From Candidatus Hydrothermarchaeota archaeon (GTDB lineage Archaea > CAYFZR01): a stretch of 64,000 bases of DNA. Shown in pieces: positions 1-64,000 of this stretch (position 1 is the stretch's first letter; the number at the start of each line of letters is the position of its first letter). Made by a program: the position numbers and the translations under genes. The notes below the pieces were generated by a model. That model was given only the letters and a program-made list of their open reading frames with translations. It was not told the DNA's origin and did no database searches. Where the stretch lies: the NCBI GenBank assembly GCA_046760505.1, contig JBHIEG010000004.1, positions 1-64,000 on the forward strand, in the 5' to 3' direction.

Positions 1-231
1 CCTGAAGAAGAACCAGAGGTAAGAGAACCAGAAATCGAACCAGAAGTAGAACCCGAAGAAAAAGAGGAATTAAAGCCAGAGGTAAAAGAAAAAAGCGAAG
101 ATCTGGAAAAGAAGATAGAAGAACTCGAAAAACTTTTAAGAAATAGATATACGGAAAAGTCAGGGGAGTCTGAAGAGTCTGAAGAATCAGGGGAAGAAAA
201 AATAGACGAACTAAGAAAGAAGTTCAAGTGA
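1..231 (+). CDS. C-terminal part of an acidic Glu/Pro-rich low-complexity protein (5'-truncated by the window)
   Basis: Frame 1 is open from base 1 (PEEEPEVREPEIEPEVEPEE...LRKKFK) to TGA at 229-231; absent from the ORF track because the start is outside the window. Confidence 0.75.
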   Translation, partial: PEEEPEVREPEIEPEVEPEEKEELKPEVKEKSEDLEKKIEELEKLLRNRYTEKSGESEESEESGEEKIDELRKKFK

Positions 232-286
232 ATAATTAAGCACCTTGCTTGGAGTTAATGAGACCTTCAAACTGAGAGGACATTAC

Positions 287-736
287 ATGGATCGGCTATT
301 CAAAAATTTAAATAAAGAAGACATTGAAAAGTGCTCGAATTTAATTTCTAAAATTACAGCATCAGACATAATGATTCCCACTTCCAAGCTCTACGTTACA
401 GATCCAGACAAAACCATAGGCTATGCAAAATTAAAAATGGTTAGGAACAACATAGGATCGCTTTTGGTTGTTAAAGACGATGTGCTAGTGGGGATCATTA
501 CTCATAGAGACGCTAACTTTTTGGGTGATGATGCGGTAGAACTCTCTGTTAAGGATATAATGTCAAAGGAACTAGAGGTAGTATCTCCTGAATCTTCAAT
601 AAGGGAAGTAGTAGATATTATGTTAAGAAAAGGGTATCAAAGGGTACCTGTTCTAGAAAATGGGAAGTTAGTAGGACTTATCACTCAAGGTTCTGTGATC
701 AGGGCCCTTTCAAACATCCTAAATGTAGGTTCTTAG
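287..736 (+). CDS. CBS-pair domain protein
   Basis: Tandem CBS motifs (TASDIM...LVGIITHRD; VKDIMSK...LVGLITQ); ATG at 287 after GAGGA preferred over TTG at 245. Confidence 0.85.
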   Translation: MDRLFKNLNKEDIEKCSNLISKITASDIMIPTSKLYVTDPDKTIGYAKLKMVRNNIGSLLVVKDDVLVGIITHRDANFLGDDAVELSVKDIMSKELEVVSPESSIREVVDIMLRKGYQRVPVLENGKLVGLITQGSVIRALSNILNVGS

Positions 737-1884
737 TCTAACTCAATGAGATAGCTTGCTTTTAGCGCTTTTTCTATCAAACCATCTATGTCAATATCTT
801 TTTCAATGTTCAATACATCTTCCAATTTGGCTCCAGTCACCGGATGCTCAGGGACTGCTGAGCAGCTCTTTGCCTTTTGAATAGACTTTTCAAATGTACC
901 GATAAGTTTTGCGTATCTTTCGGTTTCTTTCTTGTCTATTCCTATGAGGGGTCTAAATACGGTAATTGTGCTGGCATCGTCTAACACAAGAATGTTATCT
1001 AGGGTTTGGCTTGCCACCTGTCCGAGGCTCTCTCCAGTAACGATTCCTCTTGCATTATTCTCTCTGGCGATTATGTTGGCGATTCTGTACATGCTCCTCT
1101 TACATAGAACGCACGTGAATTTTCTTCTAGGGAGAGAGGTAAGTTTTTCTAGAAATTCTCCATAAGGCACTATTCTCAAACTCATTTTTTCTCCTATGCT
1201 CCATTTGGATAGAACTTTTGCTACTTCGATTGCTCTTTTTAAAGTTGTCTCATCGGTAAAAGGCGAATTATCGAAGTAAACGGGTAAGATACTACAACCC
1301 CTTTTCATCATCAGCCAGGTCGCAACAGGGCTGTCTATTCCTCCAGAAAGTAAAGATACAAGTTTACCTTGACTCCCTAGTGGCAGGCCTCCAGGTCCCG
1401 TGTAGGTTTCAGTGAATATAAAACAGTCCTTGTCTCTCACCTCGATGAATATTTCTCTGTCTGGATTATCCAAATCAACGGAATTTCCTAAATTTACTAA
1501 AACAGATCCAGCCTCCCTTGCTAACTCTTGGCTTGTATAATCGTGCTTTCCTACTCTTCTAGCCCGGATCGCGAAACTCTCTCCTTTTTTAATGAGAGAA
1601 GTGGCATTTTTCCTAATAAAAGATTTAATTTCTTCTAAATCAGAGTTGCAAGAGTATGCAGGACTCGCTGAAGAGATACCAAATACTCTTGATACTCTTT
1701 GTGAGACTTCAATGGGCTCCCTGGTCCATATGTATATTCTCCCCCATCTTCTATCTATGTTTCCTTTCAATCCGTTCTCAGACATGGAGTCTATTATGTT
1801 TTTTATCAATAACTCCTCAAACTTCCTCCTCGTCCTTTTACCCTTTAAACCTATCTCGTCGTATCTAATTATCACTGCATCCAT
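733..1884 (-). CDS. thiI: tRNA 4-thiouridine synthase ThiI (THUMP + PP-loop)
   Basis: IRYDEIGLKG N-terminus, LLSGGIDSPVA PP-loop, TGESLGQVASQTL, RPLIG. Confidence 0.95.
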   Translation of the reverse strand: MDAVIIRYDEIGLKGKRTRRKFEELLIKNIIDSMSENGLKGNIDRRWGRIYIWTREPIEVSQRVSRVFGISSASPAYSCNSDLEEIKSFIRKNATSLIKKGESFAIRARRVGKHDYTSQELAREAGSVLVNLGNSVDLDNPDREIFIEVRDKDCFIFTETYTGPGGLPLGSQGKLVSLLSGGIDSPVATWLMMKRGCSILPVYFDNSPFTDETTLKRAIEVAKVLSKWSIGEKMSLRIVPYGEFLEKLTSLPRRKFTCVLCKRSMYRIANIIARENNARGIVTGESLGQVASQTLDNILVLDDASTITVFRPLIGIDKKETERYAKLIGTFEKSIQKAKSCSAVPEHPVTGAKLEDVLNIEKDIDIDGLIEKALKASYLIELD

Positions 1885-1900
1885 TTATTCACCAAAAAAC

Positions 1901-2135
1901 CTAGTGGGCATCCACAAAATAAATTGGTTGTCTTGCATCTTTAAAATTAAATCTTTCTTTTATGTATTTAAGAGACTTAAGCCTTGTTAGGGCATATCTT
2001 ACCGTTCTTGGAGGAAGAACAGTCTCTTCAATAATCTCTTTTTGAGTCAGTGGACCCTTGTACTCCAATATCTTAAAAACAAACTTTGCAGAAGGCGGTA
2101 GCTGCTCAAAGACAAACAGAATTCCCCCTTTCCAT
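1901..2135 (-). CDS. Small archaeal winged-HTH regulator, frameshifted or with a non-canonical start
   Basis: Own translation: LFVFEQLPPSAKFVFKILEYKGPLTQKEIIEETVLPPRTVRYALTRLKSLKYIKERFNFKDARQPIYFVDAH*. The SD-associated ATG at 2135 is one base out of frame; in-frame CTG at 2119. Confidence 0.75.
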
Positions 2136-2248
2136 TTTAGACACCTCCTTTTTTTTCATGAAGCTAATTCACCAATAAAAAGGTATATATTCACCTTTCA
2201 TATTAGCACGTTATAGAGGATGTATAAATAGGTTATGGAGGATAATGA

Positions 2249-2614
2249 ATGAGGCCCCCTTGTGAAGTGGTTGTTAAGATTATATTGCCAAGCATAAGGG
2301 CTTTGGTCGCCAAAGGACTTATAGAAAAGTATGATATGACTCAAAAAAGGGTGTCTGAAAAACTTGGAGTTACTCAGCCTGCGATAAGCCAGTACATGAG
2401 CGGAAAACATGCTTTTTGGAGGGAATTAACCGAGAATAAAGAAGTAATGGAGCTAATAAACGATTTTGAGCATAAATTAATGAGTGACGAAGCTGAAGCG
2501 TTCGATATGATTTCGTTGATCTGTGATATCTGCATGAGAATAAGATCAAGTGAAGAATTTCGAAATCTCTACGAGGAGCACCTTGAACTTCATGGGTGTG
2601 ATATTTGCAGATGA
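2249..2614 (+). CDS. HTH transcriptional regulator (COG2522-like)
   Basis: MRPPCE...LPSIRA, HTH TQKRVSEKLGVTQPAISQY, C-terminal CxxC motifs. Confidence 0.85.
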   Translation: MRPPCEVVVKIILPSIRALVAKGLIEKYDMTQKRVSEKLGVTQPAISQYMSGKHAFWRELTENKEVMELINDFEHKLMSDEAEAFDMISLICDICMRIRSSEEFRNLYEEHLELHGCDICR

Positions 2615-2683
2615 CATAACATGAGTAAAAAATAAATATAAGGACGTTTTAATTTATTCTAACAAGTTAGAGGGTTGTTATCG

Positions 2684-2908
2684 ATGACAGACTGCCGTCT
2701 GACAGTTAGATTATCAAATAGGGAACTCAGAGGGATTGATGTATTAGTTGAAAACGGTGTATTTCCAAACAGGAGTGAGGCTATTAGGGAAGCCCTAAGG
2801 AAGTTTTTGAGGAAGAAGGTTAAAGAAGAAGAACCTTTAAGAAGCATACAGATCAGGGAAGATCAGCATAGGTGGAGAATTTATCCGAGAAAATACACTC
2901 TGAGATAA
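2684..2908 (+). CDS. Ribbon-helix-helix (CopG/Arc/MetJ) protein
   Basis: LTVRL...IDVLVENGVFPNRSEAIREALR. Confidence 0.85.
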   Translation: MTDCRLTVRLSNRELRGIDVLVENGVFPNRSEAIREALRKFLRKKVKEEEPLRSIQIREDQHRWRIYPRKYTLR

Positions 2909-2968
2909 GTGGTAACTCTTACCTAATTTACCCTAGTCCATATTGACAGAAGATTTTGTAGTTACAGC

Positions 2969-3784
2969 ATGATCAAGGAGAGAAAAATGCTTTCTGAGAT
3001 AGATGAGAAACTTCGGGAGATGCTTTCTGAAAAAAGAGTTGCTGTGGCCTTATCTGGCGGTGTAGACAGTTCTCTGGTGACTGCATTAAGCAAGATTTAT
3101 GCAAAGGATGTTGTTGCGCTAACAGTGGACATGGAAAAAGTACCCTCAGGAACGATAGAAGATGCCAGAGAAATTGCCAAGCATATTGGAGTAGAGCACA
3201 GAGTTTTAAGAGCTGAGATAATGCACTTGGATAAATTTGTCGAAAATCCTCCGGATAGATGTTATCACTGCAAGAAGGTGATGTGGAGTATCATCGCTGA
3301 TCATTGCAAGGATATGAACATAGATTTATACTTGGATGGAACAAACGCGGATGAACTCAAAGAACACCGACCAGGGATAATAGCAAACAGAGAATTTGGT
3401 GTAATAAGCCCTCTTGCCGAATTAGGACTCAAAAAGAGAGATATAAGAAAGTTAGCAAGAGAATTAGGACTACCTAACCATGATAAACCATCGAACGCAT
3501 GTTTGTCCTCGAGGGTTCCTTATAATACCAGAATATCCAAGGAACTTCTTGAAAGAATAGACAAGAGCGAGGCCTTCCTAAGGAACTTCCTGAACTTAAG
3601 GCAAGTCAGGGTTAGAGTTCATGAGAATCTCGCGAGAATAGAAGTCGAGAAGGAAGAAATGCATAAATTTTTCGATAAAGAAGTTTTGGAGATGATTCAT
3701 CAAAAATTAGAAGAATTTGGATTTAAATACATATGTCTTGATCTAAGAGGATATAGATCTGGTAGCATGGACGAGGTACTCTAA
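2969..3784 (+). CDS. larE: LarE-family ATP-dependent sulfur transferase
   Basis: ALSGGVDSS PP-loop, NPPDRCYHCKK, DGTNAD, CLSSRVPY, LDLRGYRSGSMD. Confidence 0.9.
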   Translation: MIKERKMLSEIDEKLREMLSEKRVAVALSGGVDSSLVTALSKIYAKDVVALTVDMEKVPSGTIEDAREIAKHIGVEHRVLRAEIMHLDKFVENPPDRCYHCKKVMWSIIADHCKDMNIDLYLDGTNADELKEHRPGIIANREFGVISPLAELGLKKRDIRKLARELGLPNHDKPSNACLSSRVPYNTRISKELLERIDKSEAFLRNFLNLRQVRVRVHENLARIEVEKEEMHKFFDKEVLEMIHQKLEEFGFKYICLDLRGYRSGSMDEVL

Positions 3785-3918
3785 TATCCACATAATCAGA
3801 TCCAAATCAGAATTAGGCGTTAAATATCTATTTTTTTATAAAAGTCTAATATTAATATTTATAAACGTTTAACGAGGTAGAAAACATTGGATATTCGATA
3901 AATCATCGGATGGTGTAA

Positions 3919-6279
3919 ATGAATAGTTCACTCGGAAAAACTGGTATTTACATATGCCACTGTGGAGTGAATATAGCCGGAGTAGTTGATGTAAAGAAAC
4001 TAGTGGAAGAGTTAAAGGAAGAATTGGGAGAAAGTTACATCGTAAAAGATTATGAGTTCATGTGCTCTGATCCTGGGCAGATATTGATTGAAGATGACAT
4101 AAAGGAAGAGAAGTTGGATAGAGTAGTTATTGCTGCTTGCTCTCCAAAATTACATGAACCCACTTTTAGAAGAGTCTTGGCTAAATCAGGACTCAATCCT
4201 TATCTTTTAGAAATGGCCAATATAAGGGAGCACTGTTCTTGGGTTCACATGAAAGATCCGGAAAAAGCAACAAAGAAAGCAAAAGACATTATAAAAATGA
4301 GCATTGCAAGATCAAAACTGCTAGAGCCATTGGAAAAGAAAAAAGTTAAGGTATTAAAAAGCGCTCTTGTAATAGGAGGAGGTATAGCAGGTATCGAAGC
4401 ATCTTTGAATCTTGCTAATCAAGGGTTCAAGGTATATCTCCTAGAAGAGACGCCGAGCATAGGAGGAAGGATGGCTCAGTGGGACAAAGTTTTTCCCACT
4501 GGAGATTGTTCCATATGCATACTAGGACCTAAAATGGTAGATGTGCATTATCACGAAAACATCGAACTTCTCACATATTCTGAGCTGTTGGATGTTGAAG
4601 GAGAAGTGGGATCCTTTAGGTGCAAGATAAAAAAGAAAACAAGGTTTGTAGATGAATCAAAGTGTACTGGATGTGGTTTGTGCTCTGATTTGTGTCCTGT
4701 TGAGGTTCCGAATGAGTTTGAATTTGGCTTGGGGAGTAGAAAAGCCATTTATGTTCCATTTCCTCAGGCGGTCCCTCTGATCTATGTTATAGACAAGGAT
4801 AATTGCATTGGTTGTGGACTCTGCTCTGAAGTATGCGAACCAGAAGCAATAAACTATGAAAGCAATGATGAGGAGATTGAGATAGAAGTTGGGACCATAA
4901 TAGTCGCTGTCGGTGGAGATCCCTTCGACCCATCTGTAATCAAGGAATACAACTATTCTGAGTATCCTGATGTTATCACCACTGCTGAATTGGAGAGAAT
5001 ACTCAATACAACAGGACCTACGAGGGGTAAGCTTATAAGACCTTCTGATAACAAGGTTCCAAAGAGGATTGCCTTTGTACAATGCGCTGGTTTTAGAGAT
5101 GATAGATTCAACGAATATTGCTCAAGATTCTGCTGCATGGCAAGCCTGAAGGAATCACAGTTAATAAAAGAGAAACATCCGGATGCAGAGATATTTATCT
5201 TCTACATGGATATAAGGGCATTTGGTAAGGGATACGAAGAGTACTATAAGAGAATTCAAAAAGAATTTGGTGTTAAGTTCATAAGGGGCAGGATAGCGGA
5301 AATAGTGGAGAAAAATGGAGTACTTCTGGTAAGAGGAGAGGACACACTCCTTGGAGAGCCCATAGAACTTGAAATGGATCTTGTTGTACTTTCTGTAGGG
5401 ATGGTACCCTCTAAATATTCCAAAAAAGTACAAGAAAAACTTAAACTATGCACGAGCCCTGATGGTTTTTTGATGGAGGCTCATCCTAAGTTGAGACCCG
5501 TAGAAACGGAAACCGAAGGAATATACATTTGCGGCTATGCTCAGGGACCCAAGGACATACAGGATTCTGTTGCTCAAGCAGCAGCAAGTGCTGCAAAAGC
5601 CAGCACCCTCATGGCTAGGGGGGAAGTAGAACTGGAGGCACTCATAGCAGAGGTGGACCAAGACAAATGTACGGGATGTAAGCTTTGTGAAACCATATGC
5701 GAGTTTAATGCTCCGAAGGTAGTGGAAAAAAAGGCGAACATAAGCGAGAAGTCATGCGTCGGATGTGGAGTCTGTGTTGGAGCCTGTCCTGCAGATGCTA
5801 TAAAGATCTATCATTTTACGGATGAACAGATAAGAAGCCAAATGCACGCTGTATTATCAAGTAAGAGAGAAGTACCCCTGATACTTGTATTCGCGTGCAA
5901 CTGGTGCTCTTACGTAGGGGCAGATCTTGCTGGAATAAGCAGATACCAGTATCCCACGAATGTAAGGATAATAAGGATGATGTGCAGTGGAAGGCTTGAT
6001 CCAGCTTTTGTGCTTGAAGCCTTTTATTTGGGAGCGGATGGGGTGCTGATAACCGGATGCCACCCAGGGGACTGTCATTACAGATTTGGAAATATACACG
6101 CAGAAAAAAGATATTATGCTTTGAAGGAGATATTGGGAATAATAGGAATAGATCCAAGAAGATTGAGGTTAGAGTGGATATCTGCCTCAGAAGGAGAAAG
6201 ATTTGCCTCTGTTGTTACGGATATGGTAAGAGAGATAAAGGAAATTGGTCCGATAGGATATGAGTTCTTAGGGGTATGA
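3919..6279 (+). CDS. hdrA: Heterodisulfide reductase subunit A fused to C-terminal MvhD (hydrogenase delta subunit)
   Basis: CHCGxNI, ACSP, NIREHCSW, GGGIAG FAD motif, YCSRFCC, ferredoxin motifs; C-terminal CNWCSY...CSGR...GCHPGDCHY...WISASEG. Confidence 0.95.
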   Translation: MNSSLGKTGIYICHCGVNIAGVVDVKKLVEELKEELGESYIVKDYEFMCSDPGQILIEDDIKEEKLDRVVIAACSPKLHEPTFRRVLAKSGLNPYLLEMANIREHCSWVHMKDPEKATKKAKDIIKMSIARSKLLEPLEKKKVKVLKSALVIGGGIAGIEASLNLANQGFKVYLLEETPSIGGRMAQWDKVFPTGDCSICILGPKMVDVHYHENIELLTYSELLDVEGEVGSFRCKIKKKTRFVDESKCTGCGLCSDLCPVEVPNEFEFGLGSRKAIYVPFPQAVPLIYVIDKDNCIGCGLCSEVCEPEAINYESNDEEIEIEVGTIIVAVGGDPFDPSVIKEYNYSEYPDVITTAELERILNTTGPTRGKLIRPSDNKVPKRIAFVQCAGFRDDRFNEYCSRFCCMASLKESQLIKEKHPDAEIFIFYMDIRAFGKGYEEYYKRIQKEFGVKFIRGRIAEIVEKNGVLLVRGEDTLLGEPIELEMDLVVLSVGMVPSKYSKKVQEKLKLCTSPDGFLMEAHPKLRPVETETEGIYICGYAQGPKDIQDSVAQAAASAAKASTLMARGEVELEALIAEVDQDKCTGCKLCETICEFNAPKVVEKKANISEKSCVGCGVCVGACPADAIKIYHFTDEQIRSQMHAVLSSKREVPLILVFACNWCSYVGADLAGISRYQYPTNVRIIRMMCSGRLDPAFVLEAFYLGADGVLITGCHPGDCHYRFGNIHAEKRYYALKEILGIIGIDPRRLRLEWISASEGERFASVVTDMVREIKEIGPIGYEFLGV

Positions 6280-6280
6280 G

Positions 6281-7600
6281 ATGAGTGATAAGAAAGAAAC
6301 TTGGATGGACATGGAAGATAAGAAAATTATTTACGGACAGAAATCTCCAGATCACGAAAGAAAGATAATCTACGATATTGAAAGATGCACCGGATGCGGG
6401 CTATGTGTTAAGGCATGCCCATTAAGATGCATAGAATTGGCTCCTATGAGCGAGGTTGCTACCGGAGTGATAGATGTCCCCCCAATATTTATAGATCATA
6501 CAGTGTGCGGGTTCTGCGGTATTTGCGTTGGGGTCTGTCCATTTCATTCTCTAAAAATGGAGATGGACGGGAAAGAATTTGATATCGAATCAGTTGGCGC
6601 TAGATTAATAGAAGATGTAGAAGTAACCGAAAAATGCCTTCCTTGTAAATTATGCGCTAAAGCATGTCCTGAGGAAGCAATAGATCTAAATTTAGAGCCT
6701 ATTGATAGGATGGATTATATAGAAGGGGAGATAGAAGAACTAGAGGGAGAAATAGAGTTTAACAAAGACGAATGCGTTTATTGCGGTCTTTGCGATGGAT
6801 TGTGCGATGCAATAGAGGTTGTGTGGAGGGAACCTACTCCAGACAATCCCAATCCAATAGATGAGATAATACTCCACAAAGATAAGTGCGATTTTTGCAA
6901 AGTTTGTGAAGTTGTTTGTCCTAAAGGCAGAGATTGTTTTAAGGTAGACGCAGACATAACATGGAAGGTAAAGGATTTTTCTCCAAAAGGGGAGATAAAG
7001 GTAGACAAGGAAAAATGCGTTTATTGCGGAACCTGCGAAGAACTATGTCCTTTTGAGGGAATAATAGTTCATAAGCCCTTTGAAGGAGATATTACTGTAA
7101 TAGAAGAGAAATGTGATCCAGAGGGTTGCGAGGCATGTGTCAAGATATGTCCCGGAAGAGCATTCTTTGTTCCAAAGAAGGAAAGTATCCATGATGAAGT
7201 GCCTAAGATAGCGGTGAGAAAGGAATCTTGCAATTTTTGCGGGGCATGCGAAAATGCATGCAGGTTGGAGATAGTGTCAGCGAAAAGAGACAAGATGAAT
7301 GTCACAGATTTTCCAAATCGTTCCAGCACGCATACGTGGAAACGCGCATTCGATTTATTGGTTGATGGGGCTAAACCCTTTGAGAGTCATACTTTTCTTA
7401 GACCTCCTTCAGAGGAAGAGGTAGAGGAAAAAGAAGAGGAAATTGAGTACAAAGAGGTGGATGAGAGTATTTTAGAGGGTATAAGGGCAGGAATAGATTC
7501 AGTTCTATCAGAACTAGATAAACCAAAGGTAAGGTTTCAGATAGAGAGAGGGGAACCGGATAAGGTTAGGAAGACCTTGGAAAAGAGAAAAGCGAAATGA
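6281..7600 (+). CDS. Polyferredoxin, FwdF/FmdF-like (eight [4Fe-4S] motifs)
   Basis: Eight CxxCxxCxxxC-type motifs counted; starts 2 nt after the hdrA stop. Confidence 0.85.
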   Translation: MSDKKETWMDMEDKKIIYGQKSPDHERKIIYDIERCTGCGLCVKACPLRCIELAPMSEVATGVIDVPPIFIDHTVCGFCGICVGVCPFHSLKMEMDGKEFDIESVGARLIEDVEVTEKCLPCKLCAKACPEEAIDLNLEPIDRMDYIEGEIEELEGEIEFNKDECVYCGLCDGLCDAIEVVWREPTPDNPNPIDEIILHKDKCDFCKVCEVVCPKGRDCFKVDADITWKVKDFSPKGEIKVDKEKCVYCGTCEELCPFEGIIVHKPFEGDITVIEEKCDPEGCEACVKICPGRAFFVPKKESIHDEVPKIAVRKESCNFCGACENACRLEIVSAKRDKMNVTDFPNRSSTHTWKRAFDLLVDGAKPFESHTFLRPPSEEEVEEKEEEIEYKEVDESILEGIRAGIDSVLSELDKPKVRFQIERGEPDKVRKTLEKRKAK

Positions 7601-7689
7601 GACACAAGTTTTCAATCGAATATGGAGATGTAATGATAGATAATAAAAATAATTATATAATTATGGTCCTGACCTGTTTTGGTCCTGAT

Positions 7690-7962
7690 TTAATTACCCG
7701 CAGCCTTGTTAAATAATTCTTCACCATCTTCAGTAAGCCTGTAGAACTTAGTTCTTTTTAAGTCTGACTCTATTTCTTCAATGAGACCCTCTTTTTTCAA
7801 AAGTTCTATTTCATATTTTACAGTCCCCCATTGCATACCTATCTTGTTAGAAATCTGATTTATATTTAATAGGCCATAATCTGAGTTTTTTAAAGCTCTT
7901 AAAATGTTAATTCTCGTTGATCCACCGCTGCTGACAAAGAGGATAATTTTCGGCTTCGCCAT
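7690..7962 (-). CDS. Winged-HTH (ArsR-like) regulator
   Basis: GGSTRINILRAL...NINQIS...L..L...GLI; ATG at 7962 after GGTGGTG. Confidence 0.8.
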   Translation of the reverse strand: MAKPKIILFVSSGGSTRINILRALKNSDYGLLNINQISNKIGMQWGTVKYEIELLKKEGLIEEIESDLKRTKFYRLTEDGEELFNKAAGN

Positions 7963-8133
7963 CCAGCACCACCACCGGTATTTATTGTAATTAATTTTAA
8001 TACAATTTGTTGTCAATTTTCTATAACATTCTTATTTTTTTTTGGATATATAAAGATTTGTTTTATGGAAGATAAGTTGCAAAAAATTTAAGATTTTCTT
8101 CTCATCCTTTGTGATTGAAGGTGATTTGTTAGA

Positions 8134-9036
8134 ATGAAGGCATTAGCTTTCATAAAAGAACTTCGGGCACCCTTCTTTACCGCTACAGTGGTCCCAGTTT
8201 TACTCGGAGGAACAATAGCATTTTCTCACGGTATTTTTCATATTCAATATTTCCTTCTCGCACTTATAGGTGCTATTTTTTTGCACGCTGGAACCAATGT
8301 GATCAATGATTACTTTGATTTTTTGAGTAAGGACGATTTGCTTGTAGAAATAAAAACTCCATTCAGCGGTGGGAGTGGAATATTACCTGCAGGACTTTTG
8401 AAGCCTAAAGAGGTCTTTATTTTTTCTCTAATACTATTTTTGATTGGTTCTATAATAGGACTGTATCTTACCTTTGTTAGAGGAGCCTTCATACTTTTGA
8501 TTGGTGTTGTAGCAGTATTTTCAGGCATTTTTTATTCTGCTCCACCAGTTTCTCTGGCAAATAGAGGTATAGGGGAATTATTTGTTGGTTTGAATTTTGG
8601 TCCTTTATGCGCATTGGGTTCGTATTATGTCCTGAGTCAAGAGATTTCATTTGAACCAATATATGCTTCTATTCCTGTAGGTATTTTGATAGCTACCGTC
8701 TTATACATAAATGAATTTCCAGATTATTCTGCAGATAAACAGGTAGGAAAGAGACATTTAGTGGTAAGATTGGGAAAGGAAAAGGCTGTTAGAGGATATG
8801 CCCTGTTATTCTTGGTTACTTATCTTTTCATTTTTGCAGGAGTAATCATTAAAATACTTCCGATGTACAGTTTGTTGGCCATGGCTACAGCTCCTTATGC
8901 GGTAAAGGCAGTGAAAATTGCAAAAAAATATTACGAAGACACGGTGAATTTAATTCCTGCTATGGGATTGACGATAAGGATACACCTTCTGACAGGACTT
9001 TTACTTTCCATCTCCTATCTTCTTGAAGCTCTTTAG
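8134..9036 (+). CDS. menA: UbiA-family prenyltransferase, MenA-like (DHNA octaprenyltransferase)
   Basis: ELRAPF, NVINDYFD, TPFSGGSG, YSAPP, INEFPDYSADKQVGKR; multi-pass membrane protein. Confidence 0.8.
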   Translation: MKALAFIKELRAPFFTATVVPVLLGGTIAFSHGIFHIQYFLLALIGAIFLHAGTNVINDYFDFLSKDDLLVEIKTPFSGGSGILPAGLLKPKEVFIFSLILFLIGSIIGLYLTFVRGAFILLIGVVAVFSGIFYSAPPVSLANRGIGELFVGLNFGPLCALGSYYVLSQEISFEPIYASIPVGILIATVLYINEFPDYSADKQVGKRHLVVRLGKEKAVRGYALLFLVTYLFIFAGVIIKILPMYSLLAMATAPYAVKAVKIAKKYYEDTVNLIPAMGLTIRIHLLTGLLLSISYLLEAL

Positions 9037-9063
9037 GCGCTGATTTGATAATTTATGAATTTT

Positions 9064-9861
9064 TTAAGGGTATGCAAGATCTTCCATGACTAGTCTTCTC
9101 ATTTCTCTGGTTTCCTTTTCATTTTTTATAAAATATGCGATATCATTCTCATGGTTTAATCCTACGAGCGAGTGGATTTCTCTATATTTTTTTTGGCGAG
9201 CATATGTTCTCATGTACTCAGCCATGTATTTGGATCTATCAAGGCGCATTTCTGTTATAGATCTAATATTTGCTCTATTCAGGATTGTTTTTCTTTTAAG
9301 ATAATCTAGTTTAAATCTTCCTGGGATGTTATCCCCGATGAATATCAGCCTAGCTTTTTTAAAACAATTCTCATCCTCCAAAGAACGAAGCAACAGCTTT
9401 TCTCTCCCCTCTTTTAGAGGATTTTCTTCAGATGGAAAATAAAATGGAGAAGAAATTACAAATTTGTACTCAGATATCGGGACAATTTTCCCGTCTCTCA
9501 TGTTTATTCCTTTTTTTAGATCGAATATTTCTTTAAAACCCTCTTCGTAAAGCAAAACTTCAAGATCTTTGATTTTTGAATCTATATATTTCTTTACTGA
9601 TTCAGAAGGCTCTTTAAATCCTCTGAAACCATGAATTACTCCATGTACATAAAAACTTATTCCTCTATCGACAACTTTCGTTCCAGGTAAATCATCTAAA
9701 TCTTTTAATCCAATATATGTAAGAAACCAGTCTTTTTTGGCTTTTTCATACAGCCCCTCTGTATCTTTGAATTCAATGCCTTTTTCCTTGTATTTCTTGG
9801 ATAAGTCGTCTAAGTTTGCGCATTCTAGGAAGTCTTCTTTTTTAAGAATGGGGTCAGGCAT
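9064..9861 (-). CDS. Hypothetical protein
   Basis: 265-aa ORF; VHGVIHG, YEEG and VGLNHE motifs weakly suggest a TraB-like metal-binding fold. Confidence 0.6.
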   Translation of the reverse strand: MPDPILKKEDFLECANLDDLSKKYKEKGIEFKDTEGLYEKAKKDWFLTYIGLKDLDDLPGTKVVDRGISFYVHGVIHGFRGFKEPSESVKKYIDSKIKDLEVLLYEEGFKEIFDLKKGINMRDGKIVPISEYKFVISSPFYFPSEENPLKEGREKLLLRSLEDENCFKKARLIFIGDNIPGRFKLDYLKRKTILNRANIRSITEMRLDRSKYMAEYMRTYARQKKYREIHSLVGLNHENDIAYFIKNEKETREMRRLVMEDLAYP

Positions 9862-9884
9862 AAAAGAAAAATCCGGTAAGAGCG

Positions 9885-10682
9885 TTAAAAATTTTTTGCT
9901 TTACCTCTTTCTTTGATTATTTCAATTAGTTCCCCATGTATTTTCCCATTAGAGGCCAGGATATCACTCGAGCTGATTTTAAATGAATTTCCTTTAAAAT
10001 CCGTAACCCTTCCGTTTGCTTCTTTAACTATCAGTGCTCCCGCTAAAACATCCCAGAGATTTGGTCCTGGCATGAAGAATGCCTCGACTCTACCGCATGC
10101 CACAAAACAAAGTTCCAGTGCTGCTGCACCGATTTGCCTAACTTTTCCATTGATCAACTTGAGTTTTCCAAAGATATCGATCATGATTTCTACAGACCTT
10201 TTGTCTCCTCCGTGAGAAAATGTTATTATGGAATTCTTTATTTCATCCTCTTCAGAAACTCTTATCCTATCTCCATTCAAAAAAGCCCCCTTACCTCTTT
10301 CTGCCTGAAAGATTTCATCTTCATAGGGATTGTAAACTACTCCCAGTATCGGTTCTCTCCTAAATGTCAGGGCTATGGAAGTGTTGAAAAATGGATTCCT
10401 CATCGTAAAATTGGTGGTCCCGTCCAGAGGGTCGATAACCCACAAATACTCAGAATCACCTTTCTCAATTCCAGATTCTTCTCCTAAAAAGGAATGATCG
10501 GGGAATTCTCTGGAGAGGATGTGCTTAATTATCCTCTCAACCTCGAGATCTGCTTCAGTAACTGTAGACCCGTCGTACCGGTAATTTCTATCTACTTTGC
10601 CGTAGTATTCCATCAACATTTTACCGGCTTCTTTTGCTGCGCGAGTCGCGACTTTCATTTCTTTTGAAATAACTTTAATCAC
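9885..10682 (-). CDS. suhB: Inositol monophosphatase / FBPase family
   Basis: LGEE, WVIDPLDGTTNF, GAAALEL, WDVLAG. Confidence 0.92.
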   Translation of the reverse strand: MIKVISKEMKVATRAAKEAGKMLMEYYGKVDRNYRYDGSTVTEADLEVERIIKHILSREFPDHSFLGEESGIEKGDSEYLWVIDPLDGTTNFTMRNPFFNTSIALTFRREPILGVVYNPYEDEIFQAERGKGAFLNGDRIRVSEEDEIKNSIITFSHGGDKRSVEIMIDIFGKLKLINGKVRQIGAAALELCFVACGRVEAFFMPGPNLWDVLAGALIVKEANGRVTDFKGNSFKISSSDILASNGKIHGELIEIIKERGKAKNF

Positions 10683-11856
10683 CCCTCCTTTCCCTATTTT
10701 GGGTTATCAGATAGAATATAATTGCTCCAAAGAAAGATGCAAGACCGGCGAGGAAAAAACCAAGCCAGTAATTGTAAATAGATATTATTTTACCGCCGAT
10801 AACTGCGCTAATGGCAAAGCCTCCGTATAGGAAAGTGCTGTAACCTCCCATTGCTACTCCTCTTTTGTCCGATGTTACCGCTTCCGCAATAGATGTACTT
10901 ACAGCCATGAAGCAGATACCCATGTTTAATCCAAGAAAGGCAGCGATTGCGAGGAGGATATAACTGCTCTCTGTAGATACAAGGAGAATAATACAGAGCG
11001 ATAGAAGGAACATGCCGCCGATTATAAAGGGATCCCTCTTTCCTAGTTTGTCTGAGAAGTATCCAGCAGGAATTCTTGCAATTGCATTGAAAAACGACTG
11101 GGTACTGAAAATAAGACCGATTACCGGTACGCTTAATCCAATACTAGCGGCGTAGAGAGGGAAAAAAGGAGCAAAAATTCCGAAGGTGAAGGCTATGCAG
11201 AATGTACCTATCCAGCAGGCTAAAACAGTGGCGTTTTTACTTAGATCAAAAAAAGTTTCGCGGATATTGGATGATAGATTACTTTGCTCGCTAAAACTTG
11301 GAAAACCTATGATTGCGAGAATGAGTGCTATGGCTATAATTGTTCCGGAAAAGAGAAAAGGAACAGTTAAATTTGTGAGTCCTGCGATTATTCCTCCTAT
11401 TGCAGGACCAGAAGCCATACCTATTTGCATTGACGATGTATACCAGCCAAAAGCTCTTCCCATGCGCTCCCCTGGGGTTATGTCTCCCACAAAAGAGGCG
11501 ATAGCCGGAGCAAAGGCTGATGCTCCAAAACCCGCAAGAGTATAGACTATAATTAACTGTTTTGGCGTTTTAACAAAAAAAAGCAGAAAAGAGGTGAGTG
11601 AACTGATTCCTAAACCTGACAATACAAGAAGCTTCCTGCCGAATTTATCTGAGAGATGACCATAGGGAATTGCTAACAGAGATGCCATCACCATGAATAG
11701 AGAGGCGATAAGCCCTATTTCAAATGTTGTTGCGCCAATTGATTTTGCAAATAAGGGAACAATTGGTATTCGGATGAATATCCCTATGTACTGAAACAAT
11801 GTCAAAACGCACGCCAAAACCAAAAAGGTTGAAAACCTGCTTTTATTGATGCTCAT
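10675..11856 (-). CDS. MFS transporter
   Basis: About 12 TM segments; GHLSDKFGRK and GYFSDKLGKR motif A. Confidence 0.9.
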   Translation of the reverse strand: MSINKSRFSTFLVLACVLTLFQYIGIFIRIPIVPLFAKSIGATTFEIGLIASLFMVMASLLAIPYGHLSDKFGRKLLVLSGLGISSLTSFLLFFVKTPKQLIIVYTLAGFGASAFAPAIASFVGDITPGERMGRAFGWYTSSMQIGMASGPAIGGIIAGLTNLTVPFLFSGTIIAIALILAIIGFPSFSEQSNLSSNIRETFFDLSKNATVLACWIGTFCIAFTFGIFAPFFPLYAASIGLSVPVIGLIFSTQSFFNAIARIPAGYFSDKLGKRDPFIIGGMFLLSLCIILLVSTESSYILLAIAAFLGLNMGICFMAVSTSIAEAVTSDKRGVAMGGYSTFLYGGFAISAVIGGKIISIYNYWLGFFLAGLASFFGAIIFYLITQNRERRGD

Positions 11857-11963
11857 ACCTCCAATATGACCAGTGAACTAACATACTTCCCTTGGTGGTA
11901 AAAAATTTTGCTTCGGATAATTTTCAGAAAGAGATTTTTTCTGCCTAATTATCTTACGCCTAA

Positions 11964-12239
11964 TTAATATCTCACTTCGAAACCATCGAATTCTCCTTTG
12001 TATTCTTCCCATTTTACATCAACAGAGGTTACCTTTGCGTGAGGAGGCCCTCTGCGGCACCAGTTTATCATTCTTTCCACTTTATCTTTTTCTCCTTCAA
12101 AAACTGCCTCCACCCTCCCATCTCTAAGATTCCTTACCCAGCCAGTAATTCCTAAGTCAATTGCAGTTCTTCTGGTATGGCTCCTGAAGAAAACTCCCTG
12201 AACCCTTCCCGATATGAAGACATGGGCTCTAACTTCCAT
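11964..12239 (-). CDS. acyP: Acylphosphatase
   Basis: [22 protein letters not shown]. Confidence 0.95.
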
Positions 12240-12243
12240 AATT

Positions 12244-13125
12244 TCACCCTTTGACCATTGTTCCTATTCCTTCATCAGTAAATATCTCTAAAAGTAGGGA
12301 GTGAGGTATTCTTCCATCTATTATATGGGCTTTTTCAACGCCGGATTCTGTCGCGCGAATGCAGGCCTCTAACTTGGGTATCATTCCCTCTGTTACTAAT
12401 CCTTTTTCGATATAATTTTTTGCCTCTTCTGATGTCATTTCTTTTATTATGGTGCTTGGATCTTTAGGGTCTTTTAAAACTCCTTTAACGTCTGTCAATA
12501 TTATCAACTTTTTTGCCTTCAGGGAGGCTGCAATTTCTCCAGCTACGGTATCTGCATTTAAATTCAAGGAGTTGCCATTGGTATCTATGCCAATTGGAGA
12601 GATAACAGGAATGTATCCTTTGTTAACGAGTATGTCAATTATCTCAGGATTTATCCTCTCTGTTTCACCAACCAACCCAAGATCAACCTCGAATTTTTCT
12701 CCAGTTTTTGAGTCGATTAACCATTGAGGGGCTTTTTTCTTTGCTATCAGGAGTTGACCATCTTTTCCAGATATTCCTATTGCCTTTACACCATGTTTAC
12801 TTAAATTGGACACTATATCAGTATTTATCTTTCCAACCATTACCATCTTAACGATCTCCAAGGTCTCTTCGTCCGTAACTCTCAGACCTCTTACAAACGT
12901 GGGTTTTTTCCCCATTTTTTTCATAGCATTTGTTATTTCAGGCCCTCCACCATGAATTATTATAGGATTCATTCCAACGTAGTGTAATAAGATTACATCC
13001 TGAGTAGTCCATTCCTTGGCATTTTTGTCCAGCATTGCGTGTCCACCGTATTTTATCACGATTTTTTGATCTTTAAAGGCTTTTATGTAGGGCAAAGCCT
13101 CGATTAGGATGTCTACTTTCTTCAT
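12244..13125 (-). CDS. argB: Acetylglutamate kinase
   Basis: [29 protein letters not shown]. Confidence 0.96.
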
Positions 13126-13134
13126 TTTCTCACC

Positions 13135-14298
13135 CTAAGTTGTGTATTCAGAGTTAATCTTGACATATTCTTCTGTTAGATCGCATCCCCATGCTATTGC
13201 GGTTTTATCTTTTTCTCCCAGATCTACTTCGATAACTATCTCTTTTTCGAGCAGTATATTTCTTGCCTCTTCAAGGATTTTTTCATCAATTATTGGTTCT
13301 CCTCTTTCGAGCAGTAAGACCTCTTTATTTTTGGATTTAAATCTTATCGAGAGATTTTCAGGGCTGAAATACGCTCCAGAATATCCAGCAGCAATAGCCA
13401 CTCTTCCCCAATTTGGATCAGAACCGTAAATGGCTGTTTTAACGAGAGAAGATCTTGCAATACATTTTGCTGCCATTTCAGCATCTTTTGAAGATCTTGC
13501 ACCACTTACTCTTACTTCAATAAACTTTGAAGATCCTTCTCCGTCTTTCGCGATCTGTCTTGCAAGATCTATTAAAACTTCATCTAGAACTCTTTGAAAA
13601 ATTCTTTCATCGAATTTGCATTTCGATTCACCACTAGCAAGGATGAAAACACAATCGCTTGGACTCTGGTCTCCATCGACCACAACCATATTGAAGCTTT
13701 TTGAAACTCCTTTCCTTAATGCATTGCCAAGCTGTTTTGATGTTGCCCTGATATCGGTCAATATAAAGGATAGCATGGTACCCATATTCGGGCCGATCAT
13801 GCCGGCTCCCTTTGATATTCCAGTTACGGTGAATGTCTTATCATTTATTTTTCCGTAGGATGATTTTACCTTGGGGAAGGTATCTGTGGTCATAATTGAT
13901 CTAGCAAAGCTCCAAATATCCTTTTTTGGGAGTAACTCACACACATTTCGTATCAATTCTTCAACTTCCTTTATTGGGAATTCTCTTCCTATTATACCTG
14001 TGGATGCCAGAAGTATTTCCTCTTCCCTTAAGCCAAGCAAATCAGATGTAACTCTGATCATCTTTTTTCCAGCTTCTATCCCATTTTTTCCTGTATATAC
14101 ATTTGCATTTCCACTGTTCGCTACGATAGCACCTATTTTATTGTTAATATTCTTCTTTGAGAGCAAAACAGGAATCGATTTCACTCTGTTTTTTGTAAAA
14201 ACTCCAGCCGCGGGGCAAGGGGAATTACTCTTTATGATTCCAACTCCTATCTTGCCTTTCTTTATTCCTGCATAACTAAAACCCTTGGGGTTTACCAT
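13135..14298 (-). CDS. argJ: Ornithine acetyltransferase / N-acetylglutamate synthase
   Basis: NSGNAN, STGIIG, IMTTDT, KGAGMIGPNMGTML, DPNWGR. Confidence 0.95.
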   Translation of the reverse strand: MVNPKGFSYAGIKKGKIGVGIIKSNSPCPAAGVFTKNRVKSIPVLLSKKNINNKIGAIVANSGNANVYTGKNGIEAGKKMIRVTSDLLGLREEEILLASTGIIGREFPIKEVEELIRNVCELLPKKDIWSFARSIMTTDTFPKVKSSYGKINDKTFTVTGISKGAGMIGPNMGTMLSFILTDIRATSKQLGNALRKGVSKSFNMVVVDGDQSPSDCVFILASGESKCKFDERIFQRVLDEVLIDLARQIAKDGEGSSKFIEVRVSGARSSKDAEMAAKCIARSSLVKTAIYGSDPNWGRVAIAAGYSGAYFSPENLSIRFKSKNKEVLLLERGEPIIDEKILEEARNILLEKEIVIEVDLGEKDKTAIAWGCDLTEEYVKINSEYTT

Positions 14299-14318
14299 GT
14301 AATTACACCTTTATCGAT

Positions 14319-15332
14319 TTAGGGATGTAAACCAATTGAGTGCAATCCGGTATCCTCTTCAATGTTCAGCATTACATTCATGTTTTGGACAGCGTTTCCT
14401 GATCCTCCCTTCACCAAATTGTCTATGGATGTGAATATAACCAGCCTGTCGTTTTTGTCTATTGAAAAACCTCCGATATCAATATAATTCGAGCCTCTAA
14501 CGGCTGAGAGTTTTGGAACCTCTCCACATTCCAGAATTCTAACGAATTTTTCCCCACTGTAGAATTTTATGTAAACTTCTCTAATTTCTTCGGGTTCGAA
14601 ATCTTTTTTTGGAAATGCATGAATGGTGGTTAAAATTCCTCTTACGATCGGAACCAAATGTGGAGTAAAATGAACTTTTGCGCTGCCGAATTTTCTCAGT
14701 TCCTTTTCTATCTCCGGCATGTGCCGGTGATGGGTAATGTTGTAGGGTATCACGTCCTCTCCACACTCGGGATGATGTGTTCTCTTGGAAGGAGCAGCTC
14801 CTGCACCAGAGGTTCCTGTTTTGGAGTCTATAATAATCCTCTCCTCTATTAGCCTGTTTTTTACCAGCGGAAGAATTCCCAATATCGCGCCAATTGGAAA
14901 ACATCCAGGATTCGCTACCAAGTTAGCATCTCTTATCTTGTCTCTGTACAACTCAGGAAGTCCATAAATTCCCCTCAAATTTTTTGCTCTATGTTCAATG
15001 CCATAGTACTTTTCGTAGAGACTGAAATCTTCAAATCTGAAATCACCGCTAAGGTCAATTACTCTTAATCCCTCTTCAATAAGATCAGGTACAACATTCA
15101 TGGAGGTGCCATGAGGCGTAGCAGTAAAAATGATATCGTAATCTGATTTTAATGATGAAGAGAACGAAAGATCTGTAAGTCCTTTGAGATGAGGATGCAC
15201 CTTGTGTACTGGGTTTCCCTCGAATTGTCTGGAAGTTGCTGCAGCAACCTCGACCTTCTGGTGGGAAAGCAGTATCCTCAGCAGTTCACCACCGGTATAT
15301 CCGGAAGCGCCCACTATCGCTACCTTATACAT
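14319..15332 (-). CDS. argC: N-acetyl-gamma-glutamyl-phosphate reductase
   Basis: GASGYTGGEL, ANPGCF, SGAG, HRHMPEI, DNLVKG. Confidence 0.96.
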   Translation of the reverse strand: MYKVAIVGASGYTGGELLRILLSHQKVEVAAATSRQFEGNPVHKVHPHLKGLTDLSFSSSLKSDYDIIFTATPHGTSMNVVPDLIEEGLRVIDLSGDFRFEDFSLYEKYYGIEHRAKNLRGIYGLPELYRDKIRDANLVANPGCFPIGAILGILPLVKNRLIEERIIIDSKTGTSGAGAAPSKRTHHPECGEDVIPYNITHHRHMPEIEKELRKFGSAKVHFTPHLVPIVRGILTTIHAFPKKDFEPEEIREVYIKFYSGEKFVRILECGEVPKLSAVRGSNYIDIGGFSIDKNDRLVIFTSIDNLVKGGSGNAVQNMNVMLNIEEDTGLHSIGLHP

Positions 15333-15382
15333 TTTGTCTTCCTCTGGGTTTCTAGGATATTTATGATGCTGAAAAAGATGTG

Positions 15383-16531
15383 TTAAATCAGGTCCAAGTC
15401 AAGGTATCTGTCGATGGACGGTCTCTCCACAGGTGGAATGTATTCCTTGCCAGGTCCCAAGATTTGAGGAGACTCGACTCCTACCACTATGAGCATTACC
15501 CTTATTAGATCCCTCATATCGTCCATAATTTGGGCGCCCCATATTACCTGTGCCTCGGGATCCAGTTTGGATACAACTGTATCTATTACCGTCTCTGCCT
15601 CCTTCATTGTAAGTTTTGGACCACCTACTATGTTTATTAAGGCACCTTTGGCGCCTGAAATGTCTACATCAAGTAAAGGACTTTCTATTGCTTTTTTGAC
15701 TGCCGTAGATGCACCACTCTGAATGTCAGTTTCTCCAAGTCCTATCATGGCTACCCCTCCGCCTTCCATGACGGTTCTAACGTCAGCAAAATCCAAATTT
15801 ATCAATCCTGGTTTTGTTATCAATTCTGTGATACCTTTTACTGCTCTTGCTAGAATCTCGTCCGCTACCTTGAAGGCAGCATTCAGAGGAAGATTAGGTA
15901 CCACTTGGAGTAGTCTATCGTTTGGAATGACAATGACTGTATCCACGACCTTTATCAGTTTTTCAAGTCCGTAGTGCGCATTGTTTAGCCTGACCCCACC
16001 CTCTACGGAGAATGGTAAGGTAACCACGGCAACGGTGAGAGCACCAACCTTCTGTGCTATATTCGCTATTATGGGTGCAGAACCGGTTCCTGTTCCTCCA
16101 CCCAGTCCACATGTAACAAATACCATGTCTGCCCCTTCTAAGGCATCTCTTATTTCTCTTTCACTTTCCAATGCAGCTTCTTCTCCTATTTTAGGGTCGC
16201 TTCCTGCACCCAAACCACCAGTCACTGTCCTGCCTATAAGCATTTTTTTCATGGACTTTGAGTAGAGTAAATCTTGAGAGTCAGTGTTAACCGATATGGT
16301 AAGTGCACCCTCGATTCCCATTTCAAGCAATCTTGTGATGGTGTTGCAACCTGCGCCTCCAGTACCAACAACTAGGATATTTGCCTTTGCTTGCTTTAAA
16401 AGTTCCTCAAGTTCTTTTTCTATTGTCTCTTTCCTTTCCCTGCTCAGTTGGGCTTTTGCTTCAGACTCCACATTTTTACTACCCATCTCTCTTTCATATC
16501 GTTTCATTGCATCTGATATGATATTCCTCAA
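15383..16531 (-). CDS. ftsZ: Cell division protein FtsZ
   Basis: [15 protein letters not shown] tubulin signature, NLDFADV. Confidence 0.97.
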
Positions 16532-16600
16532 TTTTAAGACCTCTCGAATTGATTTGTCGTTAAAATTTGTGCATTTTAGGCTTAAATACCTTTTGTTGTT

Positions 16601-17233
16601 TTACCCAACAAGATACTCATCTAACCTCTTTCCAATAGTCTTGCCCTTAGAATTAAAAAGCTTATCGTTGACAACTTCAACGATCGAGAAATGAACTTCT
16701 TCGATGGGTCTGTTTGCATCAATTTTGATCATGTTCCTATACTTTTTCAACATTTCGAGGTATATTTTTCTAACTTTTTCGAGAAAATCTATTTTCTCAA
16801 AACATTCTAATTTTTTTCTCGATTCTATTCTTTTCAATCCTGTTTCCGCCGGTATATCGAGCAATATAATAATCTCTGGTACTACCACGAAGTTGTTTAT
16901 CGTTTCAATCCAATTAATGTTCACGCCGGAAGCAGATTGATAGGCCATAGAAGAGTAAACATATCTCTCTGAGATCACAATCTTCCCTTCTTCAAGATTT
17001 TTTTTGATAATCTTTGTGTGTTCGAATCTATCCGCTGCAAATAACAGAGACAAGGAAACTGGATCTAAATCTCCTATTTTTAAGTCCTCTTTAATTATCT
17101 TACCTATTTTACCTTCTGTGGGCTCTTTTGTAAGAAAGGTACTTAGCCCTTTTTCCTCTCTAAGCCATTTTTCAAGCAGAGCTGCTTGAGTTGCTTTGCC
17201 GCATCCATCGATACCCTCAAAAACGATGAACAT
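16601..17233 (-). CDS. tmk: Thymidylate kinase
   Basis: FEGIDGCGK, LLFAADR, ERYVYSSMAYQ. Confidence 0.93.
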   Translation of the reverse strand: MFIVFEGIDGCGKATQAALLEKWLREEKGLSTFLTKEPTEGKIGKIIKEDLKIGDLDPVSLSLLFAADRFEHTKIIKKNLEEGKIVISERYVYSSMAYQSASGVNINWIETINNFVVVPEIIILLDIPAETGLKRIESRKKLECFEKIDFLEKVRKIYLEMLKKYRNMIKIDANRPIEEVHFSIVEVVNDKLFNSKGKTIGKRLDEYLVG

Positions 17234-17234
17234 A

Positions 17235-17933
17235 TCAAACCACGTTACTCAAAAATGTTTTAATATTCGAAGGCGAGTTTAACACGTAGATATTTTCCAT
17301 CCTTTTTAATTTTTCTAGGTTTTCTGCATCTATCTTTCTTAAATAAACTTCAACTGTTTCATTTACTCTTACCGCATTATTCGGACATATGAGACATTTT
17401 CCACAGCCTATACATTTATTTAGGTCTATTCTTCTATTTTTAATTGCATTCTTCTCACAAATCAATTCTATTTCACATATTTCGCATTTGCAGAGCTCTC
17501 TCTCAATCCTATAAGGTAGTTTTGTCTTTATGCTTTTTTCTACATCCACTGGAACCACGATCACCGGAATCCTGCTCTTCCCTGCTTGGGATATAATGTT
17601 AGTTACAAGTGTATCTGCAATTCCATTAACCACCTTCGCAATTGTGTTAGATGTGGTGGGAGATACAACAACTGCATCATACCTATTAAGTGCGAGTCTG
17701 CCTGTTATAGGCGAACTAGCCCCTTCCTCACTCTCCCTAAATATTTCATTCATATAAGAACCGTCAGAGATTTCGTTTAGCCTCTTTTCCAATCCGTATA
17801 TCCTTACGACTTCTTCTCCTGCCCTGCTCATAAAAATGGTGATGTATGAGGCGGATTTTTTAATAACTGAAAACTCGTCGAAGGTATCCTTCAAAAAATG
17901 ACCCGCTCCCGTTATGCACCATGCCAACCTCAT
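17235..17933 (-). CDS. dmrX: Dihydromethanopterin reductase DmrX (AfpA-type flavoprotein with ferredoxin insert)
   Basis: AWCITGAGH, PTTSNTIAK, GIADTLVTN plus a Cys-rich 2x[4Fe-4S] segment. Confidence 0.8.
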   Translation of the reverse strand: MRLAWCITGAGHFLKDTFDEFSVIKKSASYITIFMSRAGEEVVRIYGLEKRLNEISDGSYMNEIFRESEEGASSPITGRLALNRYDAVVVSPTTSNTIAKVVNGIADTLVTNIISQAGKSRIPVIVVPVDVEKSIKTKLPYRIERELCKCEICEIELICEKNAIKNRRIDLNKCIGCGKCLICPNNAVRVNETVEVYLRKIDAENLEKLKRMENIYVLNSPSNIKTFLSNVV

Positions 17934-18547
17934 CGAAATCGCCCCATGGACTTTTCCAGTTCCTTTATTACATCAGTGTATTCCTTGTTGGTTCGTTTAG
18001 CAACCTCGATAAAATAATCGAAACGTTTCCTATAATTTTCGTCTTGAGATCTACTCAGACATATGGCTGCTTCAATTAAAGCCGTTTTTGCTCTGTTTAT
18101 AGCAACAACAGGCTCTCTTATGACTATTTCTCCTATATTGAACCTGAATACGCCTTTTCTTATCTTTCCCATACGATTTTCATGATCCACGAGTTCAAAG
18201 GCATGAAGAGATAATTCCACGTAAGCCTTTGCCAAATCCAAAATAGGTGCGTTAAAGTTCTTAGATCTTTTGTAGGGAAAATCTGGATCTCTTATTGTTC
18301 CGTATACAAATGGTACAGGATCATCTGTAATATTAATCACGCAGCATTTCTCTCTCATTAGATTTTGGAAAGTATGTGAGCCTTCGTGAACACGGAGAAC
18401 AATCATTCCTTCTTTCAGAAAACAACCCATTGGTGCCGTATTTAAACTTCTATCCGCATTAAATGTAGAGACTATAACTTCGCATATCCTGTCTTCCACG
18501 ATGCCAATTTTTTCTAATTTTCTTTTCATGGTCTGTATCCACACCAT
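17930..18547 (-). CDS. DUF447 family protein
   Basis: EVIVST...NTAPMG...GSHTFQNL...NRA...IEA; sits in a methanopterin-type gene cluster. Confidence 0.8.
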   Translation of the reverse strand: MVWIQTMKRKLEKIGIVEDRICEVIVSTFNADRSLNTAPMGCFLKEGMIVLRVHEGSHTFQNLMREKCCVINITDDPVPFVYGTIRDPDFPYKRSKNFNAPILDLAKAYVELSLHAFELVDHENRMGKIRKGVFRFNIGEIVIREPVVAINRAKTALIEAAICLSRSQDENYRKRFDYFIEVAKRTNKEYTDVIKELEKSMGRFR

Positions 18548-19413
18548 AATGCTAACCAGATTGAACTAGCGAGAAGGTCAGCGGTAGTGCCTGGATTTAA
18601 GACGTTACCTTCTTTTTGCAATTCCCTGTCAAATTTTATAACCTCTTTTTTCCCTATTGAAGTGAAAACTCCGCCTTTTTTTAAAATATCTTTTGCTTTC
18701 CTGGATATATGGACCGCTCTTTCCATTCCTGCTTTCCTGCGTATCAGTGAGTCGGGATATTTCGACAGAATCGTCAAAAATGTCTCCACCATGGCGGAAT
18801 TAATATTCTTCTCCCATAACTCCGTTATTTTTTTAAAACCTACCTCGAACGTAATTTCATAGTTATACGTCCATTCCCTTGATATATTGTCCCACTCAGA
18901 CGAAATCTCCATTAATTTCCATAAAGGGGGAAGATCCCTTTCGGCCTTATATACATCATAGATTGAGAATTCACCCTCCAATTTACCTACGTTTGCATTC
19001 ACCACTTTAATTGCCTTATAGACATTTTTTGAATCTTCTGGGGTAGTTGATCTCACAACCTTCTTTAAATTTGTCCTAAGTTCTTTCAAAGAAGAAGAAA
19101 CAGATCCTGAAGAACACAGAGGAGAAAATAACAATATTATTCCGAGATTTGTGTTCCCACCTTTTTGCCATCTTTTCGTTTCATTGACCGCATCAAGAAT
19201 GAATTTGCCCAGATTTACATCCGGAAAACTTTCAACAGAGGCTTTAGCCAACTCCTCCATTGGAGGTCCAATTGCAATACCGCTAGCCAGGAAGTTTTCA
19301 AGGCAGACATCCTCAAAATCGTAAAATCTATGGACATTCCCTGGTTTTGGGTAAGAACTTGCCTCTAAAATTGATGCAAGTTGTGAAATTAGCCCTATCT
19401 CCTTTGGAGACAT
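18526..19413 (-). CDS. CitG-like triphosphoribosyl-dephospho-CoA synthase family (methanopterin-cluster type)
   Basis: KPGNVHR, NTNLGIILL, PDSLIRRK, NPGTTADL. Confidence 0.9.
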   Translation of the reverse strand: MSPKEIGLISQLASILEASSYPKPGNVHRFYDFEDVCLENFLASGIAIGPPMEELAKASVESFPDVNLGKFILDAVNETKRWQKGGNTNLGIILLFSPLCSSGSVSSSLKELRTNLKKVVRSTTPEDSKNVYKAIKVVNANVGKLEGEFSIYDVYKAERDLPPLWKLMEISSEWDNISREWTYNYEITFEVGFKKITELWEKNINSAMVETFLTILSKYPDSLIRRKAGMERAVHISRKAKDILKKGGVFTSIGKKEVIKFDRELQKEGNVLNPGTTADLLASSIWLALWCGYRP

Positions 19414-19414
19414 C

Positions 19415-19909
19415 TTAAGACTCCAGTTGTTTTATCTTCAGAATTTTCATTGCTTTTTTTACGTCGCCATTTGTTTGTTCAAGTACCTCTTCTACCTCGC
19501 TCGATGAGATGCCAAAAGCGGCTGATAATGCATTTATCGTCATGAGACGCTCTTTTTTTTCTAATTTAGGTCTCTTTTTCTTGGTTATCTCAAAAGCAAG
19601 CTGCTTTTTCAGTTCCATATATTCCTCAGGTGTGAGATTAGCCCTTGCCATAGCAGCGTCCCGATACGGACAAGGCTTTGTCACCTTACAGCACCATACC
19701 AAACTGCCGAAGCACGTCCCTTCTCCTTCTCCCAATTTAGTTTTTCTGGCAAAATTCATTTTTATTTTTATATATTCTTCATGCGTTAATCCTGCTTCTC
19801 TGATTGCCTTATGTGTCGGGCACCTCTTTATTGGCGGACAACAAAATGCAAGTCCTCTGATGTCTCCTCCCCTGCAGATATGTTGGGGTGCATCATCCCA
19901 GCCCATCAT
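19415..19909 (-). CDS. Methanogenesis marker protein 9 with C-terminal UBA-like extension
   Basis: WDDAPQHICRGGDIRGLAFCCPP...CFGSLVWCCK..KPCPYRD. Confidence 0.88.
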   Translation of the reverse strand: MMGWDDAPQHICRGGDIRGLAFCCPPIKRCPTHKAIREAGLTHEEYIKIKMNFARKTKLGEGEGTCFGSLVWCCKVTKPCPYRDAAMARANLTPEEYMELKKQLAFEITKKKRPKLEKKERLMTINALSAAFGISSSEVEEVLEQTNGDVKKAMKILKIKQLES

Positions 19910-20673
19910 ATCCCTTCCGATAAGCCCTTTGAAATCTCTCCAACTAAAGATGGATTTTTGAGAGCTGCTCTTGCTATTGACACTGCATCAGCCCCAGCTT
20001 TTCTCATTTCTATCGCCTTTTTTAGGTCAGTTATTGAGTTATTGCCAATAAGAAATGTATCGGGGTTTGTAGATTTTATTTCCGATATTATATTCAGGTC
20101 TGCTTTATTTTCTCCCGGTAACATTGCGTCAAGATGCAGTATATCACATAATTTTGATATGTTACATAAATCTTTGGATGGCACAACGTTAGCCCTGGCC
20201 TTCAATATTGCTGGCATTCCCGTTCTTTTTTTTATGCGATCCAGTATTCCCTTCAACAATTGTGGCTTCTTCAGCAGTTCCTGTCCGAGACCAAGTTTCT
20301 TGTACTCTGGTTGTCTGCAGTGGGCATTCAATTCTAAGTAAGCGCCTCTTTCAATCAAAAATCTGGATAATTTTTCAAGTTTCTCTCCATCAATCCCTCT
20401 GACATTTATGAATATCGGAATTTCAAATTTTTTGAGTATTTTTATACCTTCATCTAAATAACTGTAAATGTCAGTCAAAGTAAAATGTTTTCGCCTCTTA
20501 GAAACAAGGACACCTGCCTCCTGTGATCTTTCATCGATGTTGAATCCTCCTAGAGTTATCCATGCTGCTCCTTCTTCCGCTACCTTTTTACAGAAATCTA
20601 TATCGGTATATCCGGACATTGCTGATAGTCCTGCTTTGTTATAAATTCTCTGAAAAAGAATTTCGCTCTCCAT
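19906..20673 (-). CDS. MJ0144-family dihydrouridine-synthase-like TIM-barrel flavoprotein
   Basis: SAMSG.TD, ELNAHCRQ, IGNNSI, GADAVSIAR. Confidence 0.85.
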   Translation of the reverse strand: MESEILFQRIYNKAGLSAMSGYTDIDFCKKVAEEGAAWITLGGFNIDERSQEAGVLVSKRRKHFTLTDIYSYLDEGIKILKKFEIPIFINVRGIDGEKLEKLSRFLIERGAYLELNAHCRQPEYKKLGLGQELLKKPQLLKGILDRIKKRTGMPAILKARANVVPSKDLCNISKLCDILHLDAMLPGENKADLNIISEIKSTNPDTFLIGNNSITDLKKAIEMRKAGADAVSIARAALKNPSLVGEISKGLSEGI

Positions 20674-20682
20674 ATCTAAGCC

Positions 20683-21585
20683 TCATAGGCTAAGCAAGAA
20701 TCTTGCAAGTCTTATTTTATCACTCATACCTTTCATTATTATATTTGTGTATTCAGTTCTAACATCTGATTTCACAGGATTGTCCGTTGTATCCGCGACA
20801 AATATGTCAAGGAAGTCATAGATGATTGGAATGCTTTCGGGAGACACTTTGTATCCTAAGGCATTCATAAATTTGCCGGCTGGACCGCTCACAGGAGAAT
20901 TTCCTATGATGGGAGAAATCGCTATTTTTTTACTATTACTCTCTAAAATTGCCTTCTTAAATCCCTTCAAGTTGATTATAGGTAGAATACTCGTAATCGG
21001 ATTACTTGGGCCAATTATAATTTTATCTGCTTCCTTAATTTCGACTAACGCCTCTTTCAACGGTTCAGCGTCTTCTAAACCTTCAAATGTAACGTCTAAA
21101 ACATCTACTTTTCCTCTTTTTTCAACCCAGAACTCATGAAATGACATCGTTTTTTCAGGGGTATGAATTCGTGTAGCAACTCTGTCATTGGTCATCGGCA
21201 GCACCTTACAGTTTAAACCTAGAATCCTCAACTGGTGCTTAATTGCCTTGGACAATGGAAGTCCAGACTTAAGCAATAAGGTTCTTTGTAGCTTAAACGC
21301 TCTGTCTCTGTCTCCAATTCTTAAAATTTCCTTTTGACCTAATTTTTTAAGTTCTTCATGGCAGAAAAAGGTATCTCCTCTGATTCCGTACCATGTTTCC
21401 TCATTTATTATGTCCAAAAGGGTGTAAATAACGGTGTCAATATCGGGCGAAATGAACATGTTGGACAGCCAGAGATCTTCTGCTGTATTCACGATTATCG
21501 TCATATCTTTTTGATCTAATTCTCTCTTTAATCCCTGTAATAGCTTAGGAGTTCCGGTACCTCCTGAAAGGATTACAATGCTCAT
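20683..21585 (-). CDS. cofD: 2-phospho-L-lactate transferase (F420 biosynthesis)
   Basis: LSGGTGTPKL, SPDIDTV, IGPSNPITSI, VSGPA. Confidence 0.95.
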   Translation of the reverse strand: MSIVILSGGTGTPKLLQGLKRELDQKDMTIIVNTAEDLWLSNMFISPDIDTVIYTLLDIINEETWYGIRGDTFFCHEELKKLGQKEILRIGDRDRAFKLQRTLLLKSGLPLSKAIKHQLRILGLNCKVLPMTNDRVATRIHTPEKTMSFHEFWVEKRGKVDVLDVTFEGLEDAEPLKEALVEIKEADKIIIGPSNPITSILPIINLKGFKKAILESNSKKIAISPIIGNSPVSGPAGKFMNALGYKVSPESIPIIYDFLDIFVADTTDNPVKSDVRTEYTNIIMKGMSDKIRLARFLLSL

Positions 21586-21589
21586 TTTC

Positions 21590-22324
21590 TCACCTGAAGA
21601 CGTCTTCCTTCGAATTTCTAATCAAGTCTTTCGATCCTTTTTCGGATTTTTTATACTTCAATCCCCTTACGATAACAGCGGGAATCCCTTCGCTAGCTTC
21701 TCCCATGATTAGGTTGGCAGCACAAGAGATGTTGTCGAGTAATGCGACTTTTGTTATTTTTAACTCCTTTCCAAAGAGATCCTTTTCCCCCCTTCTATCT
21801 TGTAGAGGTTCTATCCCGGAACTGCCAATACATACACCAGTAACTCCCGTTCTAAAAGGTCTCCCGCACGTGTCCGTAATTATCACTGCAACGTCTTTGT
21901 TGGAGAGACTACGTAGGGTTTTCCTAATCTCTTTTGCAGACCTATCTGGATCTTCGGGTAAAAGTATCGCATATCCTTTCTCTACATTGGTCTCATCTAC
22001 CCCAGAGTTCGCGCAAACATAACCATTTTTTGTTTCAGTGACTATGAAACCAGGTCCTACTCTCAGTATTTTTTCTGCCTCTCTTATGATTAATTCAACA
22101 ATTCTTGGATCTTTAGAAGTCTTCTTTGCCAGTCTAATTGCGTATTTACTGGGTTTAATGTCTTCTAATCGCACTACTCTTCCCTCTGCTTTTGACAAAA
22201 TCGTATGGGTTATAACCAAAATATCGTTTTCCTTGATTTTGGTGAATGAAGAAAATATCAATTTTCCGATATCGTCTCCAGGTTTAATTAGCGGTAAGTC
22301 TTTTATTGGTATAAAAGATACCAA
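21590..22324 (-). CDS. cofE: Coenzyme F420-0:L-glutamate ligase
   Basis: SKAEG, ANSGVDETN, DTCGRPFR, MGEASEG. Confidence 0.95.
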   Translation of the reverse strand: MVSFIPIKDLPLIKPGDDIGKLIFSSFTKIKENDILVITHTILSKAEGRVVRLEDIKPSKYAIRLAKKTSKDPRIVELIIREAEKILRVGPGFIVTETKNGYVCANSGVDETNVEKGYAILLPEDPDRSAKEIRKTLRSLSNKDVAVIITDTCGRPFRTGVTGVCIGSSGIEPLQDRRGEKDLFGKELKITKVALLDNISCAANLIMGEASEGIPAVIVRGLKYKKSEKGSKDLIRNSKEDVFR

Positions 22325-22397
22325 CCTTAACCCTCTACATTTTTCTTGGGATTGAGTAAAAGAACTAGAAAAAGGTTTGAGGCATAATTACTAAGAA

Positions 22398-22673
22398 TCA
22401 ACCTGTAAGCGCTTTTTTCTCGTTTATCACTATCACATCACTTACGGCTTCCACAGAGTCATATGGAACTTTTGCAAATCCCTCTTCGTCCACAGGGAGT
22501 TGCAAAACACTTTGTGTTGGTCCTTTTGTTTTTTCAGGCTCTATTATGAGATTTAAAAGGGTACCGGTTTCTACGTCGAGAGTTATGTCGTACAAACTCC
22601 CTACCATCCTCCCCTTATCACTAACAACAGTTTTGCCAGCCAAATCACTTGCATATACTTTCTTCAAGTTCAT
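22398..22673 (-). CDS. PRC-barrel protein (CdpB-like cell-division factor)
   Basis: GKTVVSDKG..VG.L.DI.LD.ETG...V.AVSDVIVI. Confidence 0.85.
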   Translation of the reverse strand: MNLKKVYASDLAGKTVVSDKGRMVGSLYDITLDVETGTLLNLIIEPEKTKGPTQSVLQLPVDEEGFAKVPYDSVEAVSDVIVINEKKALTG

Positions 22674-23235
22674 TCCTCCATAACCTCGCGTGCATAAGAT
22701 CTATAAAAGTATTTACGTTAATCGCTACTTCCAATCTATCCATACATATATTTTTCTGAGGCATCTCCTCCTTGAAATTTGAATCCACTATGTTGAAGCC
22801 AGTGTACTCCATCTCATCCTTTGCGATCAATCCCACACTCTCTTTAAACTTCCCTGAAACTACCACGGAAATTGCAGGTATTTCAGTTTTCTCGTAAATT
22901 TCTATTGTGTTCTCTATTATTTCTGCTGTTATGTATGGAATATCTGAAGGCAGCACTATTATCTTTCCGTCCAACTTATTTAAGATTTCTCGAAGATCAT
23001 TTACATATCCTTTTCCCTGTGTATCCAACGTGTGGATCCTGTTTCTCTTTGCCCACTCTTTTGTCTTAGGAGTCCACTTTGATACTGCAATCTTTATAAC
23101 ATTTATCTTTTTCGTTTCCTTGACAGCTTGGACGACTCTTTCTATCATCTTCTTTCCTTTTATCTCTAGAAGGGGCTTTTCCACGTAGCCTAGTCTAGAT
23201 CCCTTTCCTCCAGCCATTATAATGCATTTATACAT
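22645..23235 (-). CDS. cobY: Adenosylcobinamide-phosphate guanylyltransferase
   Basis: MAGGKGSRL..EKP NTP-transferase motif, INVNT; adjacent to cobS. Confidence 0.85.
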   Translation of the reverse strand: MYKCIIMAGGKGSRLGYVEKPLLEIKGKKMIERVVQAVKETKKINVIKIAVSKWTPKTKEWAKRNRIHTLDTQGKGYVNDLREILNKLDGKIIVLPSDIPYITAEIIENTIEIYEKTEIPAISVVVSGKFKESVGLIAKDEMEYTGFNIVDSNFKEEMPQKNICMDRLEVAINVNTFIDLMHARLWRNELEESICK

Positions 23236-23927
23236 AGGATCACTACCAGTGAGAGGACCCTCGAAATCTCATGAGAGGCGCCGAGCGTGTCTCCTGTCGT
23301 ACCTCCGAAAGAAGAGGCAGAGAGTTTTGCGAAGGAGTAACCGAATATTACTGTTAGAATGACCAGTATTGGCGCAGGCTTATAAATCAAATAGGTAAAA
23401 AATAGGGCAATAAAGACACCGGATAAAAATTGTTTTGAGTCAATTCCCTCCACAAAGTGTTTACCGAGACCATTCCATAAGGGGTTGCCAAAGTACATGC
23501 AAGAAATCATACCAAGTTTTGCATAGGTTTCAGATAATATCAGTCCCACATATCCCAATTCGAGAAGGGAAAAGAAGGTTATTAGAATAGTAAAAATTGC
23601 GATACCAAAGCCGCCAACTCCAATATTGCTATCTTTCATGATTTCAACTCTTTTTTCCCTGTCTTTTATCATCCAAGCATCTCCCACGTCTATTAAACCG
23701 TCTAGGTGCAAAAAACCTGTGAGGAAATATAGTGAGAACAGCCCCGCTGTTAATCCTAATTTCATATCCAATATTCCAATGAAATTAGCAATCCAGTAGG
23801 AGAAGCACCCCAAGGAAAAACCCACAAAAGGTAAAAGATATAAAAATTTTATTATCTCTGAGATCTCACATTTCTTGAAGGGCATTACGGTAAAAAATGA
23901 GAACAGACCCCTTATTCCATTCAACAT
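23217..23927 (-). CDS. cobS: Cobalamin synthase
   Basis: TGFLHLDGLIDVGD, IMKD..G, FGGTTGDTLGA. Confidence 0.93.
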   Translation of the reverse strand: MLNGIRGLFSFFTVMPFKKCEISEIIKFLYLLPFVGFSLGCFSYWIANFIGILDMKLGLTAGLFSLYFLTGFLHLDGLIDVGDAWMIKDREKRVEIMKDSNIGVGGFGIAIFTILITFFSLLELGYVGLILSETYAKLGMISCMYFGNPLWNGLGKHFVEGIDSKQFLSGVFIALFFTYLIYKPAPILVILTVIFGYSFAKLSASSFGGTTGDTLGASHEISRVLSLVVILCINAL

Positions 23928-23950
23928 AGCGAGGAATATGTGAAATGCAC

Positions 23951-24478
23951 CTAATAAATATTATTTTCCCGATCTACTTTTTGGTCTATTTTATGCGCCT
24001 TAACTCGAACCTCGTCAAAACCATCCTCTATGCTGAATTCATAAATTACAGGGACCATCCATTTATGATCCACTTCATCGATCAAATTTTTTATTATGAG
24101 GAAATTTCTTAATTTTTCTACCCTCACGAATGAGGGTTTTCCGAGGGAAAAATCAATTACATCTTCTCCTCGCTCAACCATGTCTCTCAGATGGTAGATA
24201 AGTCTATCGAAGAACTTTTTGGTTCTTACTTCGGTAAGACTACTTTCTTTTCTCAACGAGTGATGCTCCTTGATCAGGTCGAATATTTTTTGATACGTTT
24301 CTTCTTCAGAGAAACTCTTGATTTCAAGAATTCTTTCTCTAACGAATAGAACAGTGTCTTCATAATCACCTATTTTTTCTCTATCTTCAAATACTTTGTT
24401 TCTAGCAAGTATCATCAATTGATATATCTTTTCTGCATCATTTTTGGATATCGCTTGGATTATTTCCTTTTTGTACAA
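23951..24478 (-). CDS. Hypothetical protein
   Basis: 175-aa ORF co-oriented within the cob cluster. Confidence 0.6.
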   Translation of the reverse strand: MYKKEIIQAISKNDAEKIYQLMILARNKVFEDREKIGDYEDTVLFVRERILEIKSFSEEETYQKIFDLIKEHHSLRKESSLTEVRTKKFFDRLIYHLRDMVERGEDVIDFSLGKPSFVRVEKLRNFLIIKNLIDEVDHKWMVPVIYEFSIEDGFDEVRVKAHKIDQKVDRENNIY

Positions 24479-24545
24479 AAAACATACCCATTATTACAGA
24501 AGATTTTTTATAGATTTAAATTATTCTGGACCCTGCTTCTAGCAT

Positions 24546-25475
24546 TCATTTTGAATAAAGGAGCCTTGATAATGCACCAGCTACAAATCCCGCGAGAACG
24601 TCATCCATAAATATCCCCTGTTCACGGATTATTCCTGGTTTTTTTTCATCATATCGCTTAAAATTAAATATACCTTTTGTTCCTGCAATTTCATTTGCAA
24701 TTGCCATCCCTAAAATCTCGTCTGCATATAAAAAAGATGGATCTTCTTTGTTGCTTAACCCTTTTATTTTTCCATGCGCTAATTCTTCTTCAAGTTTTAT
24801 TCCGGCTAAGATCAATGAAGAGATGTTGATATCCTCTGATAGCCCTATTAATTCTTTTTTCAACTCTTTCTTAATTATTTCGCTTTCCTCTCCTATATAC
24901 AATGCCATTCCTGCTTCTACAAGATCCCGCAGGAAAATTTTCTTTTCTTCGAGTTTTTCCAAAATCGTTTTCGGAAATTTGATGTTTTTTTGCTTTATCA
25001 AGGCATCCTTTAAAAGTTCCTTTGTTTTTTTAAATATTTCATCATAATCAATTTTTCTAGGATTTATTTCTTTTATAGCCAAAACTGCGTTATATGAACA
25101 GTATTCTCGTGCAGCATCCAGTTCTAAAAAAGCATATGCTTTTGCTTCTCCTATCAGAGCGTAGAGGTCTTGTATTGCATTCTCTGCTATCTCTCTAAGA
25201 ATTAATAGAGTGTTAATCTTCCCATTGAAAAACTCTAACAAGAGAAATGATTTTTGATCTTCCTTGAAGATACACCTTTCAATGTTTTCCACACCAAAGA
25301 AGAATCCTCTTGGATACTGTATTTTTAAATCCTCCAGATTTAAACCATCCTCGAAAACTACAATTCTATCCGTCTTGAGAGTTTCTTTAAGGGAGTATAC
25401 AGTAAATTCTTCTTTGAGGGATATAATGATATACTTATCCATGGGATATACTTCGATATCCTCCATCCCAAACAC
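24546..25475 (-). CDS. cobZ: Alpha-ribazole phosphatase CobZ (PgpA-like C-terminal domain)
   Basis: DP..LYADEILGMAIANEIAG..GIFNF.RYD.KKPGI...FMDD. Confidence 0.82.
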   Translation of the reverse strand: MFGMEDIEVYPMDKYIIISLKEEFTVYSLKETLKTDRIVVFEDGLNLEDLKIQYPRGFFFGVENIERCIFKEDQKSFLLLEFFNGKINTLLILREIAENAIQDLYALIGEAKAYAFLELDAAREYCSYNAVLAIKEINPRKIDYDEIFKKTKELLKDALIKQKNIKFPKTILEKLEEKKIFLRDLVEAGMALYIGEESEIIKKELKKELIGLSEDINISSLILAGIKLEEELAHGKIKGLSNKEDPSFLYADEILGMAIANEIAGTKGIFNFKRYDEKKPGIIREQGIFMDDVLAGFVAGALSRLLYSK

Positions 25476-25495
25476 CTTAAAAACCTCTAGTTAAA

Positions 25496-26647
25496 ATGTA
25501 CTTAAGGATTGTGAGCACAATGAAAGTACTCCTCCTAGATCCTCAACTAGCGGGAATATCAGGAGACATGTGCTTGGCATCATTGTTAGATATAGGCTTG
25601 GTTGAAATCATAGATGAACTGGAGAATTTGTTTCCCGTAAAGATTAATGCTACGGTGAGTGAAGACAGAGGTATCCGTGGGGTAAGACTTGAAATTTTGA
25701 GAGAAGAAAAAGAAATGTCTTTCGAGGAGATAAAGGAAAATATAAGAGGCAGTAAACAAATCGTTGAAACGTCCTACAAGATCATAGATGTACTCTCAAA
25801 GGCAGAGGAAGGAATTCATGGTGAAAGACATTTTCATGATGCATGGGATCTTCTGGTAGATGTAGTGGGTTTTTCCATGTGCATAGAGAAAATTTCTCCA
25901 GAAATAATACTTTCTTTGCCTCCAGCACTTGGAACAGGCATCGTAGAATCTCCTCATGGAACATTGCCTGTTCCAAGTCCAGCAACTCTTGAGATCTTGC
26001 GGATTTTAAACTTCTCAACAAGGAGAACAAGTATTAAAGAGGAATTGACCACGCCGACAGGCGCCTCACTGCTCAGCGTTTCTAGCCAAGTTCTATCTTT
26101 TCCGGAGATTTATGTGAATGAAATCGGTTATGGCCTAGGTTGGAAGAAATTGGAAGTGCCCAATGTTTTCAGAAGTATAGTTGGCGAATCAATAGATATT
26201 TTTCTCACAGACCAAGTATTCGTACTCGAGACAAATATCGATGATGTTAGTCCCGAGATTTTGAGTTACACCATGGAAAAATTGCTTGAAAAAGGTGCTA
26301 AGGACGTCTGCTACGTCCCAATATATGCGAAGAAGAACAGACCCGCCTATCAGTTGCAGGTCATATGCAGTGCTGAAGATTTATCAGACCACATAAAAAT
26401 AATTTCTAAGGAAACAGGGTCTTTGGGCATAAGAATATTACCTATACAGCATAGATGGATATCAGAAAGGAAAATAGATACTCTCTCGGTAAAGATAAAA
26501 GAGAAGGAGTTTGATGTAAGGATAAAAAGATCTCAGTATGCAGCATCCATAGAATATGAGGATGCAAAAAAGATATCGGAGGAGACTGGAATTCCTCTAA
26601 GAGAGGTTTTTTCCATCATAGAAAGGCAAATCAGGAAAAAAAATTAA
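25496..26647 (+). CDS. larC: LarC nickel-insertion protein
   Basis: [38 protein letters not shown]. Confidence 0.92.
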
Positions 26648-27396
26648 CTTTCTCCTTTCTTCAAGGCTTCGCCAATCATTGGAACAAATCTAACGTTTGT
26701 TATGTATTTAAGCTTCAATTCCCCTCTTTCTTTCTTTATCAGGGTTAGTGTTTGATAATATCTGGTGCTTCCCAAGGGTAAGACCATCACTCCACCCTCT
26801 TTCAGTTGATCTATCAGATACGGGGGAATATGGTTTACCGCGCACGTTATTATAATTGCATCAAACGGAGCGTGCTCTTTCCACCCAAAGTATCCGTCTG
26901 CATGCTTCACATGTACGTTGTCGTATCCTAGTTCTTTTAAAGTCTTTTTTGCATTATTAGCTAGCTTTTCACGGATCTCTATTGTATAAACTTCATCAGC
27001 AAGTTCAGATAGAATTGCTGCTTGGTATCCGGAGCCAGTACCTATTTCTAGAACCTTTTCAGTTCCATTTAGCTCCAAGGATTCGGTCATCAGAGCAACA
27101 ACATACGGCTGGGAAATGGTCTGGCCTTCTCCTATCGGGAGTGGATGATCGTCATATGCCTCATCTATCATGCTTGGTTCCACAAACTTGTGCCTTGGAA
27201 CCTTGTTCATGACTTCCAGTACCCTCTCATCTGAAATACCTCTTGCTTTAATCTGTTTTTCAACCATTTCTTTTCTTGCTTTGGTTAGACTTGGATCTTC
27301 AAAAAATTTTTCTTCCCTAGTTTCTTTAATGCTCTCCAAACAACCTAGGAATAGAAAAGTAAAGAGCATGATTAAAGTTATTTTTTTTAGATCCAT
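26644..27396 (-). CDS. pcm: Protein-L-isoaspartate O-methyltransferase with N-terminal lipoprotein-like signal
   Basis: [34 protein letters not shown]; leader ending LFLGC. Confidence 0.92.
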
Positions 27397-27677
27397 ATGG
27401 ATTGATTGTTAGTTTTATTAAAAAAATTTGTTGGACGACAGTTTGACTATTAAACGATAAAATCTTTTTAAGCGGAAGTTAGGAAGAAGATAGGGGTGTT
27501 TAAAAGCGCGGATAAGCTCGAATTTTTAGGAGGTAATTTATGACCCATTTCCCCCCATATATAATACTTTTTAACTATTTTAATCGATACCACTCTAGCG
27601 TTCCTTATGGTATTAAAAATATAGCATTAAAAAGTATGAAATATAAGTCGATTATAATAAGATGTTAGGTATGAATC

Positions 27678-29003
27678 ATGCTCCTGCGATGGATGTGCTT
27701 AATTTGCTCATTACTTGCTGTGGGCTACATTGCTTCAGGTGCAAATCTCTCAGTCTATGTTGTCTACAAAGAACCTGTGGTGAATACCAGCGGATATGAC
27801 TGTAAGGAATGCCACATGGAGAGAGAGGTACTCTCTAGATACGGTAGGCTAGATCTATACATAAATAGGACCGCATACGAAAAGACAAGCCACAACAAAA
27901 ACTGTACCGTCTGCCATCCTTATTCTGTAAAAATATTCTATAACGATACCCTTTTTATTTTTAATCTTACATATTGTCCACCAAGTAGATTTAGAGGAGG
28001 ATTTGGAAGGGAAAATGTAACTAGAACAACCCGGTCAGAGACGTGCGTAAGCGAAGAGTGCCATGAGTACAGAGAACTTTTCTTCGGTAGCAAGCACCAC
28101 CTTGCACCGGATATCGTGAAGATGCCTCAATATAGAAATGCATCTCATCCCGAATACAGACCCCAATACTGCGAGACATGTCATGCAACCTGCTCCTCAT
28201 GCCATTGGGCAGGTAAAATTCAAAATATCTCGGGGAAATTCACCCTAAATATATCAGTAAATATCAAAGATCACGCCTTTACGAAGAACATTACAAGCGA
28301 GAGATGTGCAATATGCCATACAGGCGAATATGTATTCATAAATAAATCCACGGTAGAAATAAAAGGTCACCCCCAATATCAGGAGAAAATGGCAAGCGTG
28401 CACAAAAAAATGGAATGCAAGGAGTGCCATACCACAATCCATACACTGGGAATCTCGGAAAAAGAAAAACCCGCGACATGCGATAAATGTCATAAGATTC
28501 AGGCTGAAATGTATAAATTTGGGCCACATAGAATTGTAGAATGTACTATATGCCATTCTTCTTGGCTTCCTGTTTCTATCGAGCGTGGGACGTACAAAAT
28601 ATTCCTAAAGGCTTACAGATTCGGAGACTACGCGAGCTGGAAGACCCATGAGGTAAGAAGAAAGGCTCGCAACTGCACCCTATGTCATGGAAACAGCACG
28701 ATAATTAAAGAATATAAAGAAAGGAGAGACATAATACTTGAAAAAATGAATTCAACAATTAATATGGGAGAAAGGGCCGGAGCAAATATGCTGGAGGCAA
28801 AATTGAAACATATAGAAGCAAGGGCGGCTTGGTTTCATATCGCGCCAAATAGGGAAGAACTTTCAGAAGAAACTATTCGTTTAGCAGAGAAAGCCATAGG
28901 CCAGGCAAATATAACAAATTTAATAGCTTTGTTAGCGGTAGTTACGGCTTCTGTCGTAACCGTTCTCGTAGTTTTGATCATCTGGCCCTACGAGGAAAAA
29001 TAA
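27678..29003 (+). CDS. Secreted, C-terminally anchored multiheme cytochrome c
   Basis: Nine CxxCH motifs plus one CxxxxCH; N-terminal signal peptide; C-terminal TM helix. Confidence 0.9.
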   Translation: MLLRWMCLICSLLAVGYIASGANLSVYVVYKEPVVNTSGYDCKECHMEREVLSRYGRLDLYINRTAYEKTSHNKNCTVCHPYSVKIFYNDTLFIFNLTYCPPSRFRGGFGRENVTRTTRSETCVSEECHEYRELFFGSKHHLAPDIVKMPQYRNASHPEYRPQYCETCHATCSSCHWAGKIQNISGKFTLNISVNIKDHAFTKNITSERCAICHTGEYVFINKSTVEIKGHPQYQEKMASVHKKMECKECHTTIHTLGISEKEKPATCDKCHKIQAEMYKFGPHRIVECTICHSSWLPVSIERGTYKIFLKAYRFGDYASWKTHEVRRKARNCTLCHGNSTIIKEYKERRDIILEKMNSTINMGERAGANMLEAKLKHIEARAAWFHIAPNREELSEETIRLAEKAIGQANITNLIALLAVVTASVVTVLVVLIIWPYEEK

Positions 29004-29035
29004 CTATGTTTATCTTTTTCTCAGTTGATTATGTA

Positions 29036-30226
29036 CTAGTTGATTTTGCATTCATCGAGATAAAGACAGCACATGAAGGGATCTTTTCCATAGAATCCGC
29101 CTTCTTTTAAAGCCCTGTATCGACATCCACCCTTACAATTTTTCAAAACTTTACAATCCTCGCAATCGAGCTCACTAAGTTTTGGCAGATATTCCCGAGT
29201 AATTATCTTCCAAAAATCTTCTAACTTGCCTTCTCTGATGTTACCGACGCCTTCATCGAAAAAACCACATTTGGTGACGTTCCCGCTCACATCAATTGAG
29301 CAGAGATTGGCTCCGCATGAATAATCTTCCTCACCCGCGTGAATTCCTACGGAGTACCCATATTCTTTGAAAATTCTTGCAGCATGAAGGAAATCGATGG
29401 TTAATTCTTTGTTTTTTATTAAATTTCCGCATTCCGCTGGAATATCAAGAATCCATTCGTCTACCATTAGTTCTCTCATCAACTTATTCATTTCATCGAA
29501 CTCCAGCATATTCGCGGAGTGAATCATTGTGGCTACTGTAACGTTAAGGTATTTTTTGGCATTTTTTATCCCATTTATCGTCTTGAGAAAAGTTCCTCTT
29601 CCTCTTAAAGTTTCATGACCTTCCTCCATTCCATCTAGACTTATTTGTACGCCGTTAACATACTTGAAAAGCCTTTCAGCGATTTCTTCTTCTATTAGAG
29701 TTCCATTTGTTAGTAATTCAATTCTTATGGGGAATTTTCTAGCGTATTTCAAAATGTCCCAAAAATTTTCGTGTAAGAGTGGCTCTCCACCTGTAATCAG
29801 CAGTTTAAAACCATATTCGCCGAATTCATTCAATATTTTCTTAATTAATCCCAGTTCCAGATCTCTATTGCTTTTTTCACCGAGATAGCAGTGTCTGCAT
29901 TTTAAGTTACACTTCTCCGTGATGTGCAGCAGTAGATATTTTAAAGGTGGTCTCGAGTTTTGTTTAACCGTAAATTTTTCGTTTGCTGTTTGATCCTTCT
30001 GAAAAACTAGGCATCTTTCTTTCTTCAGATAGTTTATCAATTCTAAACTTTCATTTTTATTACATCCAGTTTTCAGGAGTATGTCTTCAAAGCTATTTTT
30101 TCCGGTACAATAACTTAAAAATTCGAATGATTCATCGTCTAGCTCATATAATTCATCTTCCACAAAATTGTAAAGTACCCTCTTATCTGTCAATTTTAAC
30201 GCACAGTTCTTTAACTTCGGATACAT
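29036..30226 (-). CDS. Radical SAM/SPASM protein with N-terminal PqqD/RRE-like domain
   Basis: CNLKCRHC, TGGEPLL; SPASM C...C...CEDC....CKGGC...DPFMC; N-terminal LYELDDESFEFLSYCTG segment. Confidence 0.88.
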   Translation of the reverse strand: MYPKLKNCALKLTDKRVLYNFVEDELYELDDESFEFLSYCTGKNSFEDILLKTGCNKNESLELINYLKKERCLVFQKDQTANEKFTVKQNSRPPLKYLLLHITEKCNLKCRHCYLGEKSNRDLELGLIKKILNEFGEYGFKLLITGGEPLLHENFWDILKYARKFPIRIELLTNGTLIEEEIAERLFKYVNGVQISLDGMEEGHETLRGRGTFLKTINGIKNAKKYLNVTVATMIHSANMLEFDEMNKLMRELMVDEWILDIPAECGNLIKNKELTIDFLHAARIFKEYGYSVGIHAGEEDYSCGANLCSIDVSGNVTKCGFFDEGVGNIREGKLEDFWKIITREYLPKLSELDCEDCKVLKNCKGGCRYRALKEGGFYGKDPFMCCLYLDECKIN

Positions 30227-30330
30227 AAAAACTCTTCCCAGATATTCTTTATAACGTCTTACAATCGATAGATATGATCAAACACTAAAAGGAGTTTAAT
30301 AAATACTTTTCGTTGATGAGTTTTGACATC

Positions 30331-30360
30331 AGGTATAAATATAACAGGTATAAATATAAC
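30331..30360. repeat. Perfect 15-bp tandem duplication (AGGTATAAATATAAC)x2 containing a TATA-like box
   Basis: Read directly in the divergent intergenic region. Confidence 0.85.
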
Positions 30361-30417
30361 TGTTCATCTGTTAGACCAAACAATGAATTTAGGAAATGAA
30401 TTTTTGTCTTAAAGGAA

Positions 30418-30870
30418 GTGGATGCAACGATAAATTTAAAAAAATCATATGATAACATGAACATAGAAGGTACCAAAGTCTTTCCATCAGCAAGAGTGAT
30501 AATGCCCAGCTTATTCTCAAAGTTTTTTCCGGATATTTGTCATGGTTGTTTTAAAAGATCTCCACTGGAGAACTGGGGCGAATATAGATACTGTGAGGAC
30601 TGCGGAAATATGAGAAGAAAAAAATTCGCCTCAGCCAATCCAGATTTCGAAGTAAGACCCGTTAATTTTGCCATACCTGTCAAAGGAATAGCCTACAATA
30701 TGGACGAAGGGATATTCGAGATTGTCAATTTCTTAACCGAAGACTTCGAAAATCTCATAAAAGGACTCATTCATGAGTGCGTCCATCATGTAATACATCT
30801 AAGGGTTGGGGTGAGGGAATGTTATCAGTTTGATAACCTGCCTAAAAAGTGGTTTGAAAATGAGGACTGA
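30418..30870 (+). CDS. Small protein with CxxC...CxxC zinc finger and HExxH motif
   Basis: CHGC, CEDC, IHECVHH; true start may lie downstream of 30418. Confidence 0.7.
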   Translation: MDATINLKKSYDNMNIEGTKVFPSARVIMPSLFSKFFPDICHGCFKRSPLENWGEYRYCEDCGNMRRKKFASANPDFEVRPVNFAIPVKGIAYNMDEGIFEIVNFLTEDFENLIKGLIHECVHHVIHLRVGVRECYQFDNLPKKWFENED

Positions 30871-30891
30871 TTTTATTGATTCAATGAAATC

Positions 30892-31029
30892 TCACAACTC
30901 TTCCCAAGTTACTTTACCTTCTCCTATTAATTTTTTAATCACCTTGAATGCATAACACTCTGATGATTCTCCTTCTTTGTAGAAATCGCATTTCCTGCAT
31001 ACATATGTTCTCAGGCGCTTTTCGACCAT
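30892..31029 (-). CDS. 45-aa Cys-containing protein (not in ORF track)
   Basis: MVEKRLRTYVCRKCDFYKEGESSECYAFKVIKKLIGEGKVTWEEL*, preceded by GAGAGGA. Confidence 0.75.
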   Translation of the reverse strand: MVEKRLRTYVCRKCDFYKEGESSECYAFKVIKKLIGEGKVTWEEL

Positions 31030-31088
31030 TTTATCCTCTCTTAATCTTAGATATTAGAAAAAATTAATAAAAATTGAGCAAATTTGAA

Positions 31089-31157
31089 TTACATGCAGGT
31101 CATCTTGCAGTCACAAGCACCGTATCTCATCTCTTTCTTTATTTTTCTGATCTTCAT
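31089..31157 (-). CDS. 22-aa Cys-rich putative RiPP precursor peptide (not in ORF track)
   Basis: MKIRKIKKEMRYGACDCKMTCM*; AAGGTG SD just upstream, TTTAAATA TATA-like box further up, T-rich tract downstream. Confidence 0.7.
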   Translation of the reverse strand: MKIRKIKKEMRYGACDCKMTCM

Positions 31158-31226
31158 TCCAACACCTTGGAAATCTCATTAGAGAAGTCATTTTATTTAA
31201 ATCTTTTGTTATTTAAATTTAATTCA

Positions 31227-31254
31227 GTAATACTAATTAATAAAAAAGTATTAA
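31227..31254. promoter_or_regulatory. NikR-like operator GTAATAC-N14-GTATTAA upstream of the peptide gene
   Basis: Same half-sites (one mismatch) and same spacing as the palindrome at 33566-33593. Confidence 0.6.
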
Positions 31255-31373
31255 TTCAAATAGAAGGCTTGGAGATCAGAATAAACAATAAGGACACCAG
31301 ACCTTTTCGGAAGGCTCTTCTTTTAAGAAATGGGAATAACTTGCCTATACTTATCCGATTTTTAATATGATAC

Positions 31374-32117
31374 TCAGAATTGTTTTTTGAGCTCAATGCC
31401 AGAATCAGTTATTTCAAAGGGAATTAGTTGAGTTGGATGTTTTGTATTGTGCATTTTGAGTATTTGGAGCTTTCTTTCCCATTTATCTTCAGTTCTGGCA
31501 TAGTGTAGAACTATAACCCCTTGAGTAACGTATTCTTCTACGCCAAAGGTGCTTATCTGATCTTTTCCTCCTATTCCCGATACCAGCAGACTTGTAGCAC
31601 CAGTATTGCCTAATGATTTTACCAAGGAGAGTATTTCTCCCCTCGCGGCCATGAGGCTTTCATGCTGTAAGAGAAGCGATGAAATCGGATCGATCACTAT
31701 TCTTTGAGCACCCATTTCATCCACTGTTTTTTCGAGAATGTTTCCTATGGAACTGGCGGAAAATTGTTTGGTTCCCAAAAATTCTGGAGGAGAAATAATG
31801 TATTCATCTTTAACGGATGTTCCGATTCTTACTGGAGATGCGTCAATGAATTTCAGCAGTCCTTTCTTTTCAAAACTCTCAAGATCCCAGCCAAATCTGC
31901 GCATAGCCCATCTAATATGAATGGGACTTAATTCAAGGGAGAGATATATTCCCGGCTCTTCGTATATCGCGGCTCCCTTGTACAAGTATTGGATCCCGAA
32001 TATGGTTTTACCAGCGCCAGCGCCGCCGGACAATAGCACTGTAAGACCCCTCGGTATTCCCCCCTCGATTAATTCGTCGAGATTTGGAACTCCTGTCTTG
32101 ACCCTAAATATACTCAT
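31374..32117 (-). CDS. KaiC/RAD55-family ATPase
   Basis: TGVPNLDELIEGG, GGAGAGKT Walker A, RIVIDP, ILKM. Confidence 0.9.
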   Translation of the reverse strand: MSIFRVKTGVPNLDELIEGGIPRGLTVLLSGGAGAGKTIFGIQYLYKGAAIYEEPGIYLSLELSPIHIRWAMRRFGWDLESFEKKGLLKFIDASPVRIGTSVKDEYIISPPEFLGTKQFSASSIGNILEKTVDEMGAQRIVIDPISSLLLQHESLMAARGEILSLVKSLGNTGATSLLVSGIGGKDQISTFGVEEYVTQGVIVLHYARTEDKWERKLQILKMHNTKHPTQLIPFEITDSGIELKKQF

Positions 32118-32125
32118 ATCATCAC

Positions 32126-33370
32126 CTACAACATATTGCTTTTCTCATCGATTTCCTTACTTATTGCTTTTAATTTATTTTGAATTTTTGATCTTTTATA
32201 TTCGTAATCTTTAACTCCCTTTAATCTATTCAAAGCCTCTAATTTTTCTAATTCTACTTTTAATTTTTCTTCCTCGTGTTTTAATCTGGCTATCTGGTCT
32301 TTTAACTTGATTTCTTCTTCTTCCAAATTGATCAAAGCCGTCTTGTATTCTGTGTATAATTCTTCATAAGCTTTTTGCGTAATTTTTCCTTTCTTTAAAT
32401 CAGAGTCCAAAACTTTGAGTAAATGAGTAATTCTCCTTTTTTCTCTAGATATTTTTCTTCCTTCCCTTTTTTTACCAAATACTTCCTTAAAACTTTTTAT
32501 GTGCTTAAACTTACCTTTCAGATCTTTCAGATTATTCATTAGGATTGAGCCGACTCTAAGGTAATTAGCCTTAAAAATTTTTTCTCTTCCAAAGAACAAA
32601 AGCAGAATTCCAAGGAATAATAATGAGCCATATAAGACAATCGCTGGGTCGAAAAAAACAGGGATTTCTGGATAGAATGCTAGAAGATGAACCTTTTTAT
32701 ACATAAAGTCGATTTTTCCTGAAATTGGGGAAAATACAACTGGATGGGAAGCGACTATCTTGCAGACAGTGACCGGATTTCCTTGGTAGGATAAACCTTC
32801 TTTATGAACTTTAACGTAATTTCTTATTTTTTCGGAGGGAATGACCTCTAGATCTTCACTTTTATAGCCTATGAACAGTATGCTCAAAGATTTCTCAGGT
32901 GTTATCAGAACCTTTTTGTTGTTAATTTTTTCCTCTTCACCTGGTACTAAATAATCACAACTAAACTTTATCTTTGGATTCTCTTGTATTTGAACTGTGA
33001 TAGAATCTTCCCACAGTACCAGATTTGGAATGTCTTTTGGTCTGATGGAAATTGTTATGATGGATTCGCCAAGGGAAGAGTTTTTTCTTGTAACAATGCT
33101 CAGATGGAGGGGTTTATCCGTAACTTCCATTTCTTTTTCTAAGTTGGCAGGCAGATAAAACTTGGTTTCGTCAAAATTTATGGTTAAAACCGGTTTTAAT
33201 TCTTTAAACGAATAATTGACCATTAAAACTCCTATGTCGTTGAATTTCCCGGGATAAGTTTGTAGTACATCCGTCGTTGGGGTAATCCTTACGTTAAGGA
33301 TATCTTCCAACCCATTTACAACTGTAAAACAAAATAATAATGTTATCAGCAAGGCGAATTTAGTTTTCAT
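32126..33370 (-). CDS. Hypothetical exported single-pass membrane protein with cytoplasmic coiled coil
   Basis: Signal peptide from MKTKFALLI, central TM helix, charged heptad-rich C-terminus. Confidence 0.7.
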   Translation of the reverse strand: MKTKFALLITLLFCFTVVNGLEDILNVRITPTTDVLQTYPGKFNDIGVLMVNYSFKELKPVLTINFDETKFYLPANLEKEMEVTDKPLHLSIVTRKNSSLGESIITISIRPKDIPNLVLWEDSITVQIQENPKIKFSCDYLVPGEEEKINNKKVLITPEKSLSILFIGYKSEDLEVIPSEKIRNYVKVHKEGLSYQGNPVTVCKIVASHPVVFSPISGKIDFMYKKVHLLAFYPEIPVFFDPAIVLYGSLLFLGILLLFFGREKIFKANYLRVGSILMNNLKDLKGKFKHIKSFKEVFGKKREGRKISREKRRITHLLKVLDSDLKKGKITQKAYEELYTEYKTALINLEEEEIKLKDQIARLKHEEEKLKVELEKLEALNRLKGVKDYEYKRSKIQNKLKAISKEIDEKSNML

Positions 33371-33565
33371 GATTTTAGTTTTGGTATGCATCCAATAAAA
33401 AATGTATTGTATCAGAAATCTCTCTGCATTGGGTGGATGTTTACATCTCATATTTACACCTTATACATAGCACATGTTTTTCAAGGGGGATAAGTTGCCC
33501 ACTCTTGTTACTGCGAACAGGTTCTATCGGCACCGAGTTGGTTGAAGTTCATCTTGATAAAAATG

Positions 33566-33630
33566 GTAATACTTTTATACTAGAAAGTATTACCGTAGTT
33601 CAGTATTACTAACTAACTGAAAATTATTAC
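33566..33630. promoter_or_regulatory. Tandem NikR-like operators upstream of nikM
   Basis: Perfect GTAATAC-N14-GTATTAC at 33566-33593 and degenerate GTATTAC-N14-TTATTAC at 33603-33630; same 28-bp architecture as the E. coli NikR operator GTATGA-N16-TCATAC. Confidence 0.75.
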
Positions 33631-33640
33631 TGGTGTGAAA

Positions 33641-34276
33641 ATGCACATACCAGATGGATTTTTGAGTCCAGCAGTTTGGATGACCATGTGGATTATTTCA
33701 GCCGGAATAATAGGCTATGCAATTTTAAGAACAAACAAAAGGCTTAGAGAGAGACATGTTCCTTTAATGGGTGTTCTAGCAGCCTTTATATTTGCGGGGC
33801 AGATGTTAAATGTTCCTATTGCGGCTGGAACGTCAGGACACCTGCTCGGTGGAGTTTTGTCCGCCATATTCTTGGGTCCTTTCGCGGGTAGCATAGTGAT
33901 GTCAACTGTTTTTATTGTTCAGGCAGTATTTTTCCAAGATGGAGGGATCTTTGCGCTGGGAGCAAATATATTCAATATGGGCTTAATCGGTACCATACTA
34001 GGATATTACATTTACACAGGAGTAAAAAATCTTATAGGCGGAACTAAGGGCATGTTAGTAGGCGCAGGAATCGCTGGATGGCTGGCAGTAGTACTAGCAT
34101 CCATTGCTACTTCTCTAGAACTTGGTTTCTCGGGAACTGTTCCGCTCAACTATGTTTTACCGGCTATGGTAGGCATACACGCAATCATAGGGATTATTGA
34201 AGCAGCAATCACGATTACAGTTGTGGCATACGTTTTAAGAGTTAGACCAGACCTATTGGAACTACCTAAAGTTTGA
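33641..34276 (+). CDS. nikM: ECF-type Ni/Co transporter S component NikM
   Basis: N-terminal MHIPDGFL (NikM-type), GTSGHLLGG, DGG...LGAN; ATG at 33641 gives the free Met-His metal site. Confidence 0.92.
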   Translation: MHIPDGFLSPAVWMTMWIISAGIIGYAILRTNKRLRERHVPLMGVLAAFIFAGQMLNVPIAAGTSGHLLGGVLSAIFLGPFAGSIVMSTVFIVQAVFFQDGGIFALGANIFNMGLIGTILGYYIYTGVKNLIGGTKGMLVGAGIAGWLAVVLASIATSLELGFSGTVPLNYVLPAMVGIHAIIGIIEAAITITVVAYVLRVRPDLLELPKV

Positions 34277-34285
34277 GGTGATAAT

Positions 34286-34582
34286 ATGGGTTTAAAATGG
34301 TGGCATCTTGGATTAATAATCTCCTTGATTATGGCTGGAATAATTTCTATTTACGCTTCTTCAAGTCCAGATGGTCTTGAAAGAGTAGCGGAGGATAAAG
34401 GATTCATTTCAAAAGGAAAGAAAGAGGTCATTCACTCACCAATGCCTGAGTACACAATCCCAGGCATAAGTAACGTTAAATTATCAACATCTTTGGCAGG
34501 ACTAGTAGGTACGCTCTTAGTTTTCTTGCTTATGTACAGTATGGGAAAAGCGTTGAAGGGAGAAAAAAGGAATGGAGCATGA
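34286..34582 (+). CDS. nikN: NikN (PDGLE domain)
   Basis: ASSSPDGLE motif, two TM helices. Confidence 0.9.
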   Translation: MGLKWWHLGLIISLIMAGIISIYASSSPDGLERVAEDKGFISKGKKEVIHSPMPEYTIPGISNVKLSTSLAGLVGTLLVFLLMYSMGKALKGEKRNGA

Positions 34583-35342
34583 CTTTTTAGATAAGTATGC
34601 CGATCTCAACAGTCCAATACACAAATTGGATCCGAGAGTTAAGGTGGTCTCCTTTCTTATCTTCATCTTCTCAGTAATCTTGACTCCTCCTTTAAAATTC
34701 AAAAATTTTTTATTCTTCTTCATTTTGATTTTAGCGTTTATTTTAATCTCAAAAGTACCGCTGAGATTTATTTTAAAACGCTCACTCATAATAATACCCT
34801 TTGTTTTCTTGGTTGCTATTTTTATTCCCTTTTTAAAACAGGGTGAGATAGCTGGCTCCTATAGTTTTGGGACTTTGCATCTTTCGGTAAGTTATGGAGG
34901 TTTAATCGTACTGTGGAACGTACTGATAAAATCCTGGCTCTCTGTCTTAAGTATGATTGTTTTGGTATCAACCACAAAATTTCAAAGGATTTTAAAGGCA
35001 CTCGAGAGTTTGGGAGTTCCAAAAGTTATGGTCATGGTATTATCCTTTTTTTATCGCTATGTATTCGTACTTTTAGATGAAATGATTAGGATGAAAAGAG
35101 CAAAAGATTCGAGAAGTTTTAATGGTGGTAGAATCTGGCACATTAAAACCATAGGGAATATAATTGGCATTTTGTTTATAAGATCTTACGAAAGAGCAGA
35201 GCGAGTATATATTTCCATGGTCTCAAGGGGCTTTACAGGCAAAATGAGAACCATAGATGATTTTAAGATTAATAAGCATGATATTCTGTTTATCCTTCCC
35301 TTCCTCATAATTCTCATTATAATAAACGTTCTGGTGATATAA
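34572..35342 (+). CDS. nikQ: ECF transporter T component NikQ/CbiQ
   Basis: LDPRVK, YRY, ERAERVY.SM.SRG. Confidence 0.92.
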   Translation: MEHDFLDKYADLNSPIHKLDPRVKVVSFLIFIFSVILTPPLKFKNFLFFFILILAFILISKVPLRFILKRSLIIIPFVFLVAIFIPFLKQGEIAGSYSFGTLHLSVSYGGLIVLWNVLIKSWLSVLSMIVLVSTTKFQRILKALESLGVPKVMVMVLSFFYRYVFVLLDEMIRMKRAKDSRSFNGGRIWHIKTIGNIIGILFIRSYERAERVYISMVSRGFTGKMRTIDDFKINKHDILFILPFLIILIIINVLVI

Positions 35343-36145
35343 TGCCGAGAAAAATGGTGGAAATTAAAGACCTGAGTTATATATACCCGGATGGAACCGA
35401 AGCGCTAAGAGGAATAAATCTGGAGATCTTTGAAGGGGAGAGCGTAGGTTTGATAGGACCCAATGGAGCAGGCAAATCTACGTTAATCCTACATTTAAAC
35501 GGTATTTTGAGGAGTAACAACGGAGAAGTTCGAGTTATGGACATGGATATGGAGAAAGATATCAAAGAAATCAGGAGCAAAATCGGATTGGTTTTTCAGG
35601 ATCCGGATGATCAATTATTTTCTCCCTCAGTATTTGATGACGTGGCATTTGGTCCCATAAACATGGGATTTTCAAAAAAGGAGGTGGAAAAAAGGGTTAA
35701 TATGGCGTTAAGTCAAGTTAACATGCTCGGATACGAAGAGAGATCTCCGCACCATTTGAGTTATGGAGAGAAGAAAAGAATAGCCATAGCAACCGTTCTC
35801 TCCATGAATCCCGAGATACTGGTCCTAGATGAGCCGACGAGCAACATCGATCCACGATCAAGAAAAGGATTGATAAAACTGTTGAGAAGTTTTAATATCA
35901 CGAAGATAATTGCCTCTCACGACATGGATTTGGTTGCAGAAGTGTGTGACAAGGCAGTTTTGCTGTACAATGGGAAAATAGTTGCAAATGGACCCGTAGA
36001 AGAAATTTTGACTGATATAGATCTCTTAGAATCTCATGGACTGGAGCCTCCAACCATGGTCAAGCTTTTTAAGACAATAAATCATAAAAATGTTCCCTTG
36101 AGGTTGGAAGATGGCATAGAGAGATTAAAGAAAATCATGGGATGA
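35342..36145 (+). CDS. nikO: ECF transporter ATPase NikO/CbiO
   Basis: [31 protein letters not shown]. Confidence 0.93.
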
Positions 36146-36216
36146 GTTTACACAAGGGAGACAATTCTTTACATTAAATTCTTTACATTATCTACCTTTA
36201 CGTTACCATTTCTATG

Positions 36217-36576
36217 TTACGAACCCTTCCTTGAATGACTCCATTCCATTAGAGGCATTACTGCCTTTCTTAATTCTTCTCCGTCTTTTGTGAGGGAATA
36301 CTCTACTCTTGGAGGTATTTCCGCAAACGTTTCTCTCTTGATGAGTCCTTCTTTTTCTAACTCTTTCAGTCTATCAGATAGGGTTTTTGGACTAATGCCC
36401 CCTAATTTTTCTTTAATTTCGTTATATCTTATTTTTTTGTGGTTACCTATGATTGCTATGATTTGTAGGGTCCACTTTTTACTTATGGTATTTATTATGC
36501 CTTCTAGAGGACATAGACACGTATCATCAACGTTTTTGTCAGTGTTTTTACACTTGGATTTGATTTCTTCCTGCAT
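36217..36576 (-). CDS. HxlR-family winged-HTH regulator
   Basis: CP...ISKKW, ISPKTLSDRLKELE, PPRVEYSLT. Confidence 0.92.
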   Translation of the reverse strand: MQEEIKSKCKNTDKNVDDTCLCPLEGIINTISKKWTLQIIAIIGNHKKIRYNEIKEKLGGISPKTLSDRLKELEKEGLIKRETFAEIPPRVEYSLTKDGEELRKAVMPLMEWSHSRKGS

Positions 36577-36647
36577 ACTCGGTCACTTTATCCATAGTTA
36601 CTATGTTACTTTAAACTCTATAGTTTAAATACTTTATAATTTATATC

Positions 36648-36666
36648 TACTTCATAATAAGAAGTA
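36648..36666. promoter_or_regulatory. Palindrome TACTTC-N7-GAAGTA, probable HxlR-family operator
   Basis: Inverted repeat in the divergent promoter between the HxlR gene and its neighbour. Confidence 0.5.
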
Positions 36667-36740
36667 AAGAAATGAGGTGTTGTCTACATATAAACACTCC
36701 GCAGAAGGATGCAGAAGCAAAAACAGGAGGAGAGGAAAAA

Positions 36741-37241
36741 ATGGAGTTTATTACGGTTATATTACGATGGATTCATGATGTTGCTACCGTTGTATGGATT
36801 GGTGGTATGGCCTTTAACATATCAGTTGTTCGTCCATCGCTGATCGTCGTCGATCCGTCTCAGCGTATAAAACTAGCAGTCACCGTATTAAAGCGTTTTA
36901 TATACTTTGCCTGGGGATGTATTTTTTTGCTCGTTTTCTCGGGCGTATTCATGGTAAATAAAGCCATTTCTCTTGGCATGTACTTAAATACTCCTTATGG
37001 GAATGTTTTAGCCATTAAACATTTTGTATTACTAGCAATGGTTGTTCTGGTAGCATGGATAAGTTTTATATCATGTCCAAAGGTCGCAGAGTTGGTGAAG
37101 CCTGAACAACCACCTGAGCCAACTCCTGAGCTAATGAAGTTGCTAGGAAACATTGTTTCAATAGTAAAGGTTAACTTGGCACTCGGCTTCCTTGTACTTC
37201 TTTTAACAGAGATAATGGTACAATTAGGAGGATTTGTCTGA
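36741..37241 (+). CDS. CopD/DUF4149-like 4-TM membrane protein
   Basis: WIH......WIGG, YG..L.IK; ATG at 36741 after GGAGG. Confidence 0.8.
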   Translation: MEFITVILRWIHDVATVVWIGGMAFNISVVRPSLIVVDPSQRIKLAVTVLKRFIYFAWGCIFLLVFSGVFMVNKAISLGMYLNTPYGNVLAIKHFVLLAMVVLVAWISFISCPKVAELVKPEQPPEPTPELMKLLGNIVSIVKVNLALGFLVLLLTEIMVQLGGFV

Positions 37242-37287
37242 GTGTTTGTTTGAGCATGTCTAGCAGCAAAGAAGGAGGTGAGGAAAC

Positions 37288-37353
37288 ATGTGCATAGAAT
37301 GTTTGCAACGTAAAAAAGAAAAAAAGGATAAGAATACTCCAAAAGACAAATGA
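37288..37353 (+). CDS. Possible 21-aa CxxC micropeptide
   Basis: MCIECLQRKKEKKDKNTPKDK* preceded by a perfect GGAGGTGA SD. Confidence 0.4.
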   Translation: MCIECLQRKKEKKDKNTPKDK

Positions 37354-37355
37354 AG

Positions 37356-37495
37356 TAGAAGGGGGTTTTAACATAGCTTATACTGAAATTATTTTATACT
37401 ACCTTATCACCCCCTCTCTACACCCTAGAAGGGGGTTTTAACGTAACTTATACCGCAATTACCCTATTCTAACTTATCTCCCCCTTTCTAAACCC
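37356..37495. repeat. Two tandem 70-bp imperfect repeats with self-complementary ends
   Basis: Units 37356-37425 and 37426-37495 match at 58/70 positions; TAGAAGGGGG...CCCCCT(C/T)TCTA. Confidence 0.85.
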
Positions 37496-37615
37496 CCATA
37501 TAAAATAGAATGCGTGAAAAAGCGGGTAAAAAAGTGGATAAAAAGTTTAGAACAGAAAACGACTCTTGTCTTAATTCTCGTCTCAGTAATAATATAATTT
37601 TTTATAAAATTGCGG

Positions 37616-37636
37616 ATGGAGCAAGCCATGCTCCAT
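37616..37636 (-). terminator. Hairpin just downstream of the ATPase proteolipid gene
   Basis: ATGGAGCA-AGCCA-TGCTCCAT, 8-bp stem, 12 nt past the stop. Confidence 0.4.
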
Positions 37637-37648
37637 AGGCATACTCCG

Positions 37649-37987
37649 TTACAGTTTACCCATTAAAATGAACGCTACTGCCAACCCATATAATGCTACT
37701 CCTTCCGCTAGACCAACCATAACGAGACTCCAAGCAACCATCTCTCTCTTCTCTGCTATAGCGCCTAGTGCTGCTGATCCTGCTGTACCAACGCCTATTC
37801 CTGCTCCGGTGCAGGCAAGACCGGCAGATAGGCCAATTCCTATTGCTATCCCGAGGGATTTTAAACCGTCCCCAACTGCGAGCTCTTCTATTTTTTCTTC
37901 TCCTTGTGCAAGTACAGGTATTGTGCAAATCAAAAATAGTATCAAAAAGGCATTTAAAATTACAATTCCTTTTAACATCCTTTTCAT
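37649..37987 (-). CDS. atpK: A/V-type ATPase proteolipid subunit K (c)
   Basis: GAGIGVG...A.GAIAE...GLAEGVALYGL with the conserved Glu; signal-like leader. Confidence 0.92.
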   Translation of the reverse strand: MKRMLKGIVILNAFLILFLICTIPVLAQGEEKIEELAVGDGLKSLGIAIGIGLSAGLACTGAGIGVGTAGSAALGAIAEKREMVAWSLVMVGLAEGVALYGLAVAFILMGKL

Positions 37988-38034
37988 CCAATCCCTCCTT
38001 TTTATTGCTTTTTCTTATTGGCAATCATTGCGTT

Positions 38035-40032
38035 TCATAAAGGTGCTAAGAATGTATATTTACGTATTGCCTTAAAGGCTTCGAATTTAGTTCCCCCCGC
38101 ATCGTAAAACTTGGAAAACCACTCGTAGTAATGAAGCCTTAGTGTCTGTATAAAGGACACAAAGCCCTCTATTCCGATTATGAAGATGTTTCCGATTAAG
38201 AATATTATGGATTTCAAAAACAGCGGGGCTACCATTTCCATGAACATTACCATTATGCTACACAAAGCCGCGTGAACTAATGCAATTGCTGTAATTCTTA
38301 CATACGATATACAGTTCGCCAAATATCTCGTTATAGCCTCGAAAGAACCATAAAAGCCCCACAAAAAAGAGGTATGCTCAGCGTACTTGGTGCCGATGCA
38401 TATCACCAGCAAAGGCAAATACAGGAAGGGTATTGCTAGTGTATCTCTTAACAATAGAAATACATCTGTTCCGTGTTTTATAATCAATAATGTGCCGCCC
38501 CAAAGGAGCCAGAGACCGGAGAGGCTCCATGGAGGGAATAATGCTTCCAGATAATCTTTGTGCATGATGTGGTTTAGCATATTCAGTATTATACCCAGAC
38601 TTAACTGTACCAAGCCAATAACGATTGCAAATACAACCAGATTAGTACCGCTTTCTAAAGGTCTAAGCCAGAGAGGCTCTAATATTTCCAATCCGAATAC
38701 GCTTCCGTACAATAAACCTCCAAGCGTACCCATTATTCCACAAGCAAGCATAATCTTCCCAAATTTTTCTATAACTTCGCCGAATTTAAAATAAAAACCC
38801 AGCAAGAAACCTAAAATTGCTATTACGAGCCCCTGTCCGACATCTCCAAACATTAGCCCATACATGAAGGGGAAACTTATTCCCATAAAGAAGGTTGGAT
38901 CGATTTTGTCGTAGCCAGGGAGCCCGTATGTTTCTGTCAGGATTTCAACAGGCTTTATAGGGGGTGGATTTGATAGCATTGTAGGGGGGTTATCTCCTTT
39001 TTTTGGTTCATCTATTCTAATGATGCCATATCCATTCGTAGTATTGTTAAAGATCTCTTTTAACTTTTCAATTAGATAATAAGGAACCCAACCGCTTATC
39101 AAGTAGCTTTTAGTAGTCTTACCGAATAGAGAGGTGATTTCATCAAGATTTTTTTCTATTTCCAACTGTTCTTTCATTAAGAGTAGTTCTTTTTCATTAA
39201 CGTTTGCAATTCTTTTTAATTCTTCTTTAAGTTTATCCTCTTCTACGGTAATATGAGATATGCTTTCTTCCAAAAAGTTCTCAGCGTCTTCCAATTCAAG
39301 ATCACAAATTTTTCTTGGTATGCTAAGACTCTCAAAGCCTCTAGCGCGTAAAATTTTTCGTATTTCACTTTCATATTCATATAAACTAACAATTATGATG
39401 AATTTGGTTTTTTTATCGACATCCCCCGAGAACAAATAGAGAAAATCTTCTGTTGCTTCCTTAAGTTCTGGTTCAAGGAAATTTAATTGATCTTTAGGTA
39501 CGGTTCCAGTTTCTAAGTAAAATAGTTTGAAACCCTCCAGATACTTTGGACCGATACCAAAATTTTCCAAAATGGATAAAACTTCTTGGCAAGTAAGAAT
39601 ATCGCTTCTCTCTTCTCTCAAAGCATCAAGTTTCGATGAAGTCTTTAAAACTTCCTTTTCTATGTTCTCAAACTTTTTTTCGAATCCTTCAAATAGTTCT
39701 AGAATAGACGTTTCTTTGATCGGTATTTTTTCGATTTCTTTTACTTCTAAGATTTTTTTTATTTTGTTGCTAAATGTTTTTTCTTCTTCAACTGACTGCA
39801 GAATATCCAAAATCCTATTTATCCTAGATAAGAGCCCTGATGTTTTATATCTTACCCAAGTAGATGGTGGAACTTCTATTCCTATCTCCTTAAGCATTTC
39901 TTGGGATTCTATTTCCTCATGAACATTAATGAGATGAATTATTCCCAATTCTTTTAGTTCTCTCATTAGGGGATCTAACTTATCTTCAAGTACAATAGCG
40001 TGAACCTTTTTCATACGTATCGGTCTTAACAT
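38035..40032 (-). CDS. atpI: A/V-type ATPase subunit I (a)
   Basis: MLRP.RMKK, PPT, YGLP.Y..IDPT, MFGDVGQG, SYVRI, LRLHYYEWFSKFY. Confidence 0.95.
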   Translation of the reverse strand: MLRPIRMKKVHAIVLEDKLDPLMRELKELGIIHLINVHEEIESQEMLKEIGIEVPPSTWVRYKTSGLLSRINRILDILQSVEEEKTFSNKIKKILEVKEIEKIPIKETSILELFEGFEKKFENIEKEVLKTSSKLDALREERSDILTCQEVLSILENFGIGPKYLEGFKLFYLETGTVPKDQLNFLEPELKEATEDFLYLFSGDVDKKTKFIIIVSLYEYESEIRKILRARGFESLSIPRKICDLELEDAENFLEESISHITVEEDKLKEELKRIANVNEKELLLMKEQLEIEKNLDEITSLFGKTTKSYLISGWVPYYLIEKLKEIFNNTTNGYGIIRIDEPKKGDNPPTMLSNPPPIKPVEILTETYGLPGYDKIDPTFFMGISFPFMYGLMFGDVGQGLVIAILGFLLGFYFKFGEVIEKFGKIMLACGIMGTLGGLLYGSVFGLEILEPLWLRPLESGTNLVVFAIVIGLVQLSLGIILNMLNHIMHKDYLEALFPPWSLSGLWLLWGGTLLIIKHGTDVFLLLRDTLAIPFLYLPLLVICIGTKYAEHTSFLWGFYGSFEAITRYLANCISYVRITAIALVHAALCSIMVMFMEMVAPLFLKSIIFLIGNIFIIGIEGFVSFIQTLRLHYYEWFSKFYDAGGTKFEAFKAIRKYTFLAPL

Positions 40033-40145
40033 ATTTTGTACTCCTAATTACTACAAATAGAGGTTATAAATGGATTATTAGACATTATATAATTTTTTTG
40101 GTTTTAATAGGAAACTCTAAATAGGAAGAGAAGAACTTTCTATCC

Positions 40146-40724
40146 ATGATGGAGGAAGCTTTAGGCGAAGATATAGGAGAGATAGAAGAAGAGATCGAAG
40201 TTAAAGAGGTTGATGAGGTCAAACTCGAGCTGAGAGATATATCCTCTAGCCCCGAAAAAATTACCGTTGGAGCAAAAGACGTACGGTTAAATGTTAGGAT
40301 ATTGAATTCCGGAACAAAAACCGCTGAACTGCTAGAGATAACGATAAAATCTGACGTGATGAAACCATCCATTACAGATTCCCACCGAGCATTCATAGAC
40401 GAAATAAAACCAAAGGGCTCTGAAACAGCGAAGTTTCGCGTTGATATAACCACGAGAGAGGACGGAGTGGTTCCTGTTGACTTTGAAATAAAGTACGTTG
40501 AAGATGAAACTGAGAAAAAGATAATTAGAACGAGAGAAATACCAATAATGCCAAAGAAAAAGAAATCAAAGGTTCTAACATTGATTACCGCCCTGATAAT
40601 TATCGCTGTTCTATTATCCATTTCTTTGGGGGCTAACTATTACTTTGATTTTTATCCGCCCGTAAATCAGCAGCTATCTCAAATCATCCAGAAGATACCC
40701 CTTGAAAAGATACCTATAAGATGA
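40146..40724 (+). CDS. Hypothetical membrane protein with CARDB/Ig-like domain
   Basis: I.NSG...A beta-sandwich pattern, C-terminal TM helix. Confidence 0.6.
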   Translation: MMEEALGEDIGEIEEEIEVKEVDEVKLELRDISSSPEKITVGAKDVRLNVRILNSGTKTAELLEITIKSDVMKPSITDSHRAFIDEIKPKGSETAKFRVDITTREDGVVPVDFEIKYVEDETEKKIIRTREIPIMPKKKKSKVLTLITALIIIAVLLSISLGANYYFDFYPPVNQQLSQIIQKIPLEKIPIR

Positions 40725-40796
40725 GATAACGGTGTAAAGCAGAATAAGGTCTGATATCATTAGTTATTTAACGGGAAAGTTAGTGTAAAGGCGAAT

Positions 40797-42374
40797 ATGA
40801 TGAAGGTACTCGTACCAGATACAAGCGTCATAATTGATGGAAGATTCAACATTTTTCTAAAACAAATAAAGGATAAATGCAAGATCGTTATTCCTGAGGC
40901 AGTCATATCAGAGCTTGAAAATCAAGCCAATAAGGGTAGAGAGATAGGTTTTAAGGGGTTAGATGAGGTAATAGCCTTAAAAAAGTTAGCAGAAGAGATG
41001 GGATTGGAATTAGTATTTCATGGTGCCAGACCCACGCCAGAACAAATAAAATACTCTCGCACCGGAGAGATCGATGAAATAATTAGATACGTCGCATTAG
41101 ATGTTGGAGGAACCTTGGTTACAGGGGACAATGTCCAAGCAAAAGTTGCACAGATAAAAGGAATTGATGTTGAATTGCTCCCTCCTCTGGAAGAGAAAAG
41201 GGAAAACATCCTTGAAAGAATGTTTGAAGAGAATATAATGTCCATTCATCTAAAAGAGAACGTTATACCTGTGGCAAAGAAAGGCAGGCCAGGAAATATA
41301 AGAATCATAAAACTTCGTGAAACACCATGCACGCTGGAACAGCTTGAATATCTCGCTAAAGACATCCTGAGAGAAGCTAAGGCAAGAAGAGACGGTTTTA
41401 TTGAAATAGAAAGAAGAGGAGCCACTGTAATCCAACTTGGACCATACAGAATATCGATTTGCAGGCCGCCATTCAGCGATGGGTTCGAGATAACAGCGGT
41501 AAGACCCATAGCAAAGGTAAGTTTGGAGGACTATTCTTTGTCGGACAAACTGATGAACAGACTAGAAAAGAGAGCTGAGGGAATACTCATTGCAGGACCT
41601 CCTGGTGCTGGAAAATCTACCTTTGCTCAAGCACTGGCGGAATTTTACAGTAAAAGAGAGAAGATAGTTAAGACGATGGAAAGCCCCAGAGATCTTCAGG
41701 TCACGGAGGAAATAACTCAATACTCTCCTCTGGAAGGGAGCATGGAGAAAACTGCGGATATATTGTTGTTGGTAAGACCAGATTACACGATATACGATGA
41801 ACTTAGAAAAACAAGCGATTTCCAAGTATTCGCTGACATGAGACTTGCTGGCGTAGGCATGATTGGGGTTGTGCATTCCACAGAGGCTATAGATGCAATT
41901 CAGAGGTTAATTGGAAGAGTGGAGATGGGAATGATACCCCAAGTGGTAGACACAATTATATTCATAAAAGATGGGTGGATCAAGAAGGTTTACGAAATCA
42001 ATTTCACCGTGAGAGTACCCACCGGCATGGTAGAAGCAGACTTGGCAAGACCGCTGGTAGAGGTCAGAGACTTCGACTCTGGAAAGGTGGAATACGAGAT
42101 CTATACTTACGGAGAAGAAGTCATAGTTATGCCCCTCACCGGAGAGATTGATACTGAATCTAAAAGAGACAGGGCAATAGAGAAGATCACGAGAGAGTTG
42201 GAAAGATATGTGGAAGATATAAGAAAAATAGACATGATATCCGATAGAGAAGCAATAGTCTACATCGATAAAAGAAGTATACCAAGGCTCCTTGGAAGGA
42301 AGGGAAAAAGAATTTTAAGAATAGAAAAAAGATTAGGAATAAGGATAGATATAAGACCAATAGAGGATTATTAG
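40797..42374 (+). CDS. PIN-ATPase-KH protein (PINA, COG1855)
   Basis: VPDTSVIIDG PIN domain, GPPGAGKST, RPDYTIYDE, C-terminal KH LLGRKGKRI. Confidence 0.93.
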   Translation: MMKVLVPDTSVIIDGRFNIFLKQIKDKCKIVIPEAVISELENQANKGREIGFKGLDEVIALKKLAEEMGLELVFHGARPTPEQIKYSRTGEIDEIIRYVALDVGGTLVTGDNVQAKVAQIKGIDVELLPPLEEKRENILERMFEENIMSIHLKENVIPVAKKGRPGNIRIIKLRETPCTLEQLEYLAKDILREAKARRDGFIEIERRGATVIQLGPYRISICRPPFSDGFEITAVRPIAKVSLEDYSLSDKLMNRLEKRAEGILIAGPPGAGKSTFAQALAEFYSKREKIVKTMESPRDLQVTEEITQYSPLEGSMEKTADILLLVRPDYTIYDELRKTSDFQVFADMRLAGVGMIGVVHSTEAIDAIQRLIGRVEMGMIPQVVDTIIFIKDGWIKKVYEINFTVRVPTGMVEADLARPLVEVRDFDSGKVEYEIYTYGEEVIVMPLTGEIDTESKRDRAIEKITRELERYVEDIRKIDMISDREAIVYIDKRSIPRLLGRKGKRILRIEKRLGIRIDIRPIEDY

Positions 42375-42463
42375 AATCTAGTTACGCATTTAACAATATT
42401 GCAAATTGGATGAGGGAAAATATAAAAATGTAAGATTTGAGACCAAAGTAGGAGGTTAACACA

Positions 42464-43090
42464 TTGGAAAATTACTTAAAAGGCACAACCTGTGTAGGTT
42501 TGGTATGTAAGGACGGCATTGTTCTGGCAGCGGAGAAAAGGGCTTCCATGGGCTCTTTAGTTGTTCATAAGGAGGCTGTGAAGATATATAAGATTGATAA
42601 TTATGTTGGGGCTACCATAGCGGGTTTAGTTGCCGATGCTCAAAGATTGATCAGATTATTGAAGGCAGAAACTCAATTATACAAGGTTACAAGGGGAGAA
42701 TCAATGAAAGTAGAAGCTATGGCAACTTTACTAGCAAATATAATGTTTTCACAGAGATGGTTTCCATACATAAGCCAACTGCTTGTTGGGGGAATAGACA
42801 ATGAAGGAAAACATCTCTTTGCCATAAGCTTTACCGGAGACATTATAGAAGATAACATGATTGCTACAGGATCAGGATCTCCGATTGCATACGGAATACT
42901 TGAAGGTTTGTATAAAGAAGATCTTACAGTTGAAGAGGGCAAGAAATTGGCTGTTAAGGCGGTTAAGGCAGCGACTGAAAGGGACGTCTTTTCGGGAGAA
43001 GGAATTGATGTAGTGGTAATCAATGAGGGAGGTTATAACAAGTTAAGCAAAGAGGAAATCAAAAAAATAGTCGAAGGGCCCGTGGCCTAG
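42464..43090 (+). CDS. psmB: Proteasome beta subunit
   Basis: Propeptide MENYLKG|TTCVG, AG.VADAQ, TGSGS, ERD..SG; TTG start after GGAGGT. Confidence 0.95.
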   Translation: MENYLKGTTCVGLVCKDGIVLAAEKRASMGSLVVHKEAVKIYKIDNYVGATIAGLVADAQRLIRLLKAETQLYKVTRGESMKVEAMATLLANIMFSQRWFPYISQLLVGGIDNEGKHLFAISFTGDIIEDNMIATGSGSPIAYGILEGLYKEDLTVEEGKKLAVKAVKAATERDVFSGEGIDVVVINEGGYNKLSKEEIKKIVEGPVA

Positions 43091-43149
43091 CTGGATAGGG
43101 CGACGGCCTCCTAAGCCGTAGATCCCGGGTTCAAATCCCGGCGGGCCCG
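43076..43149 (+). tRNA. tRNA-Arg(CCT)
   Basis: Acceptor GGGCCCG/CGGGCCC, anticodon arm ACGGC-CTCCTAA-GCCGT, T-loop GGTTCAAATCC; CCA not encoded. Confidence 0.95.
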
Positions 43150-43213
43150 CTATATTTAATCTTTCTGTATTTTTGAAAATCAAATCAAGTCTGAAGTTTT
43201 AGGTGGTGATTCT

Positions 43214-43960
43214 ATGGATTGGAAAGATGTTGCCAACGTATTATACAAGTACATAAGACTGAATAGCTTCCCAGTAGGTGTAAAGTTACTGGAAAAAAAA
43301 GAGGAGATTCCTCCAAAAACGAGAAGATTTAAAACGAAAATGAATAATTGCCAGCTTGCTGGTCTTGCCCGATCTTACGGCTGGGTTGTGGGAGCCACGA
43401 AGGAGGATCTCGTTTGCGTGGCAGGAGCAGCCTGTGTTGGATTAATTGAGACTCCTGAAAAAATAACTTCGGGGAAAATATCCTACAAGGTAAATCAGAA
43501 AACATTGGAAGCCGCCAAAAAAATGCAAGACGCTGTTTTCCGATTAAAACCTATATACGAGGCAATACTCTTTTACTCTATAGAGAGGGCTCCGATGGAT
43601 CCTGATGTAGTTCTATGTTACGTAAATCCTGCACAAGCCATGAGGCTTATTCATGCTTCTTTATGGGAGATAGGAGGAAAATTAAAATTCGGGTCTAGCG
43701 GTGAATATGGTCTCTGCGGAGAGGCAATCGCTCAAACAATCATAGAAAAAGAACCAAAAATAGCAGTAGCCTGCTATGGCGACAGGAGGTTCGGTTTAAC
43801 TCAAGATCACGAACTGATTTTTTCATTTCCGGCTGAGTGGACGGAAAGAATCTTGGAAGGATTGGAAGAGACACACAAAGCGGGCGTCAGGTATCCAATA
43901 CCATTCCAATTAGAATTCGCGCCCCAGATGCCAGAAATTTATTTCATTGAAGAAGAATAG
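43214..43960 (+). CDS. DUF169 family protein
   Basis: PVGVKL, CQ...AR, P.QAMRL, C, CYGDR. Confidence 0.85.
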   Translation: MDWKDVANVLYKYIRLNSFPVGVKLLEKKEEIPPKTRRFKTKMNNCQLAGLARSYGWVVGATKEDLVCVAGAACVGLIETPEKITSGKISYKVNQKTLEAAKKMQDAVFRLKPIYEAILFYSIERAPMDPDVVLCYVNPAQAMRLIHASLWEIGGKLKFGSSGEYGLCGEAIAQTIIEKEPKIAVACYGDRRFGLTQDHELIFSFPAEWTERILEGLEETHKAGVRYPIPFQLEFAPQMPEIYFIEEE

Positions 43961-44015
43961 AGCATGAGTTCTGCATGTAACAACGCATCCTCCACATCCT
44001 CGAATAAGAATTGAT

Positions 44016-45524
44016 CTAAATTAGATCAGGTATCTGCTCCTCCTCCCTGACTATGCATTCTATGAGAAAAGGCTCTCTTATTCTAATTGTCTCATTTAAA
44101 ACTTCATTTAGAGAGGGTATGTCATCTACTCTTTCCCCATTTATTCCATAAGAATTAGCCAGCTTTGTAAAATCGGGATTTCTTAAATTTATTGAGGTAG
44201 TTCTTCCGTATATTCTCTCTTGGAATTGTCCTATCAGTTCGAGAGATGAGTTGTTTATCAGAACTATTTTTATTGGTATCTCATATTGTTTTATCGTTGC
44301 TAGTTCACTTGAACTCATCATAAAACCGCCATCTCCAACTATAGAAACTACTAATTCGTGAGGCATTGCAATCTGCACACCTATTGAAGCAGGTACAGAG
44401 AAACCCATGGGGGTGAAGTTACCCGGTACGATAAAACTTCTCGGTCTATATACCTTAGAAAGCATGCAACCCCAAACGGTAAAGGATCCTATGTCATAGA
44501 CTGTTATTCCTTTCTTACCTAGCGTATCATGGACTGTTTTGCATATGCTCTTGCTTGTGAATCCTTTATGTCCTTCAAGGTCTTCTTTGTCCTTTTTTAT
44601 TCCTATCTTTTTGTTTATATCGTATTTCAACAGTCCCAGTAAGACTAATTTTGCATCTCCAATTATCTCCATATCAGCAAGGACTCTGGATGAATTTTTC
44701 TTAACGTCTATTCTTACTACCTCAGCATCGATATCTTCAAGATCAATGGTCAATGGAGAAGCGCTGCATCCTATAATGATTAAGAGATCTGTCTCCTTTA
44801 ACATTTCATTTGCTTTCTTATTACCCCTTTTCCCCATAACTCCTAAAGAAAGGGGATGATCCTCTGGTATAACTCCTCTTGCCATCATCGAGGTCGCAAC
44901 AGGTATGGAAATGGACTCTGCTAGTTTGACTAACTCTTTACATGCGTTACTCCATAAAATTCCTGATCCTGCTAAAATCATCGGATTACTCGAATTTTCA
45001 ATTCTCTCCGCAAGTTTTCTAATTAAGTTCTCATCGGGCTTTCTTCTAGAAACATGAAATTTTCTTCTTTTTACATCTTCTTTTTTCTTCAAAACGTCTT
45101 CAGGTACCGCTATGTGCACTGGTCCAGGACAATCTTTCAAAGAGAACTCATAACAAGAAAGGACGGTTTCATAAACATTATTTTCCAATATAACGCTTTT
45201 TTTTGTTATATTTCTAAATAAATTTGTTGAAACATCATCTACTCCGGTAATGGCTACGACTGGTATGTTATCTTTTTTTGCATTTGCTACTCCCATGGTA
45301 AGATTCAATGCTCCTGGACCTGCTGTTGCTATACAAGTGCCGGGAGAACCAGAAACTCTTGCGTAACCATCACATGCATGTACAGCTCCTTGTTCGTGTC
45401 TTGTCAATATGTTTTTGATGTTAGAATCTAGCAAAAGATCGTACATTTCCAAAATTCTTTTTCCGGGAATTCCAAAAACAGTCTTTACGTTAGCATCTTC
45501 TAATGCCTTTAAGAAGGGATTCAT
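44016..45524 (-). CDS. Thiamine-diphosphate-dependent enzyme (acetolactate synthase / decarboxylase superfamily)
   Basis: FGIPG, RHEQGA, GPGA.N, GDGGFMM...NN ThDP motif; no ilvN/ilvC/ilvD nearby. Confidence 0.9.
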   Translation of the reverse strand: MNPFLKALEDANVKTVFGIPGKRILEMYDLLLDSNIKNILTRHEQGAVHACDGYARVSGSPGTCIATAGPGALNLTMGVANAKKDNIPVVAITGVDDVSTNLFRNITKKSVILENNVYETVLSCYEFSLKDCPGPVHIAVPEDVLKKKEDVKRRKFHVSRRKPDENLIRKLAERIENSSNPMILAGSGILWSNACKELVKLAESISIPVATSMMARGVIPEDHPLSLGVMGKRGNKKANEMLKETDLLIIIGCSASPLTIDLEDIDAEVVRIDVKKNSSRVLADMEIIGDAKLVLLGLLKYDINKKIGIKKDKEDLEGHKGFTSKSICKTVHDTLGKKGITVYDIGSFTVWGCMLSKVYRPRSFIVPGNFTPMGFSVPASIGVQIAMPHELVVSIVGDGGFMMSSSELATIKQYEIPIKIVLINNSSLELIGQFQERIYGRTTSINLRNPDFTKLANSYGINGERVDDIPSLNEVLNETIRIREPFLIECIVREEEQIPDLI

Positions 45525-46525
45525 AAGATTTCCCTTAACGTTTTTATTAGAGATTCAGTAAATTCTTTTGTAGACGAATTTCCATTTAAATCAGGAGTTT
45601 TTATTCCTCTTTTTAATACTTTTTCGATGGACGATTCAATCTTTTTTGCATAATCTTTTTTTCCGAGATAACTCAGCATTAGGCAAGAGGACAATATGCT
45701 AGCAATGGGATTTGCTATGCCTTTACCTGCGATATCTGGGGCACTACCATGAATCGGCTCGAAGAGAGCATAATTATCCCCCAAATTCATACTTGGAACT
45801 ATACCGATGCCCCCTATCAAACCTGCGCCGATGTCGGAGATTATGTCTCCGAAGAGATTTGTCGTCAGAATAACGTCAAATTTTTTTGGATCTTCTACGA
45901 GATGCATACAAAATGAATCTATCAGACACTCTTCTTTCTCTATTTCTTGATATCTTTCACCCACTTTAAGAGAGACATCTCTGAACAATCCACATGTCTT
46001 TCTTAGGACATTTGCTTTGTGGACAATTGTTACTTTCTTTCTTTTTTCTTTTCTAGCCTGTTCAAAAGCAATCTTTGCTATTCTCTCGCTTCCCTTTTTT
46101 GTAATAATTCTCTTCGCAGAGTATCCGTCGTTTAACTCTTCTTCAATTCCTGAGTATAATCCCTCTGAGTTTTCCCTTACCACTATCAGGTCGACATCTT
46201 TGTGGATTCCTCTTATTTCCTTTAGGCTCTTTATGGGTCTGATATTAGCGTATAATTCAAGTTCTTTTCTTAATGTAAGTATGGGACTTTTATATCCTTC
46301 AATAATCTTGGGAGGGGTGGTTGTTGCACCGAATAAACATGCATCAGTTTCTTTTACTGTCTCAATTACTTCTTCAGATATGGACTCTCCGCATTTCTTA
46401 TAACATTCATATCCTGCTTCCAGAAAGACGAATTCCATGTCCAAATTCAATTCTTTTAAAATTTTTATGGTGGCTCCAATTACTTCAGGTCCTATTCCGT
46501 CGCCTTCAATAACCGAGATTCGCAT
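45521..46525 (-). CDS. aksF: (Homo)isocitrate / isopropylmalate dehydrogenase, AksF-like
   Basis: [38 protein letters not shown]; operon context. Confidence 0.8.
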
Positions 46526-47004
46526 ATCCTTTTCTTCCTGTAAGGGATTAAACCTCCACTTTTTAGAATATCTAACATAAATTCTGGAAGTTTTTCTGCC
46601 TTTAGCACGTTTTTTTCGGTTTTTACGATGCCATTTTCAATATCCACCTCTATTATATCACCTTCTTCAACCATTTTTGTTATTCCTTTGCATTCGACAA
46701 CTGGGAGACCTAAGTTTATCGAGTTTCTGAAGAAAATTCTGGCAAAGGATTCTGCGATAACACATTTTATGCCCGCCTCTTTTATTGCTATGGGGGCCTG
46801 TTCCCTACTAGATCCACATCCAAAGTTTTCTCCCGCTACTATTAAGTCACCTTCCTTTATTTTCTTAGAAAAATCAGGATCTAACCCTTCTAATAGATGT
46901 TCTACCCAGATGGTGTGATCCAACGTCCTTAGATATTTTCCAGGAATGATAACGTCAGTATCGATATGATCGCCAAGTTTCCATACCCTTCCTTTAATTC
47001 TCAT
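46492..47004 (-). CDS. aksE: Homoaconitase small subunit
   Basis: [13 protein letters not shown] (YLRT loop typical of methanogen homoaconitase), NFGCGSSRE. Confidence 0.82.
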
Positions 47005-48182
47005 GTTATCTCCCTTGGGTCCGTTATCTCTCCCGTTATCGCAGAAGCTGCCACGGTCGCAGGGCTAGCCAGGTATATCTTTGCCTTTCTGCTTCCCATT
47101 CTTCCTATGAAATTTCTATTCGAGGAGGAAATACAGATTTCCCCCTTTCCAAGAACCCCGAAATTCCCACCCAAGCACGGGCCGCAACCTGGCGGACCCA
47201 AAACCGCTCCGGCTCTTAAAAAATGTGCCAACAAACCTTCTTTACATGCTTTGTCCAAAGTCTTCTTTGAAGCAGGAACAATGATGAGTCTAACGTCTTC
47301 ATGGATTTTTTTATCCTTCAAAATATTTGCAACTATCCTAAGATCCTCTATCCTTCCGTTAGTACATGATCCAATGAAAGCCTGATCTATCGAGCTTTTT
47401 ACGTCTGATACTGGCCTTACAGAGTCTACTCTGTTTGGAGAAGAAACTGAAATATCTATATCGTCTGCATCTAAGAATATTTCTTTTTCCACCTGGTATG
47501 AATCATTGTTGGCGATGATTCCTGTTTTTGCACCCATCTCTACTGACATATTACAAAGAGTCTGTTTTTCTGAGATGTTCATGTTATTTACGGTCTCTCC
47601 GAAGAATTCTATGCACATATAGTGGGCCCCACTCATTCCGATTTCTTTTATTACATTAAGAATTACATCTTTTGCACTAACTAAGTTTGTGAGGTTACCG
47701 TTTATGTTCACCCTGTACGTTTTTGGTACCTTGAGCCAAGTCATCCCGCTTTCTAAAATATAGGCGCAGTCTGTAGCACCCATACCTATGGCAAGGGCTT
47801 TAGATGCCCCATTCGTACACGTGTGAGAATCCGCTCCTACCAATATCATTCCTGGCTTCACCAGTCCCCTTTCATAGATTACTTGGTGGCATATTCCGTG
47901 ACCTATGTCAAAGAAGTTTTTTATATTCTGCTCTCTTGCAAATCTTCTTATCATGTTGTGCAAGTTGGCTGTTTGTTCATTGTTAGCAGGTATTAGGTGA
48001 TCAAACACGATAGCTACTTTATCAGGATCCCATACTTTCTCTGCTAGCTCTTTAAAGCTTTTAACAACTAAGGTTGCGGAACCATCATGCATCATGCAAA
48101 GATCCACAGGAGTTTCAACGAAATCTCCAGCGTATACTTTTTCTTTTATTTTTTTGCTGATTATTTCCTCAGCCAAGGACAT
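47001..48182 (-). CDS. aksD: Homoaconitase large subunit
   Basis: HD, DH, GICHQ, ADSHT, GSCTNGR, CGPCLG, NRNF.GRMG. Confidence 0.82.
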
Positions 48183-49365
48183 ATCTTTCTCCTTTCTTTA
48201 CTCTTTCAGCAAATTCTCTGATTAAATCGTCTGTTATTGTGTATCCATCCTCTCTGTATTCTTTAACGAGATAAACTACCGAATCTACTTCTTCTTCGCT
48301 CAAATTATAGTTTAATTCCTTTAATTTTTCCAAAACACCACGAAATCCGCTGTGTTTACCATAAACTAATTCTCTTTTCTTTCCAACTATCTGAGGAAGG
48401 TATGGTTCGTAGGTAAATGAATTTTCCAATACGGCAGCAACATGAATTCCTGATTCATGTCTGAAAACATTTTTGCCGACTATAGCCTTGTTTGGTGGAA
48501 TATCTATTCCTGAGTACCTAGACACCAACTCAGAGAGCTCACTGAGCACAGAATACCTGAAGCCCAAGTCGACTCCATACAGGATGTAAAGAGACATGAT
48601 TACTTCCTCGAGAGAGGCATTTCCCCCTCTTTCTCCGATTCCATTTACCGTACATGATACCGCATTAATTCCGGCTTCCACAGCGGCTAAGGAATTGGCA
48701 ACTGCAAGCCCAAAGTCGTTGTGACAATGAACCGCCATGGGTATTTTGATCTCTTTTCTGAGCGTGGATATGAGTGATTTCATTGCAGTTGGGTGTATGC
48801 AGCCAACCGTATCTGCCAGCCCCACTCTATCGGTTTTTAATTCCTCAGCGATTTTGTATACCTTTAACAGGGCATCGATATCGGATCTCGTACCATCTTC
48901 ACAACTTAACTGTGTCCATATACCATGGTCTTTTGCATACTCTACTGTTTCTATTCCTTTTTCGATTATTTCGTCTAAACGCGCTTTTACTTTATACTTC
49001 AGGTGGATATGAGATGTTGGGAAAAATATTATGACACCGTCAACTCCACACTTCAGGGCATAGTCCACATCCTTTATGTTTGCCCTTGCAAGAGAAAGTA
49101 CTTTTAAATTTAAACCTTGGTCAACTATCTTTTTTATACCAATCCTTTCCCTTCTTGATACACTGGGAAAGCCAGCTTCGATTTCTTGAACACCCAGTTC
49201 ATCCAGCTTTATTGCTATTTCTAACTTTTGTTGGGGAGTAAACGCCACCCCCGGAGTTTGTTCACCATCCCTTAAGGTAGTATCATATATAGTCAGGTTT
49301 TCCGCTATAGAGATGTTTTTTCTCACTTCATCTGTTAAGTTAAATCCACTGACACAACTTTTCAT
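48169..49365 (-). CDS. aksA: Homocitrate synthase family, AksA-like (no C-terminal regulatory domain)
   Basis: DTTLRDGEQTPG, HCHNDFG, GIGERGGN, HESGIHV.AV.EN..TYEP; 398 aa. Confidence 0.8.
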   Translation of the reverse strand: MKSCVSGFNLTDEVRKNISIAENLTIYDTTLRDGEQTPGVAFTPQQKLEIAIKLDELGVQEIEAGFPSVSRRERIGIKKIVDQGLNLKVLSLARANIKDVDYALKCGVDGVIIFFPTSHIHLKYKVKARLDEIIEKGIETVEYAKDHGIWTQLSCEDGTRSDIDALLKVYKIAEELKTDRVGLADTVGCIHPTAMKSLISTLRKEIKIPMAVHCHNDFGLAVANSLAAVEAGINAVSCTVNGIGERGGNASLEEVIMSLYILYGVDLGFRYSVLSELSELVSRYSGIDIPPNKAIVGKNVFRHESGIHVAAVLENSFTYEPYLPQIVGKKRELVYGKHSGFRGVLEKLKELNYNLSEEEVDSVVYLVKEYREDGYTITDDLIREFAERVKKGERYVLG

Positions 49366-50271
49366 CTATATCCTTCCTATGAGTTCATTCAGAGATGAGG
49401 CAATCTCTTCTTTTGAAGCGCCAAAGTGAATTGCGATTCCTATATTATTGTTTAACTTCATGAATCCTAATTTATCTCTCAGACAACACCTCAGTATAAA
49501 AGGATGTCTCACGATTTCTTTTGCTACTTCTCTTGGACATATGTTTTCGTGGATGAATTTCTCGTTAAATTTCTCTTCAAATACCATCTTTGATACTTCA
49601 CAGCCAATAAGCACATTATTTTCCTTTACCTCTTGGACATCTGTTAGAAAGGCGAAGTTTCCATTCAGTTCATTTTTTGTTATCCCGATATCACACGGAA
49701 ATAGGAGAAGGGTATTTTTAGCAATATATTTTCTTCCTTTTTCTATCAAATTTATGGCATTCAACTCGAAATCTATGAAAAAATCTTTTTCTTTTATCAA
49801 ACCGCACCGTCTTAGATAAGTGATATCCTCCATCAGTTTTGAGGGGAAAGGCGGAACAACGTCTATGACCTGTATTTTTTTGATATTTGAATCTAAGGGA
49901 TCGATAACGAAATTCATATGTTCATGCTCTCCAAATACTACTACTGCCTTTGCATTAGATTTTTTAGCCTCTTTGTAAGCAGTGGTTATAAGTTCGCTCT
50001 TACATCTCACGTCTATGGGTCTTTTTATCACTGAAGTCTCTTCTGGCATTGAAATTATGGATAAATTAATTATTTTTTGAATAAATCCTTTTCCAGCTAA
50101 TTCTGTCTCAACGATTGCTGCATCATTACTTTTTTCATTTAACAGAACTATGTACTTAGATGAAAAGTAGGCTTCTTTGTTCTTAAGAGACCTTTTAATT
50201 TCTTCTCTGTCCCTCAAATTGATTTTGACTTTTTTCAATGAAACAAATCTACAGTGCTCCGGCAAGATCAT
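49366..50271 (-). CDS. Conserved Cys-motif hypothetical protein (resembles DUF7714 from memory)
   Basis: DVVPP.PSKL, FPC, IGC, ICP, RCC, HFGA; ATG at 50271 overlaps the upstream stop (ATGA). Confidence 0.65.
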   Translation of the reverse strand: MILPEHCRFVSLKKVKINLRDREEIKRSLKNKEAYFSSKYIVLLNEKSNDAAIVETELAGKGFIQKIINLSIISMPEETSVIKRPIDVRCKSELITTAYKEAKKSNAKAVVVFGEHEHMNFVIDPLDSNIKKIQVIDVVPPFPSKLMEDITYLRRCGLIKEKDFFIDFELNAINLIEKGRKYIAKNTLLLFPCDIGITKNELNGNFAFLTDVQEVKENNVLIGCEVSKMVFEEKFNEKFIHENICPREVAKEIVRHPFILRCCLRDKLGFMKLNNNIGIAIHFGASKEEIASSLNELIGRI

Positions 50272-51266
50272 AAGATATCCCTGTGAGGAGTTAGGTCGCA
50301 TCCTGTACACGGCGGACACATTGTCTTTGGCTTATCCATCTTTAGCCCGTATGAATCGAGTATTTCCTTCTGCGCTATAGCGAGTCTTAAAAGCCTATCA
50401 GCGCTGGGTCTACTTGCTCTATTATCTGTTGAACGCATCAAATCCCCCCTTCTCAAAGGAGATATAACTAGTGCCCGTAGTATGGGAATGACCCCAATCG
50501 ATGCTAAATGCTCGATTCCTTCTATTACCGTTTCATCGCTCTCTCCCAGACCTATAATCATGTTTGAAGTCACTTTATTTTCTCCAAATACTTCTACAGC
50601 ATATTTCAGTGAATCTATAATTTCATCGAGAGATAAATCCTTGCATGTTCTTTTGAATATCTCCTGATCGTAACTCTCTATGTTGTACTTTATTTCATCG
50701 GCTCCAGCGCTGTACAGTAGATCTGTCCCCTCGTTTCCTGCAGAATAAGGAGATACGCCTATTGGGACATTAAATTCTTCTTTTGCCAGTCTGATTATTT
50801 TTGCCAGTTTAATTACCTCTTCTCTGGGATCTTTAGGTACCCCACTCGTTAGAGAAATCGCTGAAAATTCCTTATTTTTTGAGGCTGATCTTATCATATC
50901 CAATACTTTCTCAACTGATCTGTTTTCACCTTTCAGTTTGGGTACTGGACAGAATTTACAATCGAATATACAGGAGGCATCTACTGTTATGTAAGCCTGT
51001 TTTGGACAATGAAGAATTGGTTCTTCAAGTTCAAATTTATCGATTATTATTTCGTCCTCCATTATTATTTCATTTTCCTTTAGTATAAGAGGAGAATCCT
51101 TTGCTATTGTAAGTCTTACTCTTTTCCCACCTTTTTTTATGAATATGGATTCTGAACCGGCGCCAGGTCCAGAAGCAGAGTAACCTAGCCTTAAATTATC
51201 AATACTAACCTCGTCGATGTTTATTTTTCCTATTGAGATTAGTTTTGCCTTTATTTCGGGCTTCAT
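50268..51266 (-). CDS. Radical SAM protein, biotin-synthase-related (COG2516-like)
   Basis: SGPGAG, HCP.QA, CIFDCKFC, IIGLGE, C-terminal CPPCTGCD. Confidence 0.88.
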   Translation of the reverse strand: MKPEIKAKLISIGKINIDEVSIDNLRLGYSASGPGAGSESIFIKKGGKRVRLTIAKDSPLILKENEIIMEDEIIIDKFELEEPILHCPKQAYITVDASCIFDCKFCPVPKLKGENRSVEKVLDMIRSASKNKEFSAISLTSGVPKDPREEVIKLAKIIRLAKEEFNVPIGVSPYSAGNEGTDLLYSAGADEIKYNIESYDQEIFKRTCKDLSLDEIIDSLKYAVEVFGENKVTSNMIIGLGESDETVIEGIEHLASIGVIPILRALVISPLRRGDLMRSTDNRASRPSADRLLRLAIAQKEILDSYGLKMDKPKTMCPPCTGCDLTPHRDIL

Positions 51267-52201
51267 ATCAGAACACCTTGATCTGGTTTATCATAATAAG
51301 GTATCGCTGCCAATGCACCGATTAACCCTCTTTTTCCTGTTATTTGGAATAAGTTTACGTCGTTTTTTCTCGCAACATTATAGGCTTTTTCTATTGTGAC
51401 TATGCTTTCCTTTGCCTCTCTTGAAAATTTTTTTAAATCCTCATTAATAAAAAATCTCCCATATGTTGCGAGTCCGGTTTGATCAGATAGGGTATTCTTT
51501 TCGAGATATTTCTGGGCAAACTCTATGATTTCATTCTTTTTTTCTTTTTTTGAGGCAAATCCCAATGATACACTCACGCAATTTTGAGTTTTATCAGGAT
51601 TTTTTGGATAAAGCTGAACTATTGAGTGATATATGTATTCTCCCAATCCTTTTTTCTGAATTTCGCACCCCAAATTATGCGTTAATGACCATGTTGCTCC
51701 TTCTTCTTTATTATCTGTATCATCTACTCCCAAGACTAATCTTTCCATTCTTGGCAAGACTACGGTTGCTCTACTGTACTTGCTTCCGCCTCCGCTAGCG
51801 TGTATCTCGACTCTTTTAACTCCTTCTGCCATTCCACGCGAATAGGATGCGCCAACACCTCCTCCCCCCAATCCTGCATAAGTAACATGGATTTCATTCT
51901 CTATTATTTTGATTTCCTCTATTCCTGCGCCCGAAATGCCGGGAACCAAGTTGAGATCGCATTTTCCAGCAAGAGTTAAGAAAACATTTCTCTTTCCTTC
52001 CCTTCTAGCTTCTTTTACTAATTTGCTGGTTTTTTTGAAGTGGAGAGTGGTCCAAGCCGAACCCCCAAAACTTGCAGTCTCCTCTATAATCTCTACATAG
52101 GTATTGTCCTCGCTTGCTATGGCAATTATTTTGTCACAGGGAGCAATCCACTCCTTATCTCCGAATTCTTCAGCAAACTCCTCTCTCGAATAGACCTTCA
52201 T
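51263..52201 (-). CDS. Methanogenesis marker protein 11 (C-terminal domain TiaS-like)
   Basis: YAGLGGGGVGA, GVDDTD.KEEGATW, QLYP.NP.KTQNC, GLIGALAA. Confidence 0.82.
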   Translation of the reverse strand: MKVYSREEFAEEFGDKEWIAPCDKIIAIASEDNTYVEIIEETASFGGSAWTTLHFKKTSKLVKEARREGKRNVFLTLAGKCDLNLVPGISGAGIEEIKIIENEIHVTYAGLGGGGVGASYSRGMAEGVKRVEIHASGGGSKYSRATVVLPRMERLVLGVDDTDNKEEGATWSLTHNLGCEIQKKGLGEYIYHSIVQLYPKNPDKTQNCVSVSLGFASKKEKKNEIIEFAQKYLEKNTLSDQTGLATYGRFFINEDLKKFSREAKESIVTIEKAYNVARKNDVNLFQITGKRGLIGALAAIPYYDKPDQGVLI

Positions 52202-52225
52202 CCTATCACCTTTGAAGAAGGTTTA

Positions 52226-53032
52226 TTAAAATGATATTTCTTTTCTAAAGAACCTTTGGATGTCAAAGCCCTTAGTTTTCATCCTTAAGAGAGTTGTTGA
52301 GTAGGGATCGATAATCTCCTCTTCCAGATATTTTACCAAAATGGGATCTATCTCCTTTAATTTATCGATTAACTCGTTTCTTTCAGATTTATTCATTATT
52401 CTGGGATCTGTCATTGCTGCAACATGAAATCTTACACCGTAATCCAACAGATTTTTGATAGCATCAAATGGAATTTCGAAAGACTCGGGAATTGCTCCTG
52501 TCAGAAATGAGAACTTTTCCGGAGTTCCTGCTTTGAGCGATACTCTTACATGGACTTTTTTATAATTTTTTAATTTTTTTACGTAGTCTTTATCAATTCC
52601 AAATAAGATTCCGTTGGTTTCTAATATAAATAAAGAAAAATCCGAATCTTCTACATACTCTAAAAGAGATAGAAGGTGTTCTTTTCCTAAAGTTGGTTCT
52701 GCTCCTGAAATCCTTAATTTTCGAACGTTATACATTTTTGCTGCCTTGGATAACCTCTCATAGGCTTCTTTGGGAGAATAGAAAGAACCCATGCTCTCAG
52801 GATACTCTCTGCTTAAATCCACCCAGCAAAAACAGCATCTCAAGCAGCATCCACATGCGTATCCAGTACTGATCCCTCCATAGACACCTACCGTATAGAA
52901 ATCCGTGTATTTTCTCTCTTCTCTATTTTTTCCTCTGGTAACTATTTTCTCGGTTTCTTTAGCTAACCAAACCGGATCGAATGGTTTTGAGTCCTCTTCT
53001 AGAAGCCTTGGATACATAGGTGAAACATTCAT
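52226..53032 (-). CDS. Radical SAM protein (COG5014-like)
   Basis: YGGI.T....GCCLRCCFCW, RISGAEP, FILETNG, HVRVSLK; the track's longer N-terminus is the tRNA read antisense. Confidence 0.88.
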   Translation of the reverse strand: MNVSPMYPRLLEEDSKPFDPVWLAKETEKIVTRGKNREERKYTDFYTVGVYGGISTGYACGCCLRCCFCWVDLSREYPESMGSFYSPKEAYERLSKAAKMYNVRKLRISGAEPTLGKEHLLSLLEYVEDSDFSLFILETNGILFGIDKDYVKKLKNYKKVHVRVSLKAGTPEKFSFLTGAIPESFEIPFDAIKNLLDYGVRFHVAAMTDPRIMNKSERNELIDKLKEIDPILVKYLEEEIIDPYSTTLLRMKTKGFDIQRFFRKEISF

Positions 53033-53121
53033 AAATAAAATTTGGAACCGATGATTAATAAGTTGAAGGATAAGGCAAGAGATAAATATCAGTTTATGGT
53101 TTCTTAAATATCGTGTCTCAT

Positions 53122-53194
53122 GGGCCCGTAGCTTAGTGGTTAGAGCGCCCGGCTCATAACCGGGCGGTCGCGGGTTCGAATCCTGCCGGGCCCA
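53122..53194 (+). tRNA. tRNA with CAT anticodon, most likely tRNA-Ile2 (agmatidine type)
   Basis: GGGCCCG acceptor as in archaeal Ile tRNAs, A discriminator, CCCGG-CTCATAA-CCGGG, GGTTCGAATCC; lacks the initiator A1-U72 pair. Confidence 0.9.
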
Positions 53195-53240
53195 CCTCAC
53201 ACGAAGATCGAAGATCCTCGGTGCGCCAAAAATCCTCGAT

Positions 53241-53261
53241 TCAACCTTTTATAAAGGTTGA
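53241..53261. repeat. Inverted repeat TCAACCTTT-TAT-AAAGGTTGA downstream of the tRNA
   Basis: Perfect 9-bp stem, preceded by short tandem CGAAGAT and ATCCTCG repeats. Confidence 0.7.
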
Positions 53262-53357
53262 TCAAAGGAACCACCTCTTCGAGGTAGATCATCATGCATT
53301 TGTTTTTACATTTTTGTTTTATTTCTAAAAGTTCGTTTTTTATTTTCGCTTTGTCAC

Positions 53358-53740
53358 CTATCTCACGCAAGATCTTCCCTCTTGAATTATTTCTTTCATT
53401 TCTACAGGAGCGTTCTCTTCATAAAATTGTGTCACATATCCTAATACTTTTTCAGCATTTCCTACCAATTCCTTAGACAACTTTTCATCGTAGATTTCTT
53501 CAGGGGAGATTATTCTCTCGTGTGTTTCCCATCCATATCTTGGCATACTCCGTTGTTCTTCCAACGAACCCGCTTCTTTAATAATTTTTACCAGGAGATT
53601 TACGTCTTTTTCTTTAATTTTCAGTCTCTTTAACTGAGTGGGCTTTCCAAAATATCTGAGATGTTTCTCGATGGAAAATGAGTTTTTTCAATTGTCATCC
53701 GAAACCAATCAGAAGACCCTTGCGTGTTTTTCATTGATAT
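53358..53740 (-). pseudogene. Frameshifted HEPN-domain gene remnant
   Basis: Fragments in different frames: EKH../KGLLIGFG/MTIEKTHFPS../LEEQRSMPRYG...PEEIYDEK...NAEKVLGYV, matching the HEPN KTH and RY..PEE.Y pattern. Confidence 0.6.
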
Positions 53741-53870
53741 CTAAATTTCATTTAAGAATAGGAGTTTAGATGCATGAGGAGAAAATCAAAAGCAAGACAT
53801 AATTAAGCGATTTCTAAGAATGAATATCACTTAATCAAATTATTTAAACTAGTTATGCTGGATAAAATTC

Positions 53871-55241
53871 ATGGATGATACTCTGAATAAGAGATCTGTT
53901 TTACTTGTTGCTACATTGGCTTCTTTCCTTACTCCATTTATGGGCTCATCCATTAATATTGCACTTCCTTCAATTGGAACAGAATTTGCAATGGATGCGG
54001 TTCTGTTGAGTTGGGTTGCCACTTCGTATCTTTTAGCCGCCGCAATGTTTCTTGTTCCATTTGGAAGGATAGCAGACATACATGGAAGAAAGAGAATCTT
54101 TACATACGGCATAATAATCTATACGGTTTCCTCATTCCTCTCCGCAATCTCAACTTCTTCTCTTATGCTTATTTCATTTAGGGTTTTACATGGGATAGGT
54201 AGTGCAATGATATTTGGTACTGGGGTTGCACTTCTCACTTCCGTATTTCCTGTTGGAGAGAGGGGTAAGGTCTTGGGAATAAATGTTGCAGCAGTTTATT
54301 TAGGACTTTCATCTGGCCCATTTTTGGGCGGATTTCTTACACAACATTTTGGCTGGAGAAGCATATTTCTTGCAAACATCCCTCTAGGCTTGATAATAAT
54401 TTTTTTAATTTTCTGGAAATTGAAGGGAGAGTGGGCAGGGGCAAAAGGTGAAAAGTTCGATTTCACCGGCTCCATAATCTACAGTCTCACGCTCATCGCG
54501 ATAATTTATGGTTTCTCCCTGCTTCCAGCGATGTCAGGTGCTTGGTTAATTTTGATTGGTCTTTTGGGGATTTCAACATTTGTTAGGTGGGAAATGAATG
54601 TGGAAAGTCCTGTTTTGGATATAAATCTCTTCAGAAATAACACAGTATTTGCTTTCTCTAATCTTGCGGCGTTGATTAACTATAGTGCAACCTTTGCGGT
54701 AAGTTTCCTCTTAAGTCTTTACTTGCAGTACGTAAAAGGGCTTAACCCTCAGGAAGCAGGTTTCATCCTTGTCTCTCAGCCAGCTGTGATGGCTGTTTTT
54801 TCACCACTAGCAGGAAGGCTTTCCGATAGAATAGAGCCAAGAATAGTTGCCTCATCAGGAATGGCCTTGACAACCATAGGACTTTTCCTATTTACCTTTT
54901 TATCTGAAAAAACAGCCTTAGAGTTCGTTGTGGGCAGTTTAATTCTGCTAGGTTTTGGTCTCGCCCTTTTTTCGTCTCCAAATACAAACGCGGTTATGAG
55001 TTCTGTTGAAAAAAGATTTTATGGAGTGGCTTCAGGGACACTTGCAACTATGCGGCTCGTTGGACAGATGCTCAGCATGGGCATTGCCATGCTGATATTT
55101 GCCATATTTCTTGGTAGGGTTCAGATTACACCTGCTAACTTCCATCTCTTTTTAATAAGTGCGAAGGTAGCGTTCATCGTTTTCTCCATACTTTGTTTTG
55201 GTGGCATATTCGCATCGCTTGGAAGGGGAAAAGTTAGATAA
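53871..55241 (+). CDS. MFS transporter, DHA2-like (about 14 TM)
   Basis: NIALPSI, GRIADIHGRKR, GPFLGG.LT...GWRSIF..N. Confidence 0.92.
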   Translation: MDDTLNKRSVLLVATLASFLTPFMGSSINIALPSIGTEFAMDAVLLSWVATSYLLAAAMFLVPFGRIADIHGRKRIFTYGIIIYTVSSFLSAISTSSLMLISFRVLHGIGSAMIFGTGVALLTSVFPVGERGKVLGINVAAVYLGLSSGPFLGGFLTQHFGWRSIFLANIPLGLIIIFLIFWKLKGEWAGAKGEKFDFTGSIIYSLTLIAIIYGFSLLPAMSGAWLILIGLLGISTFVRWEMNVESPVLDINLFRNNTVFAFSNLAALINYSATFAVSFLLSLYLQYVKGLNPQEAGFILVSQPAVMAVFSPLAGRLSDRIEPRIVASSGMALTTIGLFLFTFLSEKTALEFVVGSLILLGFGLALFSSPNTNAVMSSVEKRFYGVASGTLATMRLVGQMLSMGIAMLIFAIFLGRVQITPANFHLFLISAKVAFIVFSILCFGGIFASLGRGKVR

Positions 55242-55288
55242 TTTTTTAAGTTTTTTCTGGTATTTTAAGCACCAGATTTTTAAGTTTT

Positions 55289-56365
55289 ATGAAAAAGTCT
55301 AATGATATGACTCTTAAATTCAAACCCATATGGTTTGATTCTTTTGGTGCAAAAAGTTCTTGCACGCTGGTTAAAACTCCAGATGTTTCTGTTCTAATAG
55401 ACCCTGGGATAGCGGTCATGCATCCGAGTTTTCCCGCTGGTAAAGAAGAAAAAATTTACTGGAAATCTCAGGGTCAAAAAGCGATAAAAAAAGCGAGTGA
55501 AAAAGCAGATGTGATAATCATATCTCATTATCATTACGATCACTATCTTCCAAATGATATGAATTTGTACGAAAATAAACTTTTGCTCGCAAAAAATCCA
55601 AATGAATACATAAACGATTCACAGCGAAGGAGAGCAGAGGATTTTTATTCAAAAATTTGCGAGCAATTTGGAAAGATTAAACTGGAAAGTGTATTAAAAC
55701 AACCAAAGAGCAAAGAGTATGTAGATCCCTTGGACGATTTGCCCATAGCCAGACATAAAGACTTTGGAAATTATAACGAAAGGAGAAACCAATTGTTTGA
55801 TCAAGGTAGAAAAGGATTTAAACGCAGAGTTAGCAAGTGGAACAAAAATCCAGAGATACCTGAGTTGAGATTCAACGGGTTAGAGGTAAAATTCGCAGAA
55901 GGCAGGGAGTTCCGCTTCGGTGAGACAAAACTAAGATTCACAAACCCTTTGTTTCATGGAATTGAATTTTCAAGGGTAGGATGGATATTTGCTACGGTAA
56001 TAGAGCATGAAGGTAAAAAATTGATGCACACAAGCGATATGAACGGTCCAATAATAGAAGACTATGCAGAATTAATTGTAGGGGAAAAGCCAAACATACT
56101 GATTTTAGACGGTCCGATGACTTATATGCTCGGTTACTTGCTGAACAGAACTAATTTGAAAAGAGCAATAACCAATGTTTTGAGGATAATAAAGGATACT
56201 AAAACAGATCTCATTATCTATGACCATCATTTGCCGAGAGAAGCCAAATTTAAGGAAAATACCAAAGATGTCTGGGAGGTTGCAAAAAAATTAAATAAAA
56301 AGGTGCTTACTGCTGCGGAGTTTTTGGGTGAAACCCCAAAGGTTTTGGAAAGGAAGACTTCGTGA
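55289..56365 (+). CDS. Metallo-beta-lactamase-fold hydrolase (UPF0282-like)
   Basis: FDSFGAKS, IDPG, ISHYHYDH, HG, TSD, DHHL.R. Confidence 0.85.
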   Translation: MKKSNDMTLKFKPIWFDSFGAKSSCTLVKTPDVSVLIDPGIAVMHPSFPAGKEEKIYWKSQGQKAIKKASEKADVIIISHYHYDHYLPNDMNLYENKLLLAKNPNEYINDSQRRRAEDFYSKICEQFGKIKLESVLKQPKSKEYVDPLDDLPIARHKDFGNYNERRNQLFDQGRKGFKRRVSKWNKNPEIPELRFNGLEVKFAEGREFRFGETKLRFTNPLFHGIEFSRVGWIFATVIEHEGKKLMHTSDMNGPIIEDYAELIVGEKPNILILDGPMTYMLGYLLNRTNLKRAITNVLRIIKDTKTDLIIYDHHLPREAKFKENTKDVWEVAKKLNKKVLTAAEFLGETPKVLERKTS

Positions 56366-56468
56366 ACTTTACTTCGACCTTCTTTTTTATTCTTTGAACT
56401 TCTTCCAGTAGGACAAATCCTCTCTCAGGACTTTATATGAATTGGTTTAAATCTAATTTCTGGAGAGA

Positions 56469-56526
56469 GTCAAGTACTCTTGACATATAGTAAAGTTTAA
56501 ATAACATTATGTAATATATTCTTTAC
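56469..56526. promoter_or_regulatory. Three phased 16-bp operator-like palindromes
   Basis: GTCAAGTACTCTTGAC (56469), GTAAAGTTTAAATAAC (56490), GTAATATATTCTTTAC (56511); exact 21-bp period. Confidence 0.65.
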
Positions 56527-56541
56527 ATAAGAGGTGATGAT

Positions 56542-56928
56542 ATGGATCGGAAGAAATTCAGACTGTGCGCAATAATAATATCAGGAACTATGGGAGGCTT
56601 AATCGGTTGGTCTGTGGCAATTGGAAATCCCGTACTGCCAATAGTTGCGGTTTTTGGGGGGATGGCGCTACTTTACTTGTGTAAAAGCAGAGTTGAAGAA
56701 GTAATAGAGGATGAGAGACTCTGGAGAATAGGTGAAAAGGCATCCCAAAGAACGCTACAGATCTTCGGATTGATGATTGCGCTAACTGGTGCCGTTTTAA
56801 TAGCACTGAGTAAAGGCGGGAGCGCTGAGTTTACACAGGCTGGCTTTGCATTAGCCTACTCTGCCTGCGCCTTAATGGTGTTGTATTACATTTTCTACGG
56901 ATACTACAGCAAGAAATATGGATACTAG
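56542..56928 (+). CDS. DUF2178-family membrane protein
   Basis: V..DER...I.EKAS..T, four TM helices, YY..KY end. Confidence 0.85.
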   Translation: MDRKKFRLCAIIISGTMGGLIGWSVAIGNPVLPIVAVFGGMALLYLCKSRVEEVIEDERLWRIGEKASQRTLQIFGLMIALTGAVLIALSKGGSAEFTQAGFALAYSACALMVLYYIFYGYYSKKYGY

Positions 56929-56935
56929 TGGTAAG

Positions 56936-57139
56936 ATGAGAAACAAACTCAAGGTTTACAGAGCGATGCATGATTTAACACAGGAGGCGCTTGCAGAGGA
57001 GCTTGGAGTAACTAGACAGACAATAATAGCCATAGAAAAAGGAAAGTACGACCCATCTTTAGAACTGGCATTCAAAATAGCAAGGCTCTTTAAAGTTAAA
57101 ATTGAAGACATCTTTATCTATGAAGAAAATGAGAAATAA
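56936..57139 (+). CDS. XRE-family HTH regulator
   Basis: MRNKLK.YR...LTQE.LA..LGVTRQTIIAIEKGKYDPSLELAFKIA. Confidence 0.95.
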   Translation: MRNKLKVYRAMHDLTQEALAEELGVTRQTIIAIEKGKYDPSLELAFKIARLFKVKIEDIFIYEENEK

Positions 57140-57307
57140 GTTGGCAACTCTGGTATGCTTCGCTTATATGGTTCCACCGAGTCGAACAATGGCAAGTATA
57201 TGATCGCTTCTGCCGTTCAAATTGCTCTCGTCAACTCTCCTATCCGCGAAACGCTAGCAGAAATTTGGTGCTCTAAATTAGTTAACGATACAAAATTCTA
57301 AAATTTT

Positions 57308-57826
57308 TTAAATATATGATTCAATCACGCTAGGATATTCTTTATGGAGCAATTTCTCTAGTTCTTCCGTTAACATTAAATCCAATTTCTTCTGCTTCTT
57401 TGAAATAAGCCTAAGATTAGAGTATATTACAGGTCCTTGCGCCACCATGGGACCCTTTAACTTATCTTGTGGAACCGGTTTTATGTCCGCAATCATTTCA
57501 ACCGTTTGCTGAGAAAGAAAACCTTTTTTCTCTATTTCTTTTGATAATTCAATCATCAATCTCTTAGAAATAGGTCTAAATCCATAAGATGGGAATTTTT
57601 CTGTGATTTTCTTTATATAATCTCTATCCGTTCTTGCACCAAATCCAACTGACTTGTAAGGATTTATTGTTTCCGTTTTAATGTGCCAAGATTCTTCTAA
57701 ACTGGAAATGAATATATTACTATAACCTCTCTCATCTTTTCCTACCAAAACTCCCCATCCCTCGGGTTTTTTGTTGTACTTTCTTACTATTTCATCCATT
57801 ATTTCTTCAAAGTGTTTTATTTCCAT
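57308..57826 (-). CDS. Conserved euryarchaeal hypothetical protein
   Basis: 172-aa ORF with GW...G, NPY...G.G, GFRP and GP motifs. Confidence 0.7.
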   Translation of the reverse strand: MEIKHFEEIMDEIVRKYNKKPEGWGVLVGKDERGYSNIFISSLEESWHIKTETINPYKSVGFGARTDRDYIKKITEKFPSYGFRPISKRLMIELSKEIEKKGFLSQQTVEMIADIKPVPQDKLKGPMVAQGPVIYSNLRLISKKQKKLDLMLTEELEKLLHKEYPSVIESYI

Positions 57827-57865
57827 ACGTCATCATCTTAGGATCATTTATTTTAACATAAATCT

Positions 57866-58453
57866 TCATTCGGGAAGGTATATTACAACTTTCCCCTTCT
57901 CATTAGTACTCTCATTTATCTTCTTGATCAGGTAATTTCTCCATTCTTGGGTTCCAACGGCTCTGACATCTATATCTTTCAATTCTGAAATTGAATTTGC
58001 GGTTAATATTTTCTTTCTTAACCTAGCTTTTTCGGGATTATATGCCAGAGGGCCCGTGAAAATTTTCTCAACCTCTGATAGTTTTTCATACCTAAGTCTT
58101 TCAAGCGTGGCTATGCTCTTTACCTCTATTGCATTAACTTCTTCTATTGATCTTGCTTTCATTGTTCTTTCAATTAAGTCATTCATTTTTGGACTCCTAA
58201 TGCCAGAAAACTCCTTTTTAATCTCCAAAATTTTGTTCTTTTTTGTAATTTCTAGTTTTTCCTTTTTAGGCTTCAGATAAAATAAATAAGTGATTCCACC
58301 ACCTATTGAGGAGAATATTAAAATAAAAACCAACGCTCCCACAATCAATCTTAGTTTATCTCTTTCTGGAGGTCTTTCTACTACTAATTCAGCTTCAGGT
58401 ATTCTTTCTCTAAGATCCCTGATTTTTTCTCTAATATCCTCAGTCCTTGCCAT
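57866..58453 (-). CDS. DUF515-like membrane-anchored protein (N-terminal part)
   Basis: ED...KI..L, one TM helix, two A.SIEE...I.V-type repeats. Confidence 0.6.
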   Translation of the reverse strand: MARTEDIREKIRDLRERIPEAELVVERPPERDKLRLIVGALVFILIFSSIGGGITYLFYLKPKKEKLEITKKNKILEIKKEFSGIRSPKMNDLIERTMKARSIEEVNAIEVKSIATLERLRYEKLSEVEKIFTGPLAYNPEKARLRKKILTANSISELKDIDVRAVGTQEWRNYLIKKINESTNEKGKVVIYLPE

Positions 58454-58593
58454 CTTTAAAATGAATCATTTTTCTTTGTTTGGATTATTTTCAAATATAT
58501 GTTTCTTTCTTTAAGAACCTATCGTGTTTGCGATAACTTTGGAATTTAACGATAAAATACAATTTATATAAATAATTTAACACAATAATAGGT

Positions 58594-59313
58594 ATGGAGT
58601 ATTCCATAGTAAATACTACAAAATCCATGGTGTTAGCACATACGGCTAAAATAGCAAATAATTTTTTTTCTAGATTTAAAGGACTCATGCTGAAAACTGA
58701 GTTAAAAGACGGCTCTGGGTTGATTATTGATTTAAAAAAAGAGAGAAAATGGGCGAGCATTCACACCTTTTTCATGAGATTCCCAATTGATCTGATATAT
58801 GTTGATTCGAATAACATCGTAAAAGAGGTTGTGGAAGACCTAAGACCCTGGAGATTATACTTTCCTAAAAATAATGCTAGATACGTGATTGAATTGCCAG
58901 CGGGAATTCTTGCCGCAACCAAAACAGAAGTTGGAGATGAAATTTCATTAGAAGAGGCAGACTTCAGCTCAGCATTAACCCTAAAAGTCCAGTCTAGAAA
59001 AAACGTTACGAAAGCACTTACTTATGTGGTAAGAAATTCAATTCTCTCAATGAAATTGAAATCCGAGGTTTACTATAATCCGAACACAGGGGGACTCCAT
59101 GTTGGGGGGCCTGATAAATACTTCGTTATTGACGCTCTGGAAGAAATTTTCGGGGACGACATAGAAATTAGCGAGGGAAAAATGAAGTTCATGAAGGACG
59201 ACCATACACTGGTAGTTAGAGTAAAAAGAACGCTTCCTCTAATAAAAAAATTAAAAGAGATGAAAGGATACGAAGAAAGTATAATCCTCAAAGAAATCCA
59301 CGAGTTGTTCTAG
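58594..59313 (+). CDS. DUF192 domain protein with C-terminal extension
   Basis: A..FFSRFKGLM, SIHTFFMRFPID, L.PWR, YVIELPAG. Confidence 0.85.
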   Translation: MEYSIVNTTKSMVLAHTAKIANNFFSRFKGLMLKTELKDGSGLIIDLKKERKWASIHTFFMRFPIDLIYVDSNNIVKEVVEDLRPWRLYFPKNNARYVIELPAGILAATKTEVGDEISLEEADFSSALTLKVQSRKNVTKALTYVVRNSILSMKLKSEVYYNPNTGGLHVGGPDKYFVIDALEEIFGDDIEISEGKMKFMKDDHTLVVRVKRTLPLIKKLKEMKGYEESIILKEIHELF

Positions 59314-59593
59314 AAGAGGACCCTACTTATTTAATGCTGATTTTATTCTATCTCCCATCCTAACTTATTATCTCCTCCTCTCTCTTTCCTGCATCCCTAT
59401 AAAGGAGGTCGGATAAAAATAAAGGGTGGAACACGACTAATTTAAACCATTAATAAAATAATCTCGGATATTATCGCGCATAGAACAAGTATCGCTGTAT
59501 TTTTCTATCAAAAAATTTGTAAAGTCTGACAAACGTCTTAAACACATTTATATACTTGTTATTCTAAGAATTAAATGTTCGGAGGGGGGCAAT

Positions 59594-60838
59594 GTGCTCA
59601 ACGAACTCGTAATAGATGATTTGGGATTAACCAAAGAGGAGTTGTATCATTTATTCAAGGGAAAGTACAGTGCGGAATGGTTGCACAGTCTCTTGGATAC
59701 AAAAGATTCCCAGCCAATTAAGGAGAATGCAGAAGGAATATGGAGTAATGCCGTAAAAGCAGTTATTGACTTGGAATCCTGTAAGTATTATGAAGTGACA
59801 AGTATAAACTTGGGGAAAACAACAAAAATAGCAGGACATTTTGAGGTGGATTTTAAGTCCGAAAAGGCCCATCATGTAATCCAACTAAACGGGCAGAAAT
59901 CAGAGGCTTATATAATCGGGAATACCGAATACCTCTACAAGAATAAATGGAAGAAGACTCACGCAAGACTCGATTATTGGAGTGATGAAGCTAAACTGGA
60001 GGAACTATTGGGTTCAAAAGAAAATGCTAAAATAAGTTTTATCGGCAGTGATAATATAAATGGGGAAGAATGTTGGGTTTTGAAAGTTATACCTAACGAA
60101 AAACAAGAAGATGTCGAAAAAATCGTAAGAGTTTGGGTATCAAAAGAGAGTTACCTGCCATTGAAAAACGTGGTAGAGGCGAAGATAAAAGTTAAGAAGG
60201 GAATTCTCACTTCAACCAAAATAACATCCATATACGATTTCAACGTTCCGATAGATATAAAATTGCCTGATCACCTCCGCCCTCACTTTGCGAGTGTTGA
60301 GATCAACCATAACTTGAATAAAAAGAGATTTTCCGTGACTGGGGAAGTTGAGAATGTGGGCACAATGAACATTGGTTTCATGAGGGTCATTGCTTTCTTC
60401 CGTGATGAAGAAGGAAATCTGATAGATAAAGAATCTTTTGAAACCAACGACATAATAACGCCTGGAATGAAATATCCCTTCGAAATTAGTGTTGGATCAA
60501 CTCCATTTGAAATCGCGAGTTGCGATCTAGATGTTGATTTCATGACGACAAGAGAGAAACCTTATAAGGAGTTAGAGATTTTGAGGAAAGAACTTAAAGT
60601 AACTCACCATCACTATCAGGTCGAGGCGGTTGTGAAAAATAAAGGAGAATTGGATTTAGATAAGGTAAAAGGTATAGGTACTTTCTATGATGCAAAGGGA
60701 AATGTAATAGCCATGGTTAACTCAACAGTAAATAACTTAGCCTCAGGTAAAATCGCCTTACTTTATCTGCAGGTACCTAAAGATAACTTGACTGAGGAGG
60801 TAAGTGATTACTCTGTACAGGTGTTTGTTCCGAGGTAG
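59594..60838 (+). CDS. Hypothetical protein: LolA-like region plus two FxLYD-type domains
   Basis: INGEECWVL...VWVSKE.Y.P; GEVEN.G...FRDEEGN; VKN.G...FYDAKGN. Confidence 0.65.
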   Translation: MLNELVIDDLGLTKEELYHLFKGKYSAEWLHSLLDTKDSQPIKENAEGIWSNAVKAVIDLESCKYYEVTSINLGKTTKIAGHFEVDFKSEKAHHVIQLNGQKSEAYIIGNTEYLYKNKWKKTHARLDYWSDEAKLEELLGSKENAKISFIGSDNINGEECWVLKVIPNEKQEDVEKIVRVWVSKESYLPLKNVVEAKIKVKKGILTSTKITSIYDFNVPIDIKLPDHLRPHFASVEINHNLNKKRFSVTGEVENVGTMNIGFMRVIAFFRDEEGNLIDKESFETNDIITPGMKYPFEISVGSTPFEIASCDLDVDFMTTREKPYKELEILRKELKVTHHHYQVEAVVKNKGELDLDKVKGIGTFYDAKGNVIAMVNSTVNNLASGKIALLYLQVPKDNLTEEVSDYSVQVFVPR

Positions 60839-60847
60839 AATGAACTA

Positions 60848-61246
60848 CTAGAGTCTATCCAACTCATCACCTATTTTTTCTTTTATTATATTCAAAAGCG
60901 CTGTAAAACCATCTATTGCTCTCTTTTCTTCCTCTTTTTTTGCCTCAATTAATTTGAGGTTTGACTCTAGAACATCAACGCACGTTTCGATATTTACTCT
61001 ACCTTTTAGCCAAGCGTATAGTATTAACGATTCCACAATATCCCCTATTTTACCCCTATCTAGACGTGAAGGAAAAAATTCACGAATTCCGGAGGCAATA
61101 CAGGCATTTTTTAAAATTTTGTCTGAAACTTTTTTCCCTCCTGGTTTTTTGAGGGCTTTTGAATAAGAAAGCGAATATATGAAGTTGACAAAACTGTCCC
61201 CAAGCCTTGCCCACCCACTATCTTCCAGAACTGCTCTTAAATTTAA
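60848..61246 (-). CDS. Archaeal ribonuclease III-like protein lacking a canonical start codon
   Basis: Frame stays open well upstream of the track's GTG: LEDSGWARLGDSFVNFIYSLS...KVSDKIL...GDIVESLI.YAWL. Confidence 0.75.
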   Translation of the reverse strand, partial: LNLRAVLEDSGWARLGDSFVNFIYSLSYSKALKKPGGKKVSDKILKNACIASGIREFFPSRLDRGKIGDIVESLILYAWLKGRVNIETCVDVLESNLKLIEAKKEEEKRAIDGFTALLNIIKEKIGDELDRL

Positions 61247-61524
61247 TCCGGGAGAGATTTCAAGAATTCTTTCCTGAAGACTTGAAATTTCTTTATTAAT
61301 CTTTCAGCAGCCTCCTTAAATGCCTGCTTTGGATCTTTATTACCATCTGTAATTACATATATTTTTGGATTACTCAGGAGAGGATGTTCTATTATGTAAG
61401 CAGAAGAAACGACGTTTTCATCTTCAAACAATTCTGTTCTCAATGAGTTGCAAAAGGTATGGTCTTCTCCAATGATCTCAATCTCAAGCATATTCTCGCC
61501 GACCTCAACTAACTTGATCTCCAT
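61243..61524 (-). CDS. rpoL: DNA-directed RNA polymerase subunit L (Rpo11)
   Basis: GEDHT..N.L, AY.IEHPL. Confidence 0.95.
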   Translation of the reverse strand: MEIKLVEVGENMLEIEIIGEDHTFCNSLRTELFEDENVVSSAYIIEHPLLSNPKIYVITDGNKDPKQAFKEAAERLIKKFQVFRKEFLKSLPD

Positions 61525-62133
61525 TTAGAAACCCCCTAGGGCATTCATAATTTTTTCAATTGCTATTTTTTTATCTGTTGCCAGTTCAAATCTACTTTCG
61601 TCAATAACTCTAAATACTCCAATTTTACAGCCTGTTTCAGCGATTTCACGTGGGTCAAATTCGGTAAAGAACGATATTTCAGTCAGTATCTCTGCCAACG
61701 GTTTTGATGAAGAAATTTTGGAACTTTCATCCATCAAGTAAGATAGTTCAATGCATACGTCTACAAGTTCTTCCTCAGGGATGTTACTTTTTAAAATGTT
61801 TCCATGAGAATATGCAAGATGACCAAGGCGCCTTAAGACGTTGGTTACCAGTTTCGGGGAAACAGTCCTTTTACATTCCTTGAATATATCGTTCCAAACA
61901 TAAGTATAGAATCCATTTTTGTCAGCAAGTTTCTTTTTTCTCGCGTTCTCAACTATTTTTTTGATTAAATAGGATGCCTGCTTCAACTGGTCTCTTTCTC
62001 CATAAAGTCTTATCTTAATTTCTCCTGGTCTTGAGTCAATTTTCATGTTTAACTCTTCCAATCTGCTAAATGCAGTTAGCAGGCTTATCCTTTCTTCCTC
62101 GTTTACATGAATACCAATTACTTTCTTCTTCAT
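61525..62133 (-). CDS. DUF2067-like protein
   Basis: 202-aa ORF in the csl4-X-rpoL position known from Thermococcales. Confidence 0.65.
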   Translation of the reverse strand: MKKKVIGIHVNEEERISLLTAFSRLEELNMKIDSRPGEIKIRLYGERDQLKQASYLIKKIVENARKKKLADKNGFYTYVWNDIFKECKRTVSPKLVTNVLRRLGHLAYSHGNILKSNIPEEELVDVCIELSYLMDESSKISSSKPLAEILTEISFFTEFDPREIAETGCKIGVFRVIDESRFELATDKKIAIEKIMNALGGF

Positions 62134-62712
62134 TTATATCATACCCTTCCCATAAAGTGTAGATAACTTTCTGGTTTCCATGTTTTTACATCGAGGACAT
62201 ATCAATGATCTTCTATTCTTTTTCACCATGGAAGCTCTGCACTTGGAGCAGTACGCCTTTATTACCCCCAGATGGTCTTGGACCGTGGAGAGTTGAAGGG
62301 GTAATTTCCCTGCGTTTATTACACTGGCAGTAATGATGTCTCCTGGTCTGAATTCTTCCGTGAGAGAGTTCACGTATGCGTCCTTTACTTGAGAGATATG
62401 TATTCCAGCAAGCGTAGGTACAGGAAGTTCTCTATCCTCTCTGCCTTTGAGTCTAGAAACATCTACGAGAACGAGTTGATCCCTAATTTCTATGACTTTA
62501 CCCATCACAACGTCCTTGTCTTTCAGTGTGGGCGGTGTGCTTGTCTTTGGAAATATCGAAATTACCTTTTCCTTAAGATCTATCAAAACTATGCCTGTTA
62601 AGGATGCGAAAACTTTTCCCTTCTCCTCATAGGTACCTTCTCCTGGTATGAATTCTTCTGAAACACCGAGTATATCTCCGGGAACAACGAAATCGCCACT
62701 CTTAACCTTCAT
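62134..62712 (-). CDS. csl4: Exosome subunit Csl4
   Basis: VVPGD.LG..EE..PG.GTY, S1 domain IHISQ, zinc ribbon CSKC...CPRC. Confidence 0.94.
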   Translation of the reverse strand: MKVKSGDFVVPGDILGVSEEFIPGEGTYEEKGKVFASLTGIVLIDLKEKVISIFPKTSTPPTLKDKDVVMGKVIEIRDQLVLVDVSRLKGREDRELPVPTLAGIHISQVKDAYVNSLTEEFRPGDIITASVINAGKLPLQLSTVQDHLGVIKAYCSKCRASMVKKNRRSLICPRCKNMETRKLSTLYGKGMI

Positions 62713-62853
62713 ACCTACACCTCAACCAATTTGTCTTGGAAACAAACAGGAAAATCTCCATTAATTTTTCTATGGTATATATTTATAAACTTCTCGAAAG
62801 AGCATGAGCTTATAATTAAATTCATAACTTATGTTTGGTCCATAACTATTGTT

Positions 62854-64000
62854 ATGCTTTACTCAGAACTCGCAGACGTATTTGAGAAAGTGGAAGGGAC
62901 AAGCAAGAGACTTGAAAAAATTGAGATAGTTAGCAATCTTTTAAGAAGTTTGGAAGACGATGAAATTCCAATCGTTGTTTTACTTACCCTAGGCAAAATA
63001 TTCCCTGATGGTGATCCAAGGGAATTAGGTGTTTCTTCAAGGACGATAAAAAAAGTATTAACCAATCTGGCGGGATTAAAGGGGGAAGATATTGTGAGAG
63101 CCCACAAAAAAACAGGAGATCTGGGCGGGGCTATAGAAATATTACTTGATAAAAAATCCCAGACCACTCTCAGGGAATCTGCCCCTCTTTCTGTGAGAAC
63201 ACTGTACCAAAAACTCTTGAAGTTGTCGGAGTATAGCGGAGAGGATTCAATGAGAAGGAAGGAGAGATCCCTCTTCGATATATTTGGTAAGTTGTCCCCA
63301 AGAGAGGCGAAGTATGTCGTTAGAACGATCTTGTTTTCTATGTATATAGGGTTTAACGAGGGATTGATGGAAGAGTCAATTTCAAAAGCCTTCAATGTAA
63401 AAATAGATCTAGTCAGGAGATCCAATCAGATAATCTGTGATTTGGGCGAGATCGCCTTAATAGCCAAGCAAGAAGGTAGGGAAGGTTTAGAAAAAATAAA
63501 ACCAAAGCCATTGAAACCTATAAAACCTATGTTGGCAGTAAATGCATCATTAGATGAATTAAAAGGTGAATACGCCTTCGAATACAAGTACGATGGAGCG
63601 AGAATCCAGTTACATAGAAGTTACGACAGGATAAAAATCTTCTCAAGAAGGTTGGAAGATGTAACTCATGCTTTTCCTGAAATTGTCTCGGAAGCATTTG
63701 AAAAAATTGAGGGTAAAGAATACATAATCGAGGGAGAAATTATAGCAGAAAGAATGAAGGAAAAGTTACCTTTCCAAGAACTTCTCCATAGGTTGAGGCG
63801 CAAATATGATGTAGAAGAGAAACTTAAAGATATTCCAATTACACTCTATGCTTTTGATTTGTTGTACTACAAGAGCCTAAATTATGATTCCCTCTTAAAA
63901 AAGCCTTTTTTCCAAAGAAGAGGATTGTTAGAGAGTATAATCAAAGAATCCGATCATATCAAACTTTCTCATCTAACGATTACGGAGGATATGGATGAAA
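62854..64000 (+). CDS. lig: ATP-dependent DNA ligase (3'-truncated by the window; not in ORF track)
   Basis: MLYSELADVFEKVEGTSKRLE..., PMLA, motif I EYKYDGARIQ, FSRRLEDVT..FPE, EGE, AFDLLY. Confidence 0.95.
   Translation, partial: MLYSELADVFEKVEGTSKRLEKIEIVSNLLRSLEDDEIPIVVLLTLGKIFPDGDPRELGVSSRTIKKVLTNLAGLKGEDIVRAHKKTGDLGGAIEILLDKKSQTTLRESAPLSVRTLYQKLLKLSEYSGEDSMRRKERSLFDIFGKLSPREAKYVVRTILFSMYIGFNEGLMEESISKAFNVKIDLVRRSNQIICDLGEIALIAKQEGREGLEKIKPKPLKPIKPMLAVNASLDELKGEYAFEYKYDGARIQLHRSYDRIKIFSRRLEDVTHAFPEIVSEAFEKIEGKEYIIEGEIIAERMKEKLPFQELLHRLRRKYDVEEKLKDIPITLYAFDLLYYKSLNYDSLLKKPFFQRRGLLESIIKESDHIKLSHLTITEDMDE

Follow-up and report, generated by a model that had tools for sequence, protein, structure and literature searches.

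A nine-gene archaeal operon as a candidate for the late steps of coenzyme B biosynthesis

In the window (the whole 64,000-nt stretch of DNA analysed) we found a closely packed operon of nine genes, all on the minus strand (44016–53032). Judging from the sequences, we estimate a probability of about 52% that it makes 7-mercaptoheptanoyl-threonine phosphate (coenzyme B, CoB) or a closely similar compound; sequence by itself does not tell how long the chain of the product is. Gene content, family membership, conserved residues, purifying selection and cross-genome linkage are the observed basis of this reading. As the first-pass annotation had stated, no assignment for the late CoB step enzymes was found in the literature searched, and a paper from 2025 still describes the CoB pathway as unknown.

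The genes overlap or abut at seven of the eight junctions, as reported before for eight of them; the radical SAM gene rSAM1 brings the count to nine. From rSAM1, which heads the transcription unit, 24 nt lead to marker 11. Marker 11 and rSAM2, and rSAM2 and DUF7714, overlap by 4 nt each, and DUF7714 abuts the AksA-like gene (0 nt). Further overlaps are 14 nt (AksA-like/AksD-like), 4 nt (AksD-like/AksE-like), 34 nt (AksE-like/AksF-like) and 4 nt (AksF-like/thiamine diphosphate (ThDP) enzyme). The AT-rich spacer of 89 nt between a tRNA-Met gene and rSAM1 (53033–53121, minus strand), read from the sequence, is likely the promoter region of the operon. Downstream of the ThDP enzyme comes a convergent DUF169 gene. 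The sister species (G001) had the identical nine genes in the same order, with 80–89% protein identity, showing that the grouping is not due to chance. Between the two genomes, dN/dS was 0.054–0.110 across all nine genes, which are thus under purifying selection.

In methanogens, AksA, AksD-AksE (homoaconitase) and AksF carry out the 2-oxoacid elongation for CoB. The same four enzyme families were found here within one operon. The AksA-like synthase (48169–49365, 398 aa) had HMGL-like (274 bits) and HCS_D2 domains, and exceeded the TIGR02090 cut-off (510 vs 484.75 bits). The Pfam search gave no match to the LeuA regulatory domain, confirming the earlier observation that this domain is missing; the genome's own LeuA has 519 aa. 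In the tree, the synthase clustered with the likewise short methanogen forms (390–403 aa), outside the LeuA/CimA clade (SH-aLRT 99). The AksD-like large subunit, an aconitase-family hydro-lyase (47001–48182; Aconitase domain), scored 527.6 bits on TIGR02086 (cut-off 410), and remained below cut-off on HacA_Meth (520 vs 550) and LEU2 (414 vs 611). The AksE-like small subunit (46492–47004; Aconitase_C) carried the loop GKYLRTLD. The YLRT noted in the first pass is thus present, at the same position as in the solved homoaconitase small subunit 2pkp, whereas the solved isopropylmalate isomerase (IPMI) small subunit 3vba has YLVY instead. The overall similarity was higher with 3vba (216 bits) than with 2pkp (170 bits), so that by sequence the protein is a homoaconitase-type loop on a backbone nearer to IPMI. 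Its tree was unresolved and placed it loosely with IPMI-type small subunits, outside the methanogen homoaconitase clade. The AksF-like beta-decarboxylating dehydrogenase (45521–46525; Iso_dh) passed TIGR02088 (446 vs 409.8 bits) and failed AksF2_Meth (450.8 vs 540 bits). It fell in an archaeal clade together with DUF7714-linked AksF, and the LeuB of the same genome branched elsewhere.

Unlike the methanogen Aks enzymes, AksD, AksE and AksF were all under the NCBIfam methanogen equivalog cut-offs (HacA, HacB and AksF), and the host lacks methyl-coenzyme M reductase (MCR). A complete ilvB-leuA-leuC-leuD(YLVI)-leuB operon was found on contig C14, and a CimA-like synthase with more LeuCD and dehydrogenase paralogues elsewhere in the genome. 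By sequence, the elongation genes of the operon are a separate Aks-like set, distinct from the Leu enzymes of the organism. The first-pass preference for Aks over Leu therefore gained from the C14 operon and from the AksA tree. The proposed phylogenies set AksA apart from LeuA/CimA and AksF apart from the LeuB of this genome; AksE had the loose, IPMI-leaning position described above.

The last gene encodes the ThDP enzyme (44016–45524, 502 aa), with TPP_enzyme N, M and C domains, i.e., the three-domain ThDP fold, and an HEQ motif. Fold and motif are shared with the acetohydroxyacid synthase (AHAS) large subunit and with ThDP 2-oxoacid decarboxylases (e.g., ComDE), and the enzyme is unrelated to ComD. 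Its best family matches were acetolactate synthases. A true AHAS at this place had been named beforehand as speaking against the CoB reading. We rejected this candidate, because the enzyme scored 376 bits on TIGR00118 (cut-off 538; the genome's own IlvB reached 820) and, at 34% identity with IlvB, had a 14-residue gap where IlvB reads GKDAFQE. Also unlike AHAS, no regulatory-subunit (ilvN-like) gene follows it, the next gene being DUF169. We propose an AHAS-derived, putative 2-oxoacid decarboxylase. No orthologue was found in the 12 other genomes tested, where the best matches were 28–43% identical and mostly in frames of 557–630 aa.

Marker 11 (51263–52201, 312 aa) scored 367 bits on TIGR03280 (cut-off 255.8), and a GGTGA ribosome-binding site lies 5' of its ATG. 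Pfam matches were TiaS_TCKD and TiaS_FLD, with the DDTD motif kept; G158, D160, T162 and D163 were invariant in 19 sequences. In the predicted structure (AF2 pLDDT 93), the C-terminal half aligned by Foldseek with 3amt (rmsd 1.9 Å over 154 columns, 25% identity), while the N-terminal domain, with glycine-rich loops, had no solved match. The C-terminal half thus resembles TiaS, the tRNA(Ile2) agmatidine synthetase. In contrast to TiaS (~420 aa), marker 11 is shorter, carries the separate N-terminal domain and matches nothing past the first ~170 TiaS residues; the missing part of TiaS comprises its OB and zinc-ribbon domains, which bind tRNA. On the TiaS model it reached 52.5 bits (cut-off 600), and a separate TiaS-like gene of 431 aa is present on contig C12. 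Marker 11 is thus modelled as a novel N-terminal domain joined to a TiaS-type kinase module (TCKD and FLD), without tRNA-binding domains. TiaS uses ATP to phosphorylate a carbonyl oxygen, after which the phosphate is replaced by an amine, a chemistry that would suit amide formation. By analogy, we propose ATP-dependent activation with amide ligation and/or phosphorylation as its putative role.

DUF7714 (49366–50271, 301 aa; PF24830, 196.6 bits) most likely starts with the ATG at 50271, which overlaps the rSAM2 stop as ATGA, rather than with the GTG at 50319. On the XcbA family model NF052538 it matched over the full length (E 2.2e-33), with 115.8 bits, under the cut-off of 150. By sequence it is a distant, likewise Cys-rich homologue of XcbA, differing in being archaeal and aks-linked, with no xcb cluster. 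C193, C224, C245, C262, C263 and H118 were invariant in 14 sequences, and the five Cys and the His were kept in 96–103 of 105. The predicted structure (AF2 pLDDT 92) had no match to a solved fold above TM 0.24. None of 10 XcbA family representatives tested, from 150 listed, reached the cut-off, leaving no true XcbA to align with DUF7714. XcbA is described as a [2Fe-2S] enzyme that reduces a thioaldehyde to coenzyme M (CoM), as the last step in bacteria (PMC9457059). By analogy, we propose as a putative role of DUF7714 that it reduces a C7 thio-carbonyl intermediate, yielding the thiol. For the step from aldehyde to thiol, the literature names marker 16 (ComF) and L-ASST as candidates in CoM synthesis, one or both also being proposed, speculatively, for CoB thiolation (PMC12068725). 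Neither is related to DUF7714 or rSAM2 by sequence. Marker 16 was found in the genome (458 bits, cut-off 364), on another contig and among unrelated genes.

The two radical SAM genes differed in their ties to the operon. rSAM2 (50268–51266; Radical_SAM, 67 bits) had C99/C103/C106, C208, C317, C320 and C323 invariant in an alignment of 16 sequences, and the Cys beyond the first three (C208 and the C-terminal CxxCxxC) suggest a second Fe-S cluster. The earlier label “BioB-like” is weak: the best named matches were LipS2 (61.8 bits) and BioB (36.8 bits), and the best PDB match was PylB (E 2.8e-5), all far below cut-offs. rSAM1 (52226–53032; Pfam Radical_SAM, 63 bits, and Fer4_12) reached no NCBIfam model. 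As listed, with 324 aa, its ORF overruns the opposite-strand tRNA-Met gene (53122–53196), and translation most likely begins with the ATG at 53032, for a protein of 268 aa. Its dN/dS against the sister species was 0.067. Of the 301 genomes searched, 51 had a homologue, and 43 of these lacked marker 11. The 24-nt spacing noted in the first pass puts rSAM1 physically inside the operon, but in function it is probably not tied to the other genes; its family is widespread and shows no link to marker 11.

The phyletic survey covered 301 genomes. Full-length marker 11 was found in 56, including 47 of the 50 McrA-positive ones. Each of the 18 genomes with DUF7714 also had marker 11 (DUF7714 in 0/245 without it), and full-length rSAM2 orthologues were present in 17, all among these 18. 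Outside the present lineage, marker 11 and DUF7714 were nearly restricted to genomes with MCR. The search found no DUF7714 and no rSAM2 in 38 of the 56 marker-11 genomes, among them every member of families f3, f14, f24, f36, f48 and f57, and hence the two cannot be universal CoB enzymes. Of the 11 DUF7714 loci retrieved, 6 had the order aksE(YLRT)-DUF7714-aksF, and these were all six from methanogen families f42 and f108. Other arrangements were marker 11-rSAM2-DUF7714 (G235), marker 11 facing ThDP-rSAM2-aksA-aksF (G300), and rSAM2-DUF7714 (G112). Five of the 20 marker-11 loci fetched had an IorA-like ThDP gene directly 3' of marker 11, with orthologues only in f42 and f108 (seven genomes); where other genomes have a ThDP gene beside marker 11, it is from a different family than the window's enzyme. 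Linkage to aks or ThDP genes recurred in unrelated arrangements in f1, f42, f108, f100 and f120. In four loci of f3, f48 and f57, the trio adjoining marker 11 had Leu-type loops, making that neighbourhood uninformative on CoB. Marker 11, rSAM2 and DUF7714 are thus linked to each other and to aks and ThDP genes in other genomes, giving real comparative support to the idea that the extra genes fit the missing chemistry. The proposed co-occurrence with aks held for these three, with rSAM2 and DUF7714 as patchy as described; the fit did not extend to rSAM1 or to orthologues of the ThDP enzyme.

For CoB synthesis, the AksA-type synthase, YLRT-loop AksD/E and AksF-type dehydrogenase would lengthen 2-oxoglutarate by repeated C1 extension. 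The AHAS-derived ThDP enzyme would decarboxylate the final 2-oxoacid to the omega-aldehyde. The two-cluster rSAM2 and the XcbA-like Cys5-His protein DUF7714 may install and reduce sulfur at the aldehyde carbon, with the thioaldehyde-to-thiol reaction of XcbA as the model. Marker 11 would use ATP to activate the carboxylate, so that the amine of threonine can attack it, to phosphorylate the hydroxyl of threonine, or to do both.

The same types of chemistry could also yield a different thiol or acyl-amino-acid product, with another chain length or amine, serving Hdr-like enzymes. Neither the N- nor the C-domain of McrA was found in the genome, nor was McrB, and the sister species also lacked McrA. 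ComA, ComD and cysteate synthase were not found in the genome either, leaving the usual partner thiol, CoM, without a visible pathway. Together with 28 CCG domains (~14 HdrB/D-like proteins), the sub-cut-off AksD/E/F, the position of AksE and a lineage-specific ThDP enzyme, this makes such a product conceivable, although we consider it unlikely. A genome lacking mcr and hdrB had been counted beforehand against CoB, and McrA and McrB were indeed missing, but two HdrB copies exceeded the CoB-CoM heterodisulfide reductase equivalog cut-off; of the 14 genomes used as controls, just the two methanogens had HdrB above it. The near-confinement of marker 11 and DUF7714 to MCR-bearing genomes, and DUF7714 embedded in aks genes of true methanogens, also point to CoB itself.

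That marker 11, rSAM2 and DUF7714 modify a macromolecule (tRNA, or a protein such as Hdr or another Fe-S enzyme), with accidental aks adjacency, appears improbable. In its favour, TiaS proteins, which modify tRNA, are the sole relatives of marker 11 with a solved structure, rSAM2 of family f23 comes after and overlaps a cysteinyl-tRNA synthetase gene, and marker 11 of f3, f48 and f57 adjoins housekeeping leu, sufS-like and ribH-like genes. Against this stand the truncated TiaS similarity, the separate TiaS-like gene and the recurring aks/ThDP linkage in five families. Least probable is elongation for lysine (2-oxoadipate) or isoleucine/leucine, with a spare acetolactate synthase and passenger genes. 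It would fit the IPMI-like AksE backbone, the top matches of the ThDP enzyme, and ArgJ and an ArgC/LysY-type dehydrogenase elsewhere in the window; it is opposed by the complete leu/ilv genes and paralogues elsewhere, the features separating the ThDP enzyme from AHAS, the AksA tree and the YLRT loop.

We therefore regard the operon, for CoB, as a strong and testable, not a proven, candidate for the late steps. With bona fide HdrB and no MCR in the host, the thiol would take part in disulfide reactions of the Hdr type and not in methane formation. The nine genes join CoB-type elongation enzymes with four little-known enzymes, in an archaeon without the methane-forming enzyme.

Nine consecutive, co-directional ORFs occupied the minus strand at 44016–53032 of the window, with junctions, in gene order, of +24, −4, −4, 0, −14, −4, −34 and −4 nt. 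The first-pass annotation had described a tight, co-oriented packing, and this was borne out: only rSAM1 and marker 11 were separated by a gap, while all other neighbours overlapped or abutted. Pfam and NCBIfam recognized radical SAM proteins in rSAM1 and rSAM2. Marker 11, between them, matched TIGR03280 (367 bits, cut-off 255.8). There followed DUF7714 (196.6 bits), an AksA-like synthase with an HMGL-type and a HCS_D2 domain, the large (AksD-like) and small (AksE-like) subunits of an aconitase-family hydro-lyase, an isopropylmalate/homoisocitrate-type dehydrogenase (AksF-like) and an enzyme with a three-domain ThDP fold (Pfam/NCBIfam). The long rSAM1 ORF overlaps a tRNA-Met (CAT) gene on the opposite, plus strand (53122–53196), its spurious N-terminal 56 residues being the reverse strand of this tRNA, so that the start of rSAM1 is most likely the ATG at 53032. 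For DUF7714 the most likely start is the ATG at 50271, in a predicted ATGA overlap with the rSAM2 stop. A GGTGA ribosome-binding site was found 5' of marker 11, and an AT-rich spacer of 89 nt 5' of rSAM1. On one flank the operon met a convergent DUF169 gene; on the other lay the tRNA-Met and an MFS transporter gene in divergent orientation. The GC content was even throughout.

The sister species (G001) had the identical nine-gene order, with protein identities of 80–89%. Pairwise dN/dS between the two species was 0.054–0.110 for all nine genes (dS ~1), and therefore the cluster is under purifying selection in the host lineage. A related-locus search gave a single relative (L001). The stretch was contained in four DNA runs, all from one study labelled hydrothermal vent metagenome; no RNA run was among those listed.

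The host carries a complete ilvB-leuA-leuC-leuD-leuB operon on another contig (C14), with a LeuA of 519 aa, a LeuD with the loop YLVI, a LeuB above its cut-off and an IlvB of 820 bits (cut-off 538). In addition to a CimA-like synthase, it encodes a third LeuCD-like pair and other paralogues. The elongation genes in the window are thus an extra set. The first-pass annotation had favoured Aks over Leu for this set, and the two features it named were confirmed. The synthase (398 aa) had only the HMGL-like and HCS_D2 domains, without the C-terminal regulatory domain of LeuA. The small subunit read GKYLRTLD. In an alignment with solved small subunits, its YLRT loop coincided with YLRT in homoaconitase (2pkp), and IPMI (3vba) read YLVY at this position. 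In both respects, the short synthase and the YLRT loop, the window set resembles methanogen Aks.

Trees were calculated with ten genomes from ten families plus the host's own paralogues, with rows labelled by synteny and length; the small-subunit tree omits two fused or distant rows (L112 and L114). They supported an Aks rather than a Leu affiliation for the synthase and the dehydrogenase, but not for the small subunit. The synthase joined the 390–403-aa synthases, present once per methanogen, with the LeuA/CimA clade split off (SH-aLRT 99). The dehydrogenase was placed in an archaeal clade containing the DUF7714-linked AksF, apart from the host's bacterial-type LeuB. The small subunit, in contrast to that of methanogens, was outside the HacB clade (support 94/93) and joined IPMI-type rows (87/91) in an open fork, with bit scores of 216 against 3vba and 170 against 2pkp. 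The three later enzymes also missed the NCBIfam methanogen equivalog cut-offs, scoring 520 against 550 for HacA_Meth, 211.5 against 230 for HacB_Meth and 450.8 against 540 for AksF(2)_Meth. From these sequence comparisons, we read the window set as a probable dicarboxylate-type elongation system, Aks-like in function and not plainly orthologous throughout. Elsewhere in the dehydrogenase tree (rows L115–L129; families f3, f48, f57 and f14), the two paralogues of each genome paired together and not by type, a pattern that suggests possible recent duplication or gene conversion.

The ThDP enzyme is derived from acetohydroxyacid synthase (AHAS), and was 34% identical to the host IlvB. It is not a true AHAS, in line with the decarboxylase role first proposed for it: it missed the TIGR00118 cut-off (376 bits against 538.35), it had a 14-residue gap opposite the IlvB segment GKDAFQE, and no small-subunit gene adjoined it, the next gene being the convergent DUF169. 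A biosynthetic AHAS would be expected to have this active-site segment intact and a small subunit as partner. An orthologue was not seen in 12 other genomes, whose best matches (28–43% identity) were mostly frames of 557–630 aa, the ordinary size of IlvB.

In marker 11, the TIGR03280 match covered residues 23–309 of 312, and the AlphaFold model, built with 19 sequences, had a pLDDT of 93. Its C-terminal half resembled the kinase and FLD domains of TiaS (rmsd 1.9 Å over 154 columns), with an invariant DDTD motif. The N-terminal 150 residues, a domain of its own, had no solved relative in the structure search. A role on tRNA, as for TiaS, has to be weighed here. Marker 11 shares with TiaS the kinase module and the DDTD, whereas no match extended beyond the first ~170 residues of TiaS, leaving the tRNA-binding domains unmatched, and the score to the TiaS equivalog NF040849 was 52.5 bits against 600. 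With only the kinase module in common with TiaS, and a full-size TiaS-like gene of the host's own, the modelled protein more likely acts on a small molecule than on tRNA.

DUF7714 matched the XcbA family (NF052538) over its full length with 115.8 bits, below the cut-off of 150. The XcbA of Xanthobacter is a [2Fe-2S] protein that forms coenzyme M by reducing sulfoethanethioaldehyde (PMC9457059). Five Cys and one His were invariant in 14 DUF7714 sequences and kept in 96–103 of 105 family members. The structure model had a pLDDT of 92, and Foldseek against the PDB found no fold above TM 0.24. The Atlas model of the protein was poor, and the Atlas search gave no usable match. The family is small, with 416 representatives at E ≤ 0.001 among 1.84 billion in an exhaustive search. 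In an NCBIfam scan of ten out of the 150 representatives listed, all scored below the XcbA cut-off. Homologue searches returned four proteins with the single sequence and ten with the alignment, none usefully named.

The alignment of rSAM2 showed the CX3CX2C motif, an invariant C208 and a C-terminal CxxCxxC; these extra cysteines point to a putative second cluster. Named sulfur-inserting models were all far below cut-off (e.g., LipS2 61.8 against 270, BioB 36.8 against 225). For rSAM2, the Atlas returned archaeal radical SAM clusters and, as a structural neighbour to be taken as a lead only, a bacterial ATP-grasp/radical-SAM fusion. The sister species had a second rSAM2 copy (L172, G001:C84, 5877–9448), 48% identical to that of the window and flanked by genes for a thioredoxin-domain protein and a DsbD-like membrane protein; no such copy was found in the host genome. 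In family f23 (L173, 5140–7565; L174, 5248–7685), a cysteinyl-tRNA synthetase gene overlapped the rSAM2 start.

We searched for these proteins in 301 genomes, which are kin to one another and thus not independent. Full-length marker 11 was present in 56 genomes and McrA in 50. All but three of the McrA genomes (47/50) had marker 11, and those three had a divergent McrA. The TIGR03280 family is described as confined to genomes with MCR. This confinement fails here, since nine of the 56 marker 11 genomes had no McrA match: the host, its sister species, three genomes of family f11, G235, G295, G300 and G136 (276 kb of which were not covered). DUF7714 was found in 18 of the 301 genomes, always with marker 11. 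Full-length rSAM2 was found in 17, always with DUF7714; the remaining DUF7714 genome (G295) is in 230 contigs. In the same search, neither protein was found in families f3, f14, f24, f36, f48, f57 and f11, so that a universal role in CoB synthesis can be excluded for both. Of the 51 genomes with rSAM1 homologues, 43 lacked marker 11, and the closest homologues (61–65% identity) were also in genomes without it. Because this family is so widespread in the absence of marker 11, we rejected rSAM1 as a linked gene.

For synteny we inspected 20 of the 56 marker 11 loci, and 11 DUF7714 loci. Among the former, one was the entire operon of the sister species. Five, from families f42 and f108, had an IorA-like ThDP gene directly downstream of marker 11 (L064, L065, L066, L073 and L075, at about 10460–12055). 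Its product was shortened (503–543 aa), its gene often overlapped the marker 11 stop, and its orthologues were confined to these two families (7 genomes). G235 had the order marker 11-rSAM2-DUF7714, and in G300 marker 11 faced ThDP-rSAM2-aksA-aksF. In two f11 genomes a radical SAM gene adjoined marker 11; it belongs to the MSMEG_0568 family and was rejected as rSAM2. Four loci (L058, L062, L063 and L076) had leuC-leuD-leuB-type, SufS-like and RibH-like genes upstream of marker 11. We did not count their apparent aksD-aksE-aksF neighbours as a CoB link, because the loops are Leu-type (YLVIR, YLVMR, YLIYT). The remaining six showed none of these arrangements. Of the DUF7714 loci, the six from f42 and f108 all had the order aksE(YLRT)-DUF7714-aksF, one (G112) had rSAM2-DUF7714 and four had nothing relevant. 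Linkage of marker 11, rSAM2 or DUF7714 to each other or to aks genes, proposed for testing at first pass, was therefore found in other genomes, methanogens among them, but many marker 11 families lacked DUF7714 and rSAM2. As further observations, a SufS-like cysteine desulfurase and a RibH-like gene lay between the leuB-type gene and marker 11 in families f3, f48 and f57 (L058, 7801–9518; also L062 and L063), and in G023 a SufS gene was 2 kb from DUF7714.

The host genome (142 contigs) was rated 100% complete with 5.67% contamination. Besides the sister species, its nearest genomes in the collection were related only as "same domain". A lack of mcr/hdrB had been named at the outset as an argument against CoB synthesis. 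The mcr part applies: PF02249, PF02745 and PF02241 gave no match for McrA or McrB in the host genome. The hdrB part does not, as two HdrB copies exceeded the TIGR03288 cut-off (397.3 and 390.6 bits, cut-off 345.15). CCG domains numbered 28 in total; they belong to about 14 proteins resembling HdrB/HdrD, and contig C7 encodes four of these proteins. ComA, ComD and cysteate synthase were not found in the host genome. Marker 16 (ComF-type) was above cut-off (G000:C5:69663–70829, L077), with TFE, an ATP-grasp ligase and tRNA methyltransferases as neighbours and no CoM genes. The genome also had Mch, CofD, a multihaem cytochrome, an HdrA-MvhD fusion and an MtrA-MtrH pair. The pair (G000:C11:3–1648, L187) was without other mtr genes, and the contig end cuts MtrH. 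We considered it as a trace of a lost mcr-mtr region and rejected this, as only the pair and unrelated upstream genes are there. On its plus strand, the window itself encoded a 786-aa HdrA-like flavoprotein with a fused MvhD/FlpD domain and, after it, a polyferredoxin of 439 aa (3919–7600), as well as a protein of 441 aa that gave a multihaem match of the cytochrome c7 type (27678–29003). In a long row of minus-strand genes, CitG-like and CofD genes (18526–21585) suggest a possible synthesis of F420 and related cofactors.

The early steps of CoB synthesis are assigned. For the rest of the pathway (decarboxylase, sulfur-adding step, amide ligase and kinase), no assignment has to our knowledge been made from its first proposal onwards. 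The proposal that the operon supplies these late steps survived its main tests, and the linkage in true methanogens adds support. It stays tentative, because DUF7714 and rSAM2 are not universal, the decarboxylase is not one conserved family, the host has no MCR and the sequence does not fix the chain length of the product. It also competes with marker 16 and L-ASST, the candidates proposed for thiolation in a 2025 paper, which still calls the CoB pathway unknown (PMC12068725).

The most far-reaching interpretation, to which we give a probability of about 0.3, has three parts. Marker 11 would be the long-sought enzyme that uses ATP to couple 7-mercaptoheptanoate with threonine and/or to phosphorylate the product. 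With its radical SAM partner, DUF7714 would provide another way to the CoB thiol, similar to that of XcbA. Non-methanogenic archaea without MCR, whether by loss or from the start, would synthesize CoB or a near-identical thiol and use it as a substrate for HdrB-type disulfide reductases.

The operon and the links across genomes single out four concrete candidate proteins for the late CoB steps. All methane-forming and methane- or alkane-oxidising archaea require CoB, and methane mitigation could therefore aim at its enzymes. Here an archaeon without MCR retains the entire cluster under purifying selection, alongside a true HdrB, which suggests that CoB-type thiols have a role beyond methane metabolism.
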